This document shows positions 1 to 64,000 of a DNA stretch of 64,000 nucleotides, in pieces. Source of the DNA: Candidatus Poribacteria bacterium. Its GTDB lineage: Bacteria > Poribacteria > WGA-4E > WGA-3G. The stretch covers positions 544,001 through 608,000 of the forward strand of contig OZ219753.1 of NCBI GenBank assembly GCA_964291315.2, in the 5' to 3' direction. Every line of letters begins with the position of its first letter. Within the stretch, counting starts at the first letter, position 1. Under the pieces are notes generated by a model. It worked only from the letters and a program-made list of their open reading frames with translations. It ran no database searches and was not told where the DNA came from. The position numbers and the translations under genes were made by a program.

Positions 1-6
1 GAGCAA

Positions 7-1395
7 ATGCTCACTGAGTTTGAGACACTCTATAAACTCGGTTGGAACGGGCCAATGTTTGTCGTCGATGACAACTTTATCGGTAACAAGCGCGACGCAA
101 TGCGCCTGCTCCCTGCTGTTACCAAATGGCAGGCAGAACGTCAATTCCCGTTTTCACTTTATACTGAAGCAAGTGTGAACCTTGTCGAAATACCAGAAAT
201 GCTCGATGCAATGAGTGGAGCCGGTTTTAATATGGTTTTCCTCGGTATCGAAAGCCCGAATGAGAAAGCGCTGATTAGCACCTCCAAAGGGCAGAACACA
301 AGCAAACAAGAAGATGCAAGCAGCTACCTATTGCAAGCTGTCAGAAAGATACAGAGTAAAGGGATGGAGGTTACTGGCGGGTTTATCATCGGGCTCGATG
401 GCGATACCGAATTTGATTCGCATATCAATTTTATTCAGGAAGCCGGGATCCCGATGGCCATGGCGGGGCTGCTTACCGCATTGAAAGAGACTGACCTCTG
501 GCATCGATTGAAGAGAGAAGACCGACTACTTGTGGAATCAAGCGGAAATAATACGGATATGACGCTCAATTTTGTTCCCGAAATGCCACGAGAAAAGCTC
601 ATCCGGGAGTATCGCAGGGTTATATCCGTCCTCTACGACCCGACCTTGAAAAACTATTTCGCTCGATGTTTAAAGCTCCTTGAACACATGCCTAAAACCC
701 AACATAATGTCAGATCTATCCGTATGACAGAAGTCCGCGCCTTTATCCGCTCAATCCAGAAGCAACTTTTTTCAAAACAAGGATTAGAATACGCCCGGTT
801 TTTGATGAAGTCCCTCAAAGACTATCCTACTATGTTCCCAGAAGCCGTACGATTGGCCGTTATGGGTTACCACCTCGAAAAGATAACACGCCACACCGTT
901 GCTGTTGAAGCTTTCAGAAGCTTCTTAGCTCGTGAAATGGAAACCTTTAAAGAGGAAGTTTCCCAGTTCACTCAGGTACAAGGGGAACGCATGAATGAGA
1001 TCCAAAACTATTCACGTCAACTCTTTGCTCGTGTTAAAACGGAATACAATACCATTCACAAAGATTTTCGGTACGCCGCACACACCGCGCTCACCGGTTT
1101 CCAAGAGTCAATGTTCAAAGAATACTTAGAGGCAGAGCTCAAAGCCTTCAAAAATGCTGCGAGCGCATTTGCGAAAACGCAGAGCGCCCGCCTTGGCGAG
1201 TTACAAACTTACGTCCATAAGCTCTTTGTCCGGGTCCGTGTACAACACGCGCAACTCTATGACAGTTTCAAATATCACACCGACGACCTGAGCTGTCACA
1301 CCCAAGAAGCTTTCGATGTTTTCCGTGAATCTATGGCCCGGCATTTAGAGCAACTCTTCGGCTCCGTCCCCGTGCAGATCGAAAACCTCACCTAA
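7..1395 (+). CDS. B12-binding radical SAM protein (DUF4070-type C-terminus), 5'-truncated at window edge
   Basis: FVVDDNFIGN, EASVNL, VFLGIES and GGFIIGLDGD motifs typical of class B radical SAM proteins; the CxxxCxxC motif would lie upstream of the window. Confidence 0.8.
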   Translation: MLTEFETLYKLGWNGPMFVVDDNFIGNKRDAMRLLPAVTKWQAERQFPFSLYTEASVNLVEIPEMLDAMSGAGFNMVFLGIESPNEKALISTSKGQNTSKQEDASSYLLQAVRKIQSKGMEVTGGFIIGLDGDTEFDSHINFIQEAGIPMAMAGLLTALKETDLWHRLKREDRLLVESSGNNTDMTLNFVPEMPREKLIREYRRVISVLYDPTLKNYFARCLKLLEHMPKTQHNVRSIRMTEVRAFIRSIQKQLFSKQGLEYARFLMKSLKDYPTMFPEAVRLAVMGYHLEKITRHTVAVEAFRSFLAREMETFKEEVSQFTQVQGERMNEIQNYSRQLFARVKTEYNTIHKDFRYAAHTALTGFQESMFKEYLEAELKAFKNAASAFAKTQSARLGELQTYVHKLFVRVRVQHAQLYDSFKYHTDDLSCHTQEAFDVFRESMARHLEQLFGSVPVQIENLT

Positions 1396-1402
1396 CCTAC
1401 CC

Positions 1403-2926
1403 ATGGCATGTGTTGAGATAAAAAATCTCGGCTTCACATATCCGGGTCATCGAACACCCACACTGCACGGCATTACGACGCAGGTGCCTTACGGGGCTTT
1501 TGTACTGCTGACGGGCCCAACAGGATGTGGTAAATCCACGCTGCTACGGACACTGAACGGGCTAATTCCACACGCCTCTGCAGGTACGCTTGCGGGGACG
1601 GTGCTTCTCAACGGCAAGGACATCGCTACACAACCGCTTGTCGCTACATGTCGACAGATCGCACTTCTTTTTCAAAACCCTGATGATCAGCTTTTTTGCA
1701 CTTTAGTCGAAGATGAAATAGCCTTTGGGCTCGAAAATCTCAGTGTCCCCTCTGAAAAAATTAAGGAACGAATCGATTTTGCCCTAGAAAAGGTGGGACT
1801 CGCTGGGTTCGAGAACCAGCAAATATCATCGCTCTCTGGCGGTCAAAAACAACGGGTCGCTCTCGCCGCTGTCTGCGCAATGCAACCGCAAGTCTTGCTC
1901 CTTGATGAACCCACAAGCCACTTGGATCCACAAGGAACGCGGGACATCCTCGCTACCGTCGCGAAACTCAATAGGGAAATGGGGGTAACAGTCATATTGG
2001 CGACCCATCGAACCAGAAAGGTTGCTCCGATCTGCAGTCACATATGGCTGATGGACAATGGGCTCCTCTGCCTAGACCTAACGAAAGCGGAGGCTCTTCA
2101 AAATAAAGCTCCATATCGACGTTTAGGTGTGCAAGTTCCTTTTGAGGAGAAAACGCCATCTACAGCACCACTTTCCCCTCGCGCAACTCCTGCTATACCA
2201 AATTCAAGAGATCTTAGCCTAAGTATCCGTGATCTCTATTTTCGCTATCCAAATGCTGATAAGGACACCCTCCGAGCGGTCTCTTGCGAAACGCGTGGCG
2301 GAGAAGTGCTCGCTATCATGGGAGCAAACGGGTCTGGTAAAACAACCTTAATTCATCTCATTGCAGGTCTACTGCATCCATCAGCGGGGGAAATAACGAT
2401 TGCAGGAAACGGACACCATCGAGTGAAACTTCACCAATTAGCCGGTAAAGTCGGCATTGTCTTTCAAAATCCGGATCTACTACTACAGGCGAAAACTGTC
2501 CGGGACGAAGTGGAATTTGGCCCAAAAAACCTCAAACTGCCAACAGATACCCTTGAAAAACGAGTAAAAAAAACGCTTACACGGTTTGACTTAACTCATC
2601 TTTCATCAGAAGCGCCGTATGCATTATCACGAGGGCAGCGTCAACGTCTCGCTGTTGCAGCAAATTTTTCACTGCATCCCGATCTTTTCCTTCTTGATGA
2701 ACCAACCACCGGGCAAGATGCACAGCACCTCTCCCGATTAATGGATACGCTTTACGATGAAATACGCCGTGGGTGTAAAACTCTCATTTTTGCAACCCAT
2801 GATACCGATCTCACCTTGAAATACGCAGATCGTGTTCTCTTACTGCGCTACGGCCAGATAATTTTTGATGGCAGTCCTGAGATAGCGTTCAATAATTCCG
2901 AGCTTCTAGCTCAAGCATCCCTATAA
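1403..2926 (+). CDS. ECF-type transporter ATPase with two fused ABC domains
   Basis: Two Walker A motifs (GPTGCGKS, GANGSGKT), two FQNPD Q-loops, LSGGQ/LSRGQ signatures, two LDEPT Walker B motifs. Confidence 0.9.
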   Translation: MACVEIKNLGFTYPGHRTPTLHGITTQVPYGAFVLLTGPTGCGKSTLLRTLNGLIPHASAGTLAGTVLLNGKDIATQPLVATCRQIALLFQNPDDQLFCTLVEDEIAFGLENLSVPSEKIKERIDFALEKVGLAGFENQQISSLSGGQKQRVALAAVCAMQPQVLLLDEPTSHLDPQGTRDILATVAKLNREMGVTVILATHRTRKVAPICSHIWLMDNGLLCLDLTKAEALQNKAPYRRLGVQVPFEEKTPSTAPLSPRATPAIPNSRDLSLSIRDLYFRYPNADKDTLRAVSCETRGGEVLAIMGANGSGKTTLIHLIAGLLHPSAGEITIAGNGHHRVKLHQLAGKVGIVFQNPDLLLQAKTVRDEVEFGPKNLKLPTDTLEKRVKKTLTRFDLTHLSSEAPYALSRGQRQRLAVAANFSLHPDLFLLDEPTTGQDAQHLSRLMDTLYDEIRRGCKTLIFATHDTDLTLKYADRVLLLRYGQIIFDGSPEIAFNNSELLAQASL

Positions 2927-3063
2927 CAATTCCTTCCTATTTGCTAGTCAAGTTTGATCGTTTCAACCATCATCGATGTGTGTTAGCGGGGAGGTCTACC
3001 TGTCTATCGCATCTGTTATAATTTACCCTAAATGAAGGATCCTCAAATAGATCCATGAGAATA

Positions 3064-3092
3064 TTGACAACCTTTACCAGATATGTTATGCT
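3064..3092 (+). promoter_or_regulatory. sigma70-type promoter
   Basis: TTGACA-17 nt-TATGCT with TG extended -10, upstream of the 3248 ORF. Confidence 0.55.
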
Positions 3093-3247
3093 CTAGTTAG
3101 TTAAACGGTTACTCGGGAAGAACTTCAAGCTGCATGTATTGGCCACGCGCACGAATTCACACCGCTACAAGTGATCCTCTTTGGTTTCCATGCCTAAGCA
3201 CGTCCACCGAAGACTGATGATGTAGCCTCACTCATCGATTTGAATGA

Positions 3248-3970
3248 ATGTTTAAAAAACTTCTATCTGTCATTACCTTTTTATCTTTCTTTTTAAACAT
3301 GGACACGCTCCACGCTGCTCCACTAAAGACGCTTTCCTTAGATTTTACGCGAGAATTAACGGAAAATAAAAAGACGGAGTATATCACAGGTACACTTCAC
3401 TATGATGTCAAAAAATCACGCGTCGTCGTTGAAGTCAACCGCCCCATCAAGCAGCTAATGATTGTAAAAGGCAATGTGCTGGAAATTTACTATCCTGTCG
3501 AGAAACAGGCGTTCCGTTTCAACGCCGAGGGCCCGGTTCCACTACCATTTGTGGAATCCATTATCCAAGCTACACAAGCTGAGTACAGGTTGACAGAATT
3601 ATTGGGGTACACCCTCGACAAGCATGAAGTTGTGGACAGAGTGCTCTACACTTATTGGATCCCACCTGAAAAAAGAAAAAATAATCTGGGCACTGTTGTC
3701 CTCGGGATCCGTGACGATATGCTTATTTCTACTGAAATGAAAGACTCATATGGTCATGTCATAGCAAGAACACTCTATCAGGATCACAGCAAAATAGGCA
3801 TCAATTATATTCCGATGAAGGTTGTCGCTACTACATATGATGAGACCTCTCGCCTGCTTCAGCGTGAAAAAATTTTCTATAGCAACCCACACGTGAATGC
3901 AGAACATTCAACTGCCATCCTGAATGTCGCAATCCCAGAATCTGTCGAGGTTAAAGAGATCAAATGGTAA
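3248..3970 (+). CDS. secreted LolA/outer-membrane lipoprotein carrier-like protein
   Basis: Signal peptide (…TLHA), then LSLDFTRE…GTLHY…VVVEVNRPIKQLMIVKG…IYYP pattern resembling the LolA beta-sheet fold. Confidence 0.55.
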   Translation: MFKKLLSVITFLSFFLNMDTLHAAPLKTLSLDFTRELTENKKTEYITGTLHYDVKKSRVVVEVNRPIKQLMIVKGNVLEIYYPVEKQAFRFNAEGPVPLPFVESIIQATQAEYRLTELLGYTLDKHEVVDRVLYTYWIPPEKRKNNLGTVVLGIRDDMLISTEMKDSYGHVIARTLYQDHSKIGINYIPMKVVATTYDETSRLLQREKIFYSNPHVNAEHSTAILNVAIPESVEVKEIKW

Positions 3971-4407
3971 ATTGCTCTATCTATTCTATCTTTTTCCTTG
4001 TCTGTATCTGCTGTTTATGGATTTTTATGTCCACGTTGCCGATCTCCGCAGGTGAATCGGAAGATCTTGAGTTCATTCGCAAATTTAACCCTGTGACAAT
4101 GCAGAAGCCAAGACAGGTTGCCCGCTTCAATCCTCGGGAAACGTCGACGTTCAAACTCGCTGCGACGGGGTTGATACGTTTCTACCAGAAATTTATCTCT
4201 AGTCAAGACATACCGACTTGCAACTTCCAGCCGACTTGTTCACGTTTCGGAATGGCGTGTATACAGAAGTACGGTATGCTACGCGGTGTGCTGCTTACCG
4301 CTGATAGGTTGCTTCGATGCAACGGATCGCAACCGCGGCATTATCACAAGGATGAAGCAACAGGTAAATATATTGATCCTATTTCCGACTATGCAACCCT
4401 GAAGTAG
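3964..4407 (+). CDS. YidD-family (membrane protein insertion efficiency factor) domain protein with N-terminal signal peptide
   Basis: LIRFYQKFIS…CNFQPTCSRF…YG…RLLRCN carries the three conserved YidD cysteines; not in the usual rnpA-yidD-yidC context. Confidence 0.8.
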   Translation: MVNCSIYSIFFLVCICCLWIFMSTLPISAGESEDLEFIRKFNPVTMQKPRQVARFNPRETSTFKLAATGLIRFYQKFISSQDIPTCNFQPTCSRFGMACIQKYGMLRGVLLTADRLLRCNGSQPRHYHKDEATGKYIDPISDYATLK

Positions 4408-4480
4408 TGCCAACACTCCTGATTCAATTTGGCAACTACGGCAGGTTATAGTATTAATTCGAAGCTCTGAACCAGCAAAG

Positions 4481-5422
4481 TTGAACTTCACTACGTCCGT
4501 CAAATCTATGAATGCTATGAACACTCCGCAACTTTATAACTTCCTATTCATAATCCCTCTAACAATTACATGTCTATCCTTTATATCCGTTACATCCGCT
4601 GAAGAACCTATCGAATACTACGCTCCCGAAAACGTTCGCAAATTCTCCGATTTTCTATATCAACAAGGCGATTATCTCCGCGCCGCGGCTGAATATCAAC
4701 GTTACCTTTTTTATCTTCCCGAAGCCGTAGAAGAAGGTGAACAGGTTCGCTATAAAATTGCCCTCTGTTATCGTTTTACCGGGAATGGAGAGAAAGCAAT
4801 TCAAAATTTCAAAACGCTTTTGGAGTTGTACCCACAAAGCCGGTTCGCAAGCCGAACTTACTACCAAATTGGGGCTACCTATTTTCTGATGGATCAATTT
4901 GAACAGTCTGAACAGTTTTTACTTGAAGCGCTGCCCCACATAAACGACACACGACAACACGCCGAAGTCGAGCAACTTGTTGGGCTCTCTTATCTGATGC
5001 GGAAGGAGTGGTCTCAGGCAGGTGAAGTTTTCAAAACGTTGCAGAGCTCAAGCGTAACCTCTGTCAGGGAAAAAGCATCAGTCTATCGCATTTACACAGA
5101 GACAGGAAGGCAGCTCCCCAAGCGAAATCCATTCTTAGCAGGCGTACTTTCTACAATTCTACCCGGGGCAGGACGACTCTATACGGGACGTATCGTTGAT
5201 GCAGTAACGTCTCTGTTGACGGTAGGTCTGGCGAGTTGGCAGGCTTACGAAGGTTTCCGAAATGATGGACTTTCATCAGCGAAAGGATGGACGCTTGGCA
5301 CAATTGGAGGTCTCTTCTATATTGGCAACATCTACGGTTCTGTAATTGCTGCACAAGTTTATAACCAAGGTATAGAAGACGAATTTTTAGCAACCGTCGT
5401 ATCTGTAGAATTACCGTACTGA
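4481..5422 (+). CDS. TPR protein with C-terminal hydrophobic TM2/DUF5683-like domain
   Basis: Signal peptide, TPR-like helices (GDYLRAAAEYQRY…), C-terminal LSTILPGAGRLYTG motif; true start may be 4508 or 4517. Confidence 0.7.
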   Translation: MNFTTSVKSMNAMNTPQLYNFLFIIPLTITCLSFISVTSAEEPIEYYAPENVRKFSDFLYQQGDYLRAAAEYQRYLFYLPEAVEEGEQVRYKIALCYRFTGNGEKAIQNFKTLLELYPQSRFASRTYYQIGATYFLMDQFEQSEQFLLEALPHINDTRQHAEVEQLVGLSYLMRKEWSQAGEVFKTLQSSSVTSVREKASVYRIYTETGRQLPKRNPFLAGVLSTILPGAGRLYTGRIVDAVTSLLTVGLASWQAYEGFRNDGLSSAKGWTLGTIGGLFYIGNIYGSVIAAQVYNQGIEDEFLATVVSVELPY

Positions 5423-5521
5423 CCTGTCTGCCGCGCGCCTCTTAATCCCTGGTTCACCGGTGAGGTTTCTAACCCAAAAACGTTTAACCCCGAGCAATGA
5501 GTTCTGGTGGGGTGCTCAGAT

Positions 5522-7036
5522 TTAATCGCTAAACAGATCATGTTTTAGAAAAATATCTCCATCAAAATCTGCGACCTGATGCTGCAGCTGACGTTTCGCC
5601 GCTAGTGTGCCAATAACTGGAACATCAAAAGAGATAGATTGTTGGATACCGCTGCGGTTGTACACCGCCCAACCTTTTTCAAACTCACGGACGAAGAGTC
5701 CCGGAGTTCCTTGATACTTAACGGCTTTCTTTGCTATCGGTCGACCGAGGTCTATATCCCAGAATTCGTACCAGTTGTGCAAATGGTCGGAGGTTGGTAT
5801 AACGTTGTCATCACTAAAAAGCACGTACCCATCAGAATGTGTTAAGCTGAGCGTGGTAAACGTCCGCATCCACTGTCGGTTCTCTTCGCTATTTCGCTCC
5901 GCAACCCGTGTATTGAGATCCCCCATATAATTTGTTACAACGCGCCAACCCTCTAGACAATTGATTCTCGGCTCTCTCAGGTGTTGTTCCGCCCATAGCA
6001 GTGTCCTTTCGATTCGTAGCATCTGTTCAAGGCTGTATCCGCTATCGTAGTCTGGTTTATAACACTCCATGAAAATACCGTTCACATGCTGCGCTGACTT
6101 CGGAATCTGACGCATATTCGCGTTGACGAGAATTAGAAAGTTCTCCGTCACTGCTGCCCGTATTTTGCGTAAAATCGCCAACCTGGCTTCTAACTCGACT
6201 TCCCGTGTGAGAATTGTATCAGACCAATCATCAACACGGATTGGACTAGTTGCATAGTCCTCGTTCCACCAATCAAGCATGATCCCGTCAAAAAGCCCAG
6301 ATTTGTCTAATGCTACTGCTTGCTTGACTATCAAATTCTGCACTTCTGGGTTTGTGAAGTTTATGAGGTAGTTGAGAACTGTGTCGTTCTCGTCGATTTT
6401 CCCATTCCCGTTTGTGTCTTCACCCCAACCGATGACAGGTTTACCGTGGCTATCTTTCAACCAATAAGGTGAATCCGGCGGATAAAACCCGACCTCCCAC
6501 CAGTTTCCCACACTCGTTTCACTTTGACGCGACAAATACCTTGCATCCCGGTACCGAATTTCGACGAGCAACAAAAGATTCGGATTTAAGGATAAGAGCT
6601 CGGATTTTCTATGATGCGCTGTATCTAACCGACTCGGCTGCAAATCTGACGCTAATCCTGAATAAGGCTGCTCCTCTGATATATTCCAAGGGATGCTTAA
6701 CAACGTGTACGGATCCGCAAAAACGAGATTGTGCCGAACCATTTTTTTGACCTCGCTTTCATCCGGTCTATTTTCTATACCGCTCCACGCCTGAAAGATT
6801 GAAGGATAATTTCGCTGCACGTTTTCAGCACCTGCCACTAGCTCTCCTAAAATGAGAAGAGCAATAAGATGAGATAAAGCTAGTAAAAAAACACGCTGAA
6901 TACCGATAGCCAGACTGAAATTTGAGTTGCAGGATCTCATAGAAGTTAAATTCTCAATCAGTTTTGAAAACGTCATAATTCTCTCGCTATCCGTTTCTTT
7001 TCTCACTGAATCACAGGCACCGGTTATTGATTCCAC
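5522..7036 (-). CDS. putative glycoside hydrolase-like (GHL15-type TIM barrel) secreted protein
   Basis: YPSIFQAW, FDGIMLDWW, NGIFME and REPRINCLEG motifs, with a DxNxNG calcium-loop insert; start uncertain. Confidence 0.55.
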   Translation of the reverse strand: MESITGACDSVRKETDSERIMTFSKLIENLTSMRSCNSNFSLAIGIQRVFLLALSHLIALLILGELVAGAENVQRNYPSIFQAWSGIENRPDESEVKKMVRHNLVFADPYTLLSIPWNISEEQPYSGLASDLQPSRLDTAHHRKSELLSLNPNLLLLVEIRYRDARYLSRQSETSVGNWWEVGFYPPDSPYWLKDSHGKPVIGWGEDTNGNGKIDENDTVLNYLINFTNPEVQNLIVKQAVALDKSGLFDGIMLDWWNEDYATSPIRVDDWSDTILTREVELEARLAILRKIRAAVTENFLILVNANMRQIPKSAQHVNGIFMECYKPDYDSGYSLEQMLRIERTLLWAEQHLREPRINCLEGWRVVTNYMGDLNTRVAERNSEENRQWMRTFTTLSLTHSDGYVLFSDDNVIPTSDHLHNWYEFWDIDLGRPIAKKAVKYQGTPGLFVREFEKGWAVYNRSGIQQSISFDVPVIGTLAAKRQLQHQVADFDGDIFLKHDLFSD

Positions 7037-9260
7037 CAGTACGTTAATTTCCCAACAACAGTCCAGCTGAGAAGTTCTAAACCATTGCTTCGGGTATCGT
7101 AGCTTTGATCGAAAACGAGATAGAAATCGCTGCCCGGACGGTAAATGTAATTGAGCAGGAAGCTCGTAGAGAGCACGTCTCTATTAGTACTCCACTGCGC
7201 GAATAATTTCGCGAAAAGTGTCGTGAAGAAAGAATAGCCGACACGCCCTCCCAAAGCATTCGCGTCGAATTCCTGATTCGGAAGCGTGATGCGATTAAAT
7301 TCGATGAAAGGTTCAAGACTCAACTGAGCTGTCGGTCTGGCGATGACATCTATTAAGAAACCGCGCCGCTGCCCGCTATAAAACTCACCAAACCCCACTT
7401 GCAACTGTCCAGTAATCATGCGACTGCTGCTAGTCTGACCCGATACCTGAAATGATGTGAAATTGTAGTCGTCAACAGGAATACTAACGCTTTGGATCCA
7501 AAAGTCCCGACCAAGATTTTCTGTCGTATTTTTGATCTCAAAACTGATGTTATCTCCTGTCTTAAACTCAAATTGCAGGTCGAAGGTTATCTCCTGCGTT
7601 TCCAGCTCGTTTTCCTGTGTCAGCACAAGGTCTATTTCTGGTCCGATTTGAATTTCGCGAATGCCAAACTTATCTGGCCACGGAGTGTAACCGGCACCGC
7701 CGCGCAAGCGGCGGACATCTTTACGTTCTACATAACCGACTTCAGGATTAAAGTCTTCACCGATGTCCGTGTATGAAGCATCGAGTCGGAACAGGTTTGT
7801 TCGCCAATCACCGCCGATAAAGAAGGCGTTATTATTGCCAAGAATATCTGCTTCAAAGGTCCGTGACCACAACCCTTGGATATTAATTTTGCGCGTCGGA
7901 CGGTATGAAAAGTCAACCCCCACCGTGCGATTGTAAACATCCACATCTTGTTTGTTGATAAGAATGCCGCCAACGGTCGATCCTGTGAGTATATCTCTAT
8001 TCACACGCATCACTGAATAATTTGTACGAGGTTCGTCAACGCGCGGCTCACCTATCTGAAATTCGTCATCCCTAATATTGTTCGTTAATACGTTCAGAAT
8101 CCCAATACCGTAGGAACCGACTTTACCCGTCATTTTCCCGCCTGCAATAATAGGAATCGCCATGCCTTTTGCAAGCCCAATCCTACGGCTATAAAAAAGA
8201 AGTAAGGGTGGTGGACTATCAAAATTCGGACGTGGAGCTCCAACATCGAAGATACTTGCACCTTCTAAGAAAAACGGACGCTGCTCCGGAAAAAACAGAC
8301 TGAACCGGGTAAGGTTTACCTGTTCTTGGTCCGCTTCTACCTGTGCAAAGTCCGTGTTAAACGTCAAATCAGCAGTTAAATTCGGGGTTACTCCATACTT
8401 GAGATCCAAGCCTGCCTCCAGTACACGCTCAACGCCCTCTGCCGACGAGCCGCTGCTTGCCCCCGGTAGGATATAAGGCAGCAGCTCCAGATGTCTTGAT
8501 GGTGAAATACCTTCTATCCCTTCAAGCGTACCGAAATAAGCAGTGCGATACTTTCCCAAGCCACCGTAAGTCTTCGGGGCTTCGTTCCACGCGGCAATTT
8601 CTTGTTTTCTCGCGATTTCACGTCCGAAATTTACGCCCCAGCTCATGACATCGCTTTTTTCAAAACGGAGTTGACTAAACGGAATAGCAATCTCGGCTGT
8701 CCAATACGCTTCATTCATCCTACAGCGGCACTCCCAAACGATATCCCAGCTTCCGTTGCGGCTGTCCCCACTCTTGGAGACCGCAGTGTCTTCTATCCGC
8801 CAACAGGAGTGAAGCGAAAGAAAACAGCATTTCGACGATCGTTATAAGTATCTAACAATAGAAAACCATAGTCATTAGAGCGCAAACCCGGAGAATCCCG
8901 ACGCATGTCATTCGCAACAATCTTGTCCATCTCTGAATCAAAAAAAGTGAATCCGAAATACAGTTTTTTGTCATCATAGAGAATACGGATTTCGGAAGAT
9001 TCTGTTGCAGGTTCGCCTTGATCAGGTTGGATTTGGTATAACTGACGAATCGGTTCTACGCTTTGCCAAACAGGCTCGTCAAGCACACCGTCAATCTCAA
9101 CCGCCTCAGATATCCGGTGTGCTGACATGCGTGGGAACGCACGTTCAGCTTCCACATCAACCTCCTGTAAAACGGATAAACCGCACATCCAGAGTAATGC
9201 AAAAAAAGCAAGATTCCGCACATACAACGAATGCTGAAAGTTAGTTGTGAAAAATCTCAT
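7024..9260 (-). pseudogene. CBM9-like/DUF5916 outer-membrane protein split by a frameshift near 8795 (or sequencing error)
   Basis: 5' part (signal peptide, IDGVLDEPVW, LDTYNDRRNA) stops at GGC GGA TAG; a shifted frame continues EDTAVSKSGDSRNGSWDIVWECRCR directly into the 7024..8718 ORF (NTDFAQVEAD…NLTRFSLFFPEQRPFF). Confidence 0.75.
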
Positions 9261-9565
9261 ATAAGTTAAAACGCCCGTTTATTTATAAGATAAGGTAAAG
9301 TGTGGCTATTAAGAATGCCGCCTACAAACAGCGCTATTAAGTTCCGCTTTTTACATCAACGACGATAGGCGCTAGTTTCTATACCATCACGTCTACCCGG
9401 GCACCTCCGAATTGTTGAATTCGATCCAAACTGCCGGGTTGAAAAAGCGGTAATAAATTGGATCATTGTGGGCATATTGCCTCTCCAGACGAATAAGTCA
9501 TTAAGACCAGCGTCAATATCAGCCATCCAGACATCCGCACATTTGGTTTCCGCTTCGGTTTTCAG

Positions 9566-10900
9566 TTATTCAAGCGAGAGTTCTACCTCAATCTGTTTTC
9601 CATTTCGGAGAAGTCTTACGGGTAAAGTCTTTGCTTGTGGAACATCTTGTAGTACATAAGCGATAATCCCGCTCTCGGTTAACCGATCGGTGCGATCACC
9701 GTAACCAACCACAATATCGGCCCGACGGATGCCTGCCCTTTGGGCATTCGTCTCTCTACCTGAACGGCGCGACCGCCGGCCGACTGTCTCAACGCTCAGA
9801 GCCATTTCGGTCTCACCTAAACCTTTGCGTTGACGCTCGGCATCAGATAGGTCCTGAAGTACCATCCCGCCAAGCGCCACAAGCCGCAACTCACCAGTCG
9901 TTGTACGCCAAGAGATGTCACTTCCCCTCCGCCAACCCGAATGGAGAGTCAGACCCAGATTTATTTCTTCACCGTGACGATCGACTTTTGCTAGTACTGT
10001 CGTGTTTTCCGGGGCACGATGTAACACCCACTGCACATCCGCAACTGAAATAATCGGCTGCCCATCAAGCGTGAGAATTTCGTCTGCGCGACGAAATCCA
10101 TCTTTCTCCGCAGAAGATCCAGATACAACTTTGGTGATTTTCGCGCGATGCTTTGGTGAGAAATACAATCCTAAAACATCTGGCATCGGAAATGGATATA
10201 GCACTTCGTCTGGAACGGATTTCCTGTCATACCAGTGGATCTCCCGCTGCGCCTCTCCGATTTGATGGCAGTGGATGCACTGCCGGTCAATTTCACTGCT
10301 AAAGTCCAAAGTCGCGGAATAGCGCAGCAACGTCGGAAACGCCTCCGGCGTTTTCTTTGCCGGCTCAGGTCCAGTTTTTGCACCTAAAGATGCCTTGTTT
10401 TTCGGATATTCTTTGTGCAAGGCAAGAACGGCTTCAAGCGCCTGTTTGAAACCTTCAATCGAAATATCTTTCGCGGCGTTCTCATATTCAGCGCGCGTGC
10501 CAAAACGCCCATAGAGGGTCTTATCGGCATTCATGAAAAACACCGCGAAGGTGAGATCATAATCGAATTGGAACAGCGATAGATCCATACCGTTGCCTTG
10601 CACTATACGGACGCGCACAAACTGATCCATGAGCTCTTTTATCTGTTTATCGTGACGAACAACCTGTTCATCGAAGCCCTGGCACGACTCTCACGGCACT
10701 CACCGAAAAACGATGAGTAAAGGTTGACCTGTTTTTTCCGCTACACCAATCCCTTTAGCGAGGTCATTGTAGATCCAGTAGCCGGTCGCCGCAACTGATT
10801 CTATGTCTTCTGCAACCTCCCTGTCACCGTGTCCAAAACAGAAAAATACAGATAACAATAGGATACTAAGGATTATACCGGACATCTGATACTTCATCAA
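9566..10900 (-). CDS. thioredoxin-like (Trx7)/PDZ domain selenoprotein, ~444 aa, with two in-frame UGA (Sec) codons
   Basis: Track ORFs 10700..10900 and 9566..10630 are in frame and read LLIVFR-TGA-VP-TGA-ESCQGFDEQVVRHDKQIKELMDQF; the TGAs occupy the Cys positions of a thioredoxin CxxC; also CIHCH and two PDZ-like segments. Confidence 0.85.
10650..10687 (-). promoter_or_regulatory. candidate bacterial SECIS element
   Basis: Minus-strand GAUGAAC-AGGUU-GUUCGUC hairpin (10654-10672) with possible lower stem UCGUG/CACGA, immediately 3' of the two UGA codons. Confidence 0.6.
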
Positions 10901-11006
10901 AATATGCTCCTTTCATTTTTTTTTTTTTTGATTTTTTGGGCAATAACGATACGCCGGGTCAGACGTAGTGTAAACCCAACTCATTTTGAAAATTGTTCCG
11001 CGCAAA

Positions 11007-11612
11007 TTAGAGCGGAAATCTTTCGTTAATTAACATGAGCGGCGCTCCAGCCGCGAACACTCGATACGCACGACTGATAAACGTCTCGCCGTCAAGATGC
11101 TCGACAGCCGATGGCAGTCCGGTTAAAGTCTCGATACCGCACCAAAGCAGCTCACGCCGAGTCTCTAAACCACTGCACCGCAAAAGCCCACCTAACCCGT
11201 GTTTGTCAGATGTTAATCTCTCCAAAACGAATTGCGGCAGACGGTGCGGCACAAGGAGTGATGTTGCATACGTCTGAATTGTCGGCGATGCCCCCAATTT
11301 CGGGTAAGTCTGGAGAACGACTTGACGTAAAATAATCTCCGCGCCGGCAGGGAGTTGAAGCCCAGTGTGCTCGGTGGATAGTGTCTGCCTCGTCTGTTGT
11401 AGCAGCACTACCTCCACCGCAGTGAATGTATACGCTTCAATGAAACGGGTAACCGTCCCATCCGTAACCAGCAACCCCCGTTGAAAGGCAGTGAGGCATG
11501 CAAGATCGATCTCTTTTACGTTTTCGGGTTTGGCATCCTGGGCGACAAAGAGGGACTTCATACGTGTATTGACACACGTTCCCAAGCGTTTATTGATGGT
11601 GTCTATTTTCAT
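11007..11612 (-). CDS. chorismate pyruvate-lyase-like protein (Rv2949c/DUF98 type)
   Basis: FQRGLLVTDGTVTRFIEAY…RQVVL…YATS…LGGLL…RAY…PLMLINERFP pattern. Confidence 0.7.
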   Translation of the reverse strand: MKIDTINKRLGTCVNTRMKSLFVAQDAKPENVKEIDLACLTAFQRGLLVTDGTVTRFIEAYTFTAVEVVLLQQTRQTLSTEHTGLQLPAGAEIILRQVVLQTYPKLGASPTIQTYATSLLVPHRLPQFVLERLTSDKHGLGGLLRCSGLETRRELLWCGIETLTGLPSAVEHLDGETFISRAYRVFAAGAPLMLINERFPL

Positions 11613-11898
11613 GATGAACGTTCTCTTTTCGTTAGGCGAAGTTAGATATATCTTTTTAAATGATGAATAATCACTAGATCTCTTTTTTCTTAAGGTGTAC
11701 TGGTACAGACAAAATTATCTGCAGCTTCACACACTTAAATCTACATTAATTTAGACGCTTGATTCTGAAAAAGGTTCGTTTCCGCACAAATGGAGCGTAA
11801 TATCAGCTTGACTAATGCCGTTTAACTGCCGTATACTATTTCCGCTAGCGCAGTTTGCAACCCTAACACTCTTCCATACTATAGGAGCCTCTTTCCAA

Positions 11899-12762
11899 AT
11901 GCCCAAAATTTTAAACTGCTCTATCTCTCTTTTCTTGATCATTTTGCTTTATTTGTTCTTTAGTTCCGAGGCGATATCGGAGGAACTTCCGTTATCCATC
12001 GGAAGATATCTCGCCGCGCACGGAAATTATGATGCCGCCGTTACTGAGTATAAACGTTTTCTTTTTTTCCATCCAGAGGATGCCCGTGTTGGAGAGGTAT
12101 ATCGCAATATCGGGCTCGCTTACAGGGCACAAGGCTTGTGGACGGAGGCAATCACCGCATTGAGAATAGCAACACAGCACGCCACAGATGATGAATCAAA
12201 GTCAGAATATCAATTGCTACTTGCAGTAACACTCATCGCTATGCAGGATTACGACCTTGCCCAATTGGAATTGATTAAAGTGATGCTGCGCAGTCCATCC
12301 GCATCGCTTTACCGCAGAGCGTTATTTTTGAGAGCCGTCGTCTATATCTACCAGTTCCGATGGAATGAGGCACGCACACTCCTAGAAAACTGGAAAACTG
12401 ATGAAAAACTGGATCGACTTTTTGATGCAGCGATGAATACGCCTCAGAAGTCAACTGATGTGGCAAAGAGGTTATCGACCGTTTTCCCTGGGGCAGGACA
12501 AACCTACGCTGGTAATTGGCACAGCGGGTTAAACGCACTACTATTAAACAGCACACTTGGTCTCCTTACCGTTGATGCTGCGGTAGACAAGCGCTATGCT
12601 GATGCTCTATTATGGGGCGGACTTGCTTTCTGGCGTTATTATCGAGGAAACACCTTTCGCGCCGAACAAGCAGCACTACAGTTCAATCAACAACGAATTG
12701 AACAAGCCGCGGAAGCGATCTTACAGCGCCTTCAAGAAATCGCTAATGCCCCGCAACAGTGA
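11899..12762 (+). CDS. TPR protein with C-terminal hydrophobic domain, paralog of 4481..5422
   Basis: AGGAG RBS at 11883 before ATG 11899; signal peptide, GNYDAAVTEYKRFLFF TPR, LSTVFPGAGQTYAG motif. Confidence 0.7.
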   Translation: MPKILNCSISLFLIILLYLFFSSEAISEELPLSIGRYLAAHGNYDAAVTEYKRFLFFHPEDARVGEVYRNIGLAYRAQGLWTEAITALRIATQHATDDESKSEYQLLLAVTLIAMQDYDLAQLELIKVMLRSPSASLYRRALFLRAVVYIYQFRWNEARTLLENWKTDEKLDRLFDAAMNTPQKSTDVAKRLSTVFPGAGQTYAGNWHSGLNALLLNSTLGLLTVDAAVDKRYADALLWGGLAFWRYYRGNTFRAEQAALQFNQQRIEQAAEAILQRLQEIANAPQQ

Positions 12763-12902
12763 AATAGGAACTCTTCCTATTTTCTTGTAGCAACAAGTCC
12801 TACTCGTGACTTTCTAGAGATTACAATGTTTTACCATTCAGAAGACTGCCTCCTGCTGTTAGGGATCATCTCACCTTCGAGGCCTTCCTTGAAGGGCGAC
12901 TC

Positions 12903-14807
12903 CTAAGCCCGTTCTACCTCCGAACGTTTCTGGGCAATATAGACCGCTGCAACAAGCATTAGAGAAAGAACAAACGTCCAGATATTGTAGATATAGGCGA
13001 GAAACGCTGCAAGGGCAAGCATTACCCATTCATACCAATGCATCTTTCGGACGAAGTAACCCATTGTCACAATTGAAAAGATCGCCGTCCCCACAACCGC
13101 GCTTACCACAGACAGCATGTATTGCGTAAATGTGCCATCTGTAAATAGAATGTGTGTATATGCAAATAACAGCGGCATGATGTAAAGTAGTTTAGCGAAC
13201 TTAAAACATGCCCACCCTGTCTTCCACGGATCAGCACGCGCAATAGCAGCCCCCGCATAGGCGCTAAGAGCAACCGGAGGTGTTATGTTTGAATCTTGAC
13301 TCAACCAGAAGATAATCAGATGCGCGGCGATGACAGATATGCCCATCTCAGGTGTCGTTAAAATCGGTACTGCAAGCTCAGAGGTAATTAAGTACGCAGC
13401 CGTGACAGGGATACCCATACCTAGCACTAAGGAGGCACCGGCGAGAAATAGAATCGCGACGGTCTTATTGGTACCCGCAACACTTAACACTAGCTCGGGG
13501 AATATCCGGCCCAAGCCCGTTAAGTCAATAACTGCAACGATAATACCAATAGTGCCAACTGCACCGCCTATTGCCAGCGAATTCTTCGCCCCGCCTACCA
13601 TCGCTTCCCATATCCGCTTTGGCGTTAATCTTGTGTCTGGACGGATATAACTCACTGCAATCGTGACCAGAATCGCGAAAAAAGCTGCTTTGTAGGCAGT
13701 ATATCCGGCAATGAGCATCCCGATCAGAGTGAACAAAGGCAGTAAATAGAACCAATCCTGCTTAAGCAGTAGAAAAAATCTCGGTGTTTCTGTTTCAGGT
13801 ATGCGATCAAGTCCCTCTTTCTTCGCTTCAAAGTGAACCATCAACCAAACAGATAGAAAATAGAGGGCTGCTGGCACGATAGACAAGAGTGCAATTTGAC
13901 TGTATGGCAGCCCAGTTCGCTCCGCAATCAGAAACGCACCTGCCCCCATCACCGGCGGTAAAAACTGCCCGCCTACAGAAGCAGATGCCTCGATCGCACC
14001 AGCGACATGTGCGCGGAAACCTGTCCGTTTCATCAGCGGAATGGTGAACGTTCCCGTCGCAACAGTATTCGCAATCGCGCTCCCTGCAACCGAACCAAAA
14101 AAACCGGAGGTCATCACAGAAACCTTCGCAGCACCGCCTATGGAACGACCAGCGATGGACATCGGCAGGTTGATAAAGAACTGACCAACACCCGATTTTT
14201 CCAGAAATGCTCCGAAAAAAATAAAGAGAATCACGTATGTTGCCATTACGTTTGCCATGATGCCGAAAACACCGGCCTGATTGAAAAAGCAGTGCTCAAC
14301 AATACGGCGCACTGTAAAACCCTTGTGGGCAAATGCATCAGGCACGTACCTGCCGAAGAGGGCGTATAAGATACCTATCACAGCGATAATAGGTAATGCC
14401 CACCCTACGGTTCGACGACTCACCTCAAAACTTATCACGATCGCGACAGTCCCCACGAAAATATCGAGTCGGCTGTAATTACCAGCTCGGGTGGCAAGCT
14501 CTGGATACTCTACAATCCAATATCCGATGGTAAAAATGCTACAGATGATGAGCGTGAGATCTAACAAAGAAGGCCGAGCTGACGGCGAAACTTGCCGACA
14601 CACGTACAGCACCCCAATCAGCACGTGGGTAAGGAGCAGATAGACACCGATGTGATACTGTTCACTAGCACTTCCAAAACCTGCACTATAGAGGTAAAAA
14701 AGAACGAGGCAAGCTGCACCAACCTCAAATATCCATCTGTATACAGGTTTCAAGTCTGTTCGCTGCGTCTTGAGACCCGTAACCTCTCCTGTTTCTGATT
14801 GTCTCAT
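12903..14807 (-). CDS. TRAP transporter fused permease (4TM/12TM, TAXI-associated type)
   Basis: GSAIANTVATGTFTIPLMK, ASVGGQFLPPVMGAGAF, LGMGIP and ITPPVAL motifs; start set at MRQSETG. Confidence 0.9.
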   Translation of the reverse strand: MRQSETGEVTGLKTQRTDLKPVYRWIFEVGAACLVLFYLYSAGFGSASEQYHIGVYLLLTHVLIGVLYVCRQVSPSARPSLLDLTLIICSIFTIGYWIVEYPELATRAGNYSRLDIFVGTVAIVISFEVSRRTVGWALPIIAVIGILYALFGRYVPDAFAHKGFTVRRIVEHCFFNQAGVFGIMANVMATYVILFIFFGAFLEKSGVGQFFINLPMSIAGRSIGGAAKVSVMTSGFFGSVAGSAIANTVATGTFTIPLMKRTGFRAHVAGAIEASASVGGQFLPPVMGAGAFLIAERTGLPYSQIALLSIVPAALYFLSVWLMVHFEAKKEGLDRIPETETPRFFLLLKQDWFYLLPLFTLIGMLIAGYTAYKAAFFAILVTIAVSYIRPDTRLTPKRIWEAMVGGAKNSLAIGGAVGTIGIIVAVIDLTGLGRIFPELVLSVAGTNKTVAILFLAGASLVLGMGIPVTAAYLITSELAVPILTTPEMGISVIAAHLIIFWLSQDSNITPPVALSAYAGAAIARADPWKTGWACFKFAKLLYIMPLLFAYTHILFTDGTFTQYMLSVVSAVVGTAIFSIVTMGYFVRKMHWYEWVMLALAAFLAYIYNIWTFVLSLMLVAAVYIAQKRSEVERA

Positions 14808-15008
14808 TCTGCCCCCAACATAATCGCTTTTTCTGATATGCAAAAACATTTGCCTATTTTGCAGAAATATGATACAATATACATAAGAGAACTCCACTTG
14901 GAGAAAATATAATAAAATTATTATACCAAAGCGGTTCTCTTTAGACAAAGAAAACAGTCAGATATTTATCAAACTCATATTAATTTGAAAAAAAAAAATT
15001 AAAAAAAC

Positions 15009-15038
15009 TTGACAAATTAAATGGGTTTGTGGTATCAT
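15009..15038 (+). promoter_or_regulatory. sigma70-type promoter with A-tract UP element
   Basis: TTGACA-18 nt-TATCAT with TG extension, preceded by A tracts at 14988-15007. Confidence 0.55.
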
Positions 15039-15202
15039 TAACTATGTGTTAGCTGGAAAAGCAGGTAAAATGTAAATAACCTGCTTAAAGATGAGAAATA
15101 TAATGGACAACACGGTTATGACCGGAAGTCCACTTTAGTAGATTCCCACCCCTACTTCGGTGAAGGTAGATGGGGAAAAACGCAACAGAGGAGTACTTTC
15201 CA

Positions 15203-15841
15203 ATGAAAACGTATGTGACGATCCCGAAACTCGTCATCGCAGTGCTCGCTATTGTCGCCTGCAGCTTCACGCCGCACGCTTGGAGTAAGGCACAAACTAG
15301 CTTTAATAGTCCCTCGGCTACGCTGCAAGTAGAAGCAGACCGGCAATTTATCACAGAACCCGAGGCGAAACCGACAGCACCCGGCAGATTGGCGAAACCT
15401 CACGGGACAGTGGGCTTACAATTTATCACAGAGCCCGAGGCGAAACCCGCGGAACCAGGCGAGCTGGAGCCTGCCCTTGTGCGTGCCAGACAACAAGAGC
15501 TAGCAGATCGCCTGCTTTTGCTATCTGAAAAGCAGCTGGCGGTTCCGAAGCAGTCGGCATTGCTGACAAACTATCCGAACCCGTTCAACCCCGAGACCTG
15601 GATCCCGTACGATCTTGCAGATGCTGCTGAAGTCAAAGTGTCCATTTATGCGGCAGATGGCAGCTTAGTTCGGACGCTCTCCTTAGGGCACCAAGTAGCA
15701 GGTGTCTACCAGAGCAAGTCTCGTGCAGCGTATTGGGACGGGCGCAACGACGCGGGTGAGTCTGTTGCAAGTGGACTCTATTTCTATACGCTTGAAGCAG
15801 GTTCCTTCGCTGCAACCCGTAAAATGTTGATAATGAAGTAG
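15203..15841 (+). CDS. small secreted protein: signal peptide, short repeat linker and T9SS type A-like/FlgD-Ig C-terminal domain
   Basis: GAGGAG RBS; signal peptide; LLTNYPNPFNPETWIPY…WDGRN…SGLYFY…TRKMLIMK C-terminus; QFITEPEAKP duplicated. Confidence 0.8.
   Translation: MKTYVTIPKLVIAVLAIVACSFTPHAWSKAQTSFNSPSATLQVEADRQFITEPEAKPTAPGRLAKPHGTVGLQFITEPEAKPAEPGELEPALVRARQQELADRLLLLSEKQLAVPKQSALLTNYPNPFNPETWIPYDLADAAEVKVSIYAADGSLVRTLSLGHQVAGVYQSKSRAAYWDGRNDAGESVASGLYFYTLEAGSFAATRKMLIMK
15344..15447 (+). repeat. intragenic 29-bp direct repeat
   Basis: caatttatcacaga(a/g)cccgaggcgaaacc at 15344-15372 and 15419-15447. Confidence 0.85.
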
Positions 15842-15936
15842 TTAAGAATAACGTGAGTTTAATTATAGGGAGGCTCTTTGTTGGTTAGCGAGAGCTTTTG
15901 CAGAGTCGAATGGATTATACTGCAAGCGTTGCAGAG

Positions 15937-15963
15937 GCACAGATGGACAGTCTATGCTACAAG
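15937..15963 (+). repeat. REP-like palindromic element (GTAG family)
   Basis: gcacagatggacagtctatgctacaag matches the reverse complement of 26934-26960 at 24 of 27 positions. Confidence 0.6.
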
Positions 15964-16052
15964 TCCCTTGCAGATGCACCTTGCAGGTTATGGGACAAAA
16001 GAGTCTCCCTATATGTTTTTTCAAAGTCATGTTAGGCCTAAGGAGGCATAAA

Positions 16053-19000
16053 ATGCGAAGAACATTAGTGGTTCTCTCTGTGCTTGCCGCGTTTATGTTT
16101 GCGAGCGTCCCGTTCGCAGCGGCAGAATGGCAAGAGAACCTGGTAACCAATAACACGCTCAAAGCGCTCTATGTGATCAAGAGCACTTGGCGGGCAGCGG
16201 ATGATAACAAAGGTATCCCCGCAGGGTTCTTGACCCGCGGCTCATACCGCATCCTGCCCGGGAAGTCCAAGTTGTTCTATTCCTGGGACACCAACAGCAT
16301 CTATTTCCGTATTTCAAACGCAGAGCATGCGATAAAAGCGAACAGCGGCACGACGGCTTTTGCGTTCTGGGCTCATCCGAATCGCGCCTTCCGCGTTGTC
16401 TCACAGACGCTCGATACCTCTGTGACAACGGGTCAGCTGCTTTACTCTGATCGTTCGCCGGATCAGTTGGCTCAATTGGAGGGATTTGTCAGCTATACGG
16501 GTGGCTCCGAAGTGGTTGTCACTCCGGAGTGGGTGTTGCTAGATGGGCAGCCGACTGCTCCGCCAAATGACGAGCTCGGAGACGATGGCGGGTCGCCCGT
16601 TGAAGATGTTGCTCCGCCTGCGTGGGTAGAGAACATCGTAAGAAATGAGCGGGAAGAAGAGATATATGTTGTCTTTGCCACCTGGAAGGTTGAGAAGCCG
16701 AGGAAGGGGTGGCCTGAAGGGTTTCGGACGCGTGGCAGCTATCGTATCCCTCCGGGTAAAGGTAGAGTGTTTCATTCGTGGGAGGATAACGAGTCTTTTT
16801 TCCACATATCAAACGCGGATGGTGCGTTAAAACCGGAGAGCAGCAGTGGCACCTTCGAGTTCTGGGTTCATCCGAATAAGAAGTTTCGTATTGTGTCGGG
16901 TCAGTTCGAGAATGGTGTAACGCAGGAGGAGCTGCTGTATTCGGATCGTGCGAAGGAGGAGTTAGAGCACTCGGACGGCTTTATGTTATACGAGACCGGG
17001 GATAGTGGTGCTGAAGTGGTCGTTACTTCTGACTGGGTGTCGGTGTCTACTCTCCCACCTCCTCCGCCTCCTCCCGCTCCCGCCGTTCCTGAAGGTATGG
17101 TCTTGATCCCCGCTGGCACCTTCCAGATGGGTGCGCCCGGTACTTTTGAAAGCCCTGTTCATTCTGTTACTTTAGATGCGTTTTATATGGATACGCATGA
17201 AGTGACGAACACGGAATACGCTGCGTTCCTCAATGCAAAGGGCAAACATACCGATGGAAATAATACCTGGATCCGTCTTAGCGGTTCCAATAATAGTGTG
17301 AAGATTAGGTTATCCAATGGTAGATATACGCCGGTAGCGGCCTATGCAAATCATCCAGTTGCTCATGTGAGTTGGTATGGTGCGATGGCGTATGCGGAGT
17401 GGGCAGGTAAGCGGCTGCCGACGGGGGCAGAGTGGGAGTATGCTGCACGCGGCGGCTTAGTCGGTCAGACATACCCCTGGGGCAACGACGGCAATAATTC
17501 CCAGAATCGTGCCAACATGCGCTTCGGGTTTAAGTATGACTCCATGCCAGTCGGCAGTTATGCAGCCAACGGCTACGGATTGTATGATATGGCAGGGAAT
17601 CATCAGGAGCTGTGTTTAGACACCTACACCGCCTATTCGAGCGGGGCAAAGACGAACCCTGTGAGAGGTGCGACCAGTATCCAAGCACTATTGGCTAGCT
17701 ATAAAACGGCTAAAGGTGCTCGCGAGGTTCGTGGGGGGCACTGGGATTCCAGTCTTCCGGGCATTAAGGTTCATTATCGCCAGGGCATCAAGATCGGCGG
17801 TGATAACTCCGTCACCGGTTTCCGTTGTGTGAAGCCTGTATCTAGCCCCTCTACGAACAGTAACGATAACGATGCTGTCGAGACAACCCCGACACCTGTC
17901 GAGACAACCCCGACACCTGTTGTAACACCTGTCGAGACACCTGCAGGCATGGTCTTGATTCCCGCTGGCACCTTCCAGATGGGCGGGTCCGGTTTTGAAT
18001 CTCCCGTTCATTCTGTTACTTTAAATGCGTTTTATATGGATGCACATGAAGTGACAAACACGGAATACGCTGCGTTCCTCAATGCAAAGAGGAAACATGC
18101 CGATGCAGGGAAGACCTGGATCTATCTCAGTGGTAACAATAATAGGGTGAAGATTAGGTTATCAAGCGGTACGTATACAGTGAAAGCGGGTTATGGAAAT
18201 CACCCCGTTGCTCATGTGAGTTGGTATGGTGCGATGGCGTATGCGGAATGGGCAGGCAAGCGGCTGCCGACGGGGGCAGAGTGGGAGTATGCTGCACGCG
18301 GCGGCTTAGCCGGACAGACATACCCCTGGGGCAACGACGGAAATAGTCTCGGGAATCGTGCCAACATGCGCTTCGGGTTTAAGTGGGATTCCATGCCAGT
18401 CGGCAGTTATACGGGCAACGGCTACGGGTTGTATGATATGGCAGGGAATCATCAGGAGTTGTGTTTAGACACCTACACCGCCTATTCAAGTGGTGCCAAG
18501 ACGAATCCCCTGAGGGATGCTAACAGTAGTATCCAAGCGCTATTGGCTAACTATTTAGCGGCTACAGGTACCCGTGAGGTTCGTGGGGGTCACTATGATT
18601 CCAGTGGTGGAGACATTGCGGTTTATGCTCGCCGGGGCATCATGATCGGAGGTTCTAACTCCGTGACCGGTTTCCGTTGTGTTATACCTATCGCCCCTGC
18701 TAACAATAACAACAATGATGGGGAGTCCCAGGCCCAGGCACCTGTTCAGACACCTGTCAAGGTGCCTGTCAAGAAAACCCCGACACCTGTTGTAACACCT
18801 GTTGTGACACCCACGCTACCGCCGGGCATGGCGCTGATCCCCGCTGGCACGTTTAAGATGGGCAGCACCACGGGCGATGCGGATGAACGCCCTGTTCACA
18901 CTGTCACTTTAGATGCGTTTTATATGGATACACATGAAGTGACGAACACACAGTTCGCGGCATTCCTTACTGCAAAGGGCAAACACATCGACGCAGGGAA

Positions 19001-19565
19001 GACCTGGCTCGATATGTCAGATCCCGCCATAGGCATTGGGCTGGTAGCAGGGCAGGAAACCCCAACCTATCAAGCCAAGTCCGGTCATGGGAACCGGCCT
19101 GTCATTAGAGTCACTTGGCATGGTGCGAGAGCGTATGCGAAGTGGGCAGGCAAAGAGCTCCCCACGGAAGCACAATGGGAGTATGCTGCGCGCGGTGGGT
19201 TAGTTGGGAAACTATACCCCGGCGGCGACACCATAGACGCTACGAAGGCAAACTATGGTCAGAACGTAGGTAGCACGACGGACGTTGGCAGTTATGCGGC
19301 GAATGGTTATGGTCTCTATGACATGGCTGGGAATGTCTGGGAGTGGTGTCTGGATACGTATGACGATGTGTTCTATCAGAGTTCTCCTACCGCGAACCCG
19401 ATGTCAGGCGATCCAGACACAATGATGGATGATGTCCGTGTCCTGCGCGGCGGCTCGTATCTCTATTCAGCCCAGACGACTCGTGTCGCAAATCGCGACC
19501 GTGGCGCACCGGTGAGTACGGGCAGAGACCTCGGTTTCCGTTGTGTGAAGCCTGTATCTCCGTAA
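16053..19565 (+). CDS. secreted protein with two N-terminal repeat domains and three non-catalytic FGE-sulfatase (SUMF1/C-lectin fold) domains
   Basis: AGGAGG RBS at 16041, signal peptide; three GMxLIPAGTF…LPTxAxWEYAARGG…NGYGLYDMAGN…RGG…GFRCV units separated by Pro/Thr linkers; no FGE catalytic cysteine pair after RGG. Confidence 0.85.
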   Translation: MRRTLVVLSVLAAFMFASVPFAAAEWQENLVTNNTLKALYVIKSTWRAADDNKGIPAGFLTRGSYRILPGKSKLFYSWDTNSIYFRISNAEHAIKANSGTTAFAFWAHPNRAFRVVSQTLDTSVTTGQLLYSDRSPDQLAQLEGFVSYTGGSEVVVTPEWVLLDGQPTAPPNDELGDDGGSPVEDVAPPAWVENIVRNEREEEIYVVFATWKVEKPRKGWPEGFRTRGSYRIPPGKGRVFHSWEDNESFFHISNADGALKPESSSGTFEFWVHPNKKFRIVSGQFENGVTQEELLYSDRAKEELEHSDGFMLYETGDSGAEVVVTSDWVSVSTLPPPPPPPAPAVPEGMVLIPAGTFQMGAPGTFESPVHSVTLDAFYMDTHEVTNTEYAAFLNAKGKHTDGNNTWIRLSGSNNSVKIRLSNGRYTPVAAYANHPVAHVSWYGAMAYAEWAGKRLPTGAEWEYAARGGLVGQTYPWGNDGNNSQNRANMRFGFKYDSMPVGSYAANGYGLYDMAGNHQELCLDTYTAYSSGAKTNPVRGATSIQALLASYKTAKGAREVRGGHWDSSLPGIKVHYRQGIKIGGDNSVTGFRCVKPVSSPSTNSNDNDAVETTPTPVETTPTPVVTPVETPAGMVLIPAGTFQMGGSGFESPVHSVTLNAFYMDAHEVTNTEYAAFLNAKRKHADAGKTWIYLSGNNNRVKIRLSSGTYTVKAGYGNHPVAHVSWYGAMAYAEWAGKRLPTGAEWEYAARGGLAGQTYPWGNDGNSLGNRANMRFGFKWDSMPVGSYTGNGYGLYDMAGNHQELCLDTYTAYSSGAKTNPLRDANSSIQALLANYLAATGTREVRGGHYDSSGGDIAVYARRGIMIGGSNSVTGFRCVIPIAPANNNNNDGESQAQAPVQTPVKVPVKKTPTPVVTPVVTPTLPPGMALIPAGTFKMGSTTGDADERPVHTVTLDAFYMDTHEVTNTQFAAFLTAKGKHIDAGKTWLDMSDPAIGIGLVAGQETPTYQAKSGHGNRPVIRVTWHGARAYAKWAGKELPTEAQWEYAARGGLVGKLYPGGDTIDATKANYGQNVGSTTDVGSYAANGYGLYDMAGNVWEWCLDTYDDVFYQSSPTANPMSGDPDTMMDDVRVLRGGSYLYSAQTTRVANRDRGAPVSTGRDLGFRCVKPVSP

Positions 19566-19628
19566 CGTTTTATGCCCTAACGCCTTTTATCATCAGGTAA
19601 ATCGCTAAAGGCATTGAAATACAAAAAC

Positions 19629-19684
19629 GGGCGTGATAGCCAGTAGGACCTCCTGCACAGCTATCACGCCCATTTTCTATTTTT
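19629..19684 (+). terminator. intrinsic terminator
   Basis: gggcgtgatagc/gctatcacgccc 12-bp stem followed by T-rich tail, preceded by an A tract. Confidence 0.75.
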
Positions 19685-20018
19685 GAGCCATCCAAGTTTT
19701 GAAGTCAACGCCCGGATAGGCAGCATAGTTCACCCAACCGATTGCCTTTTCTCAACCCTATACCTCCTTAAAAAACAGAGTAGGGCGGACGAAAAAATAG
19801 TTTAGGCGCACCTACCGGAGACGAAAATCGTGAAAATAGGACATTATAACAGTTCATGTAAACATAAACCCCCAATTTTCGTTTGTAGTTTAAGAATGAA
19901 TAAAAAAAGTGAGTCTCATAAGCAAACCACTGTTTTCTTTCTCTAAAGAACCTCCTTTTATTGCGATACAACCTTCATATCACAAAAATGCAGTAAACAG
20001 AGAAAACCGAGAATATAG

Positions 20019-23000
20019 GTGCAGATACATCCTTTGTTAAAATTCGTAGACCCGCCCATCTTAAAAGAGCAAACGCTACTGTTAAAAATTGGAATCATCT
20101 TTACCCTGGTAATTTGCGCAACTTTTGACGTTGCAGTGAACCGGATCACTGCAGAAGAGACTGCCCTAACAGAAGAAACACAAACAGAGACTACAAAATC
20201 AAGCGAACACACCGCTATCCCTGCTGATTCCGATAAACCCGAGACATCTGAGGAAAATCAGCGTTCTATCCCACCCGGACTGTCTAATCTCAATCCATTT
20301 AACGGTTGGAGCAAGTCAAAACACTTCATCTGGCAAAGCGGTAGCCAGCAGGCAGCAGGCAGCAATCAGCAAGAGGGGTGGGGCATAGATACACCACAAG
20401 AACAGACCGCACGCTCTACTGAAGACCAACAGCCGATAAATGATAGCGATCGACTCATACAACCCTATTTGGACAGCCTCCGACGATGGCGAAACCCGCT
20501 ATACCTAACCGACTTCAGCGAACTCTACAATTGGAAACCCAAGCCTAAGCAAGCAGAGGAGGGCATCGCTCTCCCAATGGATTCTAACCTCAAGATCACT
20601 GGCGTACAATCCGTAACCATAGAAGCAAACAAAACTCACTACTTCGGTGAGGGAGACCTGAACCGCTACGGGTATGGCGGCGGATACGGAAGCTACTCAT
20701 CCGGACTTGATCTAGGACTCACATCCTCCTACGGTTATGAGGACTTCGGATACAGCAGCAGCGGATTTGGCGGTGGATATGGATCAGGTGTTGGAAGCAG
20801 CTATGGCAGCTATGGCAGTGGATACAGCTCAGGATTTGGCGGCGGCTACGGCACCAGTGGCACGCCCCGAGCAACAGGCTTTAACCTGCGACAGATACAG
20901 CAATTCGGACTGCACGGACGCGTCGGGCAACGAACTCATATCTCCGTAGATTATAGCGCAGGCGGAAGCAGCTTTGGCAGCGGCGGATATGGCGGCGGAT
21001 ACGGCTTAGGTGGAACAAAAGAGCAGAAAATTAAAATCTGGTATGAAGGCACACCCGAAAGCATCATAAAAACTGTCTCATTTGGGGACATCACCCTCAG
21101 CCTGCCGAACACCCGTTTTTTGAACGTCAACCGGAATTTATTCGGGCTTGAGGGGGTTTTTGAATGGAAAAATACACGACTTACAGCTTTCGGTTCTCGC
21201 AGTAAGGGTATACGAGAGGTCCGAACCTTCCGCGGACAATCGCAACGAGCAGGCGGCAGATACGGATACGGACCACGCGGCATCCAGATCCAAGATACCA
21301 ACTATGTAAAGAGCAGATTCTATCACATACACAAAGATGAAGATGGCGAACTACATGAAGCATACCTCCCTATAAAAGCAGGAAGCGAAGAAATCTATAT
21401 CGACGACGGTGTCGTCGGAAACAACCAAGGCGGGAAACGGACAAGCCGGGGCTATTTCAACCCGCAGTTCCCCGGACAAGACTACAATATAGACCACGAA
21501 ACGGGCGAAATAGAATTTCTTACACCCATCTCGGCAAGCTACACTATTGTCGTAGCATACGAATACAACGGGAGCGGTGGCGGCAAAGTCGGCAACCCCG
21601 GCAACGTCTTCATCGACGAAAACGAAGACGGCACCATTGATGAACAAGGAGAAGAAATCGGTTACGTAGTCCTAAAAGAAAAAGGGTTTCGAGGGACTGA
21701 AGCGACACACGTTTATTGGCTCGGCAACCGAAATATTAATCCGCGCGACTTTACCCTCACAATCGTACGCCAAGGACAAGATGAGACATCCCCAACCAGC
21801 AGCGGCGCAGCACCCTACATCGAGATATTCGGCCTCGACCGAAACGGAGACGGGAATGTCGATGCCCAATTTATAGACTACGACAGAGGTTTCCTCCGAT
21901 TCCCAACAACCTACGGCATACATCCTTTTCAAATCACAGATCCAAACCACCCCTTTTATGCCTACCGGGAGGCAGTTAATAACAACGCCCTCTATCTTGA
22001 AGGCAGCCGAGCAGATGCGCAAATCTATACCATCATTGCAGACTACGCGTATCAATCAGAAACCTACAATGTAGGGATATTCGTCATACCAGAAAGTGAA
22101 ACTGTCCGCCTCAATGGACAAACCCTGATACGCGACACCGACTACATGATGGTTTATGAGGTTGGTACCCTCCGCTTCTTCAGACAGCTCGACGAGTTTG
22201 ACGAGATCGTCGTCGAATTTGAAAAGACACCCTTCGGAGGCTCAGCGCAACAGGCTATAGCCGGGGTTTGGCTAGAATACACACACAAACCGAAACCTAA
22301 ATCGGAAAGAGAACAGAGTCTCGAAGATAGGTTTAACCGACTAGGCGGCAGCCAAATCATGGACCACAGCCTCGGAGCGAGAACACAAGATGCTTTCGGA
22401 GAAGCCTTTTCAGGTAACAGAATCGGAACTTTGGGAGGGAGCAGCCTCGGCGGAGGTTTCGGACAGAGCGGCTTCGGCAGTGGATATAGCAGCTTCGGCG
22501 GCATTGGCGGCAGATCCCGAAACTACTACGGCAGCTACGGCGGGCAGATGGACCATTTCAACCCTGTTTTCAAAAAAGGATTCACACTATCAACAGGTTA
22601 TATTCTCAACACCGGGCAAAAACCCGCAGAAATACCGGATGCAAACGAGGTACCAAACCGGTTGCAAGCCTTCAATCTAAACACAAGCTTCGGCAGAGAA
22701 TTCAATATCGCCGGCGTTTTTAACCTGCTCCCTTTTGTTAAAATGCGGAACTTTCCGCTTTCACTCAATTTCAGCGGTGAAACAGCCTATTCACACAATA
22801 ATCCTAATAGTATTGGTGTCGCACTCATTGATAGTATGGAGGGCGCTAAGGAAACAACAACCATAACCACACTCAAATACAACTGGAAACACAGCAGCCT
22901 ACCTTACATCGCCCAAAATCAAACTAACTCCACAGAGCCGTCAACTTACCAGGTTATACCAACTAATGAGAACAGAGCCGTTTTTAGGATTGCCCTGAAA

Positions 23001-26000
23001 AATAAGAATGAAGCCGAAGCTGTCGGAAACTATATGCGAAACCGAGACGTACCTGCCTCTTCAATCCAACCGCTCTCTCTCTCTACCGAAGAACGTCTCA
23101 TCATGGAACTAGGCTACAGTTTCACAGACATCGCCGCAGAATGGGGCGGCTTTTCAAACGGGATCTCAGCATCAGGCGTAGACTACTCAGAACGCAGTTC
23201 CGTTGAGATGTGGCTACGCGTCCAAGGAGACGATAACATCACACTCCACTTGAACCTCGGCGCAGTGAATGAAGATACCGACCAAGACAAGCGATTGGAC
23301 AGCGAAGACCTACCCGATACACTGATGGACACAAACGGTGATGGAAGTGTCGATGCACTAGATTTAAACCTCGAAAACCTTTCAGATGCCGACCGTTATC
23401 GCGGGAACGGCACCTTGGATACAAGCGAAGACATCGGATGGAATTACAACGGACCCCTTGGCGAAATACCCATCGGCACAAATAACCAGGTATTGGACAG
23501 CGAAGACCTCAACGGGGACGGCGTACTCGACAACGTAGATGCATACTTCGAAATCTCAATGCCACTCAATGAAATTCCGAAAGAGTGGATCAAAAGTAAA
23601 AACGCGAATGACTGGATCTTTCTTAGTATTCCACTCTCACAATTTAGACCTGTCGGCTCGCGGTTGCCGAGTCTTGTGTTTGTGCAACACTTCCGATTCT
23701 GGCTGAGCAAAAATGCACCAGGAAGAGTGCAAGGCACTCTGCAGTGGGCTTCTATCGAAATTGTCGGAAACAAGTGGCAACAAGGAATAATAACCCGATC
23801 CAGCTCGCAAATCAACCCCGAGGTCGACCCCACTCTTAGCGACACCGCCCTTACACCCTCAACCGAAACGTTGTCAACAAGCACAATTGTCGAGAATACA
23901 CTCGAAAAGTTCATCGTCGGTACAAAAGATAACTTCAGCTATGACGACTATCAGAGCGCCTATCTTGACATCGAAGATAACGAACTCTTTAAAAAACTGC
24001 ACCCGTTCACAGCGACATCCCTTGGTTTCCAAACACAACAGCAACGGGAACAGACACTCAGCCTCGAATATTACCTTTTCCCAGAATCTTACGGAGTCAC
24101 CTCCAAACAATTGAAAGGTCTAACCCAAAGTGAAGGGCAAGACTTCAGCAAACATGATACCCTCCGTTTTTGGCTCTATGGTGATAATAGCGATACCACC
24201 TTCGTCTTGCAGCTTGCACCAACCGTCCCGACTAGCTATCGAAGCGCTTTTTATAGCTCAGACCCATTTATCGATCAGACACAAGAAGACGAAGTGAATG
24301 TTTTCGAAAACCTAACTGACTACTATGAATATACAGTGCCAATCGATTTCGACGGCTGGAAATTGATCGAAATCGATCTGCGCGACTTGCATAGAAACGC
24401 CTATCCAGATATCGCAGCAGGCAGCAACCATCAACAACCTGCCGGGAGTAGCGGAGAACAGCAACCACTGAACGTAACTGAAAACCAACAACCAACAACT
24501 GAATCACAAACTGCACTAGATGCACCAGACGGGCAGCCTGACGGTTTCACAATCCGCGGTAACAACAGCACAAGACTCTCCATTAAAAATATTGGCGGCA
24601 TCCTATTGGGCATCCGCAACAACACCAACCGTGAAATTAGCGGCGAAATCTGGGTCAACGAGATACACCTCGGCGACCCACTCGTCCGAGCCGGATGGGC
24701 GCGCCGCAGCAACATGTCAGTCGGACTCAGTAATATCATTAAGCTGAGGGGCGGATACGCCAGCCAAGACAAAGACTTCGAAAGCAGCGCAGGACAAGTC
24801 GGTAGACAACGACTCTCCTCGCGCGGATACAGTACCACGAATAACGACTTCAACATCGACGCCGATGTTACGCTCTTCCCATGGCTACCCATCCGATACG
24901 GCATCCGACAACAAGACACCGAAACTGAAAGCCAACGAGGTAGTTATAGCAGCTTCCAGAGCGGGAAAAGCGAAATACAGACACGAGATTTTTCTATCCA
25001 ACTTAACAGAAACCCCTTCCCCAACCTCGGATTTGCCTATAATTACCAAGACTTTTGGAACGAACAGCAGGGAACACAAATCAGCTATCTCTATACAGGA
25101 ACCTTCCGTTACGACCTCGGCTCAAAACTCGGGGTTAACGCACAATATCGACACGAGGATATACTCGCTAAACCCGAAACCGCAACACAGACATCAACAA
25201 CTTCAACCTCCTATTCCTATTATAGCTACGGTTACGGCAGAAATCGCGACGAAAAAACCGACAGCGCTACAATAGCACTAAATATCAGCCCCACAAACAT
25301 CTTCAGCCTAAACCCAACTTACGACATCAGCCGGACCCTTGAAAGACGAGAAGACCGCAATTACACTAGCAATATAGAAACAGAACCTGAAACGCCCGAA
25401 ACTCAAAAAGAGGAAACGAATAACTTTTCAATCACGCAACGCGAACATCGCTTAGCACTTACACCCCGACTCAATCGCGATTTGCTCGGCATGCGCCCTA
25501 CTGTCACTAGCCGAATGAGCTTTCGCGAAAATTGGTTCAGCCAGGAAAAAAGCGCTTCACTCAACGGAAACGTCAGTATTGGAATGAACCTACGCATCGA
25601 AAAATGGTTTGGATGGCTTCTCAGAAACGGAACAAACGAAATAAACGAAACACCGGAAAACAGCCCACAATCTGCAACCAGCCACCAACAGCCACCAGAG
25701 GACGCTGGAGCTAAAAGCACCACATCTGCCACAGATGAGATGCCGACACTCCACAACGAACAATCAACAACGCTCAGGGAACACCTACGAGAAAGCGGGA
25801 TCGATGAAACACAAATCCAAGAACTCGAAGAAAACCTCGGCGATTGGATCGAACGCGACAAGAATGAGGCACCCCCCGCAGAGGCAATCTCAAACCGAGT
25901 ATCAGAAACAACAGATGGGATGCTGAACCGAATCCTAAAAAGTTTCACCGTAAGCACAAACGCCAACTTTACCGCATCCGAATCTTATCGGCAACTCGCG

Positions 26001-26747
26001 GGTAACCAGTCAATCATAGAAATCTATTCGCTCGCTGAGGATGCTAAAGAACGCACAAACTCGCAGCGGAGTAACCGTTACACAATGCGAACCTCGGTAG
26101 AACCGTGGAAATGGGTATCCCTCGGTGCAAACGTCAACACCACTGATAGCTTCCGAAAAAGCACTGGAACCATTTATACATCGCATGCCGAATCATACGA
26201 AGGCAACCTAAAACTAAGCGCCCAAGAAACTACTAGTTTTCAAATACGTTACAGCTTCACAAAGCGAGATAATACAACACAGAAAGCGACTCTCAGCGAC
26301 AGCACCGCCCACACACCATCGCTCAGCTGGATACATACTTGGGGAAAAGAGACACGGACAGCACTCGGGATACGAACTACCTTCCAAGATCAACAGCGAA
26401 GTGGCATTCAAAGCAACGCTTTCATTGTCACCCCAAACCTGAGCGTTGACTACCGTTACCACACAGAAAATGGCATACGCCTCCCCTTTATCGGTAGAAT
26501 TCCACTCAAACACGACCTAGAATTAACCAACACGCTCTCCTGGGCCATTCGGAGGGAGCAATTCGGCGCAAATCGCGAAGAACGCTCAGAACGATATGAA
26601 ACAACCCTACGAGTCGGATACAAAATTAGTACACATATCACCGCAAACTTCCACCTCGGTGTCAGCTACAATAACGATAGGGTCGAAGAAGGTAGAGACT
26701 TCCTCTCAATCGCAAGTGCATTGACGATCCGCGGGGAAATTCAATGA
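20019..26747 (+). CDS. sprA: SprA/Sov-like type IX secretion outer-membrane translocon homolog
   Basis: 2242 aa; colinear SprA-like blocks KIWYEG…IIKTVSFGDITLSL…LFG, IPESETVRLNG…DY…G, LNLGAVNED, SEDLNGDGVLD…YFE, EIWVNE…GWA; amphipathic beta-strand C-terminal third. Confidence 0.7.
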   Translation: MQIHPLLKFVDPPILKEQTLLLKIGIIFTLVICATFDVAVNRITAEETALTEETQTETTKSSEHTAIPADSDKPETSEENQRSIPPGLSNLNPFNGWSKSKHFIWQSGSQQAAGSNQQEGWGIDTPQEQTARSTEDQQPINDSDRLIQPYLDSLRRWRNPLYLTDFSELYNWKPKPKQAEEGIALPMDSNLKITGVQSVTIEANKTHYFGEGDLNRYGYGGGYGSYSSGLDLGLTSSYGYEDFGYSSSGFGGGYGSGVGSSYGSYGSGYSSGFGGGYGTSGTPRATGFNLRQIQQFGLHGRVGQRTHISVDYSAGGSSFGSGGYGGGYGLGGTKEQKIKIWYEGTPESIIKTVSFGDITLSLPNTRFLNVNRNLFGLEGVFEWKNTRLTAFGSRSKGIREVRTFRGQSQRAGGRYGYGPRGIQIQDTNYVKSRFYHIHKDEDGELHEAYLPIKAGSEEIYIDDGVVGNNQGGKRTSRGYFNPQFPGQDYNIDHETGEIEFLTPISASYTIVVAYEYNGSGGGKVGNPGNVFIDENEDGTIDEQGEEIGYVVLKEKGFRGTEATHVYWLGNRNINPRDFTLTIVRQGQDETSPTSSGAAPYIEIFGLDRNGDGNVDAQFIDYDRGFLRFPTTYGIHPFQITDPNHPFYAYREAVNNNALYLEGSRADAQIYTIIADYAYQSETYNVGIFVIPESETVRLNGQTLIRDTDYMMVYEVGTLRFFRQLDEFDEIVVEFEKTPFGGSAQQAIAGVWLEYTHKPKPKSEREQSLEDRFNRLGGSQIMDHSLGARTQDAFGEAFSGNRIGTLGGSSLGGGFGQSGFGSGYSSFGGIGGRSRNYYGSYGGQMDHFNPVFKKGFTLSTGYILNTGQKPAEIPDANEVPNRLQAFNLNTSFGREFNIAGVFNLLPFVKMRNFPLSLNFSGETAYSHNNPNSIGVALIDSMEGAKETTTITTLKYNWKHSSLPYIAQNQTNSTEPSTYQVIPTNENRAVFRIALKNKNEAEAVGNYMRNRDVPASSIQPLSLSTEERLIMELGYSFTDIAAEWGGFSNGISASGVDYSERSSVEMWLRVQGDDNITLHLNLGAVNEDTDQDKRLDSEDLPDTLMDTNGDGSVDALDLNLENLSDADRYRGNGTLDTSEDIGWNYNGPLGEIPIGTNNQVLDSEDLNGDGVLDNVDAYFEISMPLNEIPKEWIKSKNANDWIFLSIPLSQFRPVGSRLPSLVFVQHFRFWLSKNAPGRVQGTLQWASIEIVGNKWQQGIITRSSSQINPEVDPTLSDTALTPSTETLSTSTIVENTLEKFIVGTKDNFSYDDYQSAYLDIEDNELFKKLHPFTATSLGFQTQQQREQTLSLEYYLFPESYGVTSKQLKGLTQSEGQDFSKHDTLRFWLYGDNSDTTFVLQLAPTVPTSYRSAFYSSDPFIDQTQEDEVNVFENLTDYYEYTVPIDFDGWKLIEIDLRDLHRNAYPDIAAGSNHQQPAGSSGEQQPLNVTENQQPTTESQTALDAPDGQPDGFTIRGNNSTRLSIKNIGGILLGIRNNTNREISGEIWVNEIHLGDPLVRAGWARRSNMSVGLSNIIKLRGGYASQDKDFESSAGQVGRQRLSSRGYSTTNNDFNIDADVTLFPWLPIRYGIRQQDTETESQRGSYSSFQSGKSEIQTRDFSIQLNRNPFPNLGFAYNYQDFWNEQQGTQISYLYTGTFRYDLGSKLGVNAQYRHEDILAKPETATQTSTTSTSYSYYSYGYGRNRDEKTDSATIALNISPTNIFSLNPTYDISRTLERREDRNYTSNIETEPETPETQKEETNNFSITQREHRLALTPRLNRDLLGMRPTVTSRMSFRENWFSQEKSASLNGNVSIGMNLRIEKWFGWLLRNGTNEINETPENSPQSATSHQQPPEDAGAKSTTSATDEMPTLHNEQSTTLREHLRESGIDETQIQELEENLGDWIERDKNEAPPAEAISNRVSETTDGMLNRILKSFTVSTNANFTASESYRQLAGNQSIIEIYSLAEDAKERTNSQRSNRYTMRTSVEPWKWVSLGANVNTTDSFRKSTGTIYTSHAESYEGNLKLSAQETTSFQIRYSFTKRDNTTQKATLSDSTAHTPSLSWIHTWGKETRTALGIRTTFQDQQRSGIQSNAFIVTPNLSVDYRYHTENGIRLPFIGRIPLKHDLELTNTLSWAIRREQFGANREERSERYETTLRVGYKISTHITANFHLGVSYNNDRVEEGRDFLSIASALTIRGEIQ

Positions 26748-26867
26748 TGAATGCTTGTCGGAATATGCATCATATAGAAACCTGCAAGCCACCGTTCCTA
26801 ATAGAATTAAGTGGAGGCAGGAAAGAATGAGGAATAAGGGCATCCGCGATTTTTAGCGAAAAAAGAT

Positions 26868-26896
26868 TTGACATGATTCGCGGTTTAAGATATAAT
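26868..26896 (+). promoter_or_regulatory. perfect-consensus sigma70 promoter
   Basis: TTGACA-17 nt-TATAAT. Confidence 0.8.
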
Positions 26897-26935
26897 TTGG
26901 GCTTAAAAAGATTTAGCGGAGCTATGCCACACACT

Positions 26936-26964
26936 TGTAGCATAGACTGTCAGACTGTGCTACA
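26936..26964. repeat. REP-like palindrome (GTAG family)
   Basis: tgtagcatag-actgtcaga-ctgtgctaca imperfect inverted repeat. Confidence 0.65.
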
Positions 26965-27143
26965 CCCTTGCAGTATAACCTACTCTTACAGCAGAGACTG
27001 TTGGTCTAAGGATGCTGCATCTGCGTGGAAAAGTCTCTGTGAGTGGTAACCTCACAACGCGTTGGGGAGAGCTGGAATCGTCTGACATATCGGAGACACA
27101 ACGGTTAAACACAGATAAGATACATCTGAAACCGACTAACCGA

Positions 27144-27184
27144 ACGTTGGGGGTGGAACGCCTGTTTCACCCCCAACGTCTTTT
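27144..27184 (+). terminator. intrinsic terminator
   Basis: acgttgggggtggaac-gcct-gtttcacccccaacgt 16-bp stem followed by ctttt. Confidence 0.8.
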
Positions 27185-27214
27185 AACCGCAGCCGCTATT
27201 GTGTTAGAAGACCT

Positions 27215-27288
27215 GAAGAGGCACAGATTGACAGTTTATGATACAAGTGCTGAAGAGGCATAGGAAACTAACAGAATGTGCTACAAAT
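27215..27288 (+). repeat. two tandem degenerate REP-like copies
   Basis: gaagaggcacagattgacagtttatgatacaagt and gaagaggcataggaaactaacagaatgtgctacaaat. Confidence 0.55.
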
Positions 27289-27308
27289 GCCTTTTGCGAT
27301 TAAGGATA

Positions 27309-28514
27309 TCACGTTCGATAGTCTGCGTTGATTCGGATATAATCGTAGGAGTAATCGCATGTCCAGACTTTTATTGCGGTGTCGCCGGCGCGGAGATCAA
27401 TGGTAATTCGCACGGGATCTTGTGCAAGCAGGGCGGTGGCTTTGTCCTCATCGTATCCGGAACCCATACCGTTTTTGACGAGTTGATAATTCGCGATCCA
27501 GACATCTACTTGGCGGGGATCGAATTCTGCTCTGGATTTACCGATTGCCATCATGATGCGTCCCCAATTGGCATCGTTAGCAAAGATGGCGGTTTTGACA
27601 AGTGGAGATTCAGCAACAGCGCGTGCGGCTTTTTCAGCGTCTGTTCGGTTTTTAGCGTTTGTAACAACCACTTCGACAAGTTTGGTCGCGCCTTCGCCGT
27701 CGCGAGCGAGCATCTTTACTAGTGCGGTGCAGATGAACTGAAGCCCTTCACAAAAGGTTTCGTAATTTTCGCCGGTTGCCTCAACAATAGGGACATTGTC
27801 AGCACATCCGGTTGCGAGGATAATCACGGTGTCATTTGTGCTGGCATCGGTGTCGATCGTTAGCAGATTGTATGTATTGTCTACGACGCTATTTAGAGCG
27901 GTTTGGAGCGTTGGAGCGTCAATGCGCGCGTCTGTTGTTAGGTAGGAAAGCATGGTCGCCATGTTTGGGGCAATCATACCGGACCCCTTGGCGATCCCAC
28001 CGATCTTGACAGGAACTCCGTCAATTTGGACCTCCACAGCGCTCGTCTTTGGGTGTGTATCGGTGGTCATAATTGCCTCGGCAGCATCGTTTCCGCCTTC
28101 GGGGTTGAGCATATTGACTGCGGTTTGGATACCGGTTTCGATGTTTTCCATGGGCAGCTGTTGTCCAATAACTCCGGTAGAGGAGACGAGGACGAGATTT
28201 GCCTCTATACCGAGCTGCTCGGCTGTTGCGGCTGCCATTCGTCGCGCGTTCGCCATACCGGTGTCGCCGGTACAGGCATTGGCGTTCCCGCTGTTAATAA
28301 TAACGGCTTGCGCGCATCCGTCGCTGAGATGTTCTCTGCATACCACAACTGGTGCAGCGATGATGCTATTTTTTGTGAAGACTCCGGCGGCAGTCGCGGG
28401 TGTATCGGTAACAATGAGTGCCATATCTTTTGTATCTACGGCTTTAATACCGGCGTGTACCCCTGATGCAGAGACACCCTGAACAGCCGTAATCCCACCA
28501 TCTATCTGTTTCAT
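27309..28514 (-). CDS. argJ: bifunctional glutamate N-acetyltransferase/ornithine acetyltransferase
   Basis: NSGNANACTG, SSTGVIG, IMTTDT, KGSGMIAPNMATML, RDGEGATK, SPLVKTA, NWGR, INADYRT. Confidence 0.97.
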   Translation of the reverse strand: MKQIDGGITAVQGVSASGVHAGIKAVDTKDMALIVTDTPATAAGVFTKNSIIAAPVVVCREHLSDGCAQAVIINSGNANACTGDTGMANARRMAAATAEQLGIEANLVLVSSTGVIGQQLPMENIETGIQTAVNMLNPEGGNDAAEAIMTTDTHPKTSAVEVQIDGVPVKIGGIAKGSGMIAPNMATMLSYLTTDARIDAPTLQTALNSVVDNTYNLLTIDTDASTNDTVIILATGCADNVPIVEATGENYETFCEGLQFICTALVKMLARDGEGATKLVEVVVTNAKNRTDAEKAARAVAESPLVKTAIFANDANWGRIMMAIGKSRAEFDPRQVDVWIANYQLVKNGMGSGYDEDKATALLAQDPVRITIDLRAGDTAIKVWTCDYSYDYIRINADYRT

Positions 28515-28745
28515 GTCTATGAATGCTCCTTGGAAAAATATGGGATAAATTTTAATACATTTTGGCAGGCGTTGTCAAATAGGAGGCGTTCGAGAAAACA
28601 AAAAAGAGCGGACGATCCGAAATATATCTATTTTATGTATAGGTGGGAGCAGTGATGCCTAACTAACGTGAACTTGAATGTAGCAGAATCTGTTAGGTTG
28701 TACAGTAGCACTTCTGGTATACACTCTCGCGTTAACTCCTATAAT

Positions 28746-28774
28746 TTGACAAACTTAGAAATATAGGATATGAT
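28746..28774 (+). promoter_or_regulatory. sigma70-type promoter
   Basis: TTGACA-17 nt-TATGAT, ~155 nt before the 28934 start. Confidence 0.6.
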
Positions 28775-28933
28775 CTAAGAGAGCCGTGTCTACAAAAAGA
28801 GACGGAGAAGTCCGGATTTGATGTTCCCAAATACTAACTGGAGTCTGCTATCTTTTCGACTGGAAAAACACTCCAAGTATCTATCAAGCTCACGTGATTT
28901 GACAGACAAAACCTATGTCGAGGTGGTATTCAA

Positions 28934-29668
28934 TTGAGTGACGTTCCGCAAACACATCCGCGATACCATTCATTGATATTACGAGACAGGATTGTTGCAG
29001 GGGTAGCCCAAGGAATAACTTCTGTTCATGGGCTGATCGCGCACGGTCGCGGAGAGGCCTTTGATTACCTCATCGGGGAGACGACACGCCCGTTCGCGCT
29101 TGAGGCGATCCACGCGGCGGGTGCGAGGCTTCGGCTGGCAGAACATCCTGTTATTTCGGTCAACGGAAATGTGGCAGCATTGGTTCCTGAAGTGCTCGTT
29201 GAGCTTGGTCAAATCCTGAACGCGCCGTTGGAGGTGAATATCTTCCACACGGAAACAGGACGAGAACAAAGAATCCGAGAGCATCTGCTCAACCATGGTG
29301 CCCTAGACGTTCTTATGCCAACAACGGAAGCACAGCTCTCCTTTATCGATTCACATCGAAAGTTTGTGCATCCAGACGGGATTTTTAAAGCGGATGTTAT
29401 CTTTGTCCCGCTTGAGGATGGGGATCGCTGCGAAGCACTTCGAAAAATGGGTAGGGCGGTGGTGACTGTTGATCTGAACCCGATGTCGCGGACGGCACAA
29501 CGCGCGAGCATCACAATCGTGGACAATGTGGTGCGAGCATTGCCGTTGTTATGTGAAGATATTCTGGGGCTCAGCGATTGTACAGCGCGAGCCGTCCTGA
29601 AAAAATATAGTAACGAGTCGGTGTTGGGAGAAGCCTTAGGACATATCAGCAGGGGCGGGAATGGCTAA
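28934..29668 (+). CDS. archaeal-type 4-phosphopantoate--beta-alanine ligase (phosphopantothenate synthetase)
   Basis: HPRYxSL, GLIAHGRGEAFDYLIGE, SVNGN, EVNIF, VPLEDGDR and DLNPMSRTA motifs of the archaeal PPS family. Confidence 0.9.
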   Translation: MSDVPQTHPRYHSLILRDRIVAGVAQGITSVHGLIAHGRGEAFDYLIGETTRPFALEAIHAAGARLRLAEHPVISVNGNVAALVPEVLVELGQILNAPLEVNIFHTETGREQRIREHLLNHGALDVLMPTTEAQLSFIDSHRKFVHPDGIFKADVIFVPLEDGDRCEALRKMGRAVVTVDLNPMSRTAQRASITIVDNVVRALPLLCEDILGLSDCTARAVLKKYSNESVLGEALGHISRGGNG

Positions 29669-31586
29669 CAGGGACGGTAGAACTAACCGCGTCAAACCAC
29701 ATATTCTGTTGATTGGGTTGGTGCTTGTGGCTTTTAATAGCTACTGGTGCCTGATGGGAACGGAGGTGTGGCATTCTACACAGCTGACAATCGCCTCGTT
29801 GTTCTTTAATGCGGTTTTCACGCTACTCGTCTTTGTGCTTGTCAACCTATTGTTGCAAAGATATGTGCCGCGGCTGGCGATGTCGCCAGCTGATTTACAA
29901 ACGATTTATGTCATGGTAGTGATGGTAACAACCATCAGCGGGCACACCATGATGGGTTACCTCATCCCTGTGCTGGCACATACTTTCCAGTTCGCGTCAC
30001 CAGAGAACGAATGGATTCCCCTTTTTGGACACCACATCCCGCCGTGGATCGCTGTTAAAAGCCCCCGCGTTTTGGATGGGTTCTACAACGGCGATTCTAC
30101 GCTCTATACTCCTGCTACGCTAAACGCCTGGATCCCACCCGTGTTGGCTTGGTCCAGCTTTGTTATTGCTCTGTGGTTGACGCTGCTAGCAGTAACCGTC
30201 TTTCTCCGAAAGCAGTGGACAGAAAATGAACGGTTGAACTACCCGATTGTCCAACTCCCCTTGGCTTTGACGAGCAATCCGAAACGTTTCTTTAGTTCTC
30301 CGTGGATGTGGTTGGGTTTTGCACTCGCGGGGAGTGCGGAACTACTCAACGGATTGAGTTTTCTGTTTCCAGAGATTCCTTCGCTGCCTATTAGAAACAA
30401 AGTGCTTGGGCAATTTAGTTCAAAACCGTGGAGTGCGATAGGTCCCATTCGCGTCTCCTTTTATCCGTTCAGCATCGGCTTGATGTTTTTCACCCCGTTG
30501 GATCTTTCGTTTTCCTGCTGGTTTTTCTGGCTTTTGAGTCGTCTCCAGTTAATTGTAACAGATGTGCTTGGGGCGCGGAATATCTATCATCTGGAGCAGC
30601 AGACGGGGGCATGGATAGCGTTTGGATGCATTCCGTTGTGGATGGGACGCCGGCACTATGGACGCATTATCCGTAAAGTCTTCGGGATCGCCCAACGACA
30701 CGGCCAACGGCCGCCTGAAGATTCGAATGAACCGATCCGTTATCAGACTGCGGCGGGCCTGTTCACTGTCGGGATGCTGTTCCTCTTCTTCTTCTGTTAT
30801 CAGATGGGAATGACCCTCTGGGCAATTGGACTCTTTTTTTTGTTCTACTTTCCACTAGTTATCGGTATCACGCGTATCCGCGCCGAAATTGGACCCCCGT
30901 TGCATCAGCTCATCTTTGTTGATCCTGGACGAACAATGGTATTAGCGTTAGGCACCCGTCGCCTCGGTGCTGCCAATCTGACGGGCCTAACGTTTCTCTA
31001 TCCGTTTGTCCGCTGTTTCCGGGCCCATCCAACACCGAGTGAGCTGGAGGCGTTCAGATTGGCAGAACGAAGCCACATTGGATATCGACAACTCCTTATC
31101 GGGATGATCCTAGCGATTGTGTTCGGTATCCTGATAACGTTTTGGGCATATCTACATGTGCTTTATGACATCGGGGCAGGAAGCAAAGCCCGTGGCTGGA
31201 TCGTCTATATGGGATGGGAAACGTTCAACCGATTGCAAACATGGCTTGTCAGCCCTCGGGAGACAAACGTCCCAGAACTTGGGGTTATCGGCAGCAGTTT
31301 CCTATTCACGATATTTCTAATGGTCATGAAGACGCGTTTTTTGTGGTGGCCGTTGCATCCTGCTGGTTATGTATTGGTCAGCGGTACAGGAATGGGGAGA
31401 TTGTGGTTTACAATTTTCTTGGGCTGGTTAGCGAAAGCAGTCGTGTTAAAAATTGGTGGTGTGAAACTTTATCGGCAGGCGGTGCCGTTCTTCTTAGGGC
31501 TTATTTTGGGAGACTATACACTCGGGTGTGTCTGGAGCTTGATCGGGTTGGTATTAGAGATACCGACATATATTGTTTGGCATTGA
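29661..31586 (+). CDS. multi-pass membrane protein (DUF6785/DUF6784, OPT-like)
   Basis: ASPENEW, RKQWTENERLNYPIVQLP, RIRAEIG, WWPLHPAGY and PFFLGLILGD motifs; many hydrophobic segments. Confidence 0.75.
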   Translation: MANRDGRTNRVKPHILLIGLVLVAFNSYWCLMGTEVWHSTQLTIASLFFNAVFTLLVFVLVNLLLQRYVPRLAMSPADLQTIYVMVVMVTTISGHTMMGYLIPVLAHTFQFASPENEWIPLFGHHIPPWIAVKSPRVLDGFYNGDSTLYTPATLNAWIPPVLAWSSFVIALWLTLLAVTVFLRKQWTENERLNYPIVQLPLALTSNPKRFFSSPWMWLGFALAGSAELLNGLSFLFPEIPSLPIRNKVLGQFSSKPWSAIGPIRVSFYPFSIGLMFFTPLDLSFSCWFFWLLSRLQLIVTDVLGARNIYHLEQQTGAWIAFGCIPLWMGRRHYGRIIRKVFGIAQRHGQRPPEDSNEPIRYQTAAGLFTVGMLFLFFFCYQMGMTLWAIGLFFLFYFPLVIGITRIRAEIGPPLHQLIFVDPGRTMVLALGTRRLGAANLTGLTFLYPFVRCFRAHPTPSELEAFRLAERSHIGYRQLLIGMILAIVFGILITFWAYLHVLYDIGAGSKARGWIVYMGWETFNRLQTWLVSPRETNVPELGVIGSSFLFTIFLMVMKTRFLWWPLHPAGYVLVSGTGMGRLWFTIFLGWLAKAVVLKIGGVKLYRQAVPFFLGLILGDYTLGCVWSLIGLVLEIPTYIVWH

Positions 31587-31630
31587 GACATTGATTTCCA
31601 AGTTGATAGCTTTCGCGACCTGATTTTTTC

Positions 31631-31659
31631 TTGATACCTGTTGTAAAGTATGTTATGAT
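31631..31659 (+). promoter_or_regulatory. sigma70-type promoter
   Basis: TTGATA-17 nt-TATGAT with TG extension. Confidence 0.5.
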
Positions 31660-31669
31660 TTCCTTTATT

Positions 31670-31840
31670 GATAGGACTTACGCGGACGCGCGATACACCG
31701 CCTCATTTCCTGCAGATATGTCTCGGAAATACCTATGTTCCTCAAAATTACTCCAAGGCGGAGTAGTACAATTCATTGCACACGTCCCGATTTGAAAAAA
31801 CCTTCTTAAACATCTGCAGGATGTCGGCGAACGCTCCTAT
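31670..31840. repeat. MITE-like element with TAGGACTTACGC end
   Basis: gataggacttacgc at 31670, internal inverted repeat tcctgcagat/atctgcagga, degenerate opposite end gcgaacgctccta. Confidence 0.4.
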
Positions 31841-31856
31841 TTAGGCAATACCCTCT

Positions 31857-32987
31857 ATGAGAACCACCCATAATATTCTTTTTCAAGATGCTCAAGATTT
31901 GAAAGAAATTCCTTCAGAAAGCGTCGATCTGGTCGTTACTTCTCCTCCGTATCCTATGATTGCTATGTGGGATGAAATGTTTAGCAATCAGAACCCAGAA
32001 ATTCAGAAAGCGTTGGCATGTGGTAATGGGAAACAGGCGTATGCGTTGATGCATGAGGTACTCAACGCGGTATGGAATGAGATATTTAGAGTTTTAAAGG
32101 TGGGCAGGTTTGCCTGCGTCAATATCGGGGATGCGACTCGGAAGGTAAGAGATGATTTCTGTTTATATCCAAACCACGCGAGAATTTTGGATTACCTTTT
32201 AAGGATAGGGTTCTCAGCATTACCGGATATCCTGTGGCGGAAGCAGGCGAATTCGCCGAATAAGTTTATGGGCTCGGGCATGTTGCCTGCTGGAGCTTAT
32301 GTGACGTTGGAGCACGAATACATTTTGATAGTGAGAAAAGGCCCGAAAAGAGAATTTAAAACAGAAGTAGAAAAAGAAAATAGACGTGAGAGTGCTCTAT
32401 TTTGGGAAGAGAGAAATATCTGGTACTCAGATGTTTGGATGGATATTAGGGGAATAGGTCAAAAACTACCGAGGACAGTGTCGCGATTGAGAAGTGCAGC
32501 ATTCCCGTTTGATCTAGCGTATCGACTCATCAATATGTATTCTGTGAAGGGTGATGTTATACTTGACCCATTTCTCGGGACAGGAACCACAACTGCGGCT
32601 GCGATGACATCGGGGCGCAACAGCATCGGTGTTGAAATCGAGGACAGTTTTCAACACGTTTTAGAGCCGATTGCTAGCCATATCGTCAATTTTTCAAATG
32701 ATTATTTGCGCAACAGGTTGATAAGACATTTTGAGTTTGTCAAAAACCGGATCCAAAACTCAGGAACGTTAAAATATACAAATAAGTACTACGATTGTCC
32801 GGTTGTGACGAGCCAAGAGCAGTCTATTTTGCTAAACGGCTTAAAAGAGGCTTATGCACACAGAGATAATATCTTTGATGTTGTATATACAACGAAACCG
32901 TGTCCCTGGAATTTGGAGCAAGTCTCAGAGTCTGTTGTCGATAATCAAACGGAGCCGCACACAAAACCTATTCAATTCATCAAGTAA
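31857..32987 (+). CDS. type II DNA methyltransferase (N4-C/N6-A, beta class)
   Basis: VVTSPPY catalytic motif precedes LDPFLGTGTT SAM-binding motif. Confidence 0.9.
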   Translation: MRTTHNILFQDAQDLKEIPSESVDLVVTSPPYPMIAMWDEMFSNQNPEIQKALACGNGKQAYALMHEVLNAVWNEIFRVLKVGRFACVNIGDATRKVRDDFCLYPNHARILDYLLRIGFSALPDILWRKQANSPNKFMGSGMLPAGAYVTLEHEYILIVRKGPKREFKTEVEKENRRESALFWEERNIWYSDVWMDIRGIGQKLPRTVSRLRSAAFPFDLAYRLINMYSVKGDVILDPFLGTGTTTAAAMTSGRNSIGVEIEDSFQHVLEPIASHIVNFSNDYLRNRLIRHFEFVKNRIQNSGTLKYTNKYYDCPVVTSQEQSILLNGLKEAYAHRDNIFDVVYTTKPCPWNLEQVSESVVDNQTEPHTKPIQFIK

Positions 32988-33025
32988 AATGCGTAGTGAC
33001 TCTATATTCAAAAAAAGGGTTGTAC

Positions 33026-33608
33026 ATGAAAATCAAATTAAAAAATGCTGATATTCAGGAATATGTGAATGCCCCTATGTCTGATTTTCCAAAGTACACG
33101 ACTCAATTAATGAATGTCGCAAATCAAAATTCTCAGGCGACGCGCCCGAGATATGTTGGCCAATTAAGCGAACTGATTCAGGAATTTCCAGGGAAAACTT
33201 TCGAAGAGTGGGTTACGTGGTATCAAGAACAATATCCTAATGCGATTGATGATGCCACAGATAGAATAACCTCAATGATAGAAAACTTCAATGAGGCTAT
33301 CGGCAAAATTGACCGAACCTTGATTAAATCATGGGTAGAGGATTTGGTTCTTGTTAAGACATTCACTGGGCTTAAATTTCAGGAGTCAATTTTAAAAAAG
33401 CTGTCAGAAATAAAAGGGCTCTTATCGTTTGGCAGAACCTCATGAAGAATCCCAAGGCATAGATGGGTTCGGGGGCGAAGAAGCGTATTCTATCAAGCCT
33501 AGTACTTATGATTCAATGTCAACTGTAGCAGAATCTATAGAGGTTAAGACGATTTTTTTTTACGAAAAAAAGCCAGATAGCATAGTGTTTGAAATACCGG
33601 AAGAGTAG
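33026..33608 (+). pseudogene. MjaI-family restriction endonuclease, frameshifted near 33419
   Basis: FPKYTTQLMN…ANQNSQATRP…VGQLSELIQEF; a shifted frame continues SYRLAEPHEESQGIDG…SIKP…EIPEE to TAG at 33608. Confidence 0.75.
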
Positions 33609-33618
33609 GAATCCATAT

Positions 33619-35427
33619 TTAATTTCGTTTTCTCTCCTGCTCTTTGTATTGCAGCTGATATAACCGGTGATAGATACCTGCCTGCTGTAACAGCTCCTTA
33701 TGCGTACCTGTCTCCCGAATTTCCCCGCGATGCATCACGATAATTTTGTCTGCGTTCTGGATCGTTGAAAGCCGGTGTGCAATAACAACGGAGGTTCGGT
33801 TCGCCATCAAGCGTTTGAGGGCATCCTCTATCAGGATTTCAGTTTCCGTATCAACGCTGGAGGTTGCTTCATCAAGAATCAGGATGCTCGGATCGGATGC
33901 CAATGCGCGCGCAAAGGCGACTAACTGCTTCTGCCCGACAGACAAGCCCGCGCCATCTTCTTTGATCTCTGTGGCGTAGACCTTCGGCATCTTCTGAACG
34001 AAACGGTCTAAATGGACATCTTGCGCTGCACGTTTCACTTGTTCAGATGAGATTGAGGGATTGCCTAAGCTAATATTGCGTTCGATGGAATCAGAGAAGA
34101 GAAAGATATTCTGTTGTACAATACTGATTGCCTCGCGCAGTTCTTCTAAGTTCATGTCTCGGATATCCATGCTGTCAACAAGGATCTGTCCTTTGTTGAT
34201 ATCGTAGAATCGACAGAGCAGGTTGATGATAGAGGTTTTCCCTGCACCAGTATGGCCGACAAGTGCGACCTTTTCGCCCTGTTTCACTGTGAACGAGACA
34301 TCCCGCAGAACATAGTCGTCATCATTATAGGCGAACCAGACGTTTCGGAATTCAATCTCGCCTTTTAGGGTGTGTTTATCTTGTTTAGGAGCGACAGAGG
34401 CGATAGACGGCTGTGTATCGAGTAGCTGGAAAATGCGTTCGGAAGATGCCATGGCGTTTTGGAAGATAGTATATTTCTCGCTCAGTTCACGGATGGGCCA
34501 AAAGAAGCGTTCAGCGTAACGGATAAACGCTAACAGCACCCCGAATGTCAGGGCATCTTGCACGACTTGCCCGCCGCCGTACCAGATAATCACTGCTGTT
34601 GCAAGAGAGGCGGTCACCTCAATCAGAGGATGGAATATAGAAAAATAGAAGATACTCCGAAGGTTGGCTGCGAGGTATCTCCGGTTGCGTTCGTTGAAAC
34701 GGAGATGGCTCCGCCGCTCTTGTGAGAAAAGCTGCATCGTTGTCATACCGACGATATTCTCTTGCAAAAAGGCGTTGATTCGTGCCAGCTGCTTACGTTG
34801 CTCCCGAAACGCCCGGCGCGAATAAATCTGATAGACCAGCGTTGCGCCGAAGATAATCGGTATCACCGTGAACGTGACGAGGGCAAGTTTCCAGTTATAA
34901 AGCAGCATCGCCACCATGATCCCAAAAATCTGGAGCAGATTCGCGAAGACTGTAATCACGCCGGAGGCAAAAAGTTCGTTGAGGACCTGAACGTCTCCCA
35001 TGACGCGGGTCATCAGTCTACCCACCGGATTTTTATCAAAAAATTGAACGTCTAAACGTTGCAAATGTGAGAAGAGCGTCTGTCGCAGATCGTGCATCAC
35101 GTGTTGCCCAATCATTTGCATGCGATATTCCTCAAAGTAGCTCAAGACAAACTCGCTTATCAATGCCACTACGTAAAAAATTGCGATCGTAGTGAGTCCA
35201 GTCAATATGCCTGGGGTAATGTGTTCGTCAATTCCACGCTGCAGTAGGTAGGGGCCCGCCAAGCGTGCAAGGGTATTCCCGACCATAAGAAACCCGATGA
35301 TAAGTAGTTGGAATTTGTACGGTTTGAGATACGCTAAGAGCCGCCTCATCAGGACTCGATCGTAGACTTTTCCGAGGTCTTGCTCCTCATCGCTATATTC
35401 GTATAGGTCGCCTCCGGTGCCAAACAC
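33619..35427 (-). CDS. ABC exporter ATP-binding/permease subunit
   Basis: Transmembrane domain plus GHTGAGKT, LSVGQKQ, LDEATS, AHRLSTI. Confidence 0.93.
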   Translation of the reverse strand: MFGTGGDLYEYSDEEQDLGKVYDRVLMRRLLAYLKPYKFQLLIIGFLMVGNTLARLAGPYLLQRGIDEHITPGILTGLTTIAIFYVVALISEFVLSYFEEYRMQMIGQHVMHDLRQTLFSHLQRLDVQFFDKNPVGRLMTRVMGDVQVLNELFASGVITVFANLLQIFGIMVAMLLYNWKLALVTFTVIPIIFGATLVYQIYSRRAFREQRKQLARINAFLQENIVGMTTMQLFSQERRSHLRFNERNRRYLAANLRSIFYFSIFHPLIEVTASLATAVIIWYGGGQVVQDALTFGVLLAFIRYAERFFWPIRELSEKYTIFQNAMASSERIFQLLDTQPSIASVAPKQDKHTLKGEIEFRNVWFAYNDDDYVLRDVSFTVKQGEKVALVGHTGAGKTSIINLLCRFYDINKGQILVDSMDIRDMNLEELREAISIVQQNIFLFSDSIERNISLGNPSISSEQVKRAAQDVHLDRFVQKMPKVYATEIKEDGAGLSVGQKQLVAFARALASDPSILILDEATSSVDTETEILIEDALKRLMANRTSVVIAHRLSTIQNADKIIVMHRGEIRETGTHKELLQQAGIYHRLYQLQYKEQERKRN

Positions 35428-35448
35428 AGGTAGTTCCTCCTTTAACCT

Positions 35449-37296
35449 TTAAAGTTCTTCAAGCTGTTCTTGCAAGAGTTGTGTTTCGTAGATACCGGCA
35501 TAAATTCCGCGATGTTCCAATAGTTGCTCATGTGTGCCAGCTTCAACGATGCTGCCCTCATCGAGGACGATAATATGGTCAGCATTTTTGACGGTAGAGA
35601 TTCGGTGCGAAATAAGAAGAGTCGTCCGGTTTTTCATAATTTCAGCGAGGCGCCTGAGGATGGTGTCTTCGGTTTGGGTATCCACGTTCGCGAAGGCATC
35701 GTCAAGGATGAGAATTTTGGGTTTGATGATAATTGCGCGTGCAAGTGCACTTCGTTGGCGTTGCCCGCCTGAGATTGTTATTCCACGTTCACCGAGGAAG
35801 GTTTCCAAGCCGTCAGGGAATTCTTCGATTTGATCAAGTAGATCCGCGCTATATGCAGCGTCTCTTACTGCCTCATCGTTGGCGACCTCAAGTCCATAGG
35901 ATATGTTGTTCCGCAAATAATCAGAAAAGAGAAAGGGTTCCTGTTCGACAAATCCAATATTGGAACGGAGAACCTTTAGGGGCACGTCTTGAATGTCCAC
36001 GTTGTCGATAAAGACAGTGCCGCGTTCGGCTTGACGAATGCGCGGAATTAGGCTGACGAGTGTAGATTTACCCGAGCCCGTCGCGCCCACGATCGCCAGC
36101 GTCATACCGGGTTCAATTTTAAGGTTGATGTTTCTGAGTACAGGTGTTCCATCTGGGTAGTCAAAGTTGAGGTTTTTAAATTCAATCTTACCTTCAATCT
36201 CTTTAATTTCCCACTTTACATTTTTACCATCAAAGATTTCTGGTTTTTCATCAAGGATTGCTTGAATCCTTTTCATAGACGCTGCTCCGCGCTCGAAGGT
36301 GTTAACGATGAAACCGAGAGTAATCATTGGACGGACAAGCATCATAAGATAGGCGCTGAAGGCAACAAAATCACCGAGTGTAATTTTCCCTTCAATTACA
36401 TGAAACCCGCCCATCCAAAGAAGGACGACCCCGCCGATGCCGGGTAGAAATCGGAAGAGCGGAAAAAAGAAGGTCATAAGCCTGATTTGGCGATGGTTAC
36501 GATCGACAAATTCTCGGTTCAATACCTGAAAATGCTCAATTTCACTTGCCCCAAGTGTATACGCTTTGACAACACGGACACCAGACAGATTCTCCTGAAC
36601 CTTGGTATTCAACGTTGAAAACGCCTCTTGGATGCTTTCGTAGTGGGCATGTAACCGCTTGCCAAGGTAGCGAATTAAAACCGCAAGGATCGGATACGGG
36701 AGCAAAGCAACAACCGTTAGCGTTACATCAATCCGCAGCATGATGGCGAGCGCGAACCCGAAAAACACTATCGCATCAGCGGTGTACATCACAGCACTGC
36801 TCAGTACCATTCTAATGGCGTTTAGGTCGCTGGTTGCACGCGTCATTAGATCACCGGTGCGAACGTTATCGTAATACGCAGTGGAAAGTTTTTGGAGATG
36901 CAGAAAGAAGTCGGCACGGAGGTGAAATTCCATCTGCCTTGCGACCCCTTGGATGATGCGCCGTTGGATAAAACGTAGGATACCAGCAAAGAGCGCGACT
37001 CCAAAAACGAGCAGTGCAAAGAAGAGAATCCGTCCTGAAGATACGGCAAAGCTTGGGTCCTTGAAGGCACGTTCCAACTCATCAAAAACCAGCTGGAGAA
37101 TCTTTGGGCTAATCAAGAGAAGTACATTCGTCACAATGACAAGGCAAAAGCTAATTACAATCGCATACCGATACCGAATGATGTACTTCTTGAGACCAAG
37201 TAGGCTGTGAATGGTGGGACTCCTTTCCGGTGAGCATGTCTGGCCGCTCAATCTATTTTTAGTTTTGACGTTAATTTCGCATATCTGTTTAATCAA
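35449..37296 (-). CDS. ABC exporter ATP-binding/permease subunit (heterodimer partner)
   Basis: Transmembrane domain plus GATGSGKS, ISGGQRQR, degenerate LDDA Walker B, SHRIST; start uncertain. Confidence 0.93.
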   Translation of the reverse strand: MIKQICEINVKTKNRLSGQTCSPERSPTIHSLLGLKKYIIRYRYAIVISFCLVIVTNVLLLISPKILQLVFDELERAFKDPSFAVSSGRILFFALLVFGVALFAGILRFIQRRIIQGVARQMEFHLRADFFLHLQKLSTAYYDNVRTGDLMTRATSDLNAIRMVLSSAVMYTADAIVFFGFALAIMLRIDVTLTVVALLPYPILAVLIRYLGKRLHAHYESIQEAFSTLNTKVQENLSGVRVVKAYTLGASEIEHFQVLNREFVDRNHRQIRLMTFFFPLFRFLPGIGGVVLLWMGGFHVIEGKITLGDFVAFSAYLMMLVRPMITLGFIVNTFERGAASMKRIQAILDEKPEIFDGKNVKWEIKEIEGKIEFKNLNFDYPDGTPVLRNINLKIEPGMTLAIVGATGSGKSTLVSLIPRIRQAERGTVFIDNVDIQDVPLKVLRSNIGFVEQEPFLFSDYLRNNISYGLEVANDEAVRDAAYSADLLDQIEEFPDGLETFLGERGITISGGQRQRSALARAIIIKPKILILDDAFANVDTQTEDTILRRLAEIMKNRTTLLISHRISTVKNADHIIVLDEGSIVEAGTHEQLLEHRGIYAGIYETQLLQEQLEEL

Positions 37297-37430
37297 GTTT
37301 TTGGTGGTCAGCAGTCAGTTAACTCTTGCGACGGTTGCATAATATGTCAGTGCGGCACCCCGGGCCTGTTGAGATTTCTGATGTTTTCCAATAAATGATG
37401 TCTAGCAGCCGACATCTATCCAAAAATATA

Positions 37431-37459
37431 TTGACACTATTTCCTCTGCGTTTTATCAT
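37431..37459 (+). promoter_or_regulatory. sigma70-type promoter of the gnd cluster
   Basis: TTGACA-17 nt-TATCAT; AGGAGG RBS at 37480. Confidence 0.6.
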
Positions 37460-37494
37460 ATATAAAATGACTCTATCATAGGAGGAACACAAAT

Positions 37495-38958
37495 TTGGCG
37501 GCAAATATTGGACTCATCGGATTAGCAGTGATGGGCGAAAACCTTGTACTAAACATGGAGAGCAAAGGTTTTGAAGTAGCGGTCTTTAATCGGACTATTT
37601 CACGCGTCGACGCCTTCATATGCGGGGCTGCGAGGGGGAAAAAAGTAGTAGGGGCACACTCCATTCCAGAGCTCATTGGGAAACTGGAAACCCCGAGAAA
37701 AATCATCTTGATGGTCAAAGCCGGAGAACCTGTTGACGCGTTTATTGCGCAATTAGTTCCACACCTCTCAAAGGGTGATCTTATTATCGACGGTGGGAAC
37801 TCCAACTTCAGGGACACCGTCCGTCGGCATGCTCAGTTAACCGAGCAGGATATTTTGTTCATCGGCACGGGCATTTCCGGTGGGGAAGAAGGTGCTCTGA
37901 AGGGACCGGCCATGATGCCTGGGGGGTCAGCGGAGGCTTACGCCCTTGTAGAACCGATCTTCACGAAGATTGCAGCAGAAGTAGAAGGCACGCCCTGCTG
38001 TTCCTACATCGGCCCGGACGGGGCGGGGCATTATGTTAAGATGGTGCATAACGGCATCGAATACGGGGACATGCAGCTCATCTGTGAGGCCTACTCGTTG
38101 ATGAAAAGTGTCCTCGGGATGAGTGCCGAGGAGGTGCATAAGGTCTTCAGCGAATGGAATCGCGGCGAACTAAACTCGTATCTCATTGAAATTACGGCTG
38201 ACATTTTCACACAAATCGATAGTGGTGGGATGCCTTTGGTGGATGTCGTTCTAGATCAGGCAGGTCAAAAAGGGACTGGTAAATGGACGAGCATTTCGGC
38301 ACTTGACCTCGGTATATCGGCACCGACTATCGCAGAAGCGGTTTTTGCGAGATGTATCTCGGCAATAAAAGACGAGCGGGTTGCAGCGGAACGGGTTATC
38401 CGGGGCCCCTCCGGTACATACAGAGGGAGCCGAGGGGAAGCACTGCAAGCGATCCACGACGCTCTTTACGCTGCGAAGATCTGCTCTTATGCTCAAGGGT
38501 TCGCCCTAATGCGAGAAGCGAGCGAAACGTTCGAATGGAATTTGGATCTCGGCCAGATCGGACTCGGCTGGCGAGGCGGATGTATCATCCGGGCGAAATT
38601 TCTACATCGGATTGCAGAGGCGTTTGAACGCAACCCAGCCCTGCCGAATTTATTACTCGATTCGTATTTTCGAGAAGTGATCGAAGCAGCACAACCCAAC
38701 TGGCGACGTGTTATCAGCACGGCCACGGAACTCGGTGTCCCAATTCCAGCATTCAGCTCGGCTCTAGCATATTTTGATAGCTATCGGAGCGGGAGACTCT
38801 CTGCCAATCTAATTCAAGCGATGCGTGACTATTTCGGCGCACACACTTATCATAAATTAGACGCAGACGGCAACGTAATCCTCGGAAAAGACCGACAACC
38901 GACAGTGTTCCATACCGAATGGATGCTCAAGGGTCGCCCAGAAGTTATTGTTAACTAA
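37495..38958 (+). CDS. gnd: NADP-dependent 6-phosphogluconate dehydrogenase (decarboxylating)
   Basis: GLAVMG, DGGNS, SGGEEGA, KMVHNGIEYGDMQ, QKGTGKWT, RDYFGAH. Confidence 0.97.
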   Translation: MAANIGLIGLAVMGENLVLNMESKGFEVAVFNRTISRVDAFICGAARGKKVVGAHSIPELIGKLETPRKIILMVKAGEPVDAFIAQLVPHLSKGDLIIDGGNSNFRDTVRRHAQLTEQDILFIGTGISGGEEGALKGPAMMPGGSAEAYALVEPIFTKIAAEVEGTPCCSYIGPDGAGHYVKMVHNGIEYGDMQLICEAYSLMKSVLGMSAEEVHKVFSEWNRGELNSYLIEITADIFTQIDSGGMPLVDVVLDQAGQKGTGKWTSISALDLGISAPTIAEAVFARCISAIKDERVAAERVIRGPSGTYRGSRGEALQAIHDALYAAKICSYAQGFALMREASETFEWNLDLGQIGLGWRGGCIIRAKFLHRIAEAFERNPALPNLLLDSYFREVIEAAQPNWRRVISTATELGVPIPAFSSALAYFDSYRSGRLSANLIQAMRDYFGAHTYHKLDADGNVILGKDRQPTVFHTEWMLKGRPEVIVN

Positions 38959-38967
38959 GGAGAACAC

Positions 38968-39864
38968 ATGGATCAAAGACCACAACAAGCTTTACACGAT
39001 TTTCAACCGCAACATGAGTTTTTCGTCGGAATTGATTCGGACGGTTGTGTCTTCAACAGTATGGAGGTCAAACATAACGACTGCTTCAGCGTGAACCTTG
39101 TCAAGCATTTCGGCTTAGCATCTATCTCACGGCAAGTTCATCAGGCATGGGACTTCGTGAATCTCTACTCAACAACGCGCGGGACCAACCGGTTTAAAGC
39201 AATTCTGCTGGTATGCGATTTCTTACGTGAGATGCCGCTTGTGCAGAACATGGGTGTTGCGGTGCCAGAATTGCGTCATTTAAGGATTTGGTCTGAAACT
39301 GAAACGAAACTTGGAAATCCGGCGCTACAGGTGGCGATTGACAATGCCGCAGGTGAGCGGCGTGATGAACTGAGTCAAGTTATGAAATGGAGCCTTGGTG
39401 TGAATGAAAGCGTTGCAGAGATTGTTTATAATCTGCCCCCATTTCCCGGTGTGCCGGAGGCACTACAACGGCTCCAGAACAAGGCGGATGTTATTGTTGT
39501 ATCTGCAACGCCCGATGAGGCGCTGCAACGGGAATGGGCGGAACACAAGATTGATGCTTATGTTACGGTGATCGCCGGACAAGAGATGGGAACGAAAACG
39601 GAACATCTTACCATAACAACGAAGGACAGATATGCGGAGAACTGTGTTCTCATGATCGGGGATTCTCCCGGCGACCTGAAAGCTGCACGAGATGTCGGAT
39701 CCCTATTTTTCCCTATTAACCCGGGTGCCGAGGACGCATCGTGGCAACTTTTCCTCAACGAAGCGATGGAAAAATTTCTTAAGGGCGAATACACTGGTAC
39801 TTACGAATTGGAATTGATTGACCAATTCCAAGAATTGTTGCCTGCCACACCGCCTTGGCAGTAA
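38968..39864 (+). CDS. HAD-superfamily hydrolase
   Basis: DSDG motif I, VVSAT motif II, MIGDSPGD motif IV. Confidence 0.85.
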   Translation: MDQRPQQALHDFQPQHEFFVGIDSDGCVFNSMEVKHNDCFSVNLVKHFGLASISRQVHQAWDFVNLYSTTRGTNRFKAILLVCDFLREMPLVQNMGVAVPELRHLRIWSETETKLGNPALQVAIDNAAGERRDELSQVMKWSLGVNESVAEIVYNLPPFPGVPEALQRLQNKADVIVVSATPDEALQREWAEHKIDAYVTVIAGQEMGTKTEHLTITTKDRYAENCVLMIGDSPGDLKAARDVGSLFFPINPGAEDASWQLFLNEAMEKFLKGEYTGTYELELIDQFQELLPATPPWQ

Positions 39865-39883
39865 TTCGTGCTGTATTGCTGCC

Positions 39884-39904
39884 AAACTAACAGTTTATGC
39901 TACA
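39884..39904 (+). repeat. partial REP-like copy
   Basis: aaactaacagtttatgctaca, same family as 27265-27285 and 28679-28701. Confidence 0.5.
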
Positions 39905-39979
39905 TGCCCAGCACTGTGTTATCCTTCCACTAACCACCAAAGTGACTTTAGTTCACATCATGAAAGGATTCTGTAGTTT

Positions 39980-40927
39980 ATGAAAATTTTACTTCAAGGA
40001 AGTATTGAAGGCGCACTTCTCGAAAGATTGGAAAACATCATTGGCGATAAACATACCTATGTTGTTCCGAGCTCACGGGCGGAACTCATTGAAGAAGGGA
40101 AAGACGCGGACATCTTCTTCGGCTACTGCAGCGAAGATATTTTCCCGCATCTGCCCAATATTAAGTGGGTTCAGGCCTCCAGCGCCGGTATGGACCGACA
40201 CATGTATCCTGCGATGCGTGAGAGCGATGTGATTCTGACGAATGCTGCAGGACTCTACGCAAAGCATGTTGCTGATCAAGCCTTCGCGCTTTTGCTGGGT
40301 TTGGCGCGCGGTATCCACGACTCTGTGCGTAACCAAGACAAACATCAGTGGGGGCGCGGCAAGTCTCCGATGATTGAGATCGATGGGTTCAAGATTGGGA
40401 TCGTCGGCATGGGCGGTATCGGGATGGAAATGGCAAAACGTGCAAAAGGGTTTGACATGCAGGTGATGGCTGTGGATGCCTACCGCACGGATAGACCTGC
40501 AAACGTGGATGAACTGATGCCGATGAATCACCTCTCAAATATGATGAGTCAGGTGGATGTTGTCATGGTTGCGTGTCCGTTGACAGAAGAAACACGCGGC
40601 TTGATTAATAAGGTTAATCTCTCGGTGATGCAGCCGACAGCGTTTTTTATTAATGTTGCGCGCGGCCCGATCGTCAATGAGCCTGATCTTATTGAGATTC
40701 TGCAAGCCGGTAAAATTGCGGCTGCGGGTTTGGACGTTACTGAAGTAGAACCGCTCCCCACAGACAGTCCGTTGTGGGACTTTGATAACGTTATCATTTC
40801 GCCGCACTCCGCAGGCGGATCTCAACACAGGATGCGCCGCGTGACGGAGTTCTTCTTGGACAACTTGGAACGGTATCTGAAGGGCGGAGAACTGAAAAAC
40901 GTTGTGAACAAGCAACTCGGTTTTTAA
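39980..40927 (+). CDS. D-2-hydroxyacid dehydrogenase
   Basis: GMGGIG, PLTEETRG, INVARG, GLDV…EP, SPHSAG. Confidence 0.92.
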   Translation: MKILLQGSIEGALLERLENIIGDKHTYVVPSSRAELIEEGKDADIFFGYCSEDIFPHLPNIKWVQASSAGMDRHMYPAMRESDVILTNAAGLYAKHVADQAFALLLGLARGIHDSVRNQDKHQWGRGKSPMIEIDGFKIGIVGMGGIGMEMAKRAKGFDMQVMAVDAYRTDRPANVDELMPMNHLSNMMSQVDVVMVACPLTEETRGLINKVNLSVMQPTAFFINVARGPIVNEPDLIEILQAGKIAAAGLDVTEVEPLPTDSPLWDFDNVIISPHSAGGSQHRMRRVTEFFLDNLERYLKGGELKNVVNKQLGF

Positions 40928-41061
40928 CAAAAATATTCGATCTACACATATGTAAATCTAATGTGGGGTATCGCGCCTAGCGGAAAGGGAAATACTGCTG
41001 GAAAAATGGAACGGGTATAAGGTTTTTGGGAAAAGGAAATTTAGAATTACAGAGATTTTAC

Positions 41062-41090
41062 TTGACTTTTGCCTTAAAATATGCTATAAT
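41062..41090 (+). promoter_or_regulatory. sigma70-type promoter
   Basis: TTGACT-17 nt-TATAAT with TG extension. Confidence 0.65.
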
Positions 41091-41170
41091 GCAGAGAAAC
41101 TTAACAGGGTTTTATAGGTTTCTGTTGACTTTTCATAAATCTACAATTTTTCTATAAAAAGGAGACAATA

Positions 41171-43234
41171 ATGTTAACAATAGTTTCTCTTCAACACGCA
41201 GAACGGCGCTTGACCCCGTTAGAAATTAAACGCCAGCACATCAAGATTGATGTTAAAAACCAACTCGCTACAACACAAGTAGACCAGATTTTCGTTAATC
41301 CAAACCCTTTTGAAGTTAAGGGGATGTATCTCTTCCCGGTACCAGATAATGCGGTAGTTTCAAATCTCGCGCTGTCTGTTGATGGAAAGTCGATGAGTGG
41401 AGAGCTTCTCTCCGCAGCAGAATCGCGCAGAATGTATCAGAACAGTGCACATTACGGGGATAACCGGGCGATTTTGGAGCATATAGGCACGCGGGCATTT
41501 GCAGCACGCGTGTCGGAAATTCCAGCAAACGCGGTCCGGAACATCCGTTTTGAGTACTCTCAGGTTGTCCCTGTAGATAGCGATCTGGCCAAGTATACCT
41601 ATCCATTGGCGCTTGCAAAATCTGCATCTGGGCTGATCGCAGAGCTCCGTATCGAAATGGAGATTGAAAGCAGCGATGCACTTAAAACAGTTTTTTCACC
41701 GTCACACGACATCGTTTCTACACGCAAGGGAGATCGCCAGGTTCACGTCAGTTATGTAGATAAAAATGTAGACCCGGACGACAATTTTCACTGTTACATT
41801 TCTACTTCAAACAAGGATTTTGGAATCACTTTACTCACGCACCGCGCCGAGGAGAACGAAGATGGATATTTTATGCTCGTCATCTCCCCCAAGTATGAGG
41901 TGAAGAAAACGGATATTGTCGAGAAGGATTTCATCTTCGTTCTGGATCGTTCCGGCAGCATGGCAGATCGGAAAGTTGAACAAGCAAAGGAAGCCCTCCG
42001 CTATTGTGTACGGAATTTGAACGACGGTGATCGTTTCAACTTAATCCTATTTAACGAGGGCATTACAACGTTAGCTGATAGGTTGAGCAGAGGCGAGGAG
42101 TGGTTCGATGGCGAGCGCTGGCCAGATTCTACCGCTCTATCTCACAAGCTGCTTGATGTGAAGGATGGTCGTGACAAAGCCCTTGCGTTCATTGAGGATA
42201 TTTACGGTCGGGGAGGGACAAATATCAATGACGCGTTACTCACAGCGTTACGGGAGAGCCCGGATCCGAATCGTCCTCGGACGGTTGTTTTTCTTACAGA
42301 TGGCCAACAGACAGTCGGTACAAGGAATCCCGCGCGGATCCTTGAAAATGTAGCGAAAGCGAACGAAAGGCAATCTCGTATTTTCGTTTTCGGCGTGGGG
42401 TACGATGTCAACGATCATTTGCTTGATAAATTAGCAGCGGATAATCGGGGTTCACGTAACTATGTAACGCCGGATGAAGACATTGAGGTCGCTGTGTCGA
42501 CGCTCTTCAGAAAAATGAATGAGCCGGTGTTGGTGGATGTAAGTCTCGATTTCGGACACGTTCTGACGAAGGATATGTCGCCCCGTAAACTTCCAGACTT
42601 GTTTCGTGAGGAGCAGCTCACTCTTCTTGGTCGCTATGAAGGGCATGGTGACACCCGACTGACAGTTGCTGGAATAGTTGGTAAAGAGCGGCAGGAGTTC
42701 TCTGAAAGTGTTCATTTCTCGAAGCTTGAGTCGGACAACGATTTCTTACCGCATCTCTGGGCGCAGCGTAGAATTGCGGAATTGGTGGATGAAGCTGCGC
42801 TGAGCGGTGGGAGTGAAGAACTGGAGAAAGAGATTGAGCGTATCAGCACAGAGTACGGTGTACTAACGCCTCATACATCATTCGTTACGGGGGACGACGG
42901 TTCACGCCGGTATATGTCGCGTATACGAGATGCCTACTATGAGGCACCTATCAATAGGCGGATTGAGCATACGAGGGAAATAGAATCAAGAAAATCTGCT
43001 TTGCATATGCAGCAGTATGATGATACGAAATATATCGCGGGCAAGGCTTTTCACTATTGGAACGGTATATGGGTAGATAACCAGTACGACGGGAAATCGA
43101 AACGACAGAAAGTTGTGCTTGGCAGCGATGCGTATGATCACTTGATAGAAGGTTTTCCAGAATTGAGAAAATACGTAAGGCTGGGTTCGGTGATAATCTG
43201 CTACAAAGGTGTGAACTATGAAATTACGGGGTAG
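41171..43234 (+). CDS. VIT and vWA domain protein
   Basis: N-terminal VIT (QIFVNP…YLFPVP); MIDAS DRSGSM…GGTN…LTDG…GVG. Confidence 0.9.
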   Translation: MLTIVSLQHAERRLTPLEIKRQHIKIDVKNQLATTQVDQIFVNPNPFEVKGMYLFPVPDNAVVSNLALSVDGKSMSGELLSAAESRRMYQNSAHYGDNRAILEHIGTRAFAARVSEIPANAVRNIRFEYSQVVPVDSDLAKYTYPLALAKSASGLIAELRIEMEIESSDALKTVFSPSHDIVSTRKGDRQVHVSYVDKNVDPDDNFHCYISTSNKDFGITLLTHRAEENEDGYFMLVISPKYEVKKTDIVEKDFIFVLDRSGSMADRKVEQAKEALRYCVRNLNDGDRFNLILFNEGITTLADRLSRGEEWFDGERWPDSTALSHKLLDVKDGRDKALAFIEDIYGRGGTNINDALLTALRESPDPNRPRTVVFLTDGQQTVGTRNPARILENVAKANERQSRIFVFGVGYDVNDHLLDKLAADNRGSRNYVTPDEDIEVAVSTLFRKMNEPVLVDVSLDFGHVLTKDMSPRKLPDLFREEQLTLLGRYEGHGDTRLTVAGIVGKERQEFSESVHFSKLESDNDFLPHLWAQRRIAELVDEAALSGGSEELEKEIERISTEYGVLTPHTSFVTGDDGSRRYMSRIRDAYYEAPINRRIEHTREIESRKSALHMQQYDDTKYIAGKAFHYWNGIWVDNQYDGKSKRQKVVLGSDAYDHLIEGFPELRKYVRLGSVIICYKGVNYEITG

Positions 43235-43276
43235 AGCGTACAAACCTCTTATCAATTTAGATAGACACCGATATTC

Positions 43277-43304
43277 AAACCCCCTTCATTAAAGGGGGTT
43301 TATT
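43277..43304 (+). terminator. intrinsic terminator
   Basis: aaaccccctt-catta-aagggggttt followed by att. Confidence 0.65.
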
Positions 43305-43553
43305 GCTATGCGGTGTGTTCAGAGTTAGTTGGTTTACAACAATTATGAGAAGCCTGGGCGTTTGAATATGAGATCATTCCTTTAGATGGATTCTAAGGTC
43401 AGGCGGGGAGACATCATGAAAATCACGTCTGTTAGTTAAATGGAGAGCGGTGTTATAGGTGAACTGAATGGCGCCTAAGCATCTCCAATATTCAGTTGGC
43501 GTTTGCTGGATAGATGTGGTATAGTTTCTAAGGAAATGTTGTTAGGACACTCA

Positions 43554-43709
43554 ATGATTCAGAACGGTCAAGAACTTGAGGCAACGTTAGCATGCATTCG
43601 TCACTTTCAAAGGCAGGTCGGAAAACTGTGAGAGGTTGAAACTGATCCGCGAAATTATCGCTTGTCGGTCGGAGGTTTTCTTGCCCATGGAGACCTTGCC
43701 TACGTGTGA
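43554..43709 (+). pseudogene. remnant of a small helical (antitoxin-like) gene
   Basis: MIQNGQELEATLACIRHFQRQVGKL-TGA-EVETDPRNYRLSVGGFLA; internal TGA at 43629; family resemblance recalled, not searched. Confidence 0.4.
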
Positions 43710-43738
43710 AGTGGACGCGAAAACGATGGAGAACCTTT

Positions 43739-45421
43739 ATGAAAATCACGCCTGTTAAAGGGAGAGCGATGCTGCACTGGGTCGGCAAACGCCCTATCGA
43801 CGCAGTCAACGCCTATCCCGCACAACTCATAGAAACCTATAACGTTGAAAATCCAGAGAAAGAGCCGACTTACAATAAATTTTTGGAAGGCCCCAACCTG
43901 ATTTTTCACGGAGATAACAAGGAGATCCTCTCCACACTTCTTGTGCAGGGTTTCCGTGGGAAGATAGACCTTATTTATATCGACCCTCCATTTGACAGTG
44001 GCGCGGATTACGTGCGAAGGGTGAAACTACGCGGCGGATAGAGGAACTTAGAAGGTGAAGGCCACACTGTTATTGAGCAAGCACAATACACCGACATCTG
44101 GGCAAATGACAATTACCTCCAATTTATGTATGAGAGGCTGATTTTGATGTACGAATTGCTATCAGATAAAGGTTCAATTTATCTACATTGTAATTATAAA
44201 AAGAGTCACTATCTAAAAGTCCTCATGGATGAGGTATTCGATAAAGATTTATTTCAAAATGAAATCATTTGGTACTACAAAAACGCTTCACGTGGTAAAA
44301 AGAGATTAGCCCATGCCCATGAGTCTGTTTTTTGGTATACCCGATCCCCGGAAGAATATATTTTCAACCGTGATGACATCTTAGTACCTTTTGAAAGTGG
44401 CATGACGGAATGGCGATACAGTAAGGGTGGGCAAGCAGGAAACGCCGTACCCAAAGGTAAAACCCCTGATGATGTTATCATTCTCCCTTCCCTTAACACT
44501 ATGGATGCAGAACGTTCCAACTACCCTACCCAGAAACCCGAAGCACTGATAGATCGTATTATCAAGGCATCAACTAACGAAGATTCCATTGTCCTCGACT
44601 GCTTTGCGGGAAGCGGCACAACCCCCGCTGTATCTGACAAACTCGGCAGACGCTGGATCGCCGCTGACCTCAATAAAGGCGCTATACAGACAACTCTCAA
44701 ACGAATACAAAATAGCAGCCACCAACCGCGCGGCATCGCACACTACCGCATCAATAACTACGATTTTCAGACCCAGCACGAACTCAGACAGATCCTCATC
44801 GCTAAATACGGCGTGCAAACCGACAGGAAAGCCGCCTTCTTTGATGGCACCCTGGATGGCACGCTGGTCAAAATCGCTGATCTCGGAAAACCGCTCACAC
44901 GCTTGGATATCCAGCTCATCAAAGACGAACTCCGAAACTCGCCAGACGAGACCCGCAACATCACAGTCTTGTGCAACGGCAGTGAAGTCGGCATACAAGC
45001 GGAGTTGGACAGAGCCAACCGGCACCGTCCGATTAACAAGATCATTGTTCGCGATATTCAACGCGAAGGTATCACGACCTATGCTCCAGCGGAAGCAGAG
45101 GTTAGCTTTGCGAGAGAGGGGCTCATCGTCAAGATTACGCTGTCAGATTACCTAAGTCCGAGTATCTTGGCACGGATGGAGATAGATCGCACTGTCTTTG
45201 ATGAACAGCTGGGTGACTTTCGGGCACAGATTGATTGTGTTCTGATTGACACAGACTACAGTGGTGAGCATTTCACAATTGTTGAGAGTGATGTGCCGGA
45301 GAGAAAGTCCGATTTTATTGAGGGGTGCTATACGGTAACACTTCCGCGCCCTGATGCCCGTGTTGCTATTAAGATTATTGACATGCTTGGTGAGGAGACA
45401 GTTATCGCTCAGTCTGTGTAA
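43739..45421 (+). pseudogene. type III R-M Mod-like adenine methyltransferase interrupted by an in-frame TAG at 44039-44041
   Basis: GDNKE…YIDPPF, then GG-TAG-RNLEGEGHTVIEQAQYTDIWANDNYLQFM in the same frame as the 44126 ORF (YPTQKP, DCFAGSGTT). Confidence 0.8.
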
Positions 45422-45526
45422 TAATCCGATGCTGCTGCGATTTGGGGCATCTGTCGGTTTTCTGTCTTGGCTCAGGTGCCCGGGAGCATCGAGGGGAAGG
45501 TAGATCAACAGTGCCTATCTTCGCGC

Positions 45527-46189
45527 CTACCTGCGTTCGATAGCATAGATAGAAACTTGCGGAGTTTTTTCGTTCAACCTAACAGGATGGATGGATTTTT
45601 GATAGGAGAAACCGTTGTCGTTGATCAGTTTGAAAAACCCGAGGGCATTGTTCCGATTCGGTTCGGAGAAGAGAGCGATACCGTTGGGGGCAAGATACGC
45701 TTGAAGTAAAGTTAAAATCGGCAACCAGTGAGATTCTTCATAAACAACATCGGCAGCGAGAATGTAAGAAAACTGACAATTGAAACAGGGATCACGCCAG
45801 TCCATTTGGACAAACTCGGCGCGTTTGCTAACACCGTTTTGACCTGCATTATGACGCGCGAAATGGAGAGCATCCTGTTCAACATCAATGAAAACAGCTC
45901 GGGCTCCCAGCTGACATGCGACAATTCCGGTGAGTCCGAACCCGCATCCGATTTCTAAGACCTGTGCGCTTTTTAACGACATCCCGATTTTCTCTATATG
46001 TTGGGCAAGTCCTAGGGAAGCCTCCCAGAGATAAGTCCAATACGGGAGATAAAGCTTGCTTTCGTTGTCTACTCGACTCAGTTGATCAAAAAACCAGTCG
46101 GGTTCTTCTATAAGCGTGAGGTGAACGTGACGGGTTTCCAAAACGATGGTAGTGGTAGTGAGTGGATAATTTTGCAGTCGGGTTTTCAT
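45527..46189 (-). CDS. class I SAM-dependent methyltransferase (protein-lysine MTase-like)
   Basis: PYWTYLWEAS, VLEIGCGFG, AADVVYE. Confidence 0.8.
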   Translation of the reverse strand: MKTRLQNYPLTTTTIVLETRHVHLTLIEEPDWFFDQLSRVDNESKLYLPYWTYLWEASLGLAQHIEKIGMSLKSAQVLEIGCGFGLTGIVACQLGARAVFIDVEQDALHFARHNAGQNGVSKRAEFVQMDWRDPCFNCQFSYILAADVVYEESHWLPILTLLQAYLAPNGIALFSEPNRNNALGFFKLINDNGFSYQKSIHPVRLNEKTPQVSIYAIERR

Positions 46190-46198
46190 CTGTAGGAT

Positions 46199-47233
46199 TC
46201 AACAGGCGTTGCTCCTAAAAAGTTTAGCGATTTCATCTGTCTCAAAAACAGGGAGCGGTTGTCTTATGCCGGTGGGACCCTCTAACCACAATCCGTGCTC
46301 GGGTGCCAAAAATTTTCCAATAATGTCGGCGTTGATATTAGCCGTGCGGAGGGCTCTGCAAATTGTTTCGCCTTTTTCGGGCTCTGCAGCAATTAACATG
46401 GCACCAGATGAAATAACACCGATCGGATTGATCTGGAACATATTACACAGTGTCCGCGTTATGTCGCTGTACATCCCTGGTGAGCGGAGAAGTTTTTCCG
46501 CATAGGCAACCACTCCTAGCTCGGCTGCAGTCGCCAACTCATAGATGGCTGTCGCGACACCGCCTTCTGTGACATCGTGCATAGCGTGTACGCCACCTGT
46601 AGAGACCGCAATCTGTGCATCCTTTAGTACAGAGATTCCCGGATCTATGAGGTAGTTCCTTGCTTGTTCTAAGAATCGGGTCCCACATTTTTCATATAAC
46701 TGTGCCTCACGCTCGCGGGCAATGATTGCGGTTGCTTCTATACCGAGGCCTTTTGTGAGAATTAATGAATCCCCGACACAAGCCTCTACTGAAGTGAACA
46801 AGGTATCTTTACAAGCAGTGCCCATCATCTGTCCTACGATAACCGGTTGCGTTACGGCTGGCGTAACTTCGGTATGTCCACCACAGAGCGCGATGTCAAA
46901 GGCTGTACATGCGTGTATGAGCTGGTCCATGATGTTTTGGATTGTTGCATGTGTGGTCGCGTTTTCGGGTAACAACAGGGTTACGAGCAGCCACTTTGGA
47001 ATTGCACCCATTGCTGCGATGTCGTTGCTATTAACGCATACAACATACCAACCGATATCTTCAGTCGCAAAGGTGATTGGATCACTGGTTGCAACGAGAT
47101 AGTTGTCTCCGAATTCGATGACTGCGGCATCCTCACCGATTTGGGCACCAACAATCACATCTGTACCGCTATTACATGTTGGCAGAAGCTGCCTTAAAAA
47201 ATCGTGTTTTAGTTTCCCAACCGGTAGATTCAT
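46199..47233 (-). CDS. AIR synthase-related protein (HypE/PurM-like fold)
   Basis: GEDAAV, SDPIT, NDIAAMGA, GGHTEVT, AMHDVTEGG. Confidence 0.85.
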   Translation of the reverse strand: MNLPVGKLKHDFLRQLLPTCNSGTDVIVGAQIGEDAAVIEFGDNYLVATSDPITFATEDIGWYVVCVNSNDIAAMGAIPKWLLVTLLLPENATTHATIQNIMDQLIHACTAFDIALCGGHTEVTPAVTQPVIVGQMMGTACKDTLFTSVEACVGDSLILTKGLGIEATAIIAREREAQLYEKCGTRFLEQARNYLIDPGISVLKDAQIAVSTGGVHAMHDVTEGGVATAIYELATAAELGVVAYAEKLLRSPGMYSDITRTLCNMFQINPIGVISSGAMLIAAEPEKGETICRALRTANINADIIGKFLAPEHGLWLEGPTGIRQPLPVFETDEIAKLFRSNAC

Positions 47234-47361
47234 GTGTTTCCCTTGGCGTTGCAGGCTTGAAAAAGGAGCGTTGAATTCGCCGCAAAATTTTTATGTATCG
47301 GCTCAGTCAGAGCACCTTCACATGTCACAGATTCCGTCTAACCCAATTTGGGTTGTTTTTA

Positions 47362-47390
47362 AGTATAGCATCTTATCGGGAAACTGTCAA
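47362..47390 (-). promoter_or_regulatory. sigma70-type promoter (leftward)
   Basis: Minus-strand TTGACA-17 nt-TATACT with TG extension. Confidence 0.65.
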
Positions 47391-47431
47391 CCCTTGAAGA
47401 CTAGACGATACTCCTTTGCCAAGCAAAAGAT

Positions 47432-47461
47432 TTGACATAGACACCACCGATTCAGTATAAT
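47432..47461 (+). promoter_or_regulatory. sigma70-type promoter (rightward)
   Basis: TTGACA-18 nt-TATAAT. Confidence 0.65.
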
Positions 47462-47613
47462 TAATGTGAGCTTGATAAATGTTTAGCTCCTCTTTGAATA
47501 AAGAGAAACTTTCGAGGTGCTGAATTGAAAAAATTGCCTACCTAGTTTTAAGGTGATCCTAGCAGAAGGCTTTTTCTGTTGCCTTCTATTCCGAGAGCTG
47601 CTATTCTACCTTC

Positions 47614-50600
47614 ATGCCGAAAATCAGTCTCAAACCTACTCATAAACCGCTCCGCGACTATTACGCCACGCTGCAGGCATACGACCAGCACGACATCAGA
47701 CATGAAGGCGCGGTGAGCTCTCCATTCGAGACACTCCTGCACGTCTGCGCGAAGCAGATGAAAGCGACGCTCATCCCGCAATATCAGATGCACGCCCCCA
47801 CCGGAAACCGCATCGTTATTGACGGCGCAATCTTGGACGAATACAGCCTGCCGCTCGCCTATTGGGAGGCAAAAGATATAGATGACGATCTCCCTAAAGC
47901 CGTTGAGGAGAAACGCGCGGCGGGGTATCCGCTCGACAACATCCTGTTCCAGAACCCACAGCGCGCTATTTTGTATCAGAACGGAGCAGAGGTGCTCTAT
48001 GTAGACATTACTGCCTCGGTCTCTCTGATCGCCGCTCTTGAATGTCTATTCGCTTATGTGCCGCCCGCACTGGAAAATTGGCAGTCGGCTGTCAACGACT
48101 TCAAGGAACATGTACCGGCTCTCGCAGGCAAGTTGAAAGAGCTCATTAACCAGCGACACGCGGTGGATACGGCATTCCAAACGGCGTTCGCTAACTTCTA
48201 TGAGACCTGCCGCACGACGATCAACCCCGAGCTCTCACGCGATGCCGTGGAGGAGATGCTGATCCAACACATCCTCACCGAACGGATCTTCCGCACGGTG
48301 TTTAATAATTCCGCCTTCACTCGTCGGAACATCATCGCCCGCGAGATTGAAAACGTGGTGGATAAACTGATCCGGCAAGCCTTCAGCAGGGAAGATTTTC
48401 TTGCACCCCTAGATCGTTTCTACAGCGCTATTGAGCAGGCGGCGGCACTCTGCAAAGACTTCTCACAGAAGCAGAGCTTCCTCAATACATTCTATGAGCA
48501 GTTCTTTCAAGGGTTCTCGGAGGATGTAGCGGACACACACGGCATCGTCTACACGCCGCAGCCGATCGTAGATTTCATGGTCAACAGCGTGCAGCATCTA
48601 TTAGAGACCGAGTTTGGCCGTTCGCTGTCGGATAGTGGTGTGCATATCATAGACCCGTTTGTCGGCACGGGCAACTTCATCGTCCGCCTCATGCAGGACA
48701 TTCAAGGCACTGCACTGGAGGCGAAATACCGCGAGGAGCTGCACTGCAACGAGGTGATGCTGTTGCCATATTATATCGCGAGTCTGAACATCGAGCAGGA
48801 ATACTTCCGTCGGACGGGTGCGTATCTGCCGTTTGAGGGTATCGTGCTGGCGGATACGTTCGAGCTGCTTGAGCAGGAGCAGGGCCAGCTCTTCACGCGC
48901 GAAAACACGGAGCGCGTAAAGCGGCAGAAGTCAGCGGACATGTTCGTGGTGATCGGCAATCCGCCCTATAACATGGGGCAGGCGAATGAGAACGACAACA
49001 ATAAGAATAGGAAGTATCCGCTCATGGACGCACGGGTTGCGGAGACGTATGCTAAGGACTCCGCGGCAACGAACCGAAATAAGCTCTACGATCCGTATGT
49101 GAAGGCGATCCGCTGGGCATCGGACCGGATTGGTGCAGAGGGGATGGTTGCCTTCGTGACGAACAACAGCCTCTTGGACGGGATTGCGTTTGACGGTATG
49201 CGCAAGCACCTTGCGGAAGATTTTGATGCGCTTTACGTTCTCGACTTGGGCGGAAATGCCCGGAAGGGATTAAAGGTCTCTGATGCCAATGTGTTTGGGA
49301 TCCGCGTAGGCGTGAGTATCAGTCTATTCGTGAAAAAGAGAGAACGTTCATCAGGGGAGCCGTGCATCTATTATTATCGCACGGATGAGATGTGGAATAG
49401 AGAGCAGAAGTTTGCGTTTCTGAATAAATGTCAGCATGTGGGCGGTGTTGCGTGGCAGCCTATTGAACCCGACGCGCGCCACACGTGGCTCACGACAGGG
49501 CTCCGTCCAGAATTTAGCAGTTTCATCCCGATGGGCAGCAAAGGCGCAAAATCGGCAAAAGGTGAGGTGACAGATGTCCTTTTCAAAACCTATAGCAACG
49601 GCGTGGTGACGGCTCGCGATGCATGGGTCTACAATTTCAACCAAAACGCCCTCGCTGAAAATATAAGCAGCATGATTGACACTTACAATGCAGAAGTGGC
49701 TCGATGGACGCAGCGGACAAATAGAGAGGTGAACGTTGATAATTTTCTGATTTCTGACGATATGAAGATTAAGTGGAGTTCCACGTTAAAGCAGAAACTA
49801 CAGAGCGGTCAGCTAGCGGCGTTTACAGATGCAAACGTCCGTTCCAGTCTTTATCGTCCCTTTACGAAATCCAATCTCTACTTTGATCGCATGATGAACC
49901 AGAGGGTAGGAGGATTCTCATCTATTTTTCCTAGACCAGAGACAGAAGCAGAGAATCGAGGCATTTGTGTCAGCCGTCCGGGCGCAAATTCACCTTTCCA
50001 TACGCTGATAGTTGACGCAATTCCAGATGATCATATTACAAGCGCTGCTCAATGTTTCCCTTTCTACATCTACGACGAAGACGGCACAAACCGCCGCGAA
50101 AATATCACCGATTGGGCATTGACAGAATTCCGCTCTCACTACAAAGGCGATAGCATCAGCAAATGGGACATCTTCCACTATACCTACGGGCTCCTGCACC
50201 ATCCCGACTACCGAGAGAAATATGAGGTGAACCTCAAGCGCGATCTGCCGCATATCCCGTTCGCGACAGACTTCTGGGCGGTCGCTACCGCAGGCGCACA
50301 ACTCACAGAGCTCCACATCAACTACGAAGCCGCACAGCAGTTCGAGCTAAAATACAGAGAAACGCCCGACACGCCGATAGACTGGCGCGTCGAGAAGATG
50401 AAGTTGTCTAAAGATAAGACACAGTTGAAATATAACGAGTTCTTGACGTTGGACGGTATTCCTGCCGAGGCGTTTGAATATCGGTTAGGCACTCGTTCGG
50501 CGTTGGAGTGGGTGATAGATCAGTATCGCGTCAAGACGCACAGTCGGAGTGGATTGGTCAACGATCCAAATCGTTCGGATGCGCCGCGGTATATTGTGGA

Positions 50601-50709
50601 TTTAGTGGCGCGCGTTATCAGTGTCAGTCTAAAGACGGTGGAGATTGTTAAGAGGTTGCCGGAATTGTCTTTAAACTCTAAGGGAAAAGATAAAACCGTT
50701 CGGATTTGA
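47614..50709 (+). CDS. single-chain type IIG/ISP-like restriction-modification enzyme (nuclease, N6-MTase, LlaBIII-like specificity domain)
   Basis: N-terminal IDG…WEAK nuclease motif, YTP, DPFVGTG, GNPPY, YRPF, SALEWVIDQY; no helicase motifs seen. Confidence 0.85.
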   Translation: MPKISLKPTHKPLRDYYATLQAYDQHDIRHEGAVSSPFETLLHVCAKQMKATLIPQYQMHAPTGNRIVIDGAILDEYSLPLAYWEAKDIDDDLPKAVEEKRAAGYPLDNILFQNPQRAILYQNGAEVLYVDITASVSLIAALECLFAYVPPALENWQSAVNDFKEHVPALAGKLKELINQRHAVDTAFQTAFANFYETCRTTINPELSRDAVEEMLIQHILTERIFRTVFNNSAFTRRNIIAREIENVVDKLIRQAFSREDFLAPLDRFYSAIEQAAALCKDFSQKQSFLNTFYEQFFQGFSEDVADTHGIVYTPQPIVDFMVNSVQHLLETEFGRSLSDSGVHIIDPFVGTGNFIVRLMQDIQGTALEAKYREELHCNEVMLLPYYIASLNIEQEYFRRTGAYLPFEGIVLADTFELLEQEQGQLFTRENTERVKRQKSADMFVVIGNPPYNMGQANENDNNKNRKYPLMDARVAETYAKDSAATNRNKLYDPYVKAIRWASDRIGAEGMVAFVTNNSLLDGIAFDGMRKHLAEDFDALYVLDLGGNARKGLKVSDANVFGIRVGVSISLFVKKRERSSGEPCIYYYRTDEMWNREQKFAFLNKCQHVGGVAWQPIEPDARHTWLTTGLRPEFSSFIPMGSKGAKSAKGEVTDVLFKTYSNGVVTARDAWVYNFNQNALAENISSMIDTYNAEVARWTQRTNREVNVDNFLISDDMKIKWSSTLKQKLQSGQLAAFTDANVRSSLYRPFTKSNLYFDRMMNQRVGGFSSIFPRPETEAENRGICVSRPGANSPFHTLIVDAIPDDHITSAAQCFPFYIYDEDGTNRRENITDWALTEFRSHYKGDSISKWDIFHYTYGLLHHPDYREKYEVNLKRDLPHIPFATDFWAVATAGAQLTELHINYEAAQQFELKYRETPDTPIDWRVEKMKLSKDKTQLKYNEFLTLDGIPAEAFEYRLGTRSALEWVIDQYRVKTHSRSGLVNDPNRSDAPRYIVDLVARVISVSLKTVEIVKRLPELSLNSKGKDKTVRI

Positions 50710-50713
50710 GAAC

Positions 50714-52147
50714 ATGCCACAAGACTCTCAAGAACATTGGTATGACCTTACCTTGATGGATACCAAGATCGGTTACATGCACATATCTGCTGAGAAAACA
50801 CTGTATCAAGGTGAACAGATGATTCGGTACAAAAGCGATATCGTTATGAATCTTAAGGCACTTAGAACCGACCTAGTACTTGAAATTACCAATATCGAAT
50901 ACGTCGACGCTGATTTAATACTGCGCTACTTCCTTCATACCTCTAACCTGTCGGGTTTAAAGCAGGCGGAAGGCCGGATTTCAGATGGCACTGCCTATGT
51001 TAAGACAACATTTAACAGTGAAACCACTGAATCAGAAATCACTGTGCCGCCGGATACAATTTCTCAATCAACGGGCGTGGAGTCTTTGCTGTCTCAAGAG
51101 GGGCTTAAAATAGGTGATAAACGGGTGTTTCACGTGTTTAGTTTCGACTTAATGAAGCCCGTGAGGGTGGAAATTGAGGTTGTAGGACAAGATACCTTAA
51201 CCTATCAATCAATGGAAAGACAGGTTTACGTTTTGGCGGGTAGACTGGATGTCATGGGTGGTACGGCTCTGAAACAGTGGATATCTCCAGACGGTGTAAA
51301 TTACCGCACCGAAACGGTATTGATGGGAGTGTCTCAAGTAGCCACGAAAACGAACAAGGAAACTGCACCTGACGATATTGAAGAAGTTGACCTCATTCTA
51401 AAGACCCGAATCCTTCCCGCTGGGAAACGTCCGAATCCAAAAGCAGAGCATCTTGAGGCAGATGTGAGACTGACCACGGGCAACATCGCTGAAGCGGTTA
51501 GGTCGGGTCCTCAACAGAAATTGGTGTTAAGTGGTGCGCGGTCAGGTAGACTCTCTATCCAGGTACCAACGGTTGTTGCCGAAAGCTGTCCTGAACTCCC
51601 AATTCAGAATGCAGAAAGCGAATTTCTCGATGCAAGTGCTTATATCCAAGCTGCCCATCCCGACATCGATGTGAAAGCCAAGGAAATCTTGGTAGGCGAA
51701 GTTAATTCATGGCGCGCGGCGGAAAAATTGTGTCAATGGGTTTATAAATCCATTATAGATAAAAGCGTTAGGGCTGGATTCAGTTCGGCCTTAGATACAT
51801 TAGCTTCACTCACAGGGGATTGCACAGAACACACTGTGCTATTTATTGCTTTGGCACGCGCCGTCGGTATTCCGGCTCGAATCTGTTCCGGGCTTGTATT
51901 TTCAAAAGATGCTTTCTACTACCACTTCTGGCCCGAAGTCTACGTGGGCAGATGGGTCCAGATGGATCCGACATTAGGTCAGAGTATCGCGGACGCGAAT
52001 CATATTCAACTCTGCGGAGGGTTATTAGAGTCAGATACAATAATGGAATTTGCTGAAGGTGTTTACCGAACCCTCAATCGTCTTGAGATTGTTGTTATTG
52101 ACGGAGCTCTCTCCGCACCAAAGGGCGTTGGAAAAGCTTACCAATAG
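50714..52147 (+). CDS. transglutaminase-like domain protein
   Basis: GDCTEH…RAVGIPAR…HFWPEVY…MDPT gives the Cys-His-Asp triad. Confidence 0.88.
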   Translation: MPQDSQEHWYDLTLMDTKIGYMHISAEKTLYQGEQMIRYKSDIVMNLKALRTDLVLEITNIEYVDADLILRYFLHTSNLSGLKQAEGRISDGTAYVKTTFNSETTESEITVPPDTISQSTGVESLLSQEGLKIGDKRVFHVFSFDLMKPVRVEIEVVGQDTLTYQSMERQVYVLAGRLDVMGGTALKQWISPDGVNYRTETVLMGVSQVATKTNKETAPDDIEEVDLILKTRILPAGKRPNPKAEHLEADVRLTTGNIAEAVRSGPQQKLVLSGARSGRLSIQVPTVVAESCPELPIQNAESEFLDASAYIQAAHPDIDVKAKEILVGEVNSWRAAEKLCQWVYKSIIDKSVRAGFSSALDTLASLTGDCTEHTVLFIALARAVGIPARICSGLVFSKDAFYYHFWPEVYVGRWVQMDPTLGQSIADANHIQLCGGLLESDTIMEFAEGVYRTLNRLEIVVIDGALSAPKGVGKAYQ

Positions 52148-52210
52148 TGTTGTAATTCTACTAAAATACATTTCTCTTCTTCACCCTATAGTGCAAGGAT
52201 AAAACTAAAG

Positions 52211-54490
52211 TTGGCCTTTCTTAATCCGCTTTTTCTTTTCGGTCTTCTCGCTGCTGGCATTCCGTTAATTATACACCTTTGGAACCGGCGGCGTGTCCTG
52301 ACAATCGATTTTAGCAGTCTTATGTTCCTCACGGCGGCCCATCGTGAAAATGCCCGCCGGTTCCAGCTCCGACAACTCCTCATTTTACTTCTACGGATGG
52401 CAATCCTTACACTTATTGCCCTCGCTTTGGCACGCCCATTTTTGACACTTGGATTGCCGCTTGCTTCCATGCGTGCGAAAACCGATGTGGTCCTTGTTTT
52501 AGATAATTCTTACAGCATGGCGTATCAAGACGTAGACGGTGTGAGGTTTGAGAAAGCGAAAATTCTGACAACCGATATTCTTGATACATTGCGGTCCGGT
52601 GATAGGGCTGCATTTATATTAATGTCTGATAACCCGAAACCTGTTTTCCGGCAATTCACGCCGGACATTGAAAGCGTCAGGGCAGCGATCAACGAAGCTG
52701 CGATCTCTTATCGGACGACGAACGTTCAACCGAGCTTTGAGCTTGCTCACGAAATTCTTGCCGATTCTGAGCAATTGAACAAAGAGCTTTATCTCATTTC
52801 GGACTTTGCCCAGAATGGATGGAAAAACTGGAGTCGGATTCCGAATCGATCAGGTGCTCACATTTCTCTGATTCCTGTTGCCGAAAATGAGGCACATAAC
52901 GTAAGTATTGAAGAAATTCGTCCCTCTAATCAACTAATAGGTGTGAATTTGCTGCTTCAATTGAATGTACGTATCGCCAATCATTCGGCTGCACCTTTAG
53001 CAGAGAATATATTGGCTCTGTTTATTGGAGATGAGAAGCAAAAAACCGTGAACGTTTCATTCGATCACGCGGACAAAACATTAAATACTATTTTAACACT
53101 CAACTTTTCTACGCCCGGCACACATGTTGGTTATCTTACACTAACAGAAGATCGGCTTAATATTGACAACCGACGCTATTTCGCTTTCGATGTTATCGGT
53201 GAAGTGCGAGTACTCTGTGTAGGAGAGCAGACCGAACACTTAATGTTAGCACTAAACCCAAATAATTTGGGTAGCCCTCTGCCGGTCATTAGGAGCGGTG
53301 TTCCCGAGGATGTGCGTCAACATGAAAGAAAAGCGGGCGGTTTGATGATTATCTCCACGGAGTGTACACCTGCTGAGTTCGAGATGTTTCCATTGGAAGA
53401 CTACGATGTTGTTATCCTTGCAGACGTGCCGAAGATTTCCTCCCAGATCGGCACACAACTTCAAGAATTTATCCATCATGGCAAAAGTGTTATAATTTTT
53501 GCAAGTAGCCAGAGCGACATAACAAGTTACAATGAAGTCAGTAATACTTGGCTGCCCGCTGAATTGGGTGACACATTGACATGGACACCCCCACAGCAGA
53601 TTGGTACCTACCAAGTCTCGCATCCTATTTTTGATATTTTCCCGAGCGGCGGATTCTCTACGCAGTACGCCCCACAATTTTACAACGGCTTGACTTTGCG
53701 ACCAACTCCTGGATCGGAGGTGATTGCCCGCTTCAATAATGCCACCCCGTTTCTCGTTGAACGAATTCGCGGGACAAGTGCCGTGCTACTTTATAATTGC
53801 GGATTATTCACGCAACAGGGGGGGGTTGCTACCGAAAACGGGACATCTGCTGGTACCCCGAGATGGACAAATGATCTATTTGTTAATCCATATTTCCTCC
53901 CGATGCTCCAACAGAGCGTCCTTTACACCGCTGTGGCAAGCAGTAATTCAACATGGCTCGGACATGTTGGCGACACCTATACAGCGTATTATCCTCGCAG
54001 CGCAGGCGGGAAGGCCTCTATTCGTTTAATAGCTGACAACCGTCAGCCGAGGGCCGTCGGCCAAGAGCAATCTGCGGTGGCAGATCGTGCACAACCGCTA
54101 CAAACTCCGAAGCCCGAGGATCACTCCACAGTGGTACCTATCGATGAAGACGGTAAACTTCGATTTCAAGGCACAGAACGTCCGGGCATCTATGAAATTG
54201 AGGTGCAAACGCAAGGCAGAATTCAGCGAGATTTTTTTTCAGTTAACGTTGATGCCAACGAAGCCGATTTAGCGCAGATTCCACTCCAACAGGCAGCGTC
54301 ACGAGTTGGTGCCCAAACAAAAGCGACCGATAAAACCGAAGGGGCAGCGGCGACAGGGGCCCCTTACGAGGTCAGAAGACACGGTAGAGAAATCTGGGGT
54401 GAATTGCTTATCATAGCCGTTTGTCTTCTGATGCTCGAAGGTTTTCTTTCAAATCGAGAAGGGGTGCTGGCTGCAGGTGAAAAACAATGA
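52211..54490 (+). CDS. BatA-like N-terminal domain and vWA membrane protein
   Basis: FLNPLFL…IPLIIHL…LARP, DNSYSM MIDAS motif, C-terminal TM segment. Confidence 0.85.
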   Translation: MAFLNPLFLFGLLAAGIPLIIHLWNRRRVLTIDFSSLMFLTAAHRENARRFQLRQLLILLLRMAILTLIALALARPFLTLGLPLASMRAKTDVVLVLDNSYSMAYQDVDGVRFEKAKILTTDILDTLRSGDRAAFILMSDNPKPVFRQFTPDIESVRAAINEAAISYRTTNVQPSFELAHEILADSEQLNKELYLISDFAQNGWKNWSRIPNRSGAHISLIPVAENEAHNVSIEEIRPSNQLIGVNLLLQLNVRIANHSAAPLAENILALFIGDEKQKTVNVSFDHADKTLNTILTLNFSTPGTHVGYLTLTEDRLNIDNRRYFAFDVIGEVRVLCVGEQTEHLMLALNPNNLGSPLPVIRSGVPEDVRQHERKAGGLMIISTECTPAEFEMFPLEDYDVVILADVPKISSQIGTQLQEFIHHGKSVIIFASSQSDITSYNEVSNTWLPAELGDTLTWTPPQQIGTYQVSHPIFDIFPSGGFSTQYAPQFYNGLTLRPTPGSEVIARFNNATPFLVERIRGTSAVLLYNCGLFTQQGGVATENGTSAGTPRWTNDLFVNPYFLPMLQQSVLYTAVASSNSTWLGHVGDTYTAYYPRSAGGKASIRLIADNRQPRAVGQEQSAVADRAQPLQTPKPEDHSTVVPIDEDGKLRFQGTERPGIYEIEVQTQGRIQRDFFSVNVDANEADLAQIPLQQAASRVGAQTKATDKTEGAAATGAPYEVRRHGREIWGELLIIAVCLLMLEGFLSNREGVLAAGEKQ

Positions 54491-56481
54491 CAGGTTTTTG
54501 GTATGTTGCGCGATCGTTTCAGATGTTGCGCTTAATTGCGCTATTTAGTATAGGTGCGCAAGTTGAAATTCTACCGGCATCCGCTGATTTAAAAGTATTA
54601 GAAGTAAGGTCAGTCTTAGAGAAAAATATACAGAATTTAGCAGATGAAGCGAATATTGTACGTAGCCTCGTAATCAGTGGAAATGGTTCATTTTCGGATG
54701 AACAAATTCGTGCATTGATGCAGACGGATGTATCGAGTGTTTACGATGAAAGCGTTTTAAAGGCGGATTTTAAGGCGGTTACGCGTTTCTATCAAGAGAA
54801 CGGTTATCGGTTTGCGCGTATCGTTGAAGAACAGCTCTCCGTGAAGAAATTCGCAGATGGTATTTATCTCGGTGTTGAAATTGATGAAGGTAGCATCGGG
54901 CGGATTCTCGTAAGCGGTAATATACAGACAAAGGAAGAGATAATTTACCGCGAACTCCTGTTTGCAAAGGGTGATATCTATACTGAAGCGGACAGAGAAG
55001 AGAGCGAACAGATTCTCCGGCGTAAGACGTATATTGGTGCCGCAAAAGTTGAAGCACAGTGGGATGAACTATCAAAAACTGTTATCATTCATGTGAGCAT
55101 TACAGAACTTTTGTCTTTCCCGCTCGGGGCGGATCTGAATATGAACAGCCAGAAAAGGTACTGGATGCTACAATTTCGGGATCCAAACTTATTCGGGTCG
55201 GGTCAAAGTACTTTATGGCGTTACGAAAGGATTAGCGAAATCGGTGAAAGGGCGCGGAGTCTTGTGAGAGGTAAATATTCTAACCCCCGCCTCTTCAATT
55301 CACATTGGAATTTTGATGGTGAATATATCCAGAGGCAAAATGGTGACGCTTTATTTGTGTCGTTAGATCGCCCGCAATACACATTAAAAAGTCTATGGAG
55401 TGCAAGTGTGCGTTTCTCTGAATCGGTGAATCCTATATCTTGGTACGAGAATGGAAGTGAAACTGATAGCTTTGAGCAAAATCTACAAAGCTCTTCTGCA
55501 AATGTCCAGCGATATTTCGGGGACAGACACCAACAAACTTATATAGGACTATGGGCGACTTCACGACGTTTGAAATATGTGCTACTTAACAAATCAGTCG
55601 AATCTGGAGCAATGTTGGAGGAACGTGATGTAAAACGGATTGGCTTTACGGTCGGTAGAAAACACACAGCGTACCACAAGACTCGGTTCCTCCAGCGCAT
55701 GGGGCAAGAAGAGAATTTTCTTGTTGGTGCCCAATACGCACTCTCTCTCGGATATTCTTCGCCACTATATGCCTCTGACCGATCAGAATCTTATGCTGAA
55801 CTAGCTATCGGGTCGGGATGGATGAAAGACAATCGGTTTTTCGGTCTTACAACAGTAGCAATTAACACAAACTTGACAAGTCGCATCGAACGGTCTGTTC
55901 TGCAAGCACGGACCTCTTGGTTTTATACAGATGTATTTAATACCGGTGATATCTATACGCTTGAGTCCGGTTTTAGAAGGAACGGGCTCCTTGATTTTCA
56001 TCAGACGTTTGTTGCACAGCTAACAACAGAGATGCAGTTTGGCTGGAGTCGGCGGAGCCAGGTCCTTTTGGGTGCCTTTAACGGTCTGCGCGGTTATGAC
56101 TATAGACAATTCGATGGAGAGAAGATGATCCTGTTGAATCTTGAAAGTCGAACCGTATTTGGTGGAACAATTTTCCACAAAATGGACGAAGCACTCGCGG
56201 CGGTTGCGACATTCATGGCAAGCCCGTTCATCGATAGACCAGTCCATCTCGGAGTCATATTAAGCGGTGTCGTATTTGCCAATATTGGATATATTTGGAA
56301 CGGAAAGAACCCTTTCGATTTGACAGTACCAAAGCGGAGCGTGGGATTTGGGCTGCGGAGCAGTCTATCTCAATTCAGTGGCACTGGCATTATTCGGTTA
56401 GAATTCGCATTTCCTCTTGATCCTCCGTTCAGGCCATCGCTTAGACCACGGATTTTCTATGGTCAGGAACGCCCGTTTTAA
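54487..56481 (+). CDS. Omp85 (BamA/TamA-like) outer membrane protein with POTRA domains
   Basis: ISGN…YQENGY and VSGN…IYREL POTRA units, NLFGSG, LRGY…F, VGFGLR, terminal Phe. Confidence 0.8.
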   Translation: MTGFWYVARSFQMLRLIALFSIGAQVEILPASADLKVLEVRSVLEKNIQNLADEANIVRSLVISGNGSFSDEQIRALMQTDVSSVYDESVLKADFKAVTRFYQENGYRFARIVEEQLSVKKFADGIYLGVEIDEGSIGRILVSGNIQTKEEIIYRELLFAKGDIYTEADREESEQILRRKTYIGAAKVEAQWDELSKTVIIHVSITELLSFPLGADLNMNSQKRYWMLQFRDPNLFGSGQSTLWRYERISEIGERARSLVRGKYSNPRLFNSHWNFDGEYIQRQNGDALFVSLDRPQYTLKSLWSASVRFSESVNPISWYENGSETDSFEQNLQSSSANVQRYFGDRHQQTYIGLWATSRRLKYVLLNKSVESGAMLEERDVKRIGFTVGRKHTAYHKTRFLQRMGQEENFLVGAQYALSLGYSSPLYASDRSESYAELAIGSGWMKDNRFFGLTTVAINTNLTSRIERSVLQARTSWFYTDVFNTGDIYTLESGFRRNGLLDFHQTFVAQLTTEMQFGWSRRSQVLLGAFNGLRGYDYRQFDGEKMILLNLESRTVFGGTIFHKMDEALAAVATFMASPFIDRPVHLGVILSGVVFANIGYIWNGKNPFDLTVPKRSVGFGLRSSLSQFSGTGIIRLEFAFPLDPPFRPSLRPRIFYGQERPF

Positions 56482-58389
56482 ATGGATACTTCCTCCCGCA
56501 CATCAACCGAAAATATTACATGGCGAGCTATTCTGTTAGGGACGCTGGCGCTCCCGCTCAACATTTACCTCGTTGTTCAGACAGAGACAGTTTGGACAAC
56601 ACAGTACCCTACTACGATGGCTATTTTCTTCAACGCCATTTTTACGCTCTTCCTCATTGCAATTTCCAACCTGCTCTTAACACGTTATCTCCCGAAATGG
56701 CAGCTCACACAAGCAGAAATGCTGACAGTCTATCTCATGGTAACCTTGGCATGCGTCGTCTGTGGACACGACCTCTTGCAAGCAACGACGTGTGTTTTAG
56801 GGCATGCAGCGTGGTTCGCCACACCAGAGAATGAATGGCAGACGCTCTTCTTTCGTTACATTCCAGACTGGATTGCTGTAATGAATCGGCGCGCCTTAAC
56901 CGGCTACTACGAAGGCACCTCAAATCTATTTGAGATGGAGCATATTCAAGCATGGCTCACACCGGTGCTAGCTTGGCTCGTATTTTTCTCCGCGCTGGCG
57001 TTCTCTATGATGATGCTGAGCGTGATTCTTCGTAAACAGTGGATTGAACACGAAAAGCTAAGTTACCCGATCATCTTGCTTCCTTATGAAATGACGAAGC
57101 ACACTGATTTCTACCGAAATCGATTGATCTGGATAGGTTTTGCTATCGGCTGTGGGATCGATTTGATCAACGGCATTAGTTTTCTCTACCCTTATATACC
57201 GAGTATTCCGATTCGCCACGACATTGGAAACTTATTCACAGAGAAACCGTTGAGTGCTATCGGATCAACGCCTATCCACCTAAACCCTTATGCCATTGGG
57301 CTAGGTTTCTTAATGCCGTTAGATTTGTCGCTCTCTTGTTGGTTGTTTTACCTTTTTTGGAAAGCACAACTTGTCTTTGGTGCAATGACAGGTCTGAATC
57401 AGACACCGGGTTATCCACATATTGACATGCAGTCTACGGGGGCGTACTTCGGACTCTGTTTCTTCGCTCTTTGGATAACACATAAACACCTCTGGCAGGT
57501 TGTTTGCAATATCTTAGGGTTGAAAACGAGCCTCGACATGACCAATGAACCGATCGGATACCGGAGCGCGTGTGTCGGTTTTTTGATCGGTATTGCAGTG
57601 GTATTCGGATTTTGCCTGAAGGCCGGGATGTCATGGTGGGCGGTACTTGGGTTCTTCAGTATCCAATTCATACTTGTTTTAGCGTTCACCCGGATGCGTG
57701 CTGAACTTGGAACCCCTACGATGGATTTTTATCGTGCCGGTCCAGGGCTCTTTCTTACTTCGCTTGTTGGATCCAGGAAAATTGGGCCTGCAACGTTGAC
57801 AGGCTTTGCCTTTCTTTACGGTTTCACCCGCAACTACCGCTCACAACCGATGCCGAACCAATTGGAAGGTTTTAAACTTGCTGACAGAAGCAGCATTAGC
57901 TCACGCCAAATTCTTTGGGTGATGTGGGGCGCGACAGTAATTGGAATGGCTATCGGGTTTGTTGCCTTCCTTCAAGCCGGTTACCGACATGGAAACCTGG
58001 GAACATGGCGCGGACAGGAGGCTTTCAGCGATCTACAACGCTGGTTAACTCTTCCAAACGACACAGATTGGGGACGTCTCGGATTTTTTGGATTCGGTAC
58101 CACTCTAACACTCACGACGCTTTTTATGCGTTTGCGGTTTATCTGGTGGCAGCTGCATCCGCTTGCCTACCCGCTTGCAGGGAATTGGAACTTCGGTAGA
58201 CTCTGGTTTCCAATATTTCTGGCATGGGCGCTAAAATCCATACTGATTCGCCATGGCGGAATCGGTACGTATCGCCGAACACTACCCCTGTTTTTAGGAA
58301 CAATGCTCGGCGAATTTGTGATGGGAAGCATCTGGGCAATTTTAGGACTCTCTCTCGGACAACGGATGTATTCATTCAAACACTGGTGA
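56482..58389 (+). CDS. multi-pass membrane protein (DUF6785/DUF6784), paralog of 29661..31586
   Basis: ATPENEW, RKQWIEHEKLSYP, RMRAELG, WWQLHPLAY, PLFLG. Confidence 0.75.
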   Translation: MDTSSRTSTENITWRAILLGTLALPLNIYLVVQTETVWTTQYPTTMAIFFNAIFTLFLIAISNLLLTRYLPKWQLTQAEMLTVYLMVTLACVVCGHDLLQATTCVLGHAAWFATPENEWQTLFFRYIPDWIAVMNRRALTGYYEGTSNLFEMEHIQAWLTPVLAWLVFFSALAFSMMMLSVILRKQWIEHEKLSYPIILLPYEMTKHTDFYRNRLIWIGFAIGCGIDLINGISFLYPYIPSIPIRHDIGNLFTEKPLSAIGSTPIHLNPYAIGLGFLMPLDLSLSCWLFYLFWKAQLVFGAMTGLNQTPGYPHIDMQSTGAYFGLCFFALWITHKHLWQVVCNILGLKTSLDMTNEPIGYRSACVGFLIGIAVVFGFCLKAGMSWWAVLGFFSIQFILVLAFTRMRAELGTPTMDFYRAGPGLFLTSLVGSRKIGPATLTGFAFLYGFTRNYRSQPMPNQLEGFKLADRSSISSRQILWVMWGATVIGMAIGFVAFLQAGYRHGNLGTWRGQEAFSDLQRWLTLPNDTDWGRLGFFGFGTTLTLTTLFMRLRFIWWQLHPLAYPLAGNWNFGRLWFPIFLAWALKSILIRHGGIGTYRRTLPLFLGTMLGEFVMGSIWAILGLSLGQRMYSFKHW

Positions 58390-58817
58390 TAATATCTACC
58401 TTTTAATCTTGAAATGCGTTTAATTCCTCGCACTTTGTAAGCAGAGATCTCCGCCCGAGGCCTGTAATTTCAGCTAGTTTTGGCATGTCCGTCAATCGCG
58501 ATGCCCAGAGTGAGTTCAACAGTTATATTGCCCCTCGACATGTTAAAACTACATTCATCTCGGAGCTGCTCCCTTGCCCACAACATGTACCTCATCCGTT
58601 AGGGCTGTCTAACAGTCAATAGTAAAAAAACAGCCCAGTACTGAGAGGGAAGTAGTTAACGTAACAGAGCGATTGATAAGACTCCTCAACGTTTTTCTCT
58701 CAGGTTTCTGCTAAAGGACAGGTTCCGTTGAGCCTTATTATTTGCTGTACCTATATGCTACCGAACAGGCAAACATAAGCTGAAAAAGCGCAACAGCTTT
58801 TCCCAACATCCGTTTTT

Positions 58818-59390
58818 TTACAGTTCTTCGTTCTGCCTGACCTGCTGTGTCCTAATCTCTTGAAGGATATCTACAACCGTTTCCATCTGGACCTCAAGTC
58901 TGGCGATGCGCTGCTCGACAGATGTTGATGATACTACCTCCTCTTCCTCGTCCGAGATGATCTCAACTGTTTCGACCGTATCAGCCTTAGATTTTTCTTG
59001 GGTTCGTTCCCCCCAGAAATCTTTGAAGAAGTCAGGCATCGATTGGCGCACAGTTTCACCGAAATCTTTGAGTTCATCACCGACTGTTTTCTTCATGTGC
59101 GCGAAGTCAAAATCGTCAGCACATCCGTCTCTAACGTATGCAGTAACTTGCTGACAGACGAAGCCAATATCACTAAGATCGGCATGTGTTTCTATAGGTT
59201 CAAACAAATCAGCAGGAATAGCACCGAGTTCAGTTAGGCGATTAAGTGCGTTGTTGAATTGCCGTGCACATCGTTCCTCACTGCCCTGTGGAGATTCCGT
59301 AATTGCTGCTCCTTCTATGATGCGAGCAGTCGTTTCTAACAGCCGTAGAATTCGGCGGATTTCCTTTTGGGTTTCATGTTCTTTAGACAT
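58818..59390 (-). CDS. hypothetical helical protein with C-terminal coiled coil
   Basis: AAGGAG RBS upstream; 190-aa ORF ending in VEQRIARLEVQMETVVDILQEI. Confidence 0.7.
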   Translation of the reverse strand: MSKEHETQKEIRRILRLLETTARIIEGAAITESPQGSEERCARQFNNALNRLTELGAIPADLFEPIETHADLSDIGFVCQQVTAYVRDGCADDFDFAHMKKTVGDELKDFGETVRQSMPDFFKDFWGERTQEKSKADTVETVEIISDEEEEVVSSTSVEQRIARLEVQMETVVDILQEIRTQQVRQNEEL

Positions 59391-59412
59391 AATTGTCTCC
59401 TTTTTATCTGCA

Positions 59413-59620
59413 TTTGCCTATATAGAGTCTCTTAAGGTTAAAAAGATAGTAAAAAATATAAGGATCTATGAATTACCGGTTGTTAGTTGTGCGCGTAGCA
59501 AGCAAAAGCGTTCACAACTACCATAAGACATTATTACTAATTGATAACTATAAAAAAGTGACTCAAATTGGCCGTTTGTCTATATAGAGTCACTTGAGGC
59601 TAACAAGGATAGCAGAAAAT
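59413..59620. repeat. imperfect ~45-bp direct repeat upstream of 58818..59390
   Basis: tttgcctatatagagtctcttaaggttaaaaagatagtaaaaaat (59413) versus tttgtctatatagagtcacttgaggctaacaaggatagcagaaaat (59575). Confidence 0.65.
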
Positions 59621-59655
59621 GCAAATAAGGAGAGCAGCTTTTCCATATTTGAACG

Positions 59656-60870
59656 TTAGGGGTTTTTGGGCTTCAGCTCAGCAACATTTCGGCGGATTTT
59701 GATGGCTGCTTTGATAATGTCCTCTATATCTTCCTCGTTAGCCATTAGGACGTTTTGACTCAAAGAGATACTTGTTTGACATATCTTCTCAGTCTCAGGG
59801 CAGTGGACACCGGTATAGTCGAGGTTTTGACCAAACAGGTTGGAAGCAAGCAAAGGGGCACGATACATCGGTGTCGTATACCAATATCCGAGAGGTATTC
59901 CCTCTGCGCGGATCGCTTTGAGAAATGTCTCGCGTGAGATATCTTCAAATTCTTCTGAATCAAAGAGTGCCTTATAGCCGTGGCACCCACCGCGAGTTGC
60001 TCGTGGATCCAGCGGCGTGACTTTTATGCCGGGGATCTCACCGAGCCATCCATCTAACCATCTCATGTTTTTATGTCGATAGTTCGTTTCAGCTTCAAGT
60101 CGAGTTAGCCGCGAAAGGAGGAGTCCGGCTTGCCATTCGGTCATGCGGAAATTGCCACCGAAGGGGGCTACTTCTCCAAATTCAGCGTCGGGTGGTGTTC
60201 GTCCACAATTATGAAGTGCCCATGTCTGTTCGTAGAGTTTCCGATCGTTAGCGAGAACGATGCCGCCTTCACCGGCACAGAGGTTTTTTGATGACTGAAA
60301 GCTGAAACATCCGAGGTGTCCCCAGCTGCCGACACCTCTTCCTCGCCACTCGGCACCATGCGCCTGCGCGCAATCTTCAACAATTTTAAGGTTGTGTTTC
60401 TCCGCTATGTCAACCAATGCGTCCAGATCTGCCGGATATCCGGCGATATGAACAGGCAAAATCACTTTCGTCTTTTCAGTTATAGCGGCTTCGACTTTCG
60501 AAATATCCAACAAGAAACTGTCTGGGGCGGTATCTACAAAAACTGGGACGGCGTAGGTCATAAGAATTGCGACAACTGTTGCTTGAAAAGTATAACCAGT
60601 AGTGATGACTTCATCTTCCGGACAAACGCCGGCGGATTTCAAAGCAATATAGAGTGCCGATGTCCCACTATTGACACAGACACCATACCTTGCACCTTGG
60701 AATTCAGCAAATTGTTGTGCAAATTCGGGAACGTTTGTACCACCAACGCCCCACTGCCCACTTTTGTAGGTACGTTCAAATGCTTTGATATCAGCAGGAT
60801 CCTGTGTCGGCCAGGGGGGATAAGGATCGGTACGCGTAGGTTCGCCACCGTTTATTGCTAATGTCGCCAT
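59656..60870 (-). CDS. DegT/DnrJ/EryC1/StrS-family PLP aminotransferase
   Basis: LAINGG, NSGTSAL, EDCAQAHG, FSFQSSKN…GEGG. Confidence 0.92.
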   Translation of the reverse strand: MATLAINGGEPTRTDPYPPWPTQDPADIKAFERTYKSGQWGVGGTNVPEFAQQFAEFQGARYGVCVNSGTSALYIALKSAGVCPEDEVITTGYTFQATVVAILMTYAVPVFVDTAPDSFLLDISKVEAAITEKTKVILPVHIAGYPADLDALVDIAEKHNLKIVEDCAQAHGAEWRGRGVGSWGHLGCFSFQSSKNLCAGEGGIVLANDRKLYEQTWALHNCGRTPPDAEFGEVAPFGGNFRMTEWQAGLLLSRLTRLEAETNYRHKNMRWLDGWLGEIPGIKVTPLDPRATRGGCHGYKALFDSEEFEDISRETFLKAIRAEGIPLGYWYTTPMYRAPLLASNLFGQNLDYTGVHCPETEKICQTSISLSQNVLMANEEDIEDIIKAAIKIRRNVAELKPKNP

Positions 60871-60891
60871 TTCGGCATCTCTGTCCAATTG

Positions 60892-61446
60892 TTAAGGTAA
60901 AGATCTTATATGATCCCGTAGATTTGTGAATTGCGTTCTACACACTGTGTCTTGTACTCGACGTTCTAAGAGTCCTGCTTCAACTTCAGCGATTAATGTT
61001 TTCATGGCCTTCCACACTTTTTTTTCTAATTCACAGTCTATCACACCACCTCGCACCGCCCCTGCAAACTCGTCCTCGTCTTGAATTTCGTAAGTGCTAT
61101 CCGGATTTATCCAGAGGTCCAAAAATAGATCTGTTATTTCAAAACAATCGAGATTGCCTGTTGCATTTACATACCGCTTGACAGGCTTCATAATATCACA
61201 ATAGTAACCTGTCCACTCATTATCCAGATTATAAACTTTACCGACATCGTGCCAAAGCCCTGTAAATACAAACCAAACCACAGCGAAGTTATCTCCTAAC
61301 ACAGTTTTATTGTTTTGAACTATCGGAGAGGATGGTTTGACGCGTTGAGATGTGACAATAACGTCGTTGTCTACGTAGAGTAATTGCTGTTGAAAGCGAT
61401 TAACTCGGTTGGGGGGTCTCTTATAGGTGAGTGTTATCGTCCGCAT
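60892..61446 (-). CDS. DUF402 (FomD-like) protein
   Basis: GYYCDI…TDLFLDLW…DEDEF motif. Confidence 0.75.
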   Translation of the reverse strand: MRTITLTYKRPPNRVNRFQQQLLYVDNDVIVTSQRVKPSSPIVQNNKTVLGDNFAVVWFVFTGLWHDVGKVYNLDNEWTGYYCDIMKPVKRYVNATGNLDCFEITDLFLDLWINPDSTYEIQDEDEFAGAVRGGVIDCELEKKVWKAMKTLIAEVEAGLLERRVQDTVCRTQFTNLRDHIRSLP

Positions 61447-61481
61447 TCCACCTCCAAAAACTTTCCGTTCATTAGTTGTTT

Positions 61482-62045
61482 CTATGAATCAATTCCCAAA
61501 ATAAGGACAGGGATATCAATGTCAGCGACCCCTCGTTGGTCTAAATCCCAGACGAACTGCTCAAAGTATGAGACTCCGATAGACATGTCATTAGCAAAAC
61601 ACTTGACTGGGACGACCTCAATGCCGGCATCGATGTAACCCAAGTTGCGAAAAATGGTCATTTTGGCACACACGTTGTAAACCATAAATGCATACTTTCC
61701 AAACTGTATCTCTACTCCAAGGCGCTCCTTTAAAAAGTCCATTTCTCGGTATGCTGGACGCATCTGTTTTGGCGAATATTCGGGTCGGTAGTATTCTGTC
61801 GAATAATGACACATTACGCGTTTCTTCTGCCATCCTTTGGATCCGAAGCCCTGGGCAAAAGCACGGTTAAGATCTGAGGGGCTATACAACTTTTTACCCG
61901 GCATTGTGAGTTCCTTACTTTCCTTAATTTTGTAGAGCGAGGCATCAACACCCGCAATAATTTGTTCCACCTCTTGTAATAAATAAGTGTGTGTATTTTC
62001 AATAGAGCGCCCGCCGTTAAATGGATATTCGGCAGCAATAATCAT
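61482..62045 (-). CDS. BglII/BstYI-family type II restriction endonuclease
   Basis: REMDFLK…GVEIQFGKY catalytic D…ExQ motif; directly downstream of an MTase; GGAGG RBS. Confidence 0.8.
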   Translation of the reverse strand: MIIAAEYPFNGGRSIENTHTYLLQEVEQIIAGVDASLYKIKESKELTMPGKKLYSPSDLNRAFAQGFGSKGWQKKRVMCHYSTEYYRPEYSPKQMRPAYREMDFLKERLGVEIQFGKYAFMVYNVCAKMTIFRNLGYIDAGIEVVPVKCFANDMSIGVSYFEQFVWDLDQRGVADIDIPVLILGIDS

Positions 62046-62064
62046 GACAATTCTACCTCCAATT

Positions 62065-63051
62065 CTATTTCCATTCCAAAGGTATCTGTGCATTAAGATC
62101 TTTTTTGGTTGGCTTATGGATAGGTTTTCCTAAGGGCCGGAGTCGCAATACTCCTTGTGAGAACCTCTGGATTCTTTCCCGGGCAATAGAGACATACTTT
62201 GCATCTTGTTCAGCAGCAATCGCTTTTCGATTATGGTGTAAGGCACCGATGATAGTCGAGGCGACTCCACAATATGGGTCTAAAACAGTTCCTCCCGGTT
62301 CTGTGAGAGCTAAAACACATCGTTGGACTAATTCGACAGGGAATTGGCAGGGGTGTTCGGTTTTTTCTGGATGGTTTGCTTTGACATTTGGAATGTCCCA
62401 AATTTCATTCTCCCAGTCTTGCGTGACGACATCCCAAATATCAGAAGGATTCTTGCCGAGTGGGTTCCCCGAGAGTTGTCCTTTTTTCGGTCCTTTGAAA
62501 TGTCGCTTACCTGGGTATTTGGAAGGAACCCTCACTGGATCGAGATTGAAAATGTATTCATCCTCCTTGGTAAACCATAAGATAACTTCATAGCGCCCAC
62601 AGAATCGCTTTGTGCAGTGCAAGCCGTGATTAAATTTCCATATGATGCGATTTCGCAACTTTAAGCCGAAACGTTTGAAAATCTCATAAAAGTAGATATC
62701 AAGCGGGAACACCTCTCCCTTTTGGACGTAATTTCCTACTTGCCAGCAGAGACTTCCAGTAGAAGCAAGTACCCGAATCATTTCCTTGATGACAGGTTCC
62801 TGACTTTTTAGGTAGGCCTGTAATGATGTCACTTTCTCATACTTTTTACCTATGTTGTAGGGTGGAGATGTGATGACCAACTCAACCGAATTTGATGGAA
62901 TGTTCCTCAGTAAGTCGCTACAATGTCCATGGCAAAGAACAACGTCCATATTCGTATTGTAGGTCTCTGAAACTGTAATCTGACGCGGTTCATTAAACAT
63001 ATCCACCGTACAGTCAATTTTTTCAATGTGAGAAGGCTTTTTGTGTTCCAT
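62065..63051 (-). CDS. type II DNA methyltransferase (beta class, probably N4-C)
   Basis: ITSPPYN, HPCQFP, LDPYCG. Confidence 0.9.
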   Translation of the reverse strand: MEHKKPSHIEKIDCTVDMFNEPRQITVSETYNTNMDVVLCHGHCSDLLRNIPSNSVELVITSPPYNIGKKYEKVTSLQAYLKSQEPVIKEMIRVLASTGSLCWQVGNYVQKGEVFPLDIYFYEIFKRFGLKLRNRIIWKFNHGLHCTKRFCGRYEVILWFTKEDEYIFNLDPVRVPSKYPGKRHFKGPKKGQLSGNPLGKNPSDIWDVVTQDWENEIWDIPNVKANHPEKTEHPCQFPVELVQRCVLALTEPGGTVLDPYCGVASTIIGALHHNRKAIAAEQDAKYVSIARERIQRFSQGVLRLRPLGKPIHKPTKKDLNAQIPLEWK

Positions 63052-63073
63052 GTAAGTAGCCTCAAAATCTATC

Positions 63074-63190
63074 AGGACTTTCGCAAATTGGACATATTCG
63101 CCTTACCCTTAACAGCATCCGCTTTCCGATACGAAGGCCGACATCATCCGGTATGAGAGGAGCTTTAAGAGAAGATGCGTAAGTCCTATC
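63074..63190. repeat. MITE-like element with 12-bp terminal inverted repeats
   Basis: aggactttcgca (63074) and tgcgtaagtcct (63176), one mismatch. Confidence 0.5.
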
Positions 63191-63235
63191 TGTTATTTGA
63201 CAAAAACTGGCTATTTATGACATCGTTAGTTGATA

Positions 63236-64000
63236 TTAAGTCCCTGATTCTGAACAATAGGACGACATTGCCTTACGAAAATCTTTGATGTGCATAGGTG
63301 TTGTACCGCAACATCCGCCTACTAAGGAGGCACCGGCTTCAAGGAGTTCGGGAACATAGCTCGCCATTTGTTTGGGGGTTTGTGTATAGAAGGTTTTATG
63401 GTTCTCATCAAGCTTGGGCATGCCGGCATTTGGATACGCCATCAGCCACTTGCCCTGAACGTCCCTGTCAGTCAGTGCTGTCTGGAGCTGCTGGGTACCG
63501 GTAATTGCATAACGCATTCCAGTATGTTCATCACGTCTGGATTCAGCACCGCAGTTTACACCTATGATGCTAACTGCATCTAATAGCGAATTACCAGATG
63601 AAAGTTCACTATTCGTGAGGATATCGAGCAAATCTGCTGGAGAATTACCCCAATCTGTTCGATAAACAATATTGTCGCTTCGCCGTTCTTTTGTCCATTT
63701 GTATGTTAAATTCACTGCGATAGGCAGATTTGTATGACTCGCGACCTCTACAGCAATTGCTGCTTCTTTAGCGGAGAACATTGTTTCCAAGCAGAGGAAA
63801 TCCACACCTTCTTCTGCAAGGGTATGGATAACTAGCTGATGCGCCTGCGCTGCGTCTGCGTTTGCAATCCCAAAGGTCGTATCGCCGCTGTCTGCTTCAA
63901 TCGCGCCAGGGGAGGGCCCCACGGAACCTGCGATATAAATCTCCTTACCGCTCCGTTCGACAGCAGTTTTTGCGTGTTGAACAGCCAACCGTATGAGGCG
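63236..64000 (-). CDS. homocysteine S-methyltransferase family protein, 5'-truncated at window edge
   Basis: AGSVGP, ETM, GVNC, YPNAG and GGCCGTTP Zn-binding motifs. Confidence 0.88.
   Translation of the reverse strand, partial: RLIRLAVQHAKTAVERSGKEIYIAGSVGPSPGAIEADSGDTTFGIANADAAQAHQLVIHTLAEEGVDFLCLETMFSAKEAAIAVEVASHTNLPIAVNLTYKWTKERRSDNIVYRTDWGNSPADLLDILTNSELSSGNSLLDAVSIIGVNCGAESRRDEHTGMRYAITGTQQLQTALTDRDVQGKWLMAYPNAGMPKLDENHKTFYTQTPKQMASYVPELLEAGASLVGGCCGTTPMHIKDFRKAMSSYCSESGT

Follow-up and report, generated by a model that had tools for sequence, protein, structure and literature searches.

Two in-frame TGA codons, spaced three codons apart, lie in a minus-strand string of this poribacterial contig (TTT CGG TGA GTG CCG TGA GAG TCG TGC, read directly in the sequence), which raises the question of whether they end a short gene or encode selenocysteine (Sec, U) within a longer one. 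Our preferred answer, to which we assign a probability of about 0.78, is that the locus is a single intact gene and that its product is an exported selenoprotein with two Sec residues, a Trx7/tandem-PDZ member of family NF041199. The family itself is already known; the two-Sec motif, UxxUxxC, is a new variant of it.

One reading frame across two UGA codons

In the window (i.e., the whole 64-kb stretch of DNA that was analysed), translation table 11 yields two ORFs in the same frame of the minus strand, 10700..10900 (66 aa) and 9566..10630 (354 aa). Reading TGA as U merges them into a single open frame of 444 codons that contains no other stop and ends with the TAA at 9568-9566, so that sequence, ORF list and read-through translation all agree with the original prediction that the TGAs at 10702-10700 and 10693-10691 join two ORFs. 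The extent given there, 9566..10900, stands as far as one joined gene is concerned, but it takes in an in-frame TTG (10900-10898) that immediately precedes an ATG at 10897-10895. The latter, together with the GGAG at 10910-10907, is the likely start codon, and the read-through product is then 443 aa long (Table 1). The joined frame is far beyond chance, since both TGAs fall on columns of invariant Cys and the same codons recur in 24 of the best 80 of 548 loci. Nor has the codon been reassigned genome-wide, since TGA also serves as the ordinary stop for 10 of the window's 40 large ORFs.

Table 1 Features of the Trx7/PDZ locus (positions are those of the window)
Feature	Position	Strand	Remarks
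Predicted full Trx7/PDZ selenoprotein gene	9566..10897	-	ATG 10897-10895 to TAA 9568-9566; 443 codons including two UGA
GGAG ribosome-binding site	10907..10910	-	9 nt ahead of the ATG, as seen in the sequence itself
N-terminal hydrophobic signal peptide	10826..10897	-	MKYQMSGIILSILLLSVFFCFGHG; from the translation, cleavage site inferred, not tool-predicted
Thioredoxin_7 domain	10526..10777	-	residues 42-125; PF13899, E 2e-14; fold reaches about residue 175
First in-frame UGA, codon 67	10700..10702	-	proposed Sec replacing the first Cys of the family CxxCxxC triad
Second in-frame UGA, codon 70	10691..10693	-	proposed Sec at the canonical thioredoxin nucleophile position
TGC, Cys73	10682..10684	-	invariant third triad residue; canonical resolving Cys position
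SECIS hairpin	10654..10672	-	GAUGAACA-GGU-UGUUCGUC; 8-bp stem, GGU apical loop
C208-I-H-C211-H212 (CIHCH) motif	10265..10279	-	linker region; invariant in an 18-row alignment
PDZ domain 1	9947..10174	-	residues 243-318; PDZ_2 E 3.6e-12, PDZ_6, PDZ; DegP PDZ1 E 1.5e-14
PDZ-like domain 2	9575..9898	-	about residues 335-442; DegS and DegP matches at query 346-441

The gene has a chorismate-lyase-like gene and CBM9/DUF5916 as neighbours. When gene neighbourhoods were compared, synteny was confined to close Poribacteria and no neighbour hinted at a function. At least one probable frameshift is present in the window, in the gene next downstream. Judged by eye, 93 further candidate pairs of TGA-joined ORFs in the window included no convincing second selenoprotein gene.

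Within the 64 kb no selA, selB, selC or selD was found: ARAGORN detected neither a tRNA nor a tRNA-Sec, and NCBIfam searches of 39 large ORFs returned no SelA, SelB or SelD. One ORF considered as SelD (46199-47233) was rejected, as it is AIR-synthase-like and its 94.9 bits fall short of the SelD model's cut-off of 125. Elsewhere in the phylum, supplementary tables list SelA, SelB, SelD and tRNA-Sec for one Poribacteria MAG (PMC13582414, Supplementary Table 1) and SelA and SelB for Ca. Poribacteria WGA-3G (PMC5649159, supplementary file 2).

The sequence of the window fits the insertion of either Sec or Cys, and one or both UGAs could be decoded as Cys by a SelC-like tRNA(ReC) working through SelB and a SECIS element, with CxxUxxC or CxxCxxC as the product. 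According to the sections available of PMC13582414, tRNA(ReC)-like genes occur in ca. 56% of genomes with UXXU hydrogenases versus ca. 2.3% of other Sec-type genomes and are possibly active in UXXU decoding. However, the Poribacteria MAG in Supplementary Table 1 of that study has two SelC(-like) genes that are both typed as tRNA-Sec, and the window contains no tRNA genes. Moreover, the upkeep of a costly UGA and SECIS for Cys in 22 species-level genomes, where a one-base change to TGY would suffice, is hard to explain, and we consider Cys decoding improbable.

Codon states and a hairpin that accompanies the UGA codons

Codon states were taken from 80 genome loci, the best of 548 that were confirmed; they comprised 24 UxxU, 12 CxxU and 43 CxxC forms and a single locus without the region. 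At codon 67, TGA was present in 24/80 and Cys (TGC or TGT) in 55/80 (region absent in 1/80), and codon 70 was TGA in 36/80, i.e., in the UxxU and CxxU forms together. Conservation of the TGAs in relatives, on which the original prediction hinged, was thus recovered, as each position carries either Cys or a conserved TGA and the TGAs are kept across the Poribacteria clade. This clade accounts for 22 of the 24 UxxU loci, the others being one from Planctomycetota and one from Verrucomicrobiales; a single origin of UxxU was not rejected by the AU test (p = 0.774), and independent origins therefore cannot be claimed. The codons beside the TGAs vary synonymously (CGG/CGC/CGT, GTG/GTA/GTC, TCC/TCT/AGC, TGC/TGT), and none of the 22 Poribacteria-clade loci has a stop in the 66 codons upstream, where 323 synonymous changes stand against 243 nonsynonymous ones. 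In one Poribacteria genome (L019) the whole Trx active-site region is missing, so the domain is either dispensable or decayed there.

A hairpin follows the two codons in the window gene, beginning 26 nt after the second UGA and 35 nt after the first. In every gene with TGA, 37 when the window gene is added to the 36 loci, 7-8 of its 8 pairs form, whereas at the same position 43 CxxC genes form 0-6 of 8 (mean 2.9). Across the 37 genes, 98.6% of 280 cells are paired, compared with 16-59% in slid controls, and compensatory changes were seen in 10 cells at 2 of the 8 pairs; in L037 (GAGCA/UGCUC, EQVAR) and L071 (GCGCA/UGCGC, AQVAR) the encoded residues are altered while the pairing is kept. The apical loop is GGU, or A-GGU-U. 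Thermodynamically, the isolated stem of the window (-6.9 kcal/mol) is marginally weaker than the criterion of -7.5, relatives range from -8.7 to -12.4, and the 63-nt region from the first UGA folds at -16.6 kcal/mol. When a 101-nt region was folded whole it did no better than shuffled sequences (z = 0.75), and the hairpin emerged only from the comparative analysis. Rfam searches gave no SECIS family match, either over the window at the gathering threshold or around the motif at E values up to 10, where only a chance sRNA match (E 2.1) was returned; Rfam is not known to include a general model of bacterial SECIS elements. In loop, stem length and spacing the hairpin agrees with the bSECIS consensus as given in PMC13188914. 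Sequence comparison identifies it as a SECIS element, which among the loci compared exists only in TGA-bearing members, and because 35 and 26 nt are both inside the published window of 16-37 nt, a single element can serve both UGAs.

If translation did end at the TGAs, the gene would have decayed or split (into a 66-aa peptide and a PDZ protein from an internal ATG at 10630), or else the TGAs would be assembly errors. In keeping with this, the close database entries are all annotated as split, the next gene downstream is probably frameshifted at least once and the N-terminal part has been lost in L019. The comparative data contradict it: the same two TGAs recur in 24 independent assemblies (among the best 80 of 548 loci), the upstream 66 codons are open and under purifying selection, and the TGAs are accompanied by a position-locked, covarying hairpin that is absent from the Cys forms. 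In the AF2 model (pLDDT 94.9), too, the Trx fold is incomplete unless the N-terminal segment is included. That both stops lie on Cys positions of the redox triad argues against decay, as originally proposed, and real stops appear to us extremely improbable.

Domain architecture and the register of the active site

Membership in the Trx7/PDZ family, which had been proposed from the sequence alone, is borne out by NCBIfam NF041199 "Trx7/PDZ domain-containing (seleno)protein" (389.1 bits, cut-off 300, with residues 41-442 aligned to positions 1-389 of the 390-position profile) and by Pfam matches to Thioredoxin_7 and PDZ. The hydrophobic N-terminal signal peptide predicts an exported protein; in 21 of the 22 Poribacteria-clade loci the Met, the hydrophobic core and a CFG[HD]GD stretch are kept, L026 having L at the start position. 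The two PDZ domains form a DegP/RseP-like tandem, and the top Foldseek matches were the PDZ tandems of DegP, DegQ and RseP. An identity as an HtrA/DegP serine protease was rejected, as only the PDZ parts match and a trypsin-like protease domain with its catalytic triad is absent; DegP-type NCBIfam models score at most 49 bits against cut-offs above 400.

The expectation that gene callers would miss the full gene was confirmed, as none of the 100 database matches (at least 67% identity) covers more than 84% of the query and the N-terminal domain is missing from all of them. Databases list the orthologs of a whole phylum under "peptidase" or "serine protease Do", as fragments cut at the N-terminus and without an active site, and most of the family's diversity is probably stored likewise.

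In alignment with Cys homologs, the product reads FR-U-VP-U-ES-C where these have FRC[IV]PCxxC. The triad CxxCxxC is invariant among them (present in 34/34 representatives that retain the motif), and the alignment places both TGAs on its invariant Cys columns, as the original prediction would have it. U70 and C73 align without gaps with CPHS of AGR2 and CTDC of Xylella 3fk8, although weakly (E about 0.02). In the AF2 secondary structure, helix alpha-1 starts at 71-74, with C73 at its N-terminus or in its first turn, and U67 comes directly after strand beta-1. From these alignments and models we infer that the canonical thioredoxin CxxC pair corresponds to U70/C73, which would make U67 an extra, family-specific third residue three positions upstream. 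The claim that both stops fall exactly on redox Cys positions needs correction to this extent: it is right for U70, which is canonical, but U67 lies outside the canonical pair. The same register (E about 0.02; AF2) speaks against a SelL-like arrangement with two Sec on both canonical CxxC positions. U67 and U70 might nevertheless form a diselenide, even though the two are not the canonical pair.

The linker between the Trx and PDZ parts carries the CIHCH motif, in which C208, C211 and H212 are each at least 90% conserved (100 rows) and which may be a second redox, metal or heme-type site. Both the CxxCxxC spacing and this second invariant CxxCH motif are unusual in a plain thioredoxin, and the triad, possibly together with C208-x-x-C211-H212, could mainly be a site for a metal, metalloid or cofactor (Fe-S, Zn, Cu, Hg, or heme via CxxCH) with Sec as ligands. 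A table in PMC13188914 lists UxxU in a putative metal-binding protein (NF041115), and paired Sec as metal ligands are discussed in the available part of a preprint (10.1101/2022.07.06.499078). Against such a site, U70 and C73 occupy the canonical CxxC positions, the nearest solved folds of the N-terminal domain (DsbH, AGR2/AGR3, ERp19, 3fk8, DsbD-gamma and CcmG) are all thiol:disulfide oxidoreductases, and Pfam and NCBIfam searches of the protein matched no cytochrome or Fe-S family. For heme in particular, C211 begins a helix in the AF2 model rather than ending one, and a helix that begins at the Cys of CxxCH is not the usual cytochrome-c arrangement. We regard a mainly ligand-binding role for the triad as unlikely.

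A proposed redox centre and its known counterparts

For the two-Sec selenoprotein that we favour, we postulate that SelB carrying Sec-tRNA(Sec) would bind the single SECIS hairpin and decode both UGAs as the ribosome passes. Going by the alignment and models, Sec70 and Cys73 would act as the canonical nucleophile/resolving pair at the N-terminus of helix alpha-1, with Sec67 as an extra chalcogen three residues upstream of Sec70. The chemistry is likely periplasmic thiol/selenol-disulfide exchange, in which Sec70 would attack an oxidised substrate and would itself then be resolved by Cys73, giving a selenenylsulfide, or by Sec67, giving a diselenide; the triad could in this way work as a relay or switch, while protein substrates would be recruited by the DegP-like PDZ tandem. 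Since the SECIS is common to the CxxU and UxxU forms, we suggest that the Sec70 (CxxU) form arose first and that codon 67, by one change from TGY to TGA, later made use of the existing element. A more far-reaching proposal, which we put forward only tentatively and would sooner doubt than assert, is that a Sec-x-x-Sec-x-x-Cys centre of three chalcogens, with both Sec supplied by one SECIS, has become fixed in Poribacteria within the thioredoxin fold of an exported protein. By switching between the Sec70-Cys73 selenenylsulfide and the Sec67-Sec70 diselenide, this centre would serve as a periplasmic redox relay of very low potential and resistant to oxidation, which would be coupled to substrate capture by the PDZ domains and may exchange electrons with CIHCH.

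Two closely spaced Sec residues are rare, and the gene offers a test of SelB/SECIS decoding at consecutive UGA codons. Within this one family the members form a comparative series, in which CxxC forms have no hairpin and CxxU and UxxU forms share one, and by which the question of one SECIS for two UGAs becomes directly testable. Next to the family's usual thioredoxin pair there is a third conserved residue, Cys or Sec. Alongside the enrichment of SelA and SelB reported in sponge symbionts, the di-Sec gene suggests a selenium-dependent redox chemistry in the periplasm of Poribacteria.

Among known systems, the eukaryotic SelL reportedly forms a diselenide from two Sec on the canonical CxxC positions; here, in contrast, the canonical positions are U70/C73, U67 is outside the pair and a third chalcogen, Cys73, is kept. 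The nearest solved relatives of the N-terminal domain, folds of the DsbD-gamma/DsbH/AGR2-ERp18 type (Thioredoxin_7 and relatives; target-normalised TM about 0.6), match U70/C73 in the register of their CxxC/S, yet have a two-residue active site with no upstream third Cys or Sec, no fused PDZ tandem and no CIHCH. HtrA/DegP/DegQ and RseP resemble the C-terminal half, their PDZ1-PDZ2 module matching it in sequence and fold, but the protease domain of HtrA/DegP is absent and the Trx7 domain takes its N-terminal place. The labels "serine protease Do", "peptidase" and "MucD" on relatives accordingly stem from the PDZ domains only.

Other UxxU selenoproteins include a prokaryotic Prx-like thiol:disulfide oxidoreductase (UxxC/UxxU), an FmdB-family protein and the metal-binding protein NF041115. 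A precedent for the decoding is found in UXXU Group 4 [NiFeSe] hydrogenases, for which the available sections of PMC13582414 (2026) describe two UGAs at a distance of three codons, both proposed to be served by the same SECIS downstream of them, a SECIS architecture common to CXXU and UXXU members, and one UXXU member from a Poribacteria MAG. These hydrogenases are an unrelated family of cytoplasmic/membrane enzymes in which Sec is a Ni ligand, unlike the exported thioredoxin fold of the Trx7/PDZ protein. NF041199 itself was first reported as the "Putative secreted serine protease MucD" selenoprotein of the GOS survey (PMC2398784), and the tables of PMC9312934 and PMC13188914, along with PMC2398784, give it as CxxU with one Sec; among the matches listed in literature searches on Trx7/PDZ, UxxU selenoproteins and selenocysteine in Poribacteria, a two-Sec Trx7/PDZ form was not described. 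The window gene shares with this family the architecture and the Sec in the middle of the triad, and with its CxxU members in Verrucomicrobiota the position and sequence of the SECIS. It departs from the published form in that Sec also stands in place of the upstream Cys; the resulting UxxUxxC motif is fixed across the Poribacteria clade.

The Trx7/PDZ gene and its surroundings

The minus strand of the window carries TTT CGG TGA GTG CCG TGA GAG TCG TGC and, under table 11, two ORFs of one frame; reading TGA as U joins these, as originally predicted, into a single unbroken frame that ends at a TAA. The likely start is an ATG with GGAG nine bases before it; directly upstream of this ribosome-binding site the gene's strand has a run of 14 A. 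Among the 40 large ORFs in the window, 10 end in TGA, including an ArgJ ORF that matches the full length of its NCBIfam profile, and there is therefore no genome-wide TGA reassignment.

Features of the Trx7/PDZ locus and of other genes in the window
Feature	Position	Strand	Basis
ORF, 66 aa	10700..10900	-	table 11
ORF, 354 aa	9566..10630	-	table 11
14-A run	10916-10929	-	
GGAG	10910-10907	-	
ATG, likely start	10897-10895	-	
First TGA (U67)	10702-10700	-	direct sequence reading
Second TGA (U70)	10693-10691	-	direct sequence reading
TGC, third triad codon (Cys73)	10684-10682	-	direct sequence reading
Hairpin	10672-10654	-	
CIHCH motif	10265-10279	-	
TAA stop	9568-9566	-	
Rv2949c-like gene	11007-11612	-	PF01947
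CBM9/DUF5916, two ORFs	7024-9260 (8793-9260 + 7024-8718; break near 8793-8800)	-	
1203-aa protein	15954-19565	+	
SprA-like protein	20019-26747		
Methyltransferase-like genes	31857-32987; 44126-45421; 47614-50709; 62065-63051		
AIR-synthase-family protein	46199-47233	-	PF00586/PF02769

The read-through product begins with a hydrophobic signal peptide and matches NF041199, "Trx7/PDZ domain-containing (seleno)protein" (NCBIfam, 389 bits, cut-off 300, profile positions 1-389 of 390), which, along with the Pfam domains Thioredoxin_7 (residues 42-125, E 2e-14) and PDZ (residues 243-318), bears out the family originally proposed. Its AlphaFold2 model (alignment of 100 rows) is confident (mean pLDDT 94.9, pTM 0.91) and best matches the PDZ1-PDZ2 tandems of DegP, DegQ and RseP in the PDB; the product resembles an HtrA-type periplasmic protein with a thioredoxin-like domain in place of the protease, and the names "peptidase" and "serine protease Do" on relatives derive from the PDZ domains only. 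The closest folds to the N-terminal 206 residues, folded alone (pLDDT 87.2), are DsbH, AGR2/AGR3, ERp19, the Xylella "disulphide isomerase" 3fk8, DsbD-gamma and CcmG, all of them thiol:disulfide oxidoreductase folds; that the triad U67/U70/Cys73 serves to bind a metal seems improbable. The linker from the Trx to the PDZ domains carries a second conserved motif, C208-I-H210-C211-H212, which drew no family model match and whose pattern is that of a heme-c site (CxxCH) or of another CxxC site, redox or metal.

Directly upstream on the same strand is a 201-aa Rv2949c-like gene (chorismate pyruvate-lyase family), and the arrangement recurs in 14 Poribacteria loci, among them L019, from a complete chromosome. 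The downstream neighbor, CBM9/DUF5916, consists of two out-of-frame ORFs and is one open frame in relatives (e.g., 697 codons in locus L002, 752 in L007); one base is apparently missing from a G run in the window (GGCGGATAG vs GGTGGGATGG), and the split thus indicates either a pseudogene made by a frameshift or an assembly error in the homopolymer. Further away, a 1203-aa protein has a C-terminal FGE-sulfatase/EgtB-like domain with sub-cut-off matches to GldK (344 bits, cut-off 350) and to selenoneine synthase SenA (248 bits, cut-off 420); with a 2242-aa SprA-like protein coming next, the pair is suggestive of T9SS-related surface machinery. Four DNA-methyltransferase-like genes in 64 kb are consistent with sponge symbionts being reported as rich in restriction-modification systems.

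Conservation of the triad in related genomes

Both comparisons proposed along with the original prediction, with Cys homologs and of TGA conservation in related genomes, turned out in its favor. Full-length homologs with 45-49% identity, including one under the name Planctomycetes, carry FRC[IV]PCxxC with an invariant third Cys, and all three Cys are present in the 34 motif-retaining representatives of a library of 150. Codons were read in the 80 best of 548 confirmed related genomic loci, and both TGAs (UxxU) occur in 24, i.e., 22 of the Poribacteria clade, L037 (Planctomycetota) and L071 (Verrucomicrobiales). Cys with a single TGA (CxxU) was found in 12 loci with Verrucomicrobiota labels except L027 (CAZZAQ010000157.1), titled 'uncultured Bifidobacterium sp.', whose gene groups with Verrucomicrobiota in the tree and whose taxonomic label or binning is probably wrong. 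The CxxC state accounts for 43 (42 titled Planctomycetota or a subgroup, L078 only 'bacterium'). In the remaining locus, L019, the Trx7/PDZ gene (L019 2297-3954) is without residues 1-124: the entire Sec/Trx active-site region is deleted, the homologous frame begins at the 'DKTIYGRFGTR' block, and the chorismate-lyase-like gene before it runs to about 2899.

Codons flanking the conserved TGAs vary synonymously across loci. The 66 codons upstream of the TGA are open in all 22 Poribacteria-clade loci, with Met start and signal peptide kept in 21 (L026 has L at the start position), and their differences from the window are more often synonymous (323) than nonsynonymous (243); such an open, conserved stretch with a synonymous excess is not as expected downstream of a real stop codon, and we regard gene decay as extremely improbable. 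The UxxUxxC variant is fixed across the Poribacteria clade. In a quick maximum-likelihood tree of 78 rows (the short L025 and L026 and the motif-less L019 left out), the UxxU genes of Poribacteria group as a single clade (SH-aLRT 100) and L037 pairs with L071 (SH-aLRT 95); both groups sit in a mixed half with all 12 CxxU and six CxxC genes, the other 37 CxxC genes forming the opposite half after midpoint rooting. A single UxxU clade is not rejected (AU test, p = 0.774), and thus one or several origins are both compatible.

A probable SECIS hairpin and the Sec machinery

A 19-nt hairpin, GAYGAACA-GGU-UGUUCGUC, occurs in fixed register, its apical loop starting 26 nt past the second UGA and 35 nt past the first. 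All eight pairs form in 24 of 25 UxxU genes (24 loci plus the window) and in nine of 12 CxxU genes, with seven in each of the others, and only 0-6 (mean 2.9) in the 43 CxxC genes. In the TGA-bearing genes, 37 in all, pairing holds in 98.6% of 280 cells vs 16-59% with the 3' partners slid; compensatory double changes affect two of the eight pairs (10 cells), and the covariation score was reached by 0 of 500 shuffles. Pairing is kept while the encoded amino acids are altered in GAGCA/UGCUC (L037), GCGCA/UGCGC (L071) and GGGCA/UGUCC (several Verrucomicrobiota). The hairpin agrees with the bacterial consensus given in section 5 of a 2026 review (3-9 nt loop, G in its first two positions, 4-16 bp stem, 16-37 nt spacing; PMC13188914). 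The isolated stem of the window is marginally weak (-6.9 kcal/mol; relatives -8.7 to -12.4), and the 63-nt region from the first UGA onward reaches -16.6 kcal/mol. Given that CxxU and UxxU forms have the same hairpin, one SECIS most likely serves both UGAs, as likewise proposed for UXXU hydrogenases (PMC13582414).

The 64-kb window holds no tRNA, no Rfam match and no SelA, SelB or SelD (NCBIfam). Its AIR-synthase-family protein, adjoined by a methyltransferase gene, was rejected as SelD (94.9 bits, cut-off 125); its best NCBIfam neighbors, HypE, SelD and ThiL, are all sub-cut-off. Indirect support for such machinery comes from Poribacteria listed elsewhere: one MAG with SelA, SelB, SelD, tRNA-Sec and a UXXU hydrogenase (PMC13582414, Supplementary Table 1), and Ca. 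Poribacteria WGA-3G with two SelA and one SelB (supplementary file 2 of PMC5649159, according to which most sponge-symbiont bins have SelA together with SelB). Insertion of Cys by a tRNA(ReC) at these codons appears unlikely. We consider the locus a genuine selenoprotein gene, intact and belonging to a known family, whose variant here has two Sec (UxxUxxC).

Active-site geometry and the published family

Gap-free alignments to solved Trx7-like proteins (E about 0.02, weak) place CPHS of AGR2 and CTDC of 3fk8 on U70-E-S-C73, with flanking matches upstream (KP...VF) and downstream (C-x-x-[LF]-D). In the AlphaFold2 models strand beta-1 ends at R66 and helix alpha-1 starts at residue 71 (domain model) or 74 (full-length model), so that modeled Sec70 caps the N-terminus of the helix and Cys73 falls within its first turn, as is classical for thioredoxins. 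Three positions upstream, Sec67 is an additional residue specific to the family, and this explains why single-Sec members have Sec at the middle position. Thus, of the original claim that both stops fall on redox Cys positions, the part concerning U70 stands at the canonical CxxC position, whereas U67 is the extra residue, and a possible U67-U70 diselenide would not be the canonical pair.

The two-Sec form is hidden in databases, and gene callers do miss it, as foreseen: all 100 hits with at least 67% identity are without the Trx active site and span no more than 84% of the query, and most of the 150 representatives start just past the motif. We found no description of it in the published papers searched. 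The GOS survey of 2008 was the first to report the family, under the name "Putative secreted serine protease MucD"; it counted two Sec sequences and 12 Cys homologs and gave the motif as CxxU (PMC2398784). Later, tables of the 2022 and 2026 reviews (PMC9312934, PMC13188914) give it as CxxU with one Sec, listing UxxU only for other families, i.e., a Prx-like oxidoreductase, an FmdB-family protein and NF041115. The published Trx7/PDZ form is CxxU with one Sec, whereas that of the window is UxxUxxC with two.

Follow-up and report, generated by a model that had tools for sequence, protein, structure and literature searches.

A divergent SprA/Sov homolog in Candidatus Poribacteria and its probable role in a type IX-like export module

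The window that we analyzed is a stretch of 64,000 nucleotides from the genome of a Candidatus Poribacteria bacterium. It contains three adjacent open reading frames on the + strand, at 15170-15841 (223 aa), 15954-19565 (1203 aa) and 20019-26747 (2242 aa), in agreement with a first-pass annotation of this DNA that had noted three co-oriented genes, the last encoding 2242 residues. The first gene, at 15203-15841 if it starts at the methionine that is residue 12 of its ORF (three of the six aligned paralogs, which are 70-92% identical, begin there), encodes a small protein in which a linker joins a signal-like segment to a type-A CTD at approximately 15572-15832. It was rightly annotated as a CTD protein: it scores 26.1 bits against TIGR04183 (cut-off 23) and matches FlgD_ig with an E-value of 8.8e-11. 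It is likely a candidate substrate of a T9SS-type system and not part of the machinery. In being little more than a CTD it resembles, by description only, the small protein PorA of Porphyromonas gingivalis as presented in the available portions of PMC7712824 and PMC12152298; unlike PorA, it belongs to a multi-copy family whose members always precede an FGE-domain gene.

The second gene (15954-19565, + strand) encodes a secreted-type protein that contains three FGE-sulfatase (SUMF1-like) domains (PF03781, E = 7.5e-175 over 3 stretches) and lacks a CTD. FGE domains adopt a C-type-lectin-like fold, but the earlier description of this product as a lectin-fold protein needs correcting, as it is not a classical lectin. 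Ahead of the FGE domains, at the N-terminus, are two repeats of one domain without a family assignment; for these repeats DUF1036 was a weak lead only (score 0.87), which we did not accept. The top NCBIfam match of the protein is GldK/PorK (TIGR03525), with 344 bits (cut-off 350). We rejected this identification, because the score adds up six stretches over the three FGE domains, each of which matches no more of the model than its C-terminal part, a generic core, and because the signal-like segment lacks, by eye, the cysteine that would be expected of a lipoprotein signal. Together, genes 1 and 2 form one copy of a two-gene cassette that occurs about 8 times across the genome.

The third gene (20019-26747, + strand, GTG start) encodes a predicted SprA/Sov-like giant outer-membrane beta-barrel protein with a hydrophobic, signal-like N-terminus. 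SprA/Sov proteins are the giant beta-barrels through which type IX secretion substrates pass the outer membrane, and SprA of Flavobacterium johnsoniae is a giant capped barrel of 36 strands. The ORF matches TIGR04189, the NCBIfam model for SprA/Sov, with an E-value of 1.8e-39 (134.9 bits), in four stretches that are colinear with the model (positions 126-238, 375-672, 723-814 and 1082-1503 of 2319), which bears out the earlier report of blocks colinear with SprA/Sov. TIGR04189 is an equivalog model with a curated cut-off of 200 bits, which is reached neither by this ORF nor by any of the four poribacterial relatives that we tested (144-157 bits). All 4 genome-wide matches to the model lie within the ORF, making it the only SprA-like ORF in the genome. 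When the poribacterial family was compared by hhalign with canonical SprA-type homologs, the two aligned with a probability of 100% (E = 1.9e-104, 1296 columns) between positions 251-1786 of the query and 225-1702 of the template; the template comprised 9 more distant homologs, 6 of which were scanned with TIGR04189 and scored 487-783 bits. Pfam SprA_N (PF14349) has no match in the ORF at E ≤ 0.1, and a precomputed match to it is present in many of the orthologs. PDB sequence searches with the protein or its family profile did not retrieve SprA, so we turned to comparisons of profiles with profiles and to searches by fold.

Because the whole protein exceeds a limit of 1200 residues, its structure was predicted as two overlapping halves. 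The N-terminal part (residues 187-1255; 20577-23783, + strand) superposes on residues 133-1266 of F. johnsoniae SprA. The model of this half (pLDDT 62.4) has about 13 long strands, and a Foldseek search of the PDB gave 4 matches at E ≤ 1e-3, all of them SprA (9.3e-35 to 1.3e-23); VIA-align against SprA 8gl6_A gave Z = 16.8 with 603 residues aligned (rmsd 22.8, 20% identity). The C-terminal part (residues 1043-2241; 23145-26741, + strand) maps by superposition onto SprA residues 988-2401. Its AlphaFold model (residues 1043-2242, pLDDT 68.5) contains, by DSSP, about 27 long strands, which lie in the span of model residues 485-1197, consistent with the beta-strand-rich C-terminus seen in the first pass. 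SprA chains are the top 4 Foldseek matches of this half (4.5e-26 to 3.0e-19), followed by MtrB at 2.6e-7, and VIA-align against 8gl6_A gave Z = 14.4 (850 aligned, rmsd 13.7). Both half-models thus rank F. johnsoniae SprA first in the PDB. Model confidence is moderate and, since the halves were folded separately, the rmsd values of the superpositions on SprA are large (13-28 Å). On the barrel part by itself, the generic barrel MtrB scores as high as SprA (VIA-align Z of 15.7 vs 14.4). A beta-sandwich resembling CBM11 is inserted at approximately residues 1249-1562 (23763-24704, + strand). It aligns with 6r3m_A by VIA-align (Z = 12.4, rmsd 3.0, 151 aligned) and weakly with Pfam CBM_11 (E = 0.0059), and in the predicted fold it is probably a cap or extracellular domain.

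We conclude that the 2242-aa ORF is a true, very divergent homolog of SprA/Sov, colinear with it along the entire length. The TIGR04189 match, the profile-profile comparison, and Foldseek and VIA-align of the half-models all agree with the divergent SprA that had been proposed. Like SprA and Sov (of F. johnsoniae and P. gingivalis, respectively; PDB 6H3I, 6H3J, 8GL6, 8GL8), it is an outer-membrane protein (predicted) of giant size, above 2000 aa; it shares with them a colinear profile homology, SprA as the top structural match of both halves, and co-occurrence with PorV, PorU and type-A CTD cargo. It differs in having only 13-20% identity to SprA in structural alignments and a score under the curated family cut-off, in its long Gly/Ser/Tyr-rich and acidic low-complexity inserts, and in its host, since Candidatus Poribacteria lies outside the FCB group in the NCBI taxonomy. 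The nearest non-poribacterial relatives (E = 3e-39, 21-26% identity) are proteins from Elusimicrobiota, also a non-FCB phylum, which NCBI names 'hypothetical protein'. They too are sub-threshold for TIGR04189 (142 and 191.5 bits), and at about 1800 aa they are shorter than the poribacterial protein.

Among genome contigs we found 268 relatives of the ORF. The best 80 of these, which we kept, are all from Candidatus or uncultured Poribacteria or from MAGs (52-80% identity), so the suggestion of a poribacterial host is upheld. A TIGR04189 match is present in 150 of the 151 Poribacteria genomes sampled, including all 131 of high quality, and in 22 of 22 genera; the cut-off is reached in none of the 151. 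Across the genomes sampled, the SprA-like gene is a single-copy, phylum-wide core gene of Poribacteria.

A Pfam scan of the 37 ORFs in the window found no porK, porL, porM, porN or porV gene, in line with the earlier remark that none was recognizable there. Elsewhere in the genome, the PorV/PorQ family model NF033709 has three matches above its cut-off of 90 bits (189.3, 210.3 and 125.2) and one at 89.7, and Pfam PorV has two above its cut-off of 27 (33.2 and 43.4); the PorV equivalog model NF033710 scores 98.5, below its cut-off of 250. The sole PDB match of the PorV-like profile is PorV itself (6h3i_F, 1.5e-14). NF033709 is above cut-off in 61 of 61 Poribacteria genomes, with 8-15 PorV/PorQ-family matches in each, an expansion compared with the PorU-PorV pair of P. 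gingivalis (PDB 6ZA2 for PorU; PorV in 6H3I). There are also three PorU-like ORFs in the genome, with NF033707 scores of 399.8, 381.2 and 331 bits, all under the cut-off of 420. Each of them has Peptidase_C25 (E ~1e-86 to 1e-88), Propeptide_C25 and a CTD, and a C25 peptidase with its own CTD is likewise what P. gingivalis PorU is. The one that we searched against the PDB, a 2100-aa ORF on contig C1, has PorU 6za2_A as its best match (6.6e-31), and its 'AGHGG' and 'SCyng' columns align with the His and Cys positions of gingipains and PorU. PorU-like matches occur in 41 of 41 Poribacteria genomes, at 1-3 copies per genome; at 1750-2137 aa, these proteins are about twice as long as P. gingivalis PorU. 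In 35 of 40 genomes a PorV-like gene lies on the same strand within 5 kb downstream of a PorU-like match, an adjacency that presumably also holds for porU and porV in P. gingivalis.

Candidate cargo is present in the same genome: TIGR04183 (type-A CTD) has 35 matches above cut-off, gene 1 among them, all in a genome that also encodes the SprA-like protein. Of the 28 CTD ORFs above 300 aa, the 20 that we scanned include 6 LRR proteins as well as proteins with WD40, cohesin/dockerin, Big_1 and GH67N domains, an S8 subtilase and a trypsin-like protease. Matches to the PorZ model are CTD-only matches.

The Bacteroidota T9SS is powered by an inner-membrane motor (GldLM/PorLM) and a ring (GldKN/PorKN). 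The genome-wide searches that recovered PorV/PorQ-family and PorU-like proteins recovered neither GldL, GldM and GldN nor a full-length GldK, which is a difference from the Bacteroidota both in this genome and in the phylum sample. GldL (TIGR03513), GldM (TIGR03517) and GldN have no match in the genome itself, a result to be read as 'not found' rather than absent. In the 151 Poribacteria genomes, GldM and GldN have no match and GldL has one, at 22 bits, in searches that ran without a positive control (none of the 14 control genomes gave a match). All 48 matches to the GldK model cover only positions ~202-407, the generic C-terminal FGE core. PorP/SprF (TIGR03519) has no match in the genome either. 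We considered MotA/ExbB-type stators as alternative motors and rejected them, because none adjoins a T9SS-like gene and nothing ties them to secretion; the stator-type loci found are one ExbB-ExbD-ExbD cluster, one Zorya type II defence system and one weak ZorAB-like module.

It could be that Poribacteria have a complete conventional T9SS, with PorK/L/M/N (GldK/L/M/N) proteins too divergent for NCBIfam models trained on Bacteroidota. The missing positive control speaks for this, and so does the fact that poribacterial SprA, PorV and PorU all score near or below their equivalog cut-offs, so that motor proteins, being smaller and faster-evolving, could escape detection. It is also favored by a ZorA/ZorB-like stator module at C4:2201363-2205439, whose flanking ORFs have no family assignment, and by the need for a motor in the energy-requiring release step in Bacteroidota, as stated in the available portion of PMC10994853. 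Nevertheless we consider a complete system unlikely: models of the same type find SprA, PorV and PorU at E-values of 1e-18 to 1e-119 whereas those for GldM and GldN find nothing in 151 genomes, the GldK matches stop at the FGE core, and no conserved neighbor of the SprA-like gene is motor-like.

The reading that we prefer, with a probability of about 0.72, is that the 2242-aa ORF is the poribacterial ortholog of SprA/Sov, acting in a reduced T9SS-type module for outer-membrane export and sorting. In this scheme, proteins that are exported by Sec and end in a CTD would be captured in the periplasm, among them LRR, WD40, cohesin/dockerin and Ig-like proteins, proteases, and the product of gene 1 (15203-15841). 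Bound to a PorV-like carrier, this cargo would pass the SprA-like barrel and be received by a PorU-like sortase, which would cut off the CTD and release the cargo or anchor it at the cell surface. We infer every function of the module from sequences and structural models: export, CTD cleavage and binding are putative. Since neither motor nor ring was found, energy coupling would be different, or else these proteins are too divergent to recognize; and since the release step in Bacteroidota needs a motor, function without one is unproven. More tentatively, and at clearly less than even odds, Poribacteria, and perhaps other non-FCB phyla such as Elusimicrobiota, may use a type IX-like pathway that has no motor or is powered differently, in which an SprA-type pore, PorV-type carriers and PorU-type sortases suffice to bring CTD-tagged proteins to the cell surface.

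The first-pass annotation had suggested that the divergent SprA could be the core of an undescribed T9SS variant. The divergent SprA, accompanied genome-wide by PorV, PorU and CTD proteins, supports the variant; the dedicated locus does not stand, and 'undescribed' needs narrowing. In the available part of a 2026 preprint, a poribacterial 'cell-surface protein SprA' is among the leading symbiont proteins of a sponge proteome, and a poribacterial 'PorV/PorQ family protein' exists in NCBI naming. As for sequencing runs that contain this DNA, four DNA runs of a single study cover the stretch wholly or in part, and no RNA run with the gene was listed. SprA- and PorV/PorQ-type labels are thus already attached to some poribacterial proteins, and what is new here is a variant, not a new kind of system.

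We think it quite improbable that the SprA-like barrel is unrelated to CTD export, serving other transport or as an envelope scaffold while CTD proteins leave by another way. Such a role would fit with the lack of a detected motor, the location of the gene among housekeeping genes and the unusual low-complexity inserts. Against it, genomes throughout the phylum pair the gene with those for PorV-, PorU- and CTD-bearing proteins, which are not known outside T9SS, and its product follows SprA colinearly over its full extent, as does the cap-like insert. A stand-alone gene is no argument against a T9SS role, as sprA/sov also stands alone in Bacteroidota.

The earlier proposal of a three-gene secretion locus, in which all three genes would form one dedicated operon, is very improbable. 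The genes are adjacent and co-oriented, with a single promoter-like site (15009-15038) ahead of gene 1, and the GldK/PorK score of the FGE protein is just short of the cut-off; that score, however, is three generic FGE cores added up. None of the best 80 of the 268 related loci has the small CTD gene and FGE gene upstream of the SprA-like gene. Within 10 kb on either side of it, 6 of these 80 loci have a CTD match anywhere, and 4 have an FGE match, always on the opposite strand. The CTD+FGE pair recurs elsewhere in the genome without SprA. The 453-nt gap ahead of the SprA-like gene holds an intrinsic-terminator-like hairpin with a U-rich tract (19629-19684, + strand; hairpin 19629-19671), about 60 nt past the stop of the FGE gene. 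Its folding energy is -30.9 kcal/mol (z = -6.76; none of 200 shuffled sequences folds as stably), and it was not among the results of a consensus scan; an Rfam scan of 14800-27400 gave nothing at E ≤ 0.1. Conserved neighbors were also considered as hidden machinery, but they are housekeeping or unrelated genes. The commonest neighbor clusters, each present in at most 29 of the 80 loci, are a GFO/IDH/MocA oxidoreductase, alcohol dehydrogenase, GH2, 2-hydroxyacid dehydrogenase, aminotransferase, Der/Era GTPases, Laminin_G_3, PD40 and SecDF. Judged from gene order and the predicted hairpin, the SprA-like gene is transcriptionally and syntenically independent of genes 1 and 2, and the CTD/FGE cassette adjoins it by chance. 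Recent acquisition of the gene from Bacteroidota of the same sponge, plausible as regards the shared habitat, is scarcely credible given its presence across the genera, the drop in identity from 80% to 38% within the family, the low identity to F. johnsoniae SprA, and a GC content around the gene (0.48-0.50) similar to that of the rest of the window.

In 2014, the first single-cell genomics study of Poribacteria described many CTD-tagged eukaryote-like proteins; in the available portion of that paper (PMC3909097), no Por structural genes were found and the export route was left 'to be revealed', in agreement with the first-pass annotation, which knew of no characterized export route for these proteins. 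The literature that we searched, with subscription journals outside its coverage, contained no description of a poribacterial SprA/PorV/PorU system. The SprA-, PorV- and PorU-type proteins encoded by every high-quality poribacterial genome sampled offer a concrete candidate answer to the 2014 question, and suggest how symbionts of sponges may bring host-interaction proteins to their surface. That no PorLM/PorKN motor was found is relevant to two questions: whether a motor is dispensable for the translocon, and what the minimal or ancestral T9SS was. If the motor-less reading is true, the outer-membrane translocon-sorting module would be an older, separable unit to which Bacteroidota added a rotary motor, and its cargo would include the eukaryote-like repertoire of LRR, WD40 and cohesin/dockerin proteins that is thought to mediate life in the sponge.

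Gene 3 of the window (20019-26747, forward strand, GTG start) encodes a 2242-aa protein, P0001, which the first-pass annotation took to be SprA-like. It matches the NCBIfam model for the T9SS outer-membrane translocon Sov/SprA, TIGR04189, with an E-value of 1.8e-39 and a score of 134.9 bits, which is under the curated cut-off of 200. The match comprises four colinear stretches (model positions 126-238, 375-672, 723-814 and 1082-1503 of 2319). All four stretches found in the host genome (G000; 4.40 Mb in 4 contigs, 95.2% complete, with the window at C4:544001-608000) fall within the gene 3 ORF, and therefore the SprA-like gene is single-copy. The Pfam family SprA_N has no match to P0001, and HMMER searches of PDB sequences did not reach SprA with either P0001 or a 14-member family profile as query. 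We compared an alignment of the poribacterial family with one of nine more distant homologs, six of which were scanned and score 487-783 bits with TIGR04189; hhalign matched the two alignments with a probability of 100% (E = 1.9e-104, 1296 aligned columns). This profile-profile comparison is decisive for P0001 being a SprA homolog.

Because the whole protein is larger than the folding limit, we folded it as two overlapping parts with a 42-row alignment each: residues 130-1329 (N half, pLDDT 62.4) and residues 1043-2242 (C half, pLDDT 68.5). In Foldseek searches against the PDB, the top four matches of the C half are SprA chains (8gl8_A, 8gl6_A, 6h3i_A and 6h3j_A; E = 4.5e-26 to 3.0e-19), followed by MtrB (2.6e-7), and the same four chains are the only matches of the N half at E ≤ 0.001 (9.3e-35 to 1.3e-23). 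SprA chains thus lead for both halves of the predicted structure and, together with the TIGR04189 and hhalign matches, uphold the annotation of the large protein. In VIA-align comparisons, residues 187-1255 of the N half align to SprA 133-1266 (Z = 16.8, 603 aligned, rmsd 22.8, 20% identity) and residues 1043-2241 of the C half to SprA 988-2401 (Z = 14.4, 850 aligned, rmsd 13.7), the rmsd being high since the halves were modeled separately. On the barrel part by itself, the generic barrel MtrB scores as high as SprA (MtrB Z = 15.7, 471 aligned). DSSP assigns about 27 long strands to the C half and about 13 to the N half, counts that apply to the overlapping half-models. The C-half model also has a CBM11-like beta-sandwich as an insert (about residues 1249-1562; Z = 12.4, rmsd 3.0).

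The P0001 family has conserved Gly/Ser/Tyr-rich segments at residues 206-295 and 792-850 (window positions about 20634-20903 and 22392-22568), as well as acidic or polar low-complexity segments, and the low-complexity segments of P0001 are disordered in the predicted models. Canonical SprA is not known to have such Gly/Ser/Tyr-rich segments. Some of the SprA-like orthologs (P0083, P0084 and P0086) have an N-terminal LysM domain.

A homolog search with P0001 found 128 proteins, about 87 of them close relatives (38-80% identity). The few named close relatives are 'Candidatus Poribacteria bacterium' hypothetical proteins, and the more distant homologs include Elusimicrobia proteins. Scanning one genome for each species gave 268 relatives, the best 80 of which are from Poribacteria or MAGs (52-80% identity), in support of a poribacterial host. 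NCBI taxonomy lists Candidatus Poribacteria under candidate phyla, outside the FCB group. TIGR04189 has a match in 150 of the 151 sampled genomes of the phylum, in all 131 high-quality genomes and in all 22 genera, and its cut-off is passed in none of the 151. Scores are 144-157 bits for the poribacterial members tested, against 142 and 191.5 bits for those from Elusimicrobia; by these scores, the SprA-like proteins of the two groups are sub-threshold tiers apart from canonical SprA. An exhaustive phmmer search with the C half against 1.84 billion cluster representatives yielded no more than 233 matches with E ≤ 1e-3, of which 30 have E ≤ 1e-30.

Gene 3 is preceded on the same strand by gene 1 (15170-15841, 223 aa), which codes for the small CTD protein P0003, and gene 2 (15954-19565, 1203 aa), which codes for a protein with three FGE-sulfatase domains. 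Bordering the run are genes for a DctM transporter and for ArgJ, on the opposite strand. No more than these three genes could form a unit, because the other ORFs in the window (37 were scanned in all) are housekeeping, restriction-modification or unrelated genes. It had been proposed that the three constitute a secretion locus, but the related loci do not bear this out. Using the window's neighbor genes as queries, we compared 80 related loci over 10 kb on either side. Six of the 80 carry a CTD match; four have an FGE match, all four of these on the opposite strand; no locus has both within this distance, and none has the order small CTD gene, FGE gene, SprA-like gene. In two loci, L047 and L053, the CTD match shares the strand of the SprA-like gene and is some 4 kb upstream of it; at L047 it is part of a 2046-aa ORF. 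DctM and ArgJ homologs occur in none of the 80. When flanking ORFs were clustered, the commonest neighbor family was found in at most 29 of the 80 loci, and the family representatives are housekeeping or unrelated enzymes. In the window, the spacer between genes 2 and 3 is 453 nt long and contains a hairpin (19629-19671; -30.9 kcal/mol, z = -6.76, none of 200 shuffles as stable) with a U-rich tract after it. With genes 1 and 2 also belonging to a dispersed cassette, the finding is not the three-gene locus first proposed.

Other observations concern the surroundings of these genes. Directly upstream of the SprA-like gene, on either strand, 16 of the 80 loci (L017-L096) encode a protein about 280 aa long with a Laminin_G_3 (ConA-like lectin) match, and DUF6785 genes are nearby in seven. 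The window has two paralogous DUF6785+DUF6784 proteins (29661-31586 and 56482-58389; E = 1e-156 to 1e-162), the second after a transglutaminase-like / BatA-VWA / POTRA gene run (50714-56481). Its 64 kb also hold several restriction-modification genes: an N6_N4 methylase with an MjaI-like endonuclease (31857-33445), a lone methylase (44126-45421), a Type ISP enzyme (47614-50709) and a BglII-like endonuclease with a methylase (61482-63051).

By tblastn against G000 we located seven more sites at which a small CTD gene resembling that of P0003 (62-90% identity) precedes a gene for the same N-terminal repeats and FGE domains: C4:2226990-2229563, C4:970327-972923, C4:2043594-2046140 (reverse strand), C4:492582-494704, C3:33434-35556 (reverse strand), C3:223438-226074 and C1:509720-512848, the last with a P0003-like gene that is a CTD-only fragment. 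On this similarity, genes 1 and 2 (15203-19565) are one copy of a dispersed cassette with about eight copies in the genome. The first cassette gene encodes about 205-236 aa, with a signal-like segment, a linker and a CTD; the second, which lacks a CTD itself, encodes N-terminal repeats of an unassigned domain and one to three FGE-sulfatase domains. The product of the first gene might be a carrier or anchor for its FGE partner. G000 has about 45 FGE loci. We rejected gene 2 as a candidate GldK (PorK): its 344-bit match adds up the scores of three generic FGE cores, and all 48 GldK-model matches in G000 are confined to model positions about 202-407.

Four characterised members of the PorV/PorQ family in G000 score 189.3, 210.3, 125.2 and 89.7 bits with NF033709 (cut-off 90), and two members exceed the Pfam PorV cut-off. 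With the profile of one member, F. johnsoniae PorV is the sole PDB match (1.5e-14); its orthologs are 81-93% identical over at least 120 clusters, and NCBI calls some of them 'PorV/PorQ family protein [Candidatus Poribacteria bacterium]'. NF033709 is over its cut-off in all 61 sampled genomes, with 8-15 matches each. A gene overlapping the end of a PorV-like gene on the same strand (C4:2068314-2069180, or 10315-11181 of L097, a locus within G000) scores 26.1 bits with DUF5683 (cut-off 26.7), and its product may be a partner of PorV.

Three PorU-like ORFs of 1750-2137 aa are present in G000 (331-399.8 bits with the PorU model, cut-off 420), each combining Propeptide_C25 and Peptidase_C25 (E about 1e-86 to 1e-88) with a CTD at the C-terminus. 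The one that we searched, a 2100-aa ORF on C1, has P. gingivalis PorU as its best PDB match (6za2_A, 6.6e-31), with gingipain R behind it (about 2e-14), and the His/Cys dyad columns are aligned ('AGHGG' and 'SCyng'). All 41 sampled genomes have PorU-like ORFs. Following orthologs of the PorV-like gene that comes after one PorU-like gene, we found one on the strand of a PorU-like match, within 5 kb downstream of it, in 35 of 40 genomes; of the other five genomes, four belong to a single genus and the fifth is a fragmented assembly. Homology, co-occurrence and this PorU-PorV pairing are what we observe. TIGR04183 is over its cut-off in 35 ORFs of G000. The 20 ORFs scanned for cargo domains, among 28 CTD ORFs longer than 300 aa, include six LRR proteins, one WD40 protein, cohesin/dockerin and Ig-like proteins, an S8 subtilase, a trypsin-like protease, a GH67N protein, and LVIVD and LDL-receptor repeats; in four, the CTD is the one recognisable domain.

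Searches of G000 with the GldL, GldM, GldN and PorP/SprF models, for which there was no positive control, found nothing. GldM and GldN were likewise not found in any of the 151 phylum genomes, again with no positive control, and the GldL model had one 22-bit match among them, inside a 1155-aa ORF. The contrast is still informative: models from the same source recognize the outer-membrane components at E-values of 1e-18 to 1e-119. In the genome-wide search for PorV, PorU and GldKLMN homologs, PorV/PorQ-family and PorU-like proteins were found, GldL, GldM and GldN were not, and the GldK model matched FGE cores alone. There are three MotA/ExbB-type loci in G000, none with a T9SS-like gene nearby: an ExbB-ExbD-ExbD cluster; a Zorya type II anti-phage system (C4:725744-729985; PADLOC scores of 262 bits for ZorA2, 233.6 for ZorB2 and 134 for ZorE2); and a stator-like module with a weak ZorA/ZorB-like pair (C4:2196745-2205439; 40 and 53.7 bits), whose flanking ORFs (1093, 378 and 320 aa) match no family in Pfam or PADLOC.

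Kamke et al. (2014) described TIGR04183 domains on many poribacterial eukaryote-like proteins; they found no Por structural genes and wrote that the pathway 'remains to be revealed' (PMC3909097), which agrees with the earlier remark that these proteins had no characterised export route. A 2024 mini-review confines T9SS to the FCB superphylum (PMC11205867). Our literature searches pairing Poribacteria with T9SS found no description of the system, with one exception: a 2026 preprint that names a poribacterial 'cell-surface protein SprA' as one of the leading symbiont proteins in a sponge proteome, with no further analysis (10.64898/2026.10.20.760564). By that listing, the SprA label is already in databases and the family is expressed.

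In F. johnsoniae, according to PMC10994853, substrates bind extracellular loops of the carrier PorV within the SprA pore, and the energy-requiring step is release of the substrate-carrier complex. By homology with this path, poribacterial CTD proteins would enter the SprA-like barrel, bind a PorV-like carrier and then be processed by a PorU-like sortase; what we infer here covers transport, cleavage of the CTD, attachment at the cell surface and the energy source. The finding is a T9SS-type outer-membrane module in a phylum outside the FCB group, apparently lacking the motor and ring.

Follow-up and report, generated by a model that had tools for sequence, protein, structure and literature searches.

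The wide pore of type 9 secretion and known selective meshworks

To our knowledge, the way in which the very wide pore of the T9SS (type 9 secretion system) stays tight during the passage of folded proteins is understood from one Bacteroidota model only, in which two separate proteins, PorV and Plug, alternate. The translocon, SprA in Flavobacterium johnsoniae and Sov in Porphyromonas gingivalis (PDB 6H3I, 6H3J, 8GL8), has been termed FCB-specific in a recent paper (PMC12611786). The published descriptions place the SprA N-terminus in the periplasm (PMC10994853) and its cap inserts between strands 7 and 8 and strands 11 and 12 (PMC9127263), and Plug (Fjoh_1759; PG2092/PGN_0144 in P. gingivalis) is reported to close off SprA at its periplasmic end in the absence of PorV (PMC9127263, PMC9251779, PMC8754138). 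Conduits for folded proteins have been described in other settings, such as the YG domains of PEX13, which according to PMC9795577 are rich in Tyr, carry Gly/Ser linkers of ~4 residues, and form hydrogels at 4-40 mg/ml that conduct folded proteins.

The window analysed here, to which all nucleotide coordinates refer, is a stretch of 64,000 nucleotides (positions 544,001 to 608,000 of contig OZ219753.1, assembly GCA_964291315.2) from a member of the Poribacteria. This sponge-associated phylum lies outside the Bacteroidota/FCB in the NCBI taxonomy, unlike the hosts of SprA and Sov.

A divergent SprA/Sov translocon

The gene and those of its parts that have counterparts in SprA are as follows.

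20019..26747, + strand: SprA/Sov-family T9SS translocon gene (single open frame, 2242 aa, listed GTG start)
21234..22253, + strand: cap insert A (aa 406-745), β7-β8, a folded β-rich domain in the AF2 model
22800..24635, + strand: cap insert B (~aa 928-1539, end approximate), β11-β12, assigned from the AF2 models and its position
25596..25946, + strand: β24-β25 connection (aa 1860-1976), long, acidic, helical and disordered (pLDDT <50 over most of it), periplasmic by parity

The product of this frame, whose true start may lie slightly downstream of the listed GTG, serves a type 9-like secretion system as its outer-membrane translocon and is a divergent homolog of SprA/Sov, homologous over most of its length and of the same fold. 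NCBIfam model TIGR04189 matches it in 5 stretches with 134.9 bits (E 1.8e-39), short of the 200-bit equivalog cut-off, and the protein is therefore a divergent member of the family rather than an equivalog. A single-sequence phmmer search of the PDB returned nothing significant, and SprA was reached by profile only: profile A1, built from 38 homologs, matched 6h3i_A with E 3.2e-162, profile positions 162-1723 aligning to SprA 140-2055. The Pfam search of the whole protein likewise gave nothing significant and no SprA_N match, cap insert B including weak CBM_11 and EF-hand/dockerin-like matches. Structure was predicted with AF2 as two fragment models, N-terminal and C-terminal, with 21 orthologs in the alignment, and the top Foldseek matches of both were SprA chains (8gl8_A, E 2.8e-39 for the N-terminal and 3.6e-16 for the C-terminal model). 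Over the two models the barrel has 11 + 25 or 26 strands, an element at ~aa 1540-1583 being ambiguous, and the SprA barrel has 36. Large folded inserts follow strands 7 and 11, at the published positions of the cap inserts, which supports the strand count; these caps and the long loop that links strands 24 and 25 are shared with SprA/Sov.

Four aromatic-glycine loops

In F. johnsoniae SprA connects its strands by short turns at the corresponding places, such as a tight turn near residue 766, whereas the Poribacteria protein carries four YG-type loops that are predicted to be disordered. That the frame encodes a SprA-family translocon with conserved loops of this kind is very nearly certain. 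The loops are the following.

20631..20876, + strand: loop 1 (aa 205-286), β1-β2, extracellular side by parity; 10-residue block pLDDT 24-31, no secondary structure
20961..21020, + strand: loop 2 (aa 315-334), β3-β4, extracellular side by parity; pLDDT <50
22287..22577, + strand: loop 3 (aa 757-853), β8-β9, periplasmic turn by parity; pLDDT <50 over aa 772-849
25173..25250, + strand: loop 4 (aa 1719-1744), β19-β20, extracellular side by parity; pLDDT <50 over aa 1726-1741

Together they amount to ~225 residues, 37 of them aromatic. Loop 1 (G 0.32, S 0.18, Y 0.17) holds 13 Tyr and 4 Phe and consists of a conserved core of the SGLDLGLTSSYGY type flanked by two YG stretches. Loop 2, pooled over 22 orthologs, has G 0.48, S 0.13 and Y 0.13. 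Loop 3, the largest of the four and arginine-bearing, begins with a short helix (aa 763-774) followed by a core rich in G, S, F, Y and R (aa 795-849, 22401-22565) that ends in a conserved GGRSR-type motif. Loop 4 is rich in Ser, Tyr and Thr (S 0.25, Y 0.19, G 0.17).

The initial annotation had noted Gly/Ser/Tyr/Phe low-complexity inserts in this gene, and 15-aa windows in which G/S/Y/F make up 80% or more coincide with the places it gave: aa 214-233, 235-283, 309-334, 805-834 and 1726-1740, or nucleotides 20658-20867, 20943-21020, 22431-22520 and 25194-25238. A further GGRYGYG motif that it had listed near 21250 is present at ~aa 410 and is too short for the 15-aa threshold. Altogether 140 residues fall within such windows, a number reached by none of 2000 shuffles of the same protein (mean 0.66, maximum 36). 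Across the whole genome, any aromatic-bearing G/S/Y/F segment occurs in just 12 of the 8111 stop-to-stop frames that reach 100 aa; the translocon gene accounts for 110 residues in 4 segments, all other frames having at most 21 residues, and the loop composition is unique in the genome to this gene. Elsewhere in the protein, loops of low confidence have an acidic or polar make-up, the long ones having G 0.03-0.07 and Y+F 0.01-0.08. The β24-β25 connection (G 0.07, Y+F 0.03, E+D 0.23) is of such ordinary polar composition and so provides an internal contrast to the YG loops. An ESM Atlas look-up with loop 1 produced no usable match.

The disorder that had been proposed for the inserts is borne out as a prediction, drawn from low AF2 confidence (pLDDT ~25) in low-complexity sequence. 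Their placement at the rims follows from strand parity set against the published SprA topology, with loops 1, 2 and 4 extracellular and loop 3 periplasmic, a position compatible with entry into the lumen. A structured or surface role might be considered in which the loops, once they touch lipid, LPS or the cap, extend the barrel wall as β-rich elements, or in which the extracellular ones are adhesive or cross-linkable towards the host matrix. In favour of such a role, outer-membrane β-strands and aromatic girdles commonly contain Gly, Tyr and Ser, and parity puts three of the four loops outside the cell. AF2, however, places no strands in the loops despite the 21 orthologs in the alignment, the alternating hydrophobic pattern is absent, and adhesion leaves the periplasmic position of the largest loop unexplained, so that this role appears very improbable.

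Conservation of composition across the phylum

Of 176 genomes from the phylum, 173 carry an SprA-like gene. At least three G/S/Y/F segments are present in 63 of 65 full-length orthologs; such segments also occur at all 29 same-genus loci and, with lengths of 29-93 aa, in all five genomes from deep lineages. The same four sites carry the same composition phylum-wide, and the inserts are accordingly not absent from orthologs. Outside the phylum, G/S/Y/F segments occur in none of the 33 distant SprA homologs obtained by word search, and the loops are absent from 121 of 124 distant representatives. In the homolog alignment of 42 sequences, 22 Poribacteria-type proteins can be compared with 16 distant homologs: the loop 1 site spans 69-94 aa in the former and 21-23 aa in the latter, the loop 2 site 28-46 and 20-31 aa, and the loop 3 site 65-118 and 0-2 aa. 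The inserts thus do interrupt SprA-like blocks, as had been suggested, and are true insertions, longer than the distant homologs at matching sites. Loop 2 is long in the closer orthologs only, with 12-15 aa in deeper lineages, and loop 4 does not exceed the distant homologs in length and is special in composition only. Sequence identity is 0.31-0.48 in the loops versus 0.57-0.69 in strands and caps; what is conserved clade-wide is composition, not sequence.

Poor sequence conservation of this kind, lengths that vary over 66-91, 12-30 and 62-115 aa in loops 1, 2 and 3, and distant homologs that work without the loops would also be expected of tolerated filler, that is, of expansions at permissive strand connections that persist under mutational bias or a weak selective pressure for mere flexibility or length and in which the aromatic-glycine chemistry plays no part. 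Against this stand the constancy of composition at four sites over the whole phylum, the different composition of the other disordered loops in the same protein, and the uniqueness of the feature in the genome. The number of aromatic residues in loop 1, moreover, is held within 14-22 in all 22 orthologs, and the DNA bears little trace of expansion: Tandem Repeats Finder reports just two repeats within the loops, of 9 nt (x2.4) and 12 nt (x2.2), and Gly, Ser and Tyr codons are as mixed there as in the rest of the gene. These scarce repeats and mixed codons rule out recent tandem duplication or DNA slippage as the origin of the loops, and filler altogether is judged distinctly unlikely. Open reading frames on the opposite strand under the loops (e.g. 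20951-21301 and 22154-22504) are taken to be by-products of composition, as it is the + frame that is conserved phylum-wide.

The grammar of the loops and its counterparts

Aromatic residues are spaced by a median of 3 residues in loops 1, 2 and 3 and of 1 in loop 4, and G+S makes up 0.41-0.61 of the four loops. Tyr exceeds Phe in loops 1, 2 and 4. Charges are few, though not absent: loops 1 and 2 and the loop 3 core have a charged fraction of 0.11-0.12, loop 4 one of 0.19, and loop 3 taken in full one of 0.22. The resemblance to prion-like or FG-nucleoporin sequences proposed in the initial annotation holds in part. The Tyr/Gly/Ser pattern agrees with the YG or FUS type, whereas the Q/N-rich prion-like class is ruled out, the N fraction being 0.02 in loop 1, 0.01 in loop 2 and 0.04 in loops 3 and 4 and Q standing outside the ten commonest residues in every loop. 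The periplasmic loop 3 is the only one in which Phe is about as frequent as Tyr.

The presence of Tyr together with Arg in loop 3 is reminiscent of FUS-family proteins with their Tyr-Arg stickers. FG-repeat nucleoporins and FUS-type [G/S]Y[G/S] domains are likewise disordered, cohesive and composed of aromatic and small residues, the disorder of the loops being predicted; they differ from the SprA-type loops in being eukaryotic, multi-copy, and soluble or pore-anchored, and the linkers of FG nucleoporins are described as longer (PMC9795577) than the spacers found here. The likeness is closer to the PEX13 YG domain as it is characterised in PMC9795577, with Tyr-dominated aromatics, short Gly/Ser linkers, few charges, a composition that is kept while positions vary, and a place in a membrane conduit for folded proteins. 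It is a likeness without homology, and the architecture differs: many copies, oriented in two ways within the bilayer, make up the PEX13 meshwork, whereas the loops are four segments of one β-barrel chain and lie on both sides of the membrane.

Other components of the secretion system

As in SprA/Sov systems, the genome encodes a PorV homolog and CTD-tagged proteins. The former scores 33.2 bits with Pfam PF19572 (cut-off 27), its profile matches 6h3i_F with E 1.8e-23, and 60 of the 61 genomes sampled from the phylum have a homolog. The type-A CTD model (TIGR04183) has 35 matches over its cut-off, one directly upstream of the translocon gene. Models for GldL/GldM (TIGR03513, TIGR03517, PF12081) gave no match in this 95.2%-complete genome and were silent in the control genomes too. 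The upstream ORF with three FGE-sulfatase domains was considered as GldK/PorK and rejected, since the model has 124 matches in the genome, all of them generic FGE-sulfatase domains. A complex prediction with strands 1-7 including loops 1-2, strands 30-36 and the PorV homolog, directed at whether PorV binds beside loops 1 and 2, gave a score of 0.01 (mark 0.32) and counts neither way.

Possible roles: a built-in seal, a cargo-contact mesh or docking arms

The functional reading that we tentatively prefer, at somewhat less than an even chance, is that the loops act as a cohesive seal or as a mesh that contacts cargo, by analogy with the systems above. The lineage would have built disordered loops, with Tyr or Phe spaced by about three Gly/Ser, into four strand connections, and the ~225 residues would be flexible, cohesive tethers that fill the mouths of this very wide barrel or hang across them. 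This might equip the pore with a seal or sieve of its own and with an adhesive face to which folded cargo bearing the CTD tag could bind, much as in the PEX13 YG meshwork or FG nucleoporins. The pore is said to be ~6-7 nm wide, a figure that goes back to Lauber in 2018; by our own arithmetic, ~21 kDa of loop in a pore of that width and 5 nm in height would, were every loop to enter, come to ~180-250 mg/ml. This does not imply that all four combine into one plug, as they lie on opposite sides of the membrane and are spread round the barrel (strands 1-4, 8-9 and 19-20). It counts against a seal that SprA contributes one polypeptide per pore, unlike the many-copy PEX13 and FG meshworks. Plug of F. 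johnsoniae is a separate folded protein, and loop 3 is found at the same periplasmic rim that Plug seals; the Plug mutant is described as having no defect in secretion or gliding (PMC9127263), so that it is uncertain whether a seal is needed at all.

The conserved non-YG core of loop 1 and the conserved motifs and 22% charge of loop 3 are as compatible with specific binding as with a gel. The loops could accordingly be promiscuous protein-binding arms of Tyr, Ser and Gly that dock or capture partners and form no barrier, those outside holding the PorV-like carrier or cargo CTDs and the basic periplasmic loop 3 recruiting a chaperone, scaffold or acidic partners. Loops of Tyr, Ser and Gly suffice for protein recognition in synthetic antibodies. 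The net charge of loop 3 is positive in all 22 orthologs (+1 to +15), in keeping with such docking, as are the motifs flanking loop 3, and in F. johnsoniae, by the account in PMC10994853, SprE contacts the periplasmic rim of SprA while the cavity and cap contact the cargo CTD. For a specific interface, however, it would be unusual that sequence and length are free to vary over most of each loop while composition is kept, and the analysis yielded no partner. Docking alone is thus considered rather unlikely, behind the cohesive seal or mesh.

In its strongest form, the preferred reading would have a self-carried YG meshwork on both rims of the 36-strand barrel seal the pore while folded CTD-tagged cargo partitions through it, a convergent prokaryotic counterpart of the PEX13 YG phase and the nuclear-pore FG barrier. 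This is an unlikely proposition as a whole. Such a meshwork could stand in for Plug, a replacement by a gel-like gate on which the initial annotation had speculated, and, as the GldLM motor was not detected, perhaps for part of the energised gating.

Implications

A whole phylum outside the Bacteroidota keeps aromatic-glycine loops, predicted to be disordered, at both mouths of one barrel, and SprA homologs, PorV homologs and CTD-tagged proteins are extended to nearly all of its sampled genomes. If the loops do build a cohesive barrier, gating by a selective phase would not be something that eukaryotes invented, and a small single-gene system would be at hand for testing it. Even if they just dock partners, they mark where this divergent translocon differs functionally from SprA. 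A minor feature of the AF2 models concerns the barrel itself, in which strands 1-6 and 35-36 are the shortest, with 9-14 residues save for strand 2 with 16; we suspect that these strands form the sill of a lateral opening.

Identity of the translocon and its low-complexity segments

The protein encoded at 20019-26747 is a translocon of the SprA family, which forms the outer-membrane channel of type 9 secretion systems (T9SS), with four clade-specific, compositionally conserved and predicted-disordered loops at both rims of the barrel, of the type known from the YG domain of the peroxisomal import protein PEX13. These loops, numbered 1 to 4, span aa 205-286, 315-334, 757-853 and 1719-1744, and the segments within or near them were located by a scan of 15-residue windows with at least 80% Gly/Ser/Tyr/Phe.

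Translocon gene and Gly/Ser/Tyr/Phe segments from the 15-residue window scan
20019-26747, + strand: SprA-like translocon gene, single open frame, 2242 aa
20658-20867, + strand: segments aa 214-233 and 235-283
20943-21020, + strand: segment aa 309-334
22431-22520, + strand: segment aa 805-834
25194-25238, + strand: segment aa 1726-1740

The NCBIfam SprA/Sov model matches the protein with E 1.8e-39 and 134.9 bits, under its 200-bit cut-off, and neither Pfam nor a single-sequence PDB search returned a significant match. A profile from 38 homologs, however, finds the solved Flavobacterium johnsoniae SprA with E 3.2e-162, covering SprA residues 140-2055. AlphaFold2 was run on two pieces, aa 140-1339 and aa 1300-2242 (mean pLDDT 65.7 and 72.0, respectively), for both of which SprA chains are the top Foldseek matches (E 2.8e-39 and 3.6e-16, respectively). 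Two homologs carry the source name Candidatus Poribacteria.

The initial annotation had described Gly/Ser/Tyr/Phe inserts in this protein, and the scan together with shuffling bears this out: 140 residues lie inside such windows, whereas 2000 shuffles average 0.66 and never exceed 36, a clustering well above chance. Stop-to-stop frames 100 aa or longer number 8111 in the 4.40-Mb genome, and aromatic-bearing segments turn up in 12 of these frames; the translocon gene has 110 residues over four such segments and every other frame at most 21, so that the feature is specific to this gene. Elsewhere in the same genome just two further Tyr-rich stretches stand out, with roughly 20 aa of Y/G/S/R apiece; their frames measure 220 and 556 aa and lie on contigs C2 (- strand, at frame offset 2714) and C4 (+ strand, at frame offset 258985). 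Fresh slippage as a source of the loops is ruled out, because only two DNA repeats occur inside them, both tiny, and codon use is mixed. General mutational bias is likewise disfavoured, since the protein's remaining low-confidence loops have an acidic or polar makeup.

Conservation across the phylum

The composition is kept in orthologs. A word-based search gave 120 proteins in addition to the query. Of the full-length Poribacteria-type ones (65, at 38-80% identity), 63 have at least three segments at matching positions, the remaining two have two each, and none of 33 distant homologs (21-28% identity; some named Elusimicrobia) has any. When 22 orthologs were aligned with 16 distant homologs, the site between strands β1 and β2 measured 69-94 aa versus 21-23 aa, the β3-β4 site 28-46 aa versus 20-31 aa, and the β8-β9 site 65-118 aa versus 0-2 aa, whereas the fourth site differs by composition, not by length. 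HMMER, run exhaustively over 1.84 billion representatives, gave 721 matches, the best 150 of which included 147 new proteins, 19 of them with a segment; 16 of the 19 are closely related (identity of 47% or more, many being fragments), and in the three distant ones among these best 150 the stretches are just 15-18 aa long. The gene is present in 173 of 176 phylum genomes, 132 of 133 high-quality ones and all 31 genera, and Gly/Ser/Tyr segments occur in 29 of 29 same-genus loci and, at 29-93 aa, in the five deep-lineage genomes examined.

Mean pairwise identity is 0.31-0.48 in the loops versus 0.57-0.69 in strands and caps, with loop composition kept.

For the most divergent loop-bearing orthologs, P0081, P0082 and P0084 (38-39% identity), a LysM domain (PF01476) is precomputed, and conservation sets in some 200 residues further along the chain than in the protein studied here, which suggests a periplasmic N-terminus anchored to peptidoglycan in this lineage.

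Composition and topology of the loops

The 22 orthologs pooled give fractions of G 0.32, S 0.18 and Y 0.17 for loop 1, of G 0.48, S 0.13 and Y 0.13 for loop 2, of G 0.28, S 0.19, R 0.09, and 0.08 each of Y and F for loop 3, and of S 0.25, Y 0.19 and G 0.17 for loop 4. Aromatic residues have a median spacing of 3 residues in loops 1 to 3 (1 in loop 4) and number 14-22 in loop 1 of every ortholog; the charged fraction is 0.11-0.12 in loops 1 and 2 and the loop 3 core, against 0.19 in loop 4 and 0.22 for loop 3 as a whole, and net charge is positive for loop 3 in 22 of 22 orthologs and near neutral for loop 1. The PEX13 YG domain is described as rich in Tyr, with about 4 residues per Gly/Ser linker, few charges and variable positions, gelling at 4-40 mg/ml and making a conduit for folded proteins (PMC9795577), a description with which the loops agree in Tyr/Gly/Ser makeup, spacing and a charge that is low though not absent. 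The proposed likeness to disordered aromatic-glycine sequences thus stands in its YG-like form, but not as a Q/N-rich prion domain, which the pooled composition does not fit.

All four loops are without secondary structure in the two AlphaFold2 models, with pLDDT from about 25 to below 50. According to published work, the SprA N-terminus is periplasmic (PMC10994853) and the extracellular cap consists of two folded inserts, between strands 7-8 and 11-12 (PMC9127263); SprA also has a long loop at strands 24-25. The strand list of the models has seven strands ahead of the first large insert, four more up to the second, and a 117-aa disordered connection at strands 24-25 counted back from the C-terminus, and agrees with all three published topology anchors. 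By strand parity, loops 1 (β1-β2), 2 (β3-β4) and 4 (β19-β20) are predicted on the extracellular side and loop 3 (β8-β9) in a periplasmic turn, where F. johnsoniae SprA has a tight turn instead. This placement follows strand order rather than coordinates and gives the membrane side, not lumen versus outside; the count is ambiguous near aa 1540-1583, which leaves the parities of the four loops unaffected.

A possible role in sealing the barrel

The loops could serve as flexible, mutually cohesive tethers filling or screening the barrel openings, which would build a seal into the translocon itself and offer folded cargo a sticky surface; this is put forward tentatively, as a realistic possibility. 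If all of the roughly 225 loop residues (~21 kDa) entered a pore as wide as we assume for the barrel, their estimated concentration would be above that at which YG domains gel. Such a gate, which the initial annotation had imagined as a gel replacing a separate plug, is nevertheless weakened by the position of the loops on opposite membrane sides and spread around the barrel, and by there being just one chain per pore. Conserved motifs within loops 1 and 3 also suit binding, in favour of specific docking loops, an alternative held to be rather unlikely overall. Also against a gate, an F. johnsoniae mutant in Plug, the protein sealing its SprA, is reported to have no secretion or gliding defect (PMC9127263). 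Of two further readings, tolerated filler appears improbable and a structured or adhesive role very improbable.

Type 9 secretion elsewhere in the genome and other genes

Further T9SS-related features
15170-15841, + strand: 223-aa protein with T9SS type-A sorting domain (TIGR04183, 26.1 bits, cut-off 23; also FlgD_ig)
15954-19565, + strand: 1203-aa ORF with three FGE-sulfatase domains (top NCBIfam match GldK/PorK, 344.1 bits, cut-off 350)
L005:2513-3382 (locus on contig C4 of the same genome), strand not given: DUF5683-like ORF, 289 aa (26.1 bits, cut-off 26.7)

The genome has a homolog of the carrier partner PorV, over the Pfam PorV cut-off and matching 6h3i_F by profile with E 1.8e-23, and PorV homologs occur in 60 of 61 sampled phylum genomes. 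The type-A sorting domain (TIGR04183) has 35 matches in the genome, one of them in an ORF that lies some 4 kb upstream of the gene for the translocon. No match to GldL (TIGR03513), GldM (TIGR03517) or GldM_1st (PF12081) was found in the 95.2%-complete genome, where the sensitivity of these models is uncertain; the system may be without a motor or highly divergent. The adjacent FGE-sulfatase ORF was rejected as evidence of a PorK ring, because the GldK/PorK model has 124 matches genome-wide, in many multi-domain ORFs, reflecting a large FGE-sulfatase expansion. The DUF5683-like ORF shares 29 nt with the end of the gene for the PorV homolog and may be a conserved partner.

SprA is called FCB-specific in a 2025 Nature paper (PMC12611786); in NCBI taxonomy, Candidatus Poribacteria stands outside FCB. 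The literature found, as far as its text was available, holds nothing linking Poribacteria to type IX secretion and nothing relevant on FG-like disordered gates in outer-membrane barrels, and on both topics is without a report of these loops.

Other genes of the window
29661-31586, + strand: DUF6785/DUF6784 membrane-protein gene (E 8e-162)
56482-58389, + strand: DUF6785/DUF6784 membrane-protein gene, paralog of 29661-31586 (E 1e-155)
47614-50709, 31857-32987 and 44126-45421, + strand: a Type ISP restriction-modification enzyme, with two genes for N6/N4 DNA methylases

The paralog at 56482-58389 comes after a BatA/VWA gene and an Omp85/POTRA gene.
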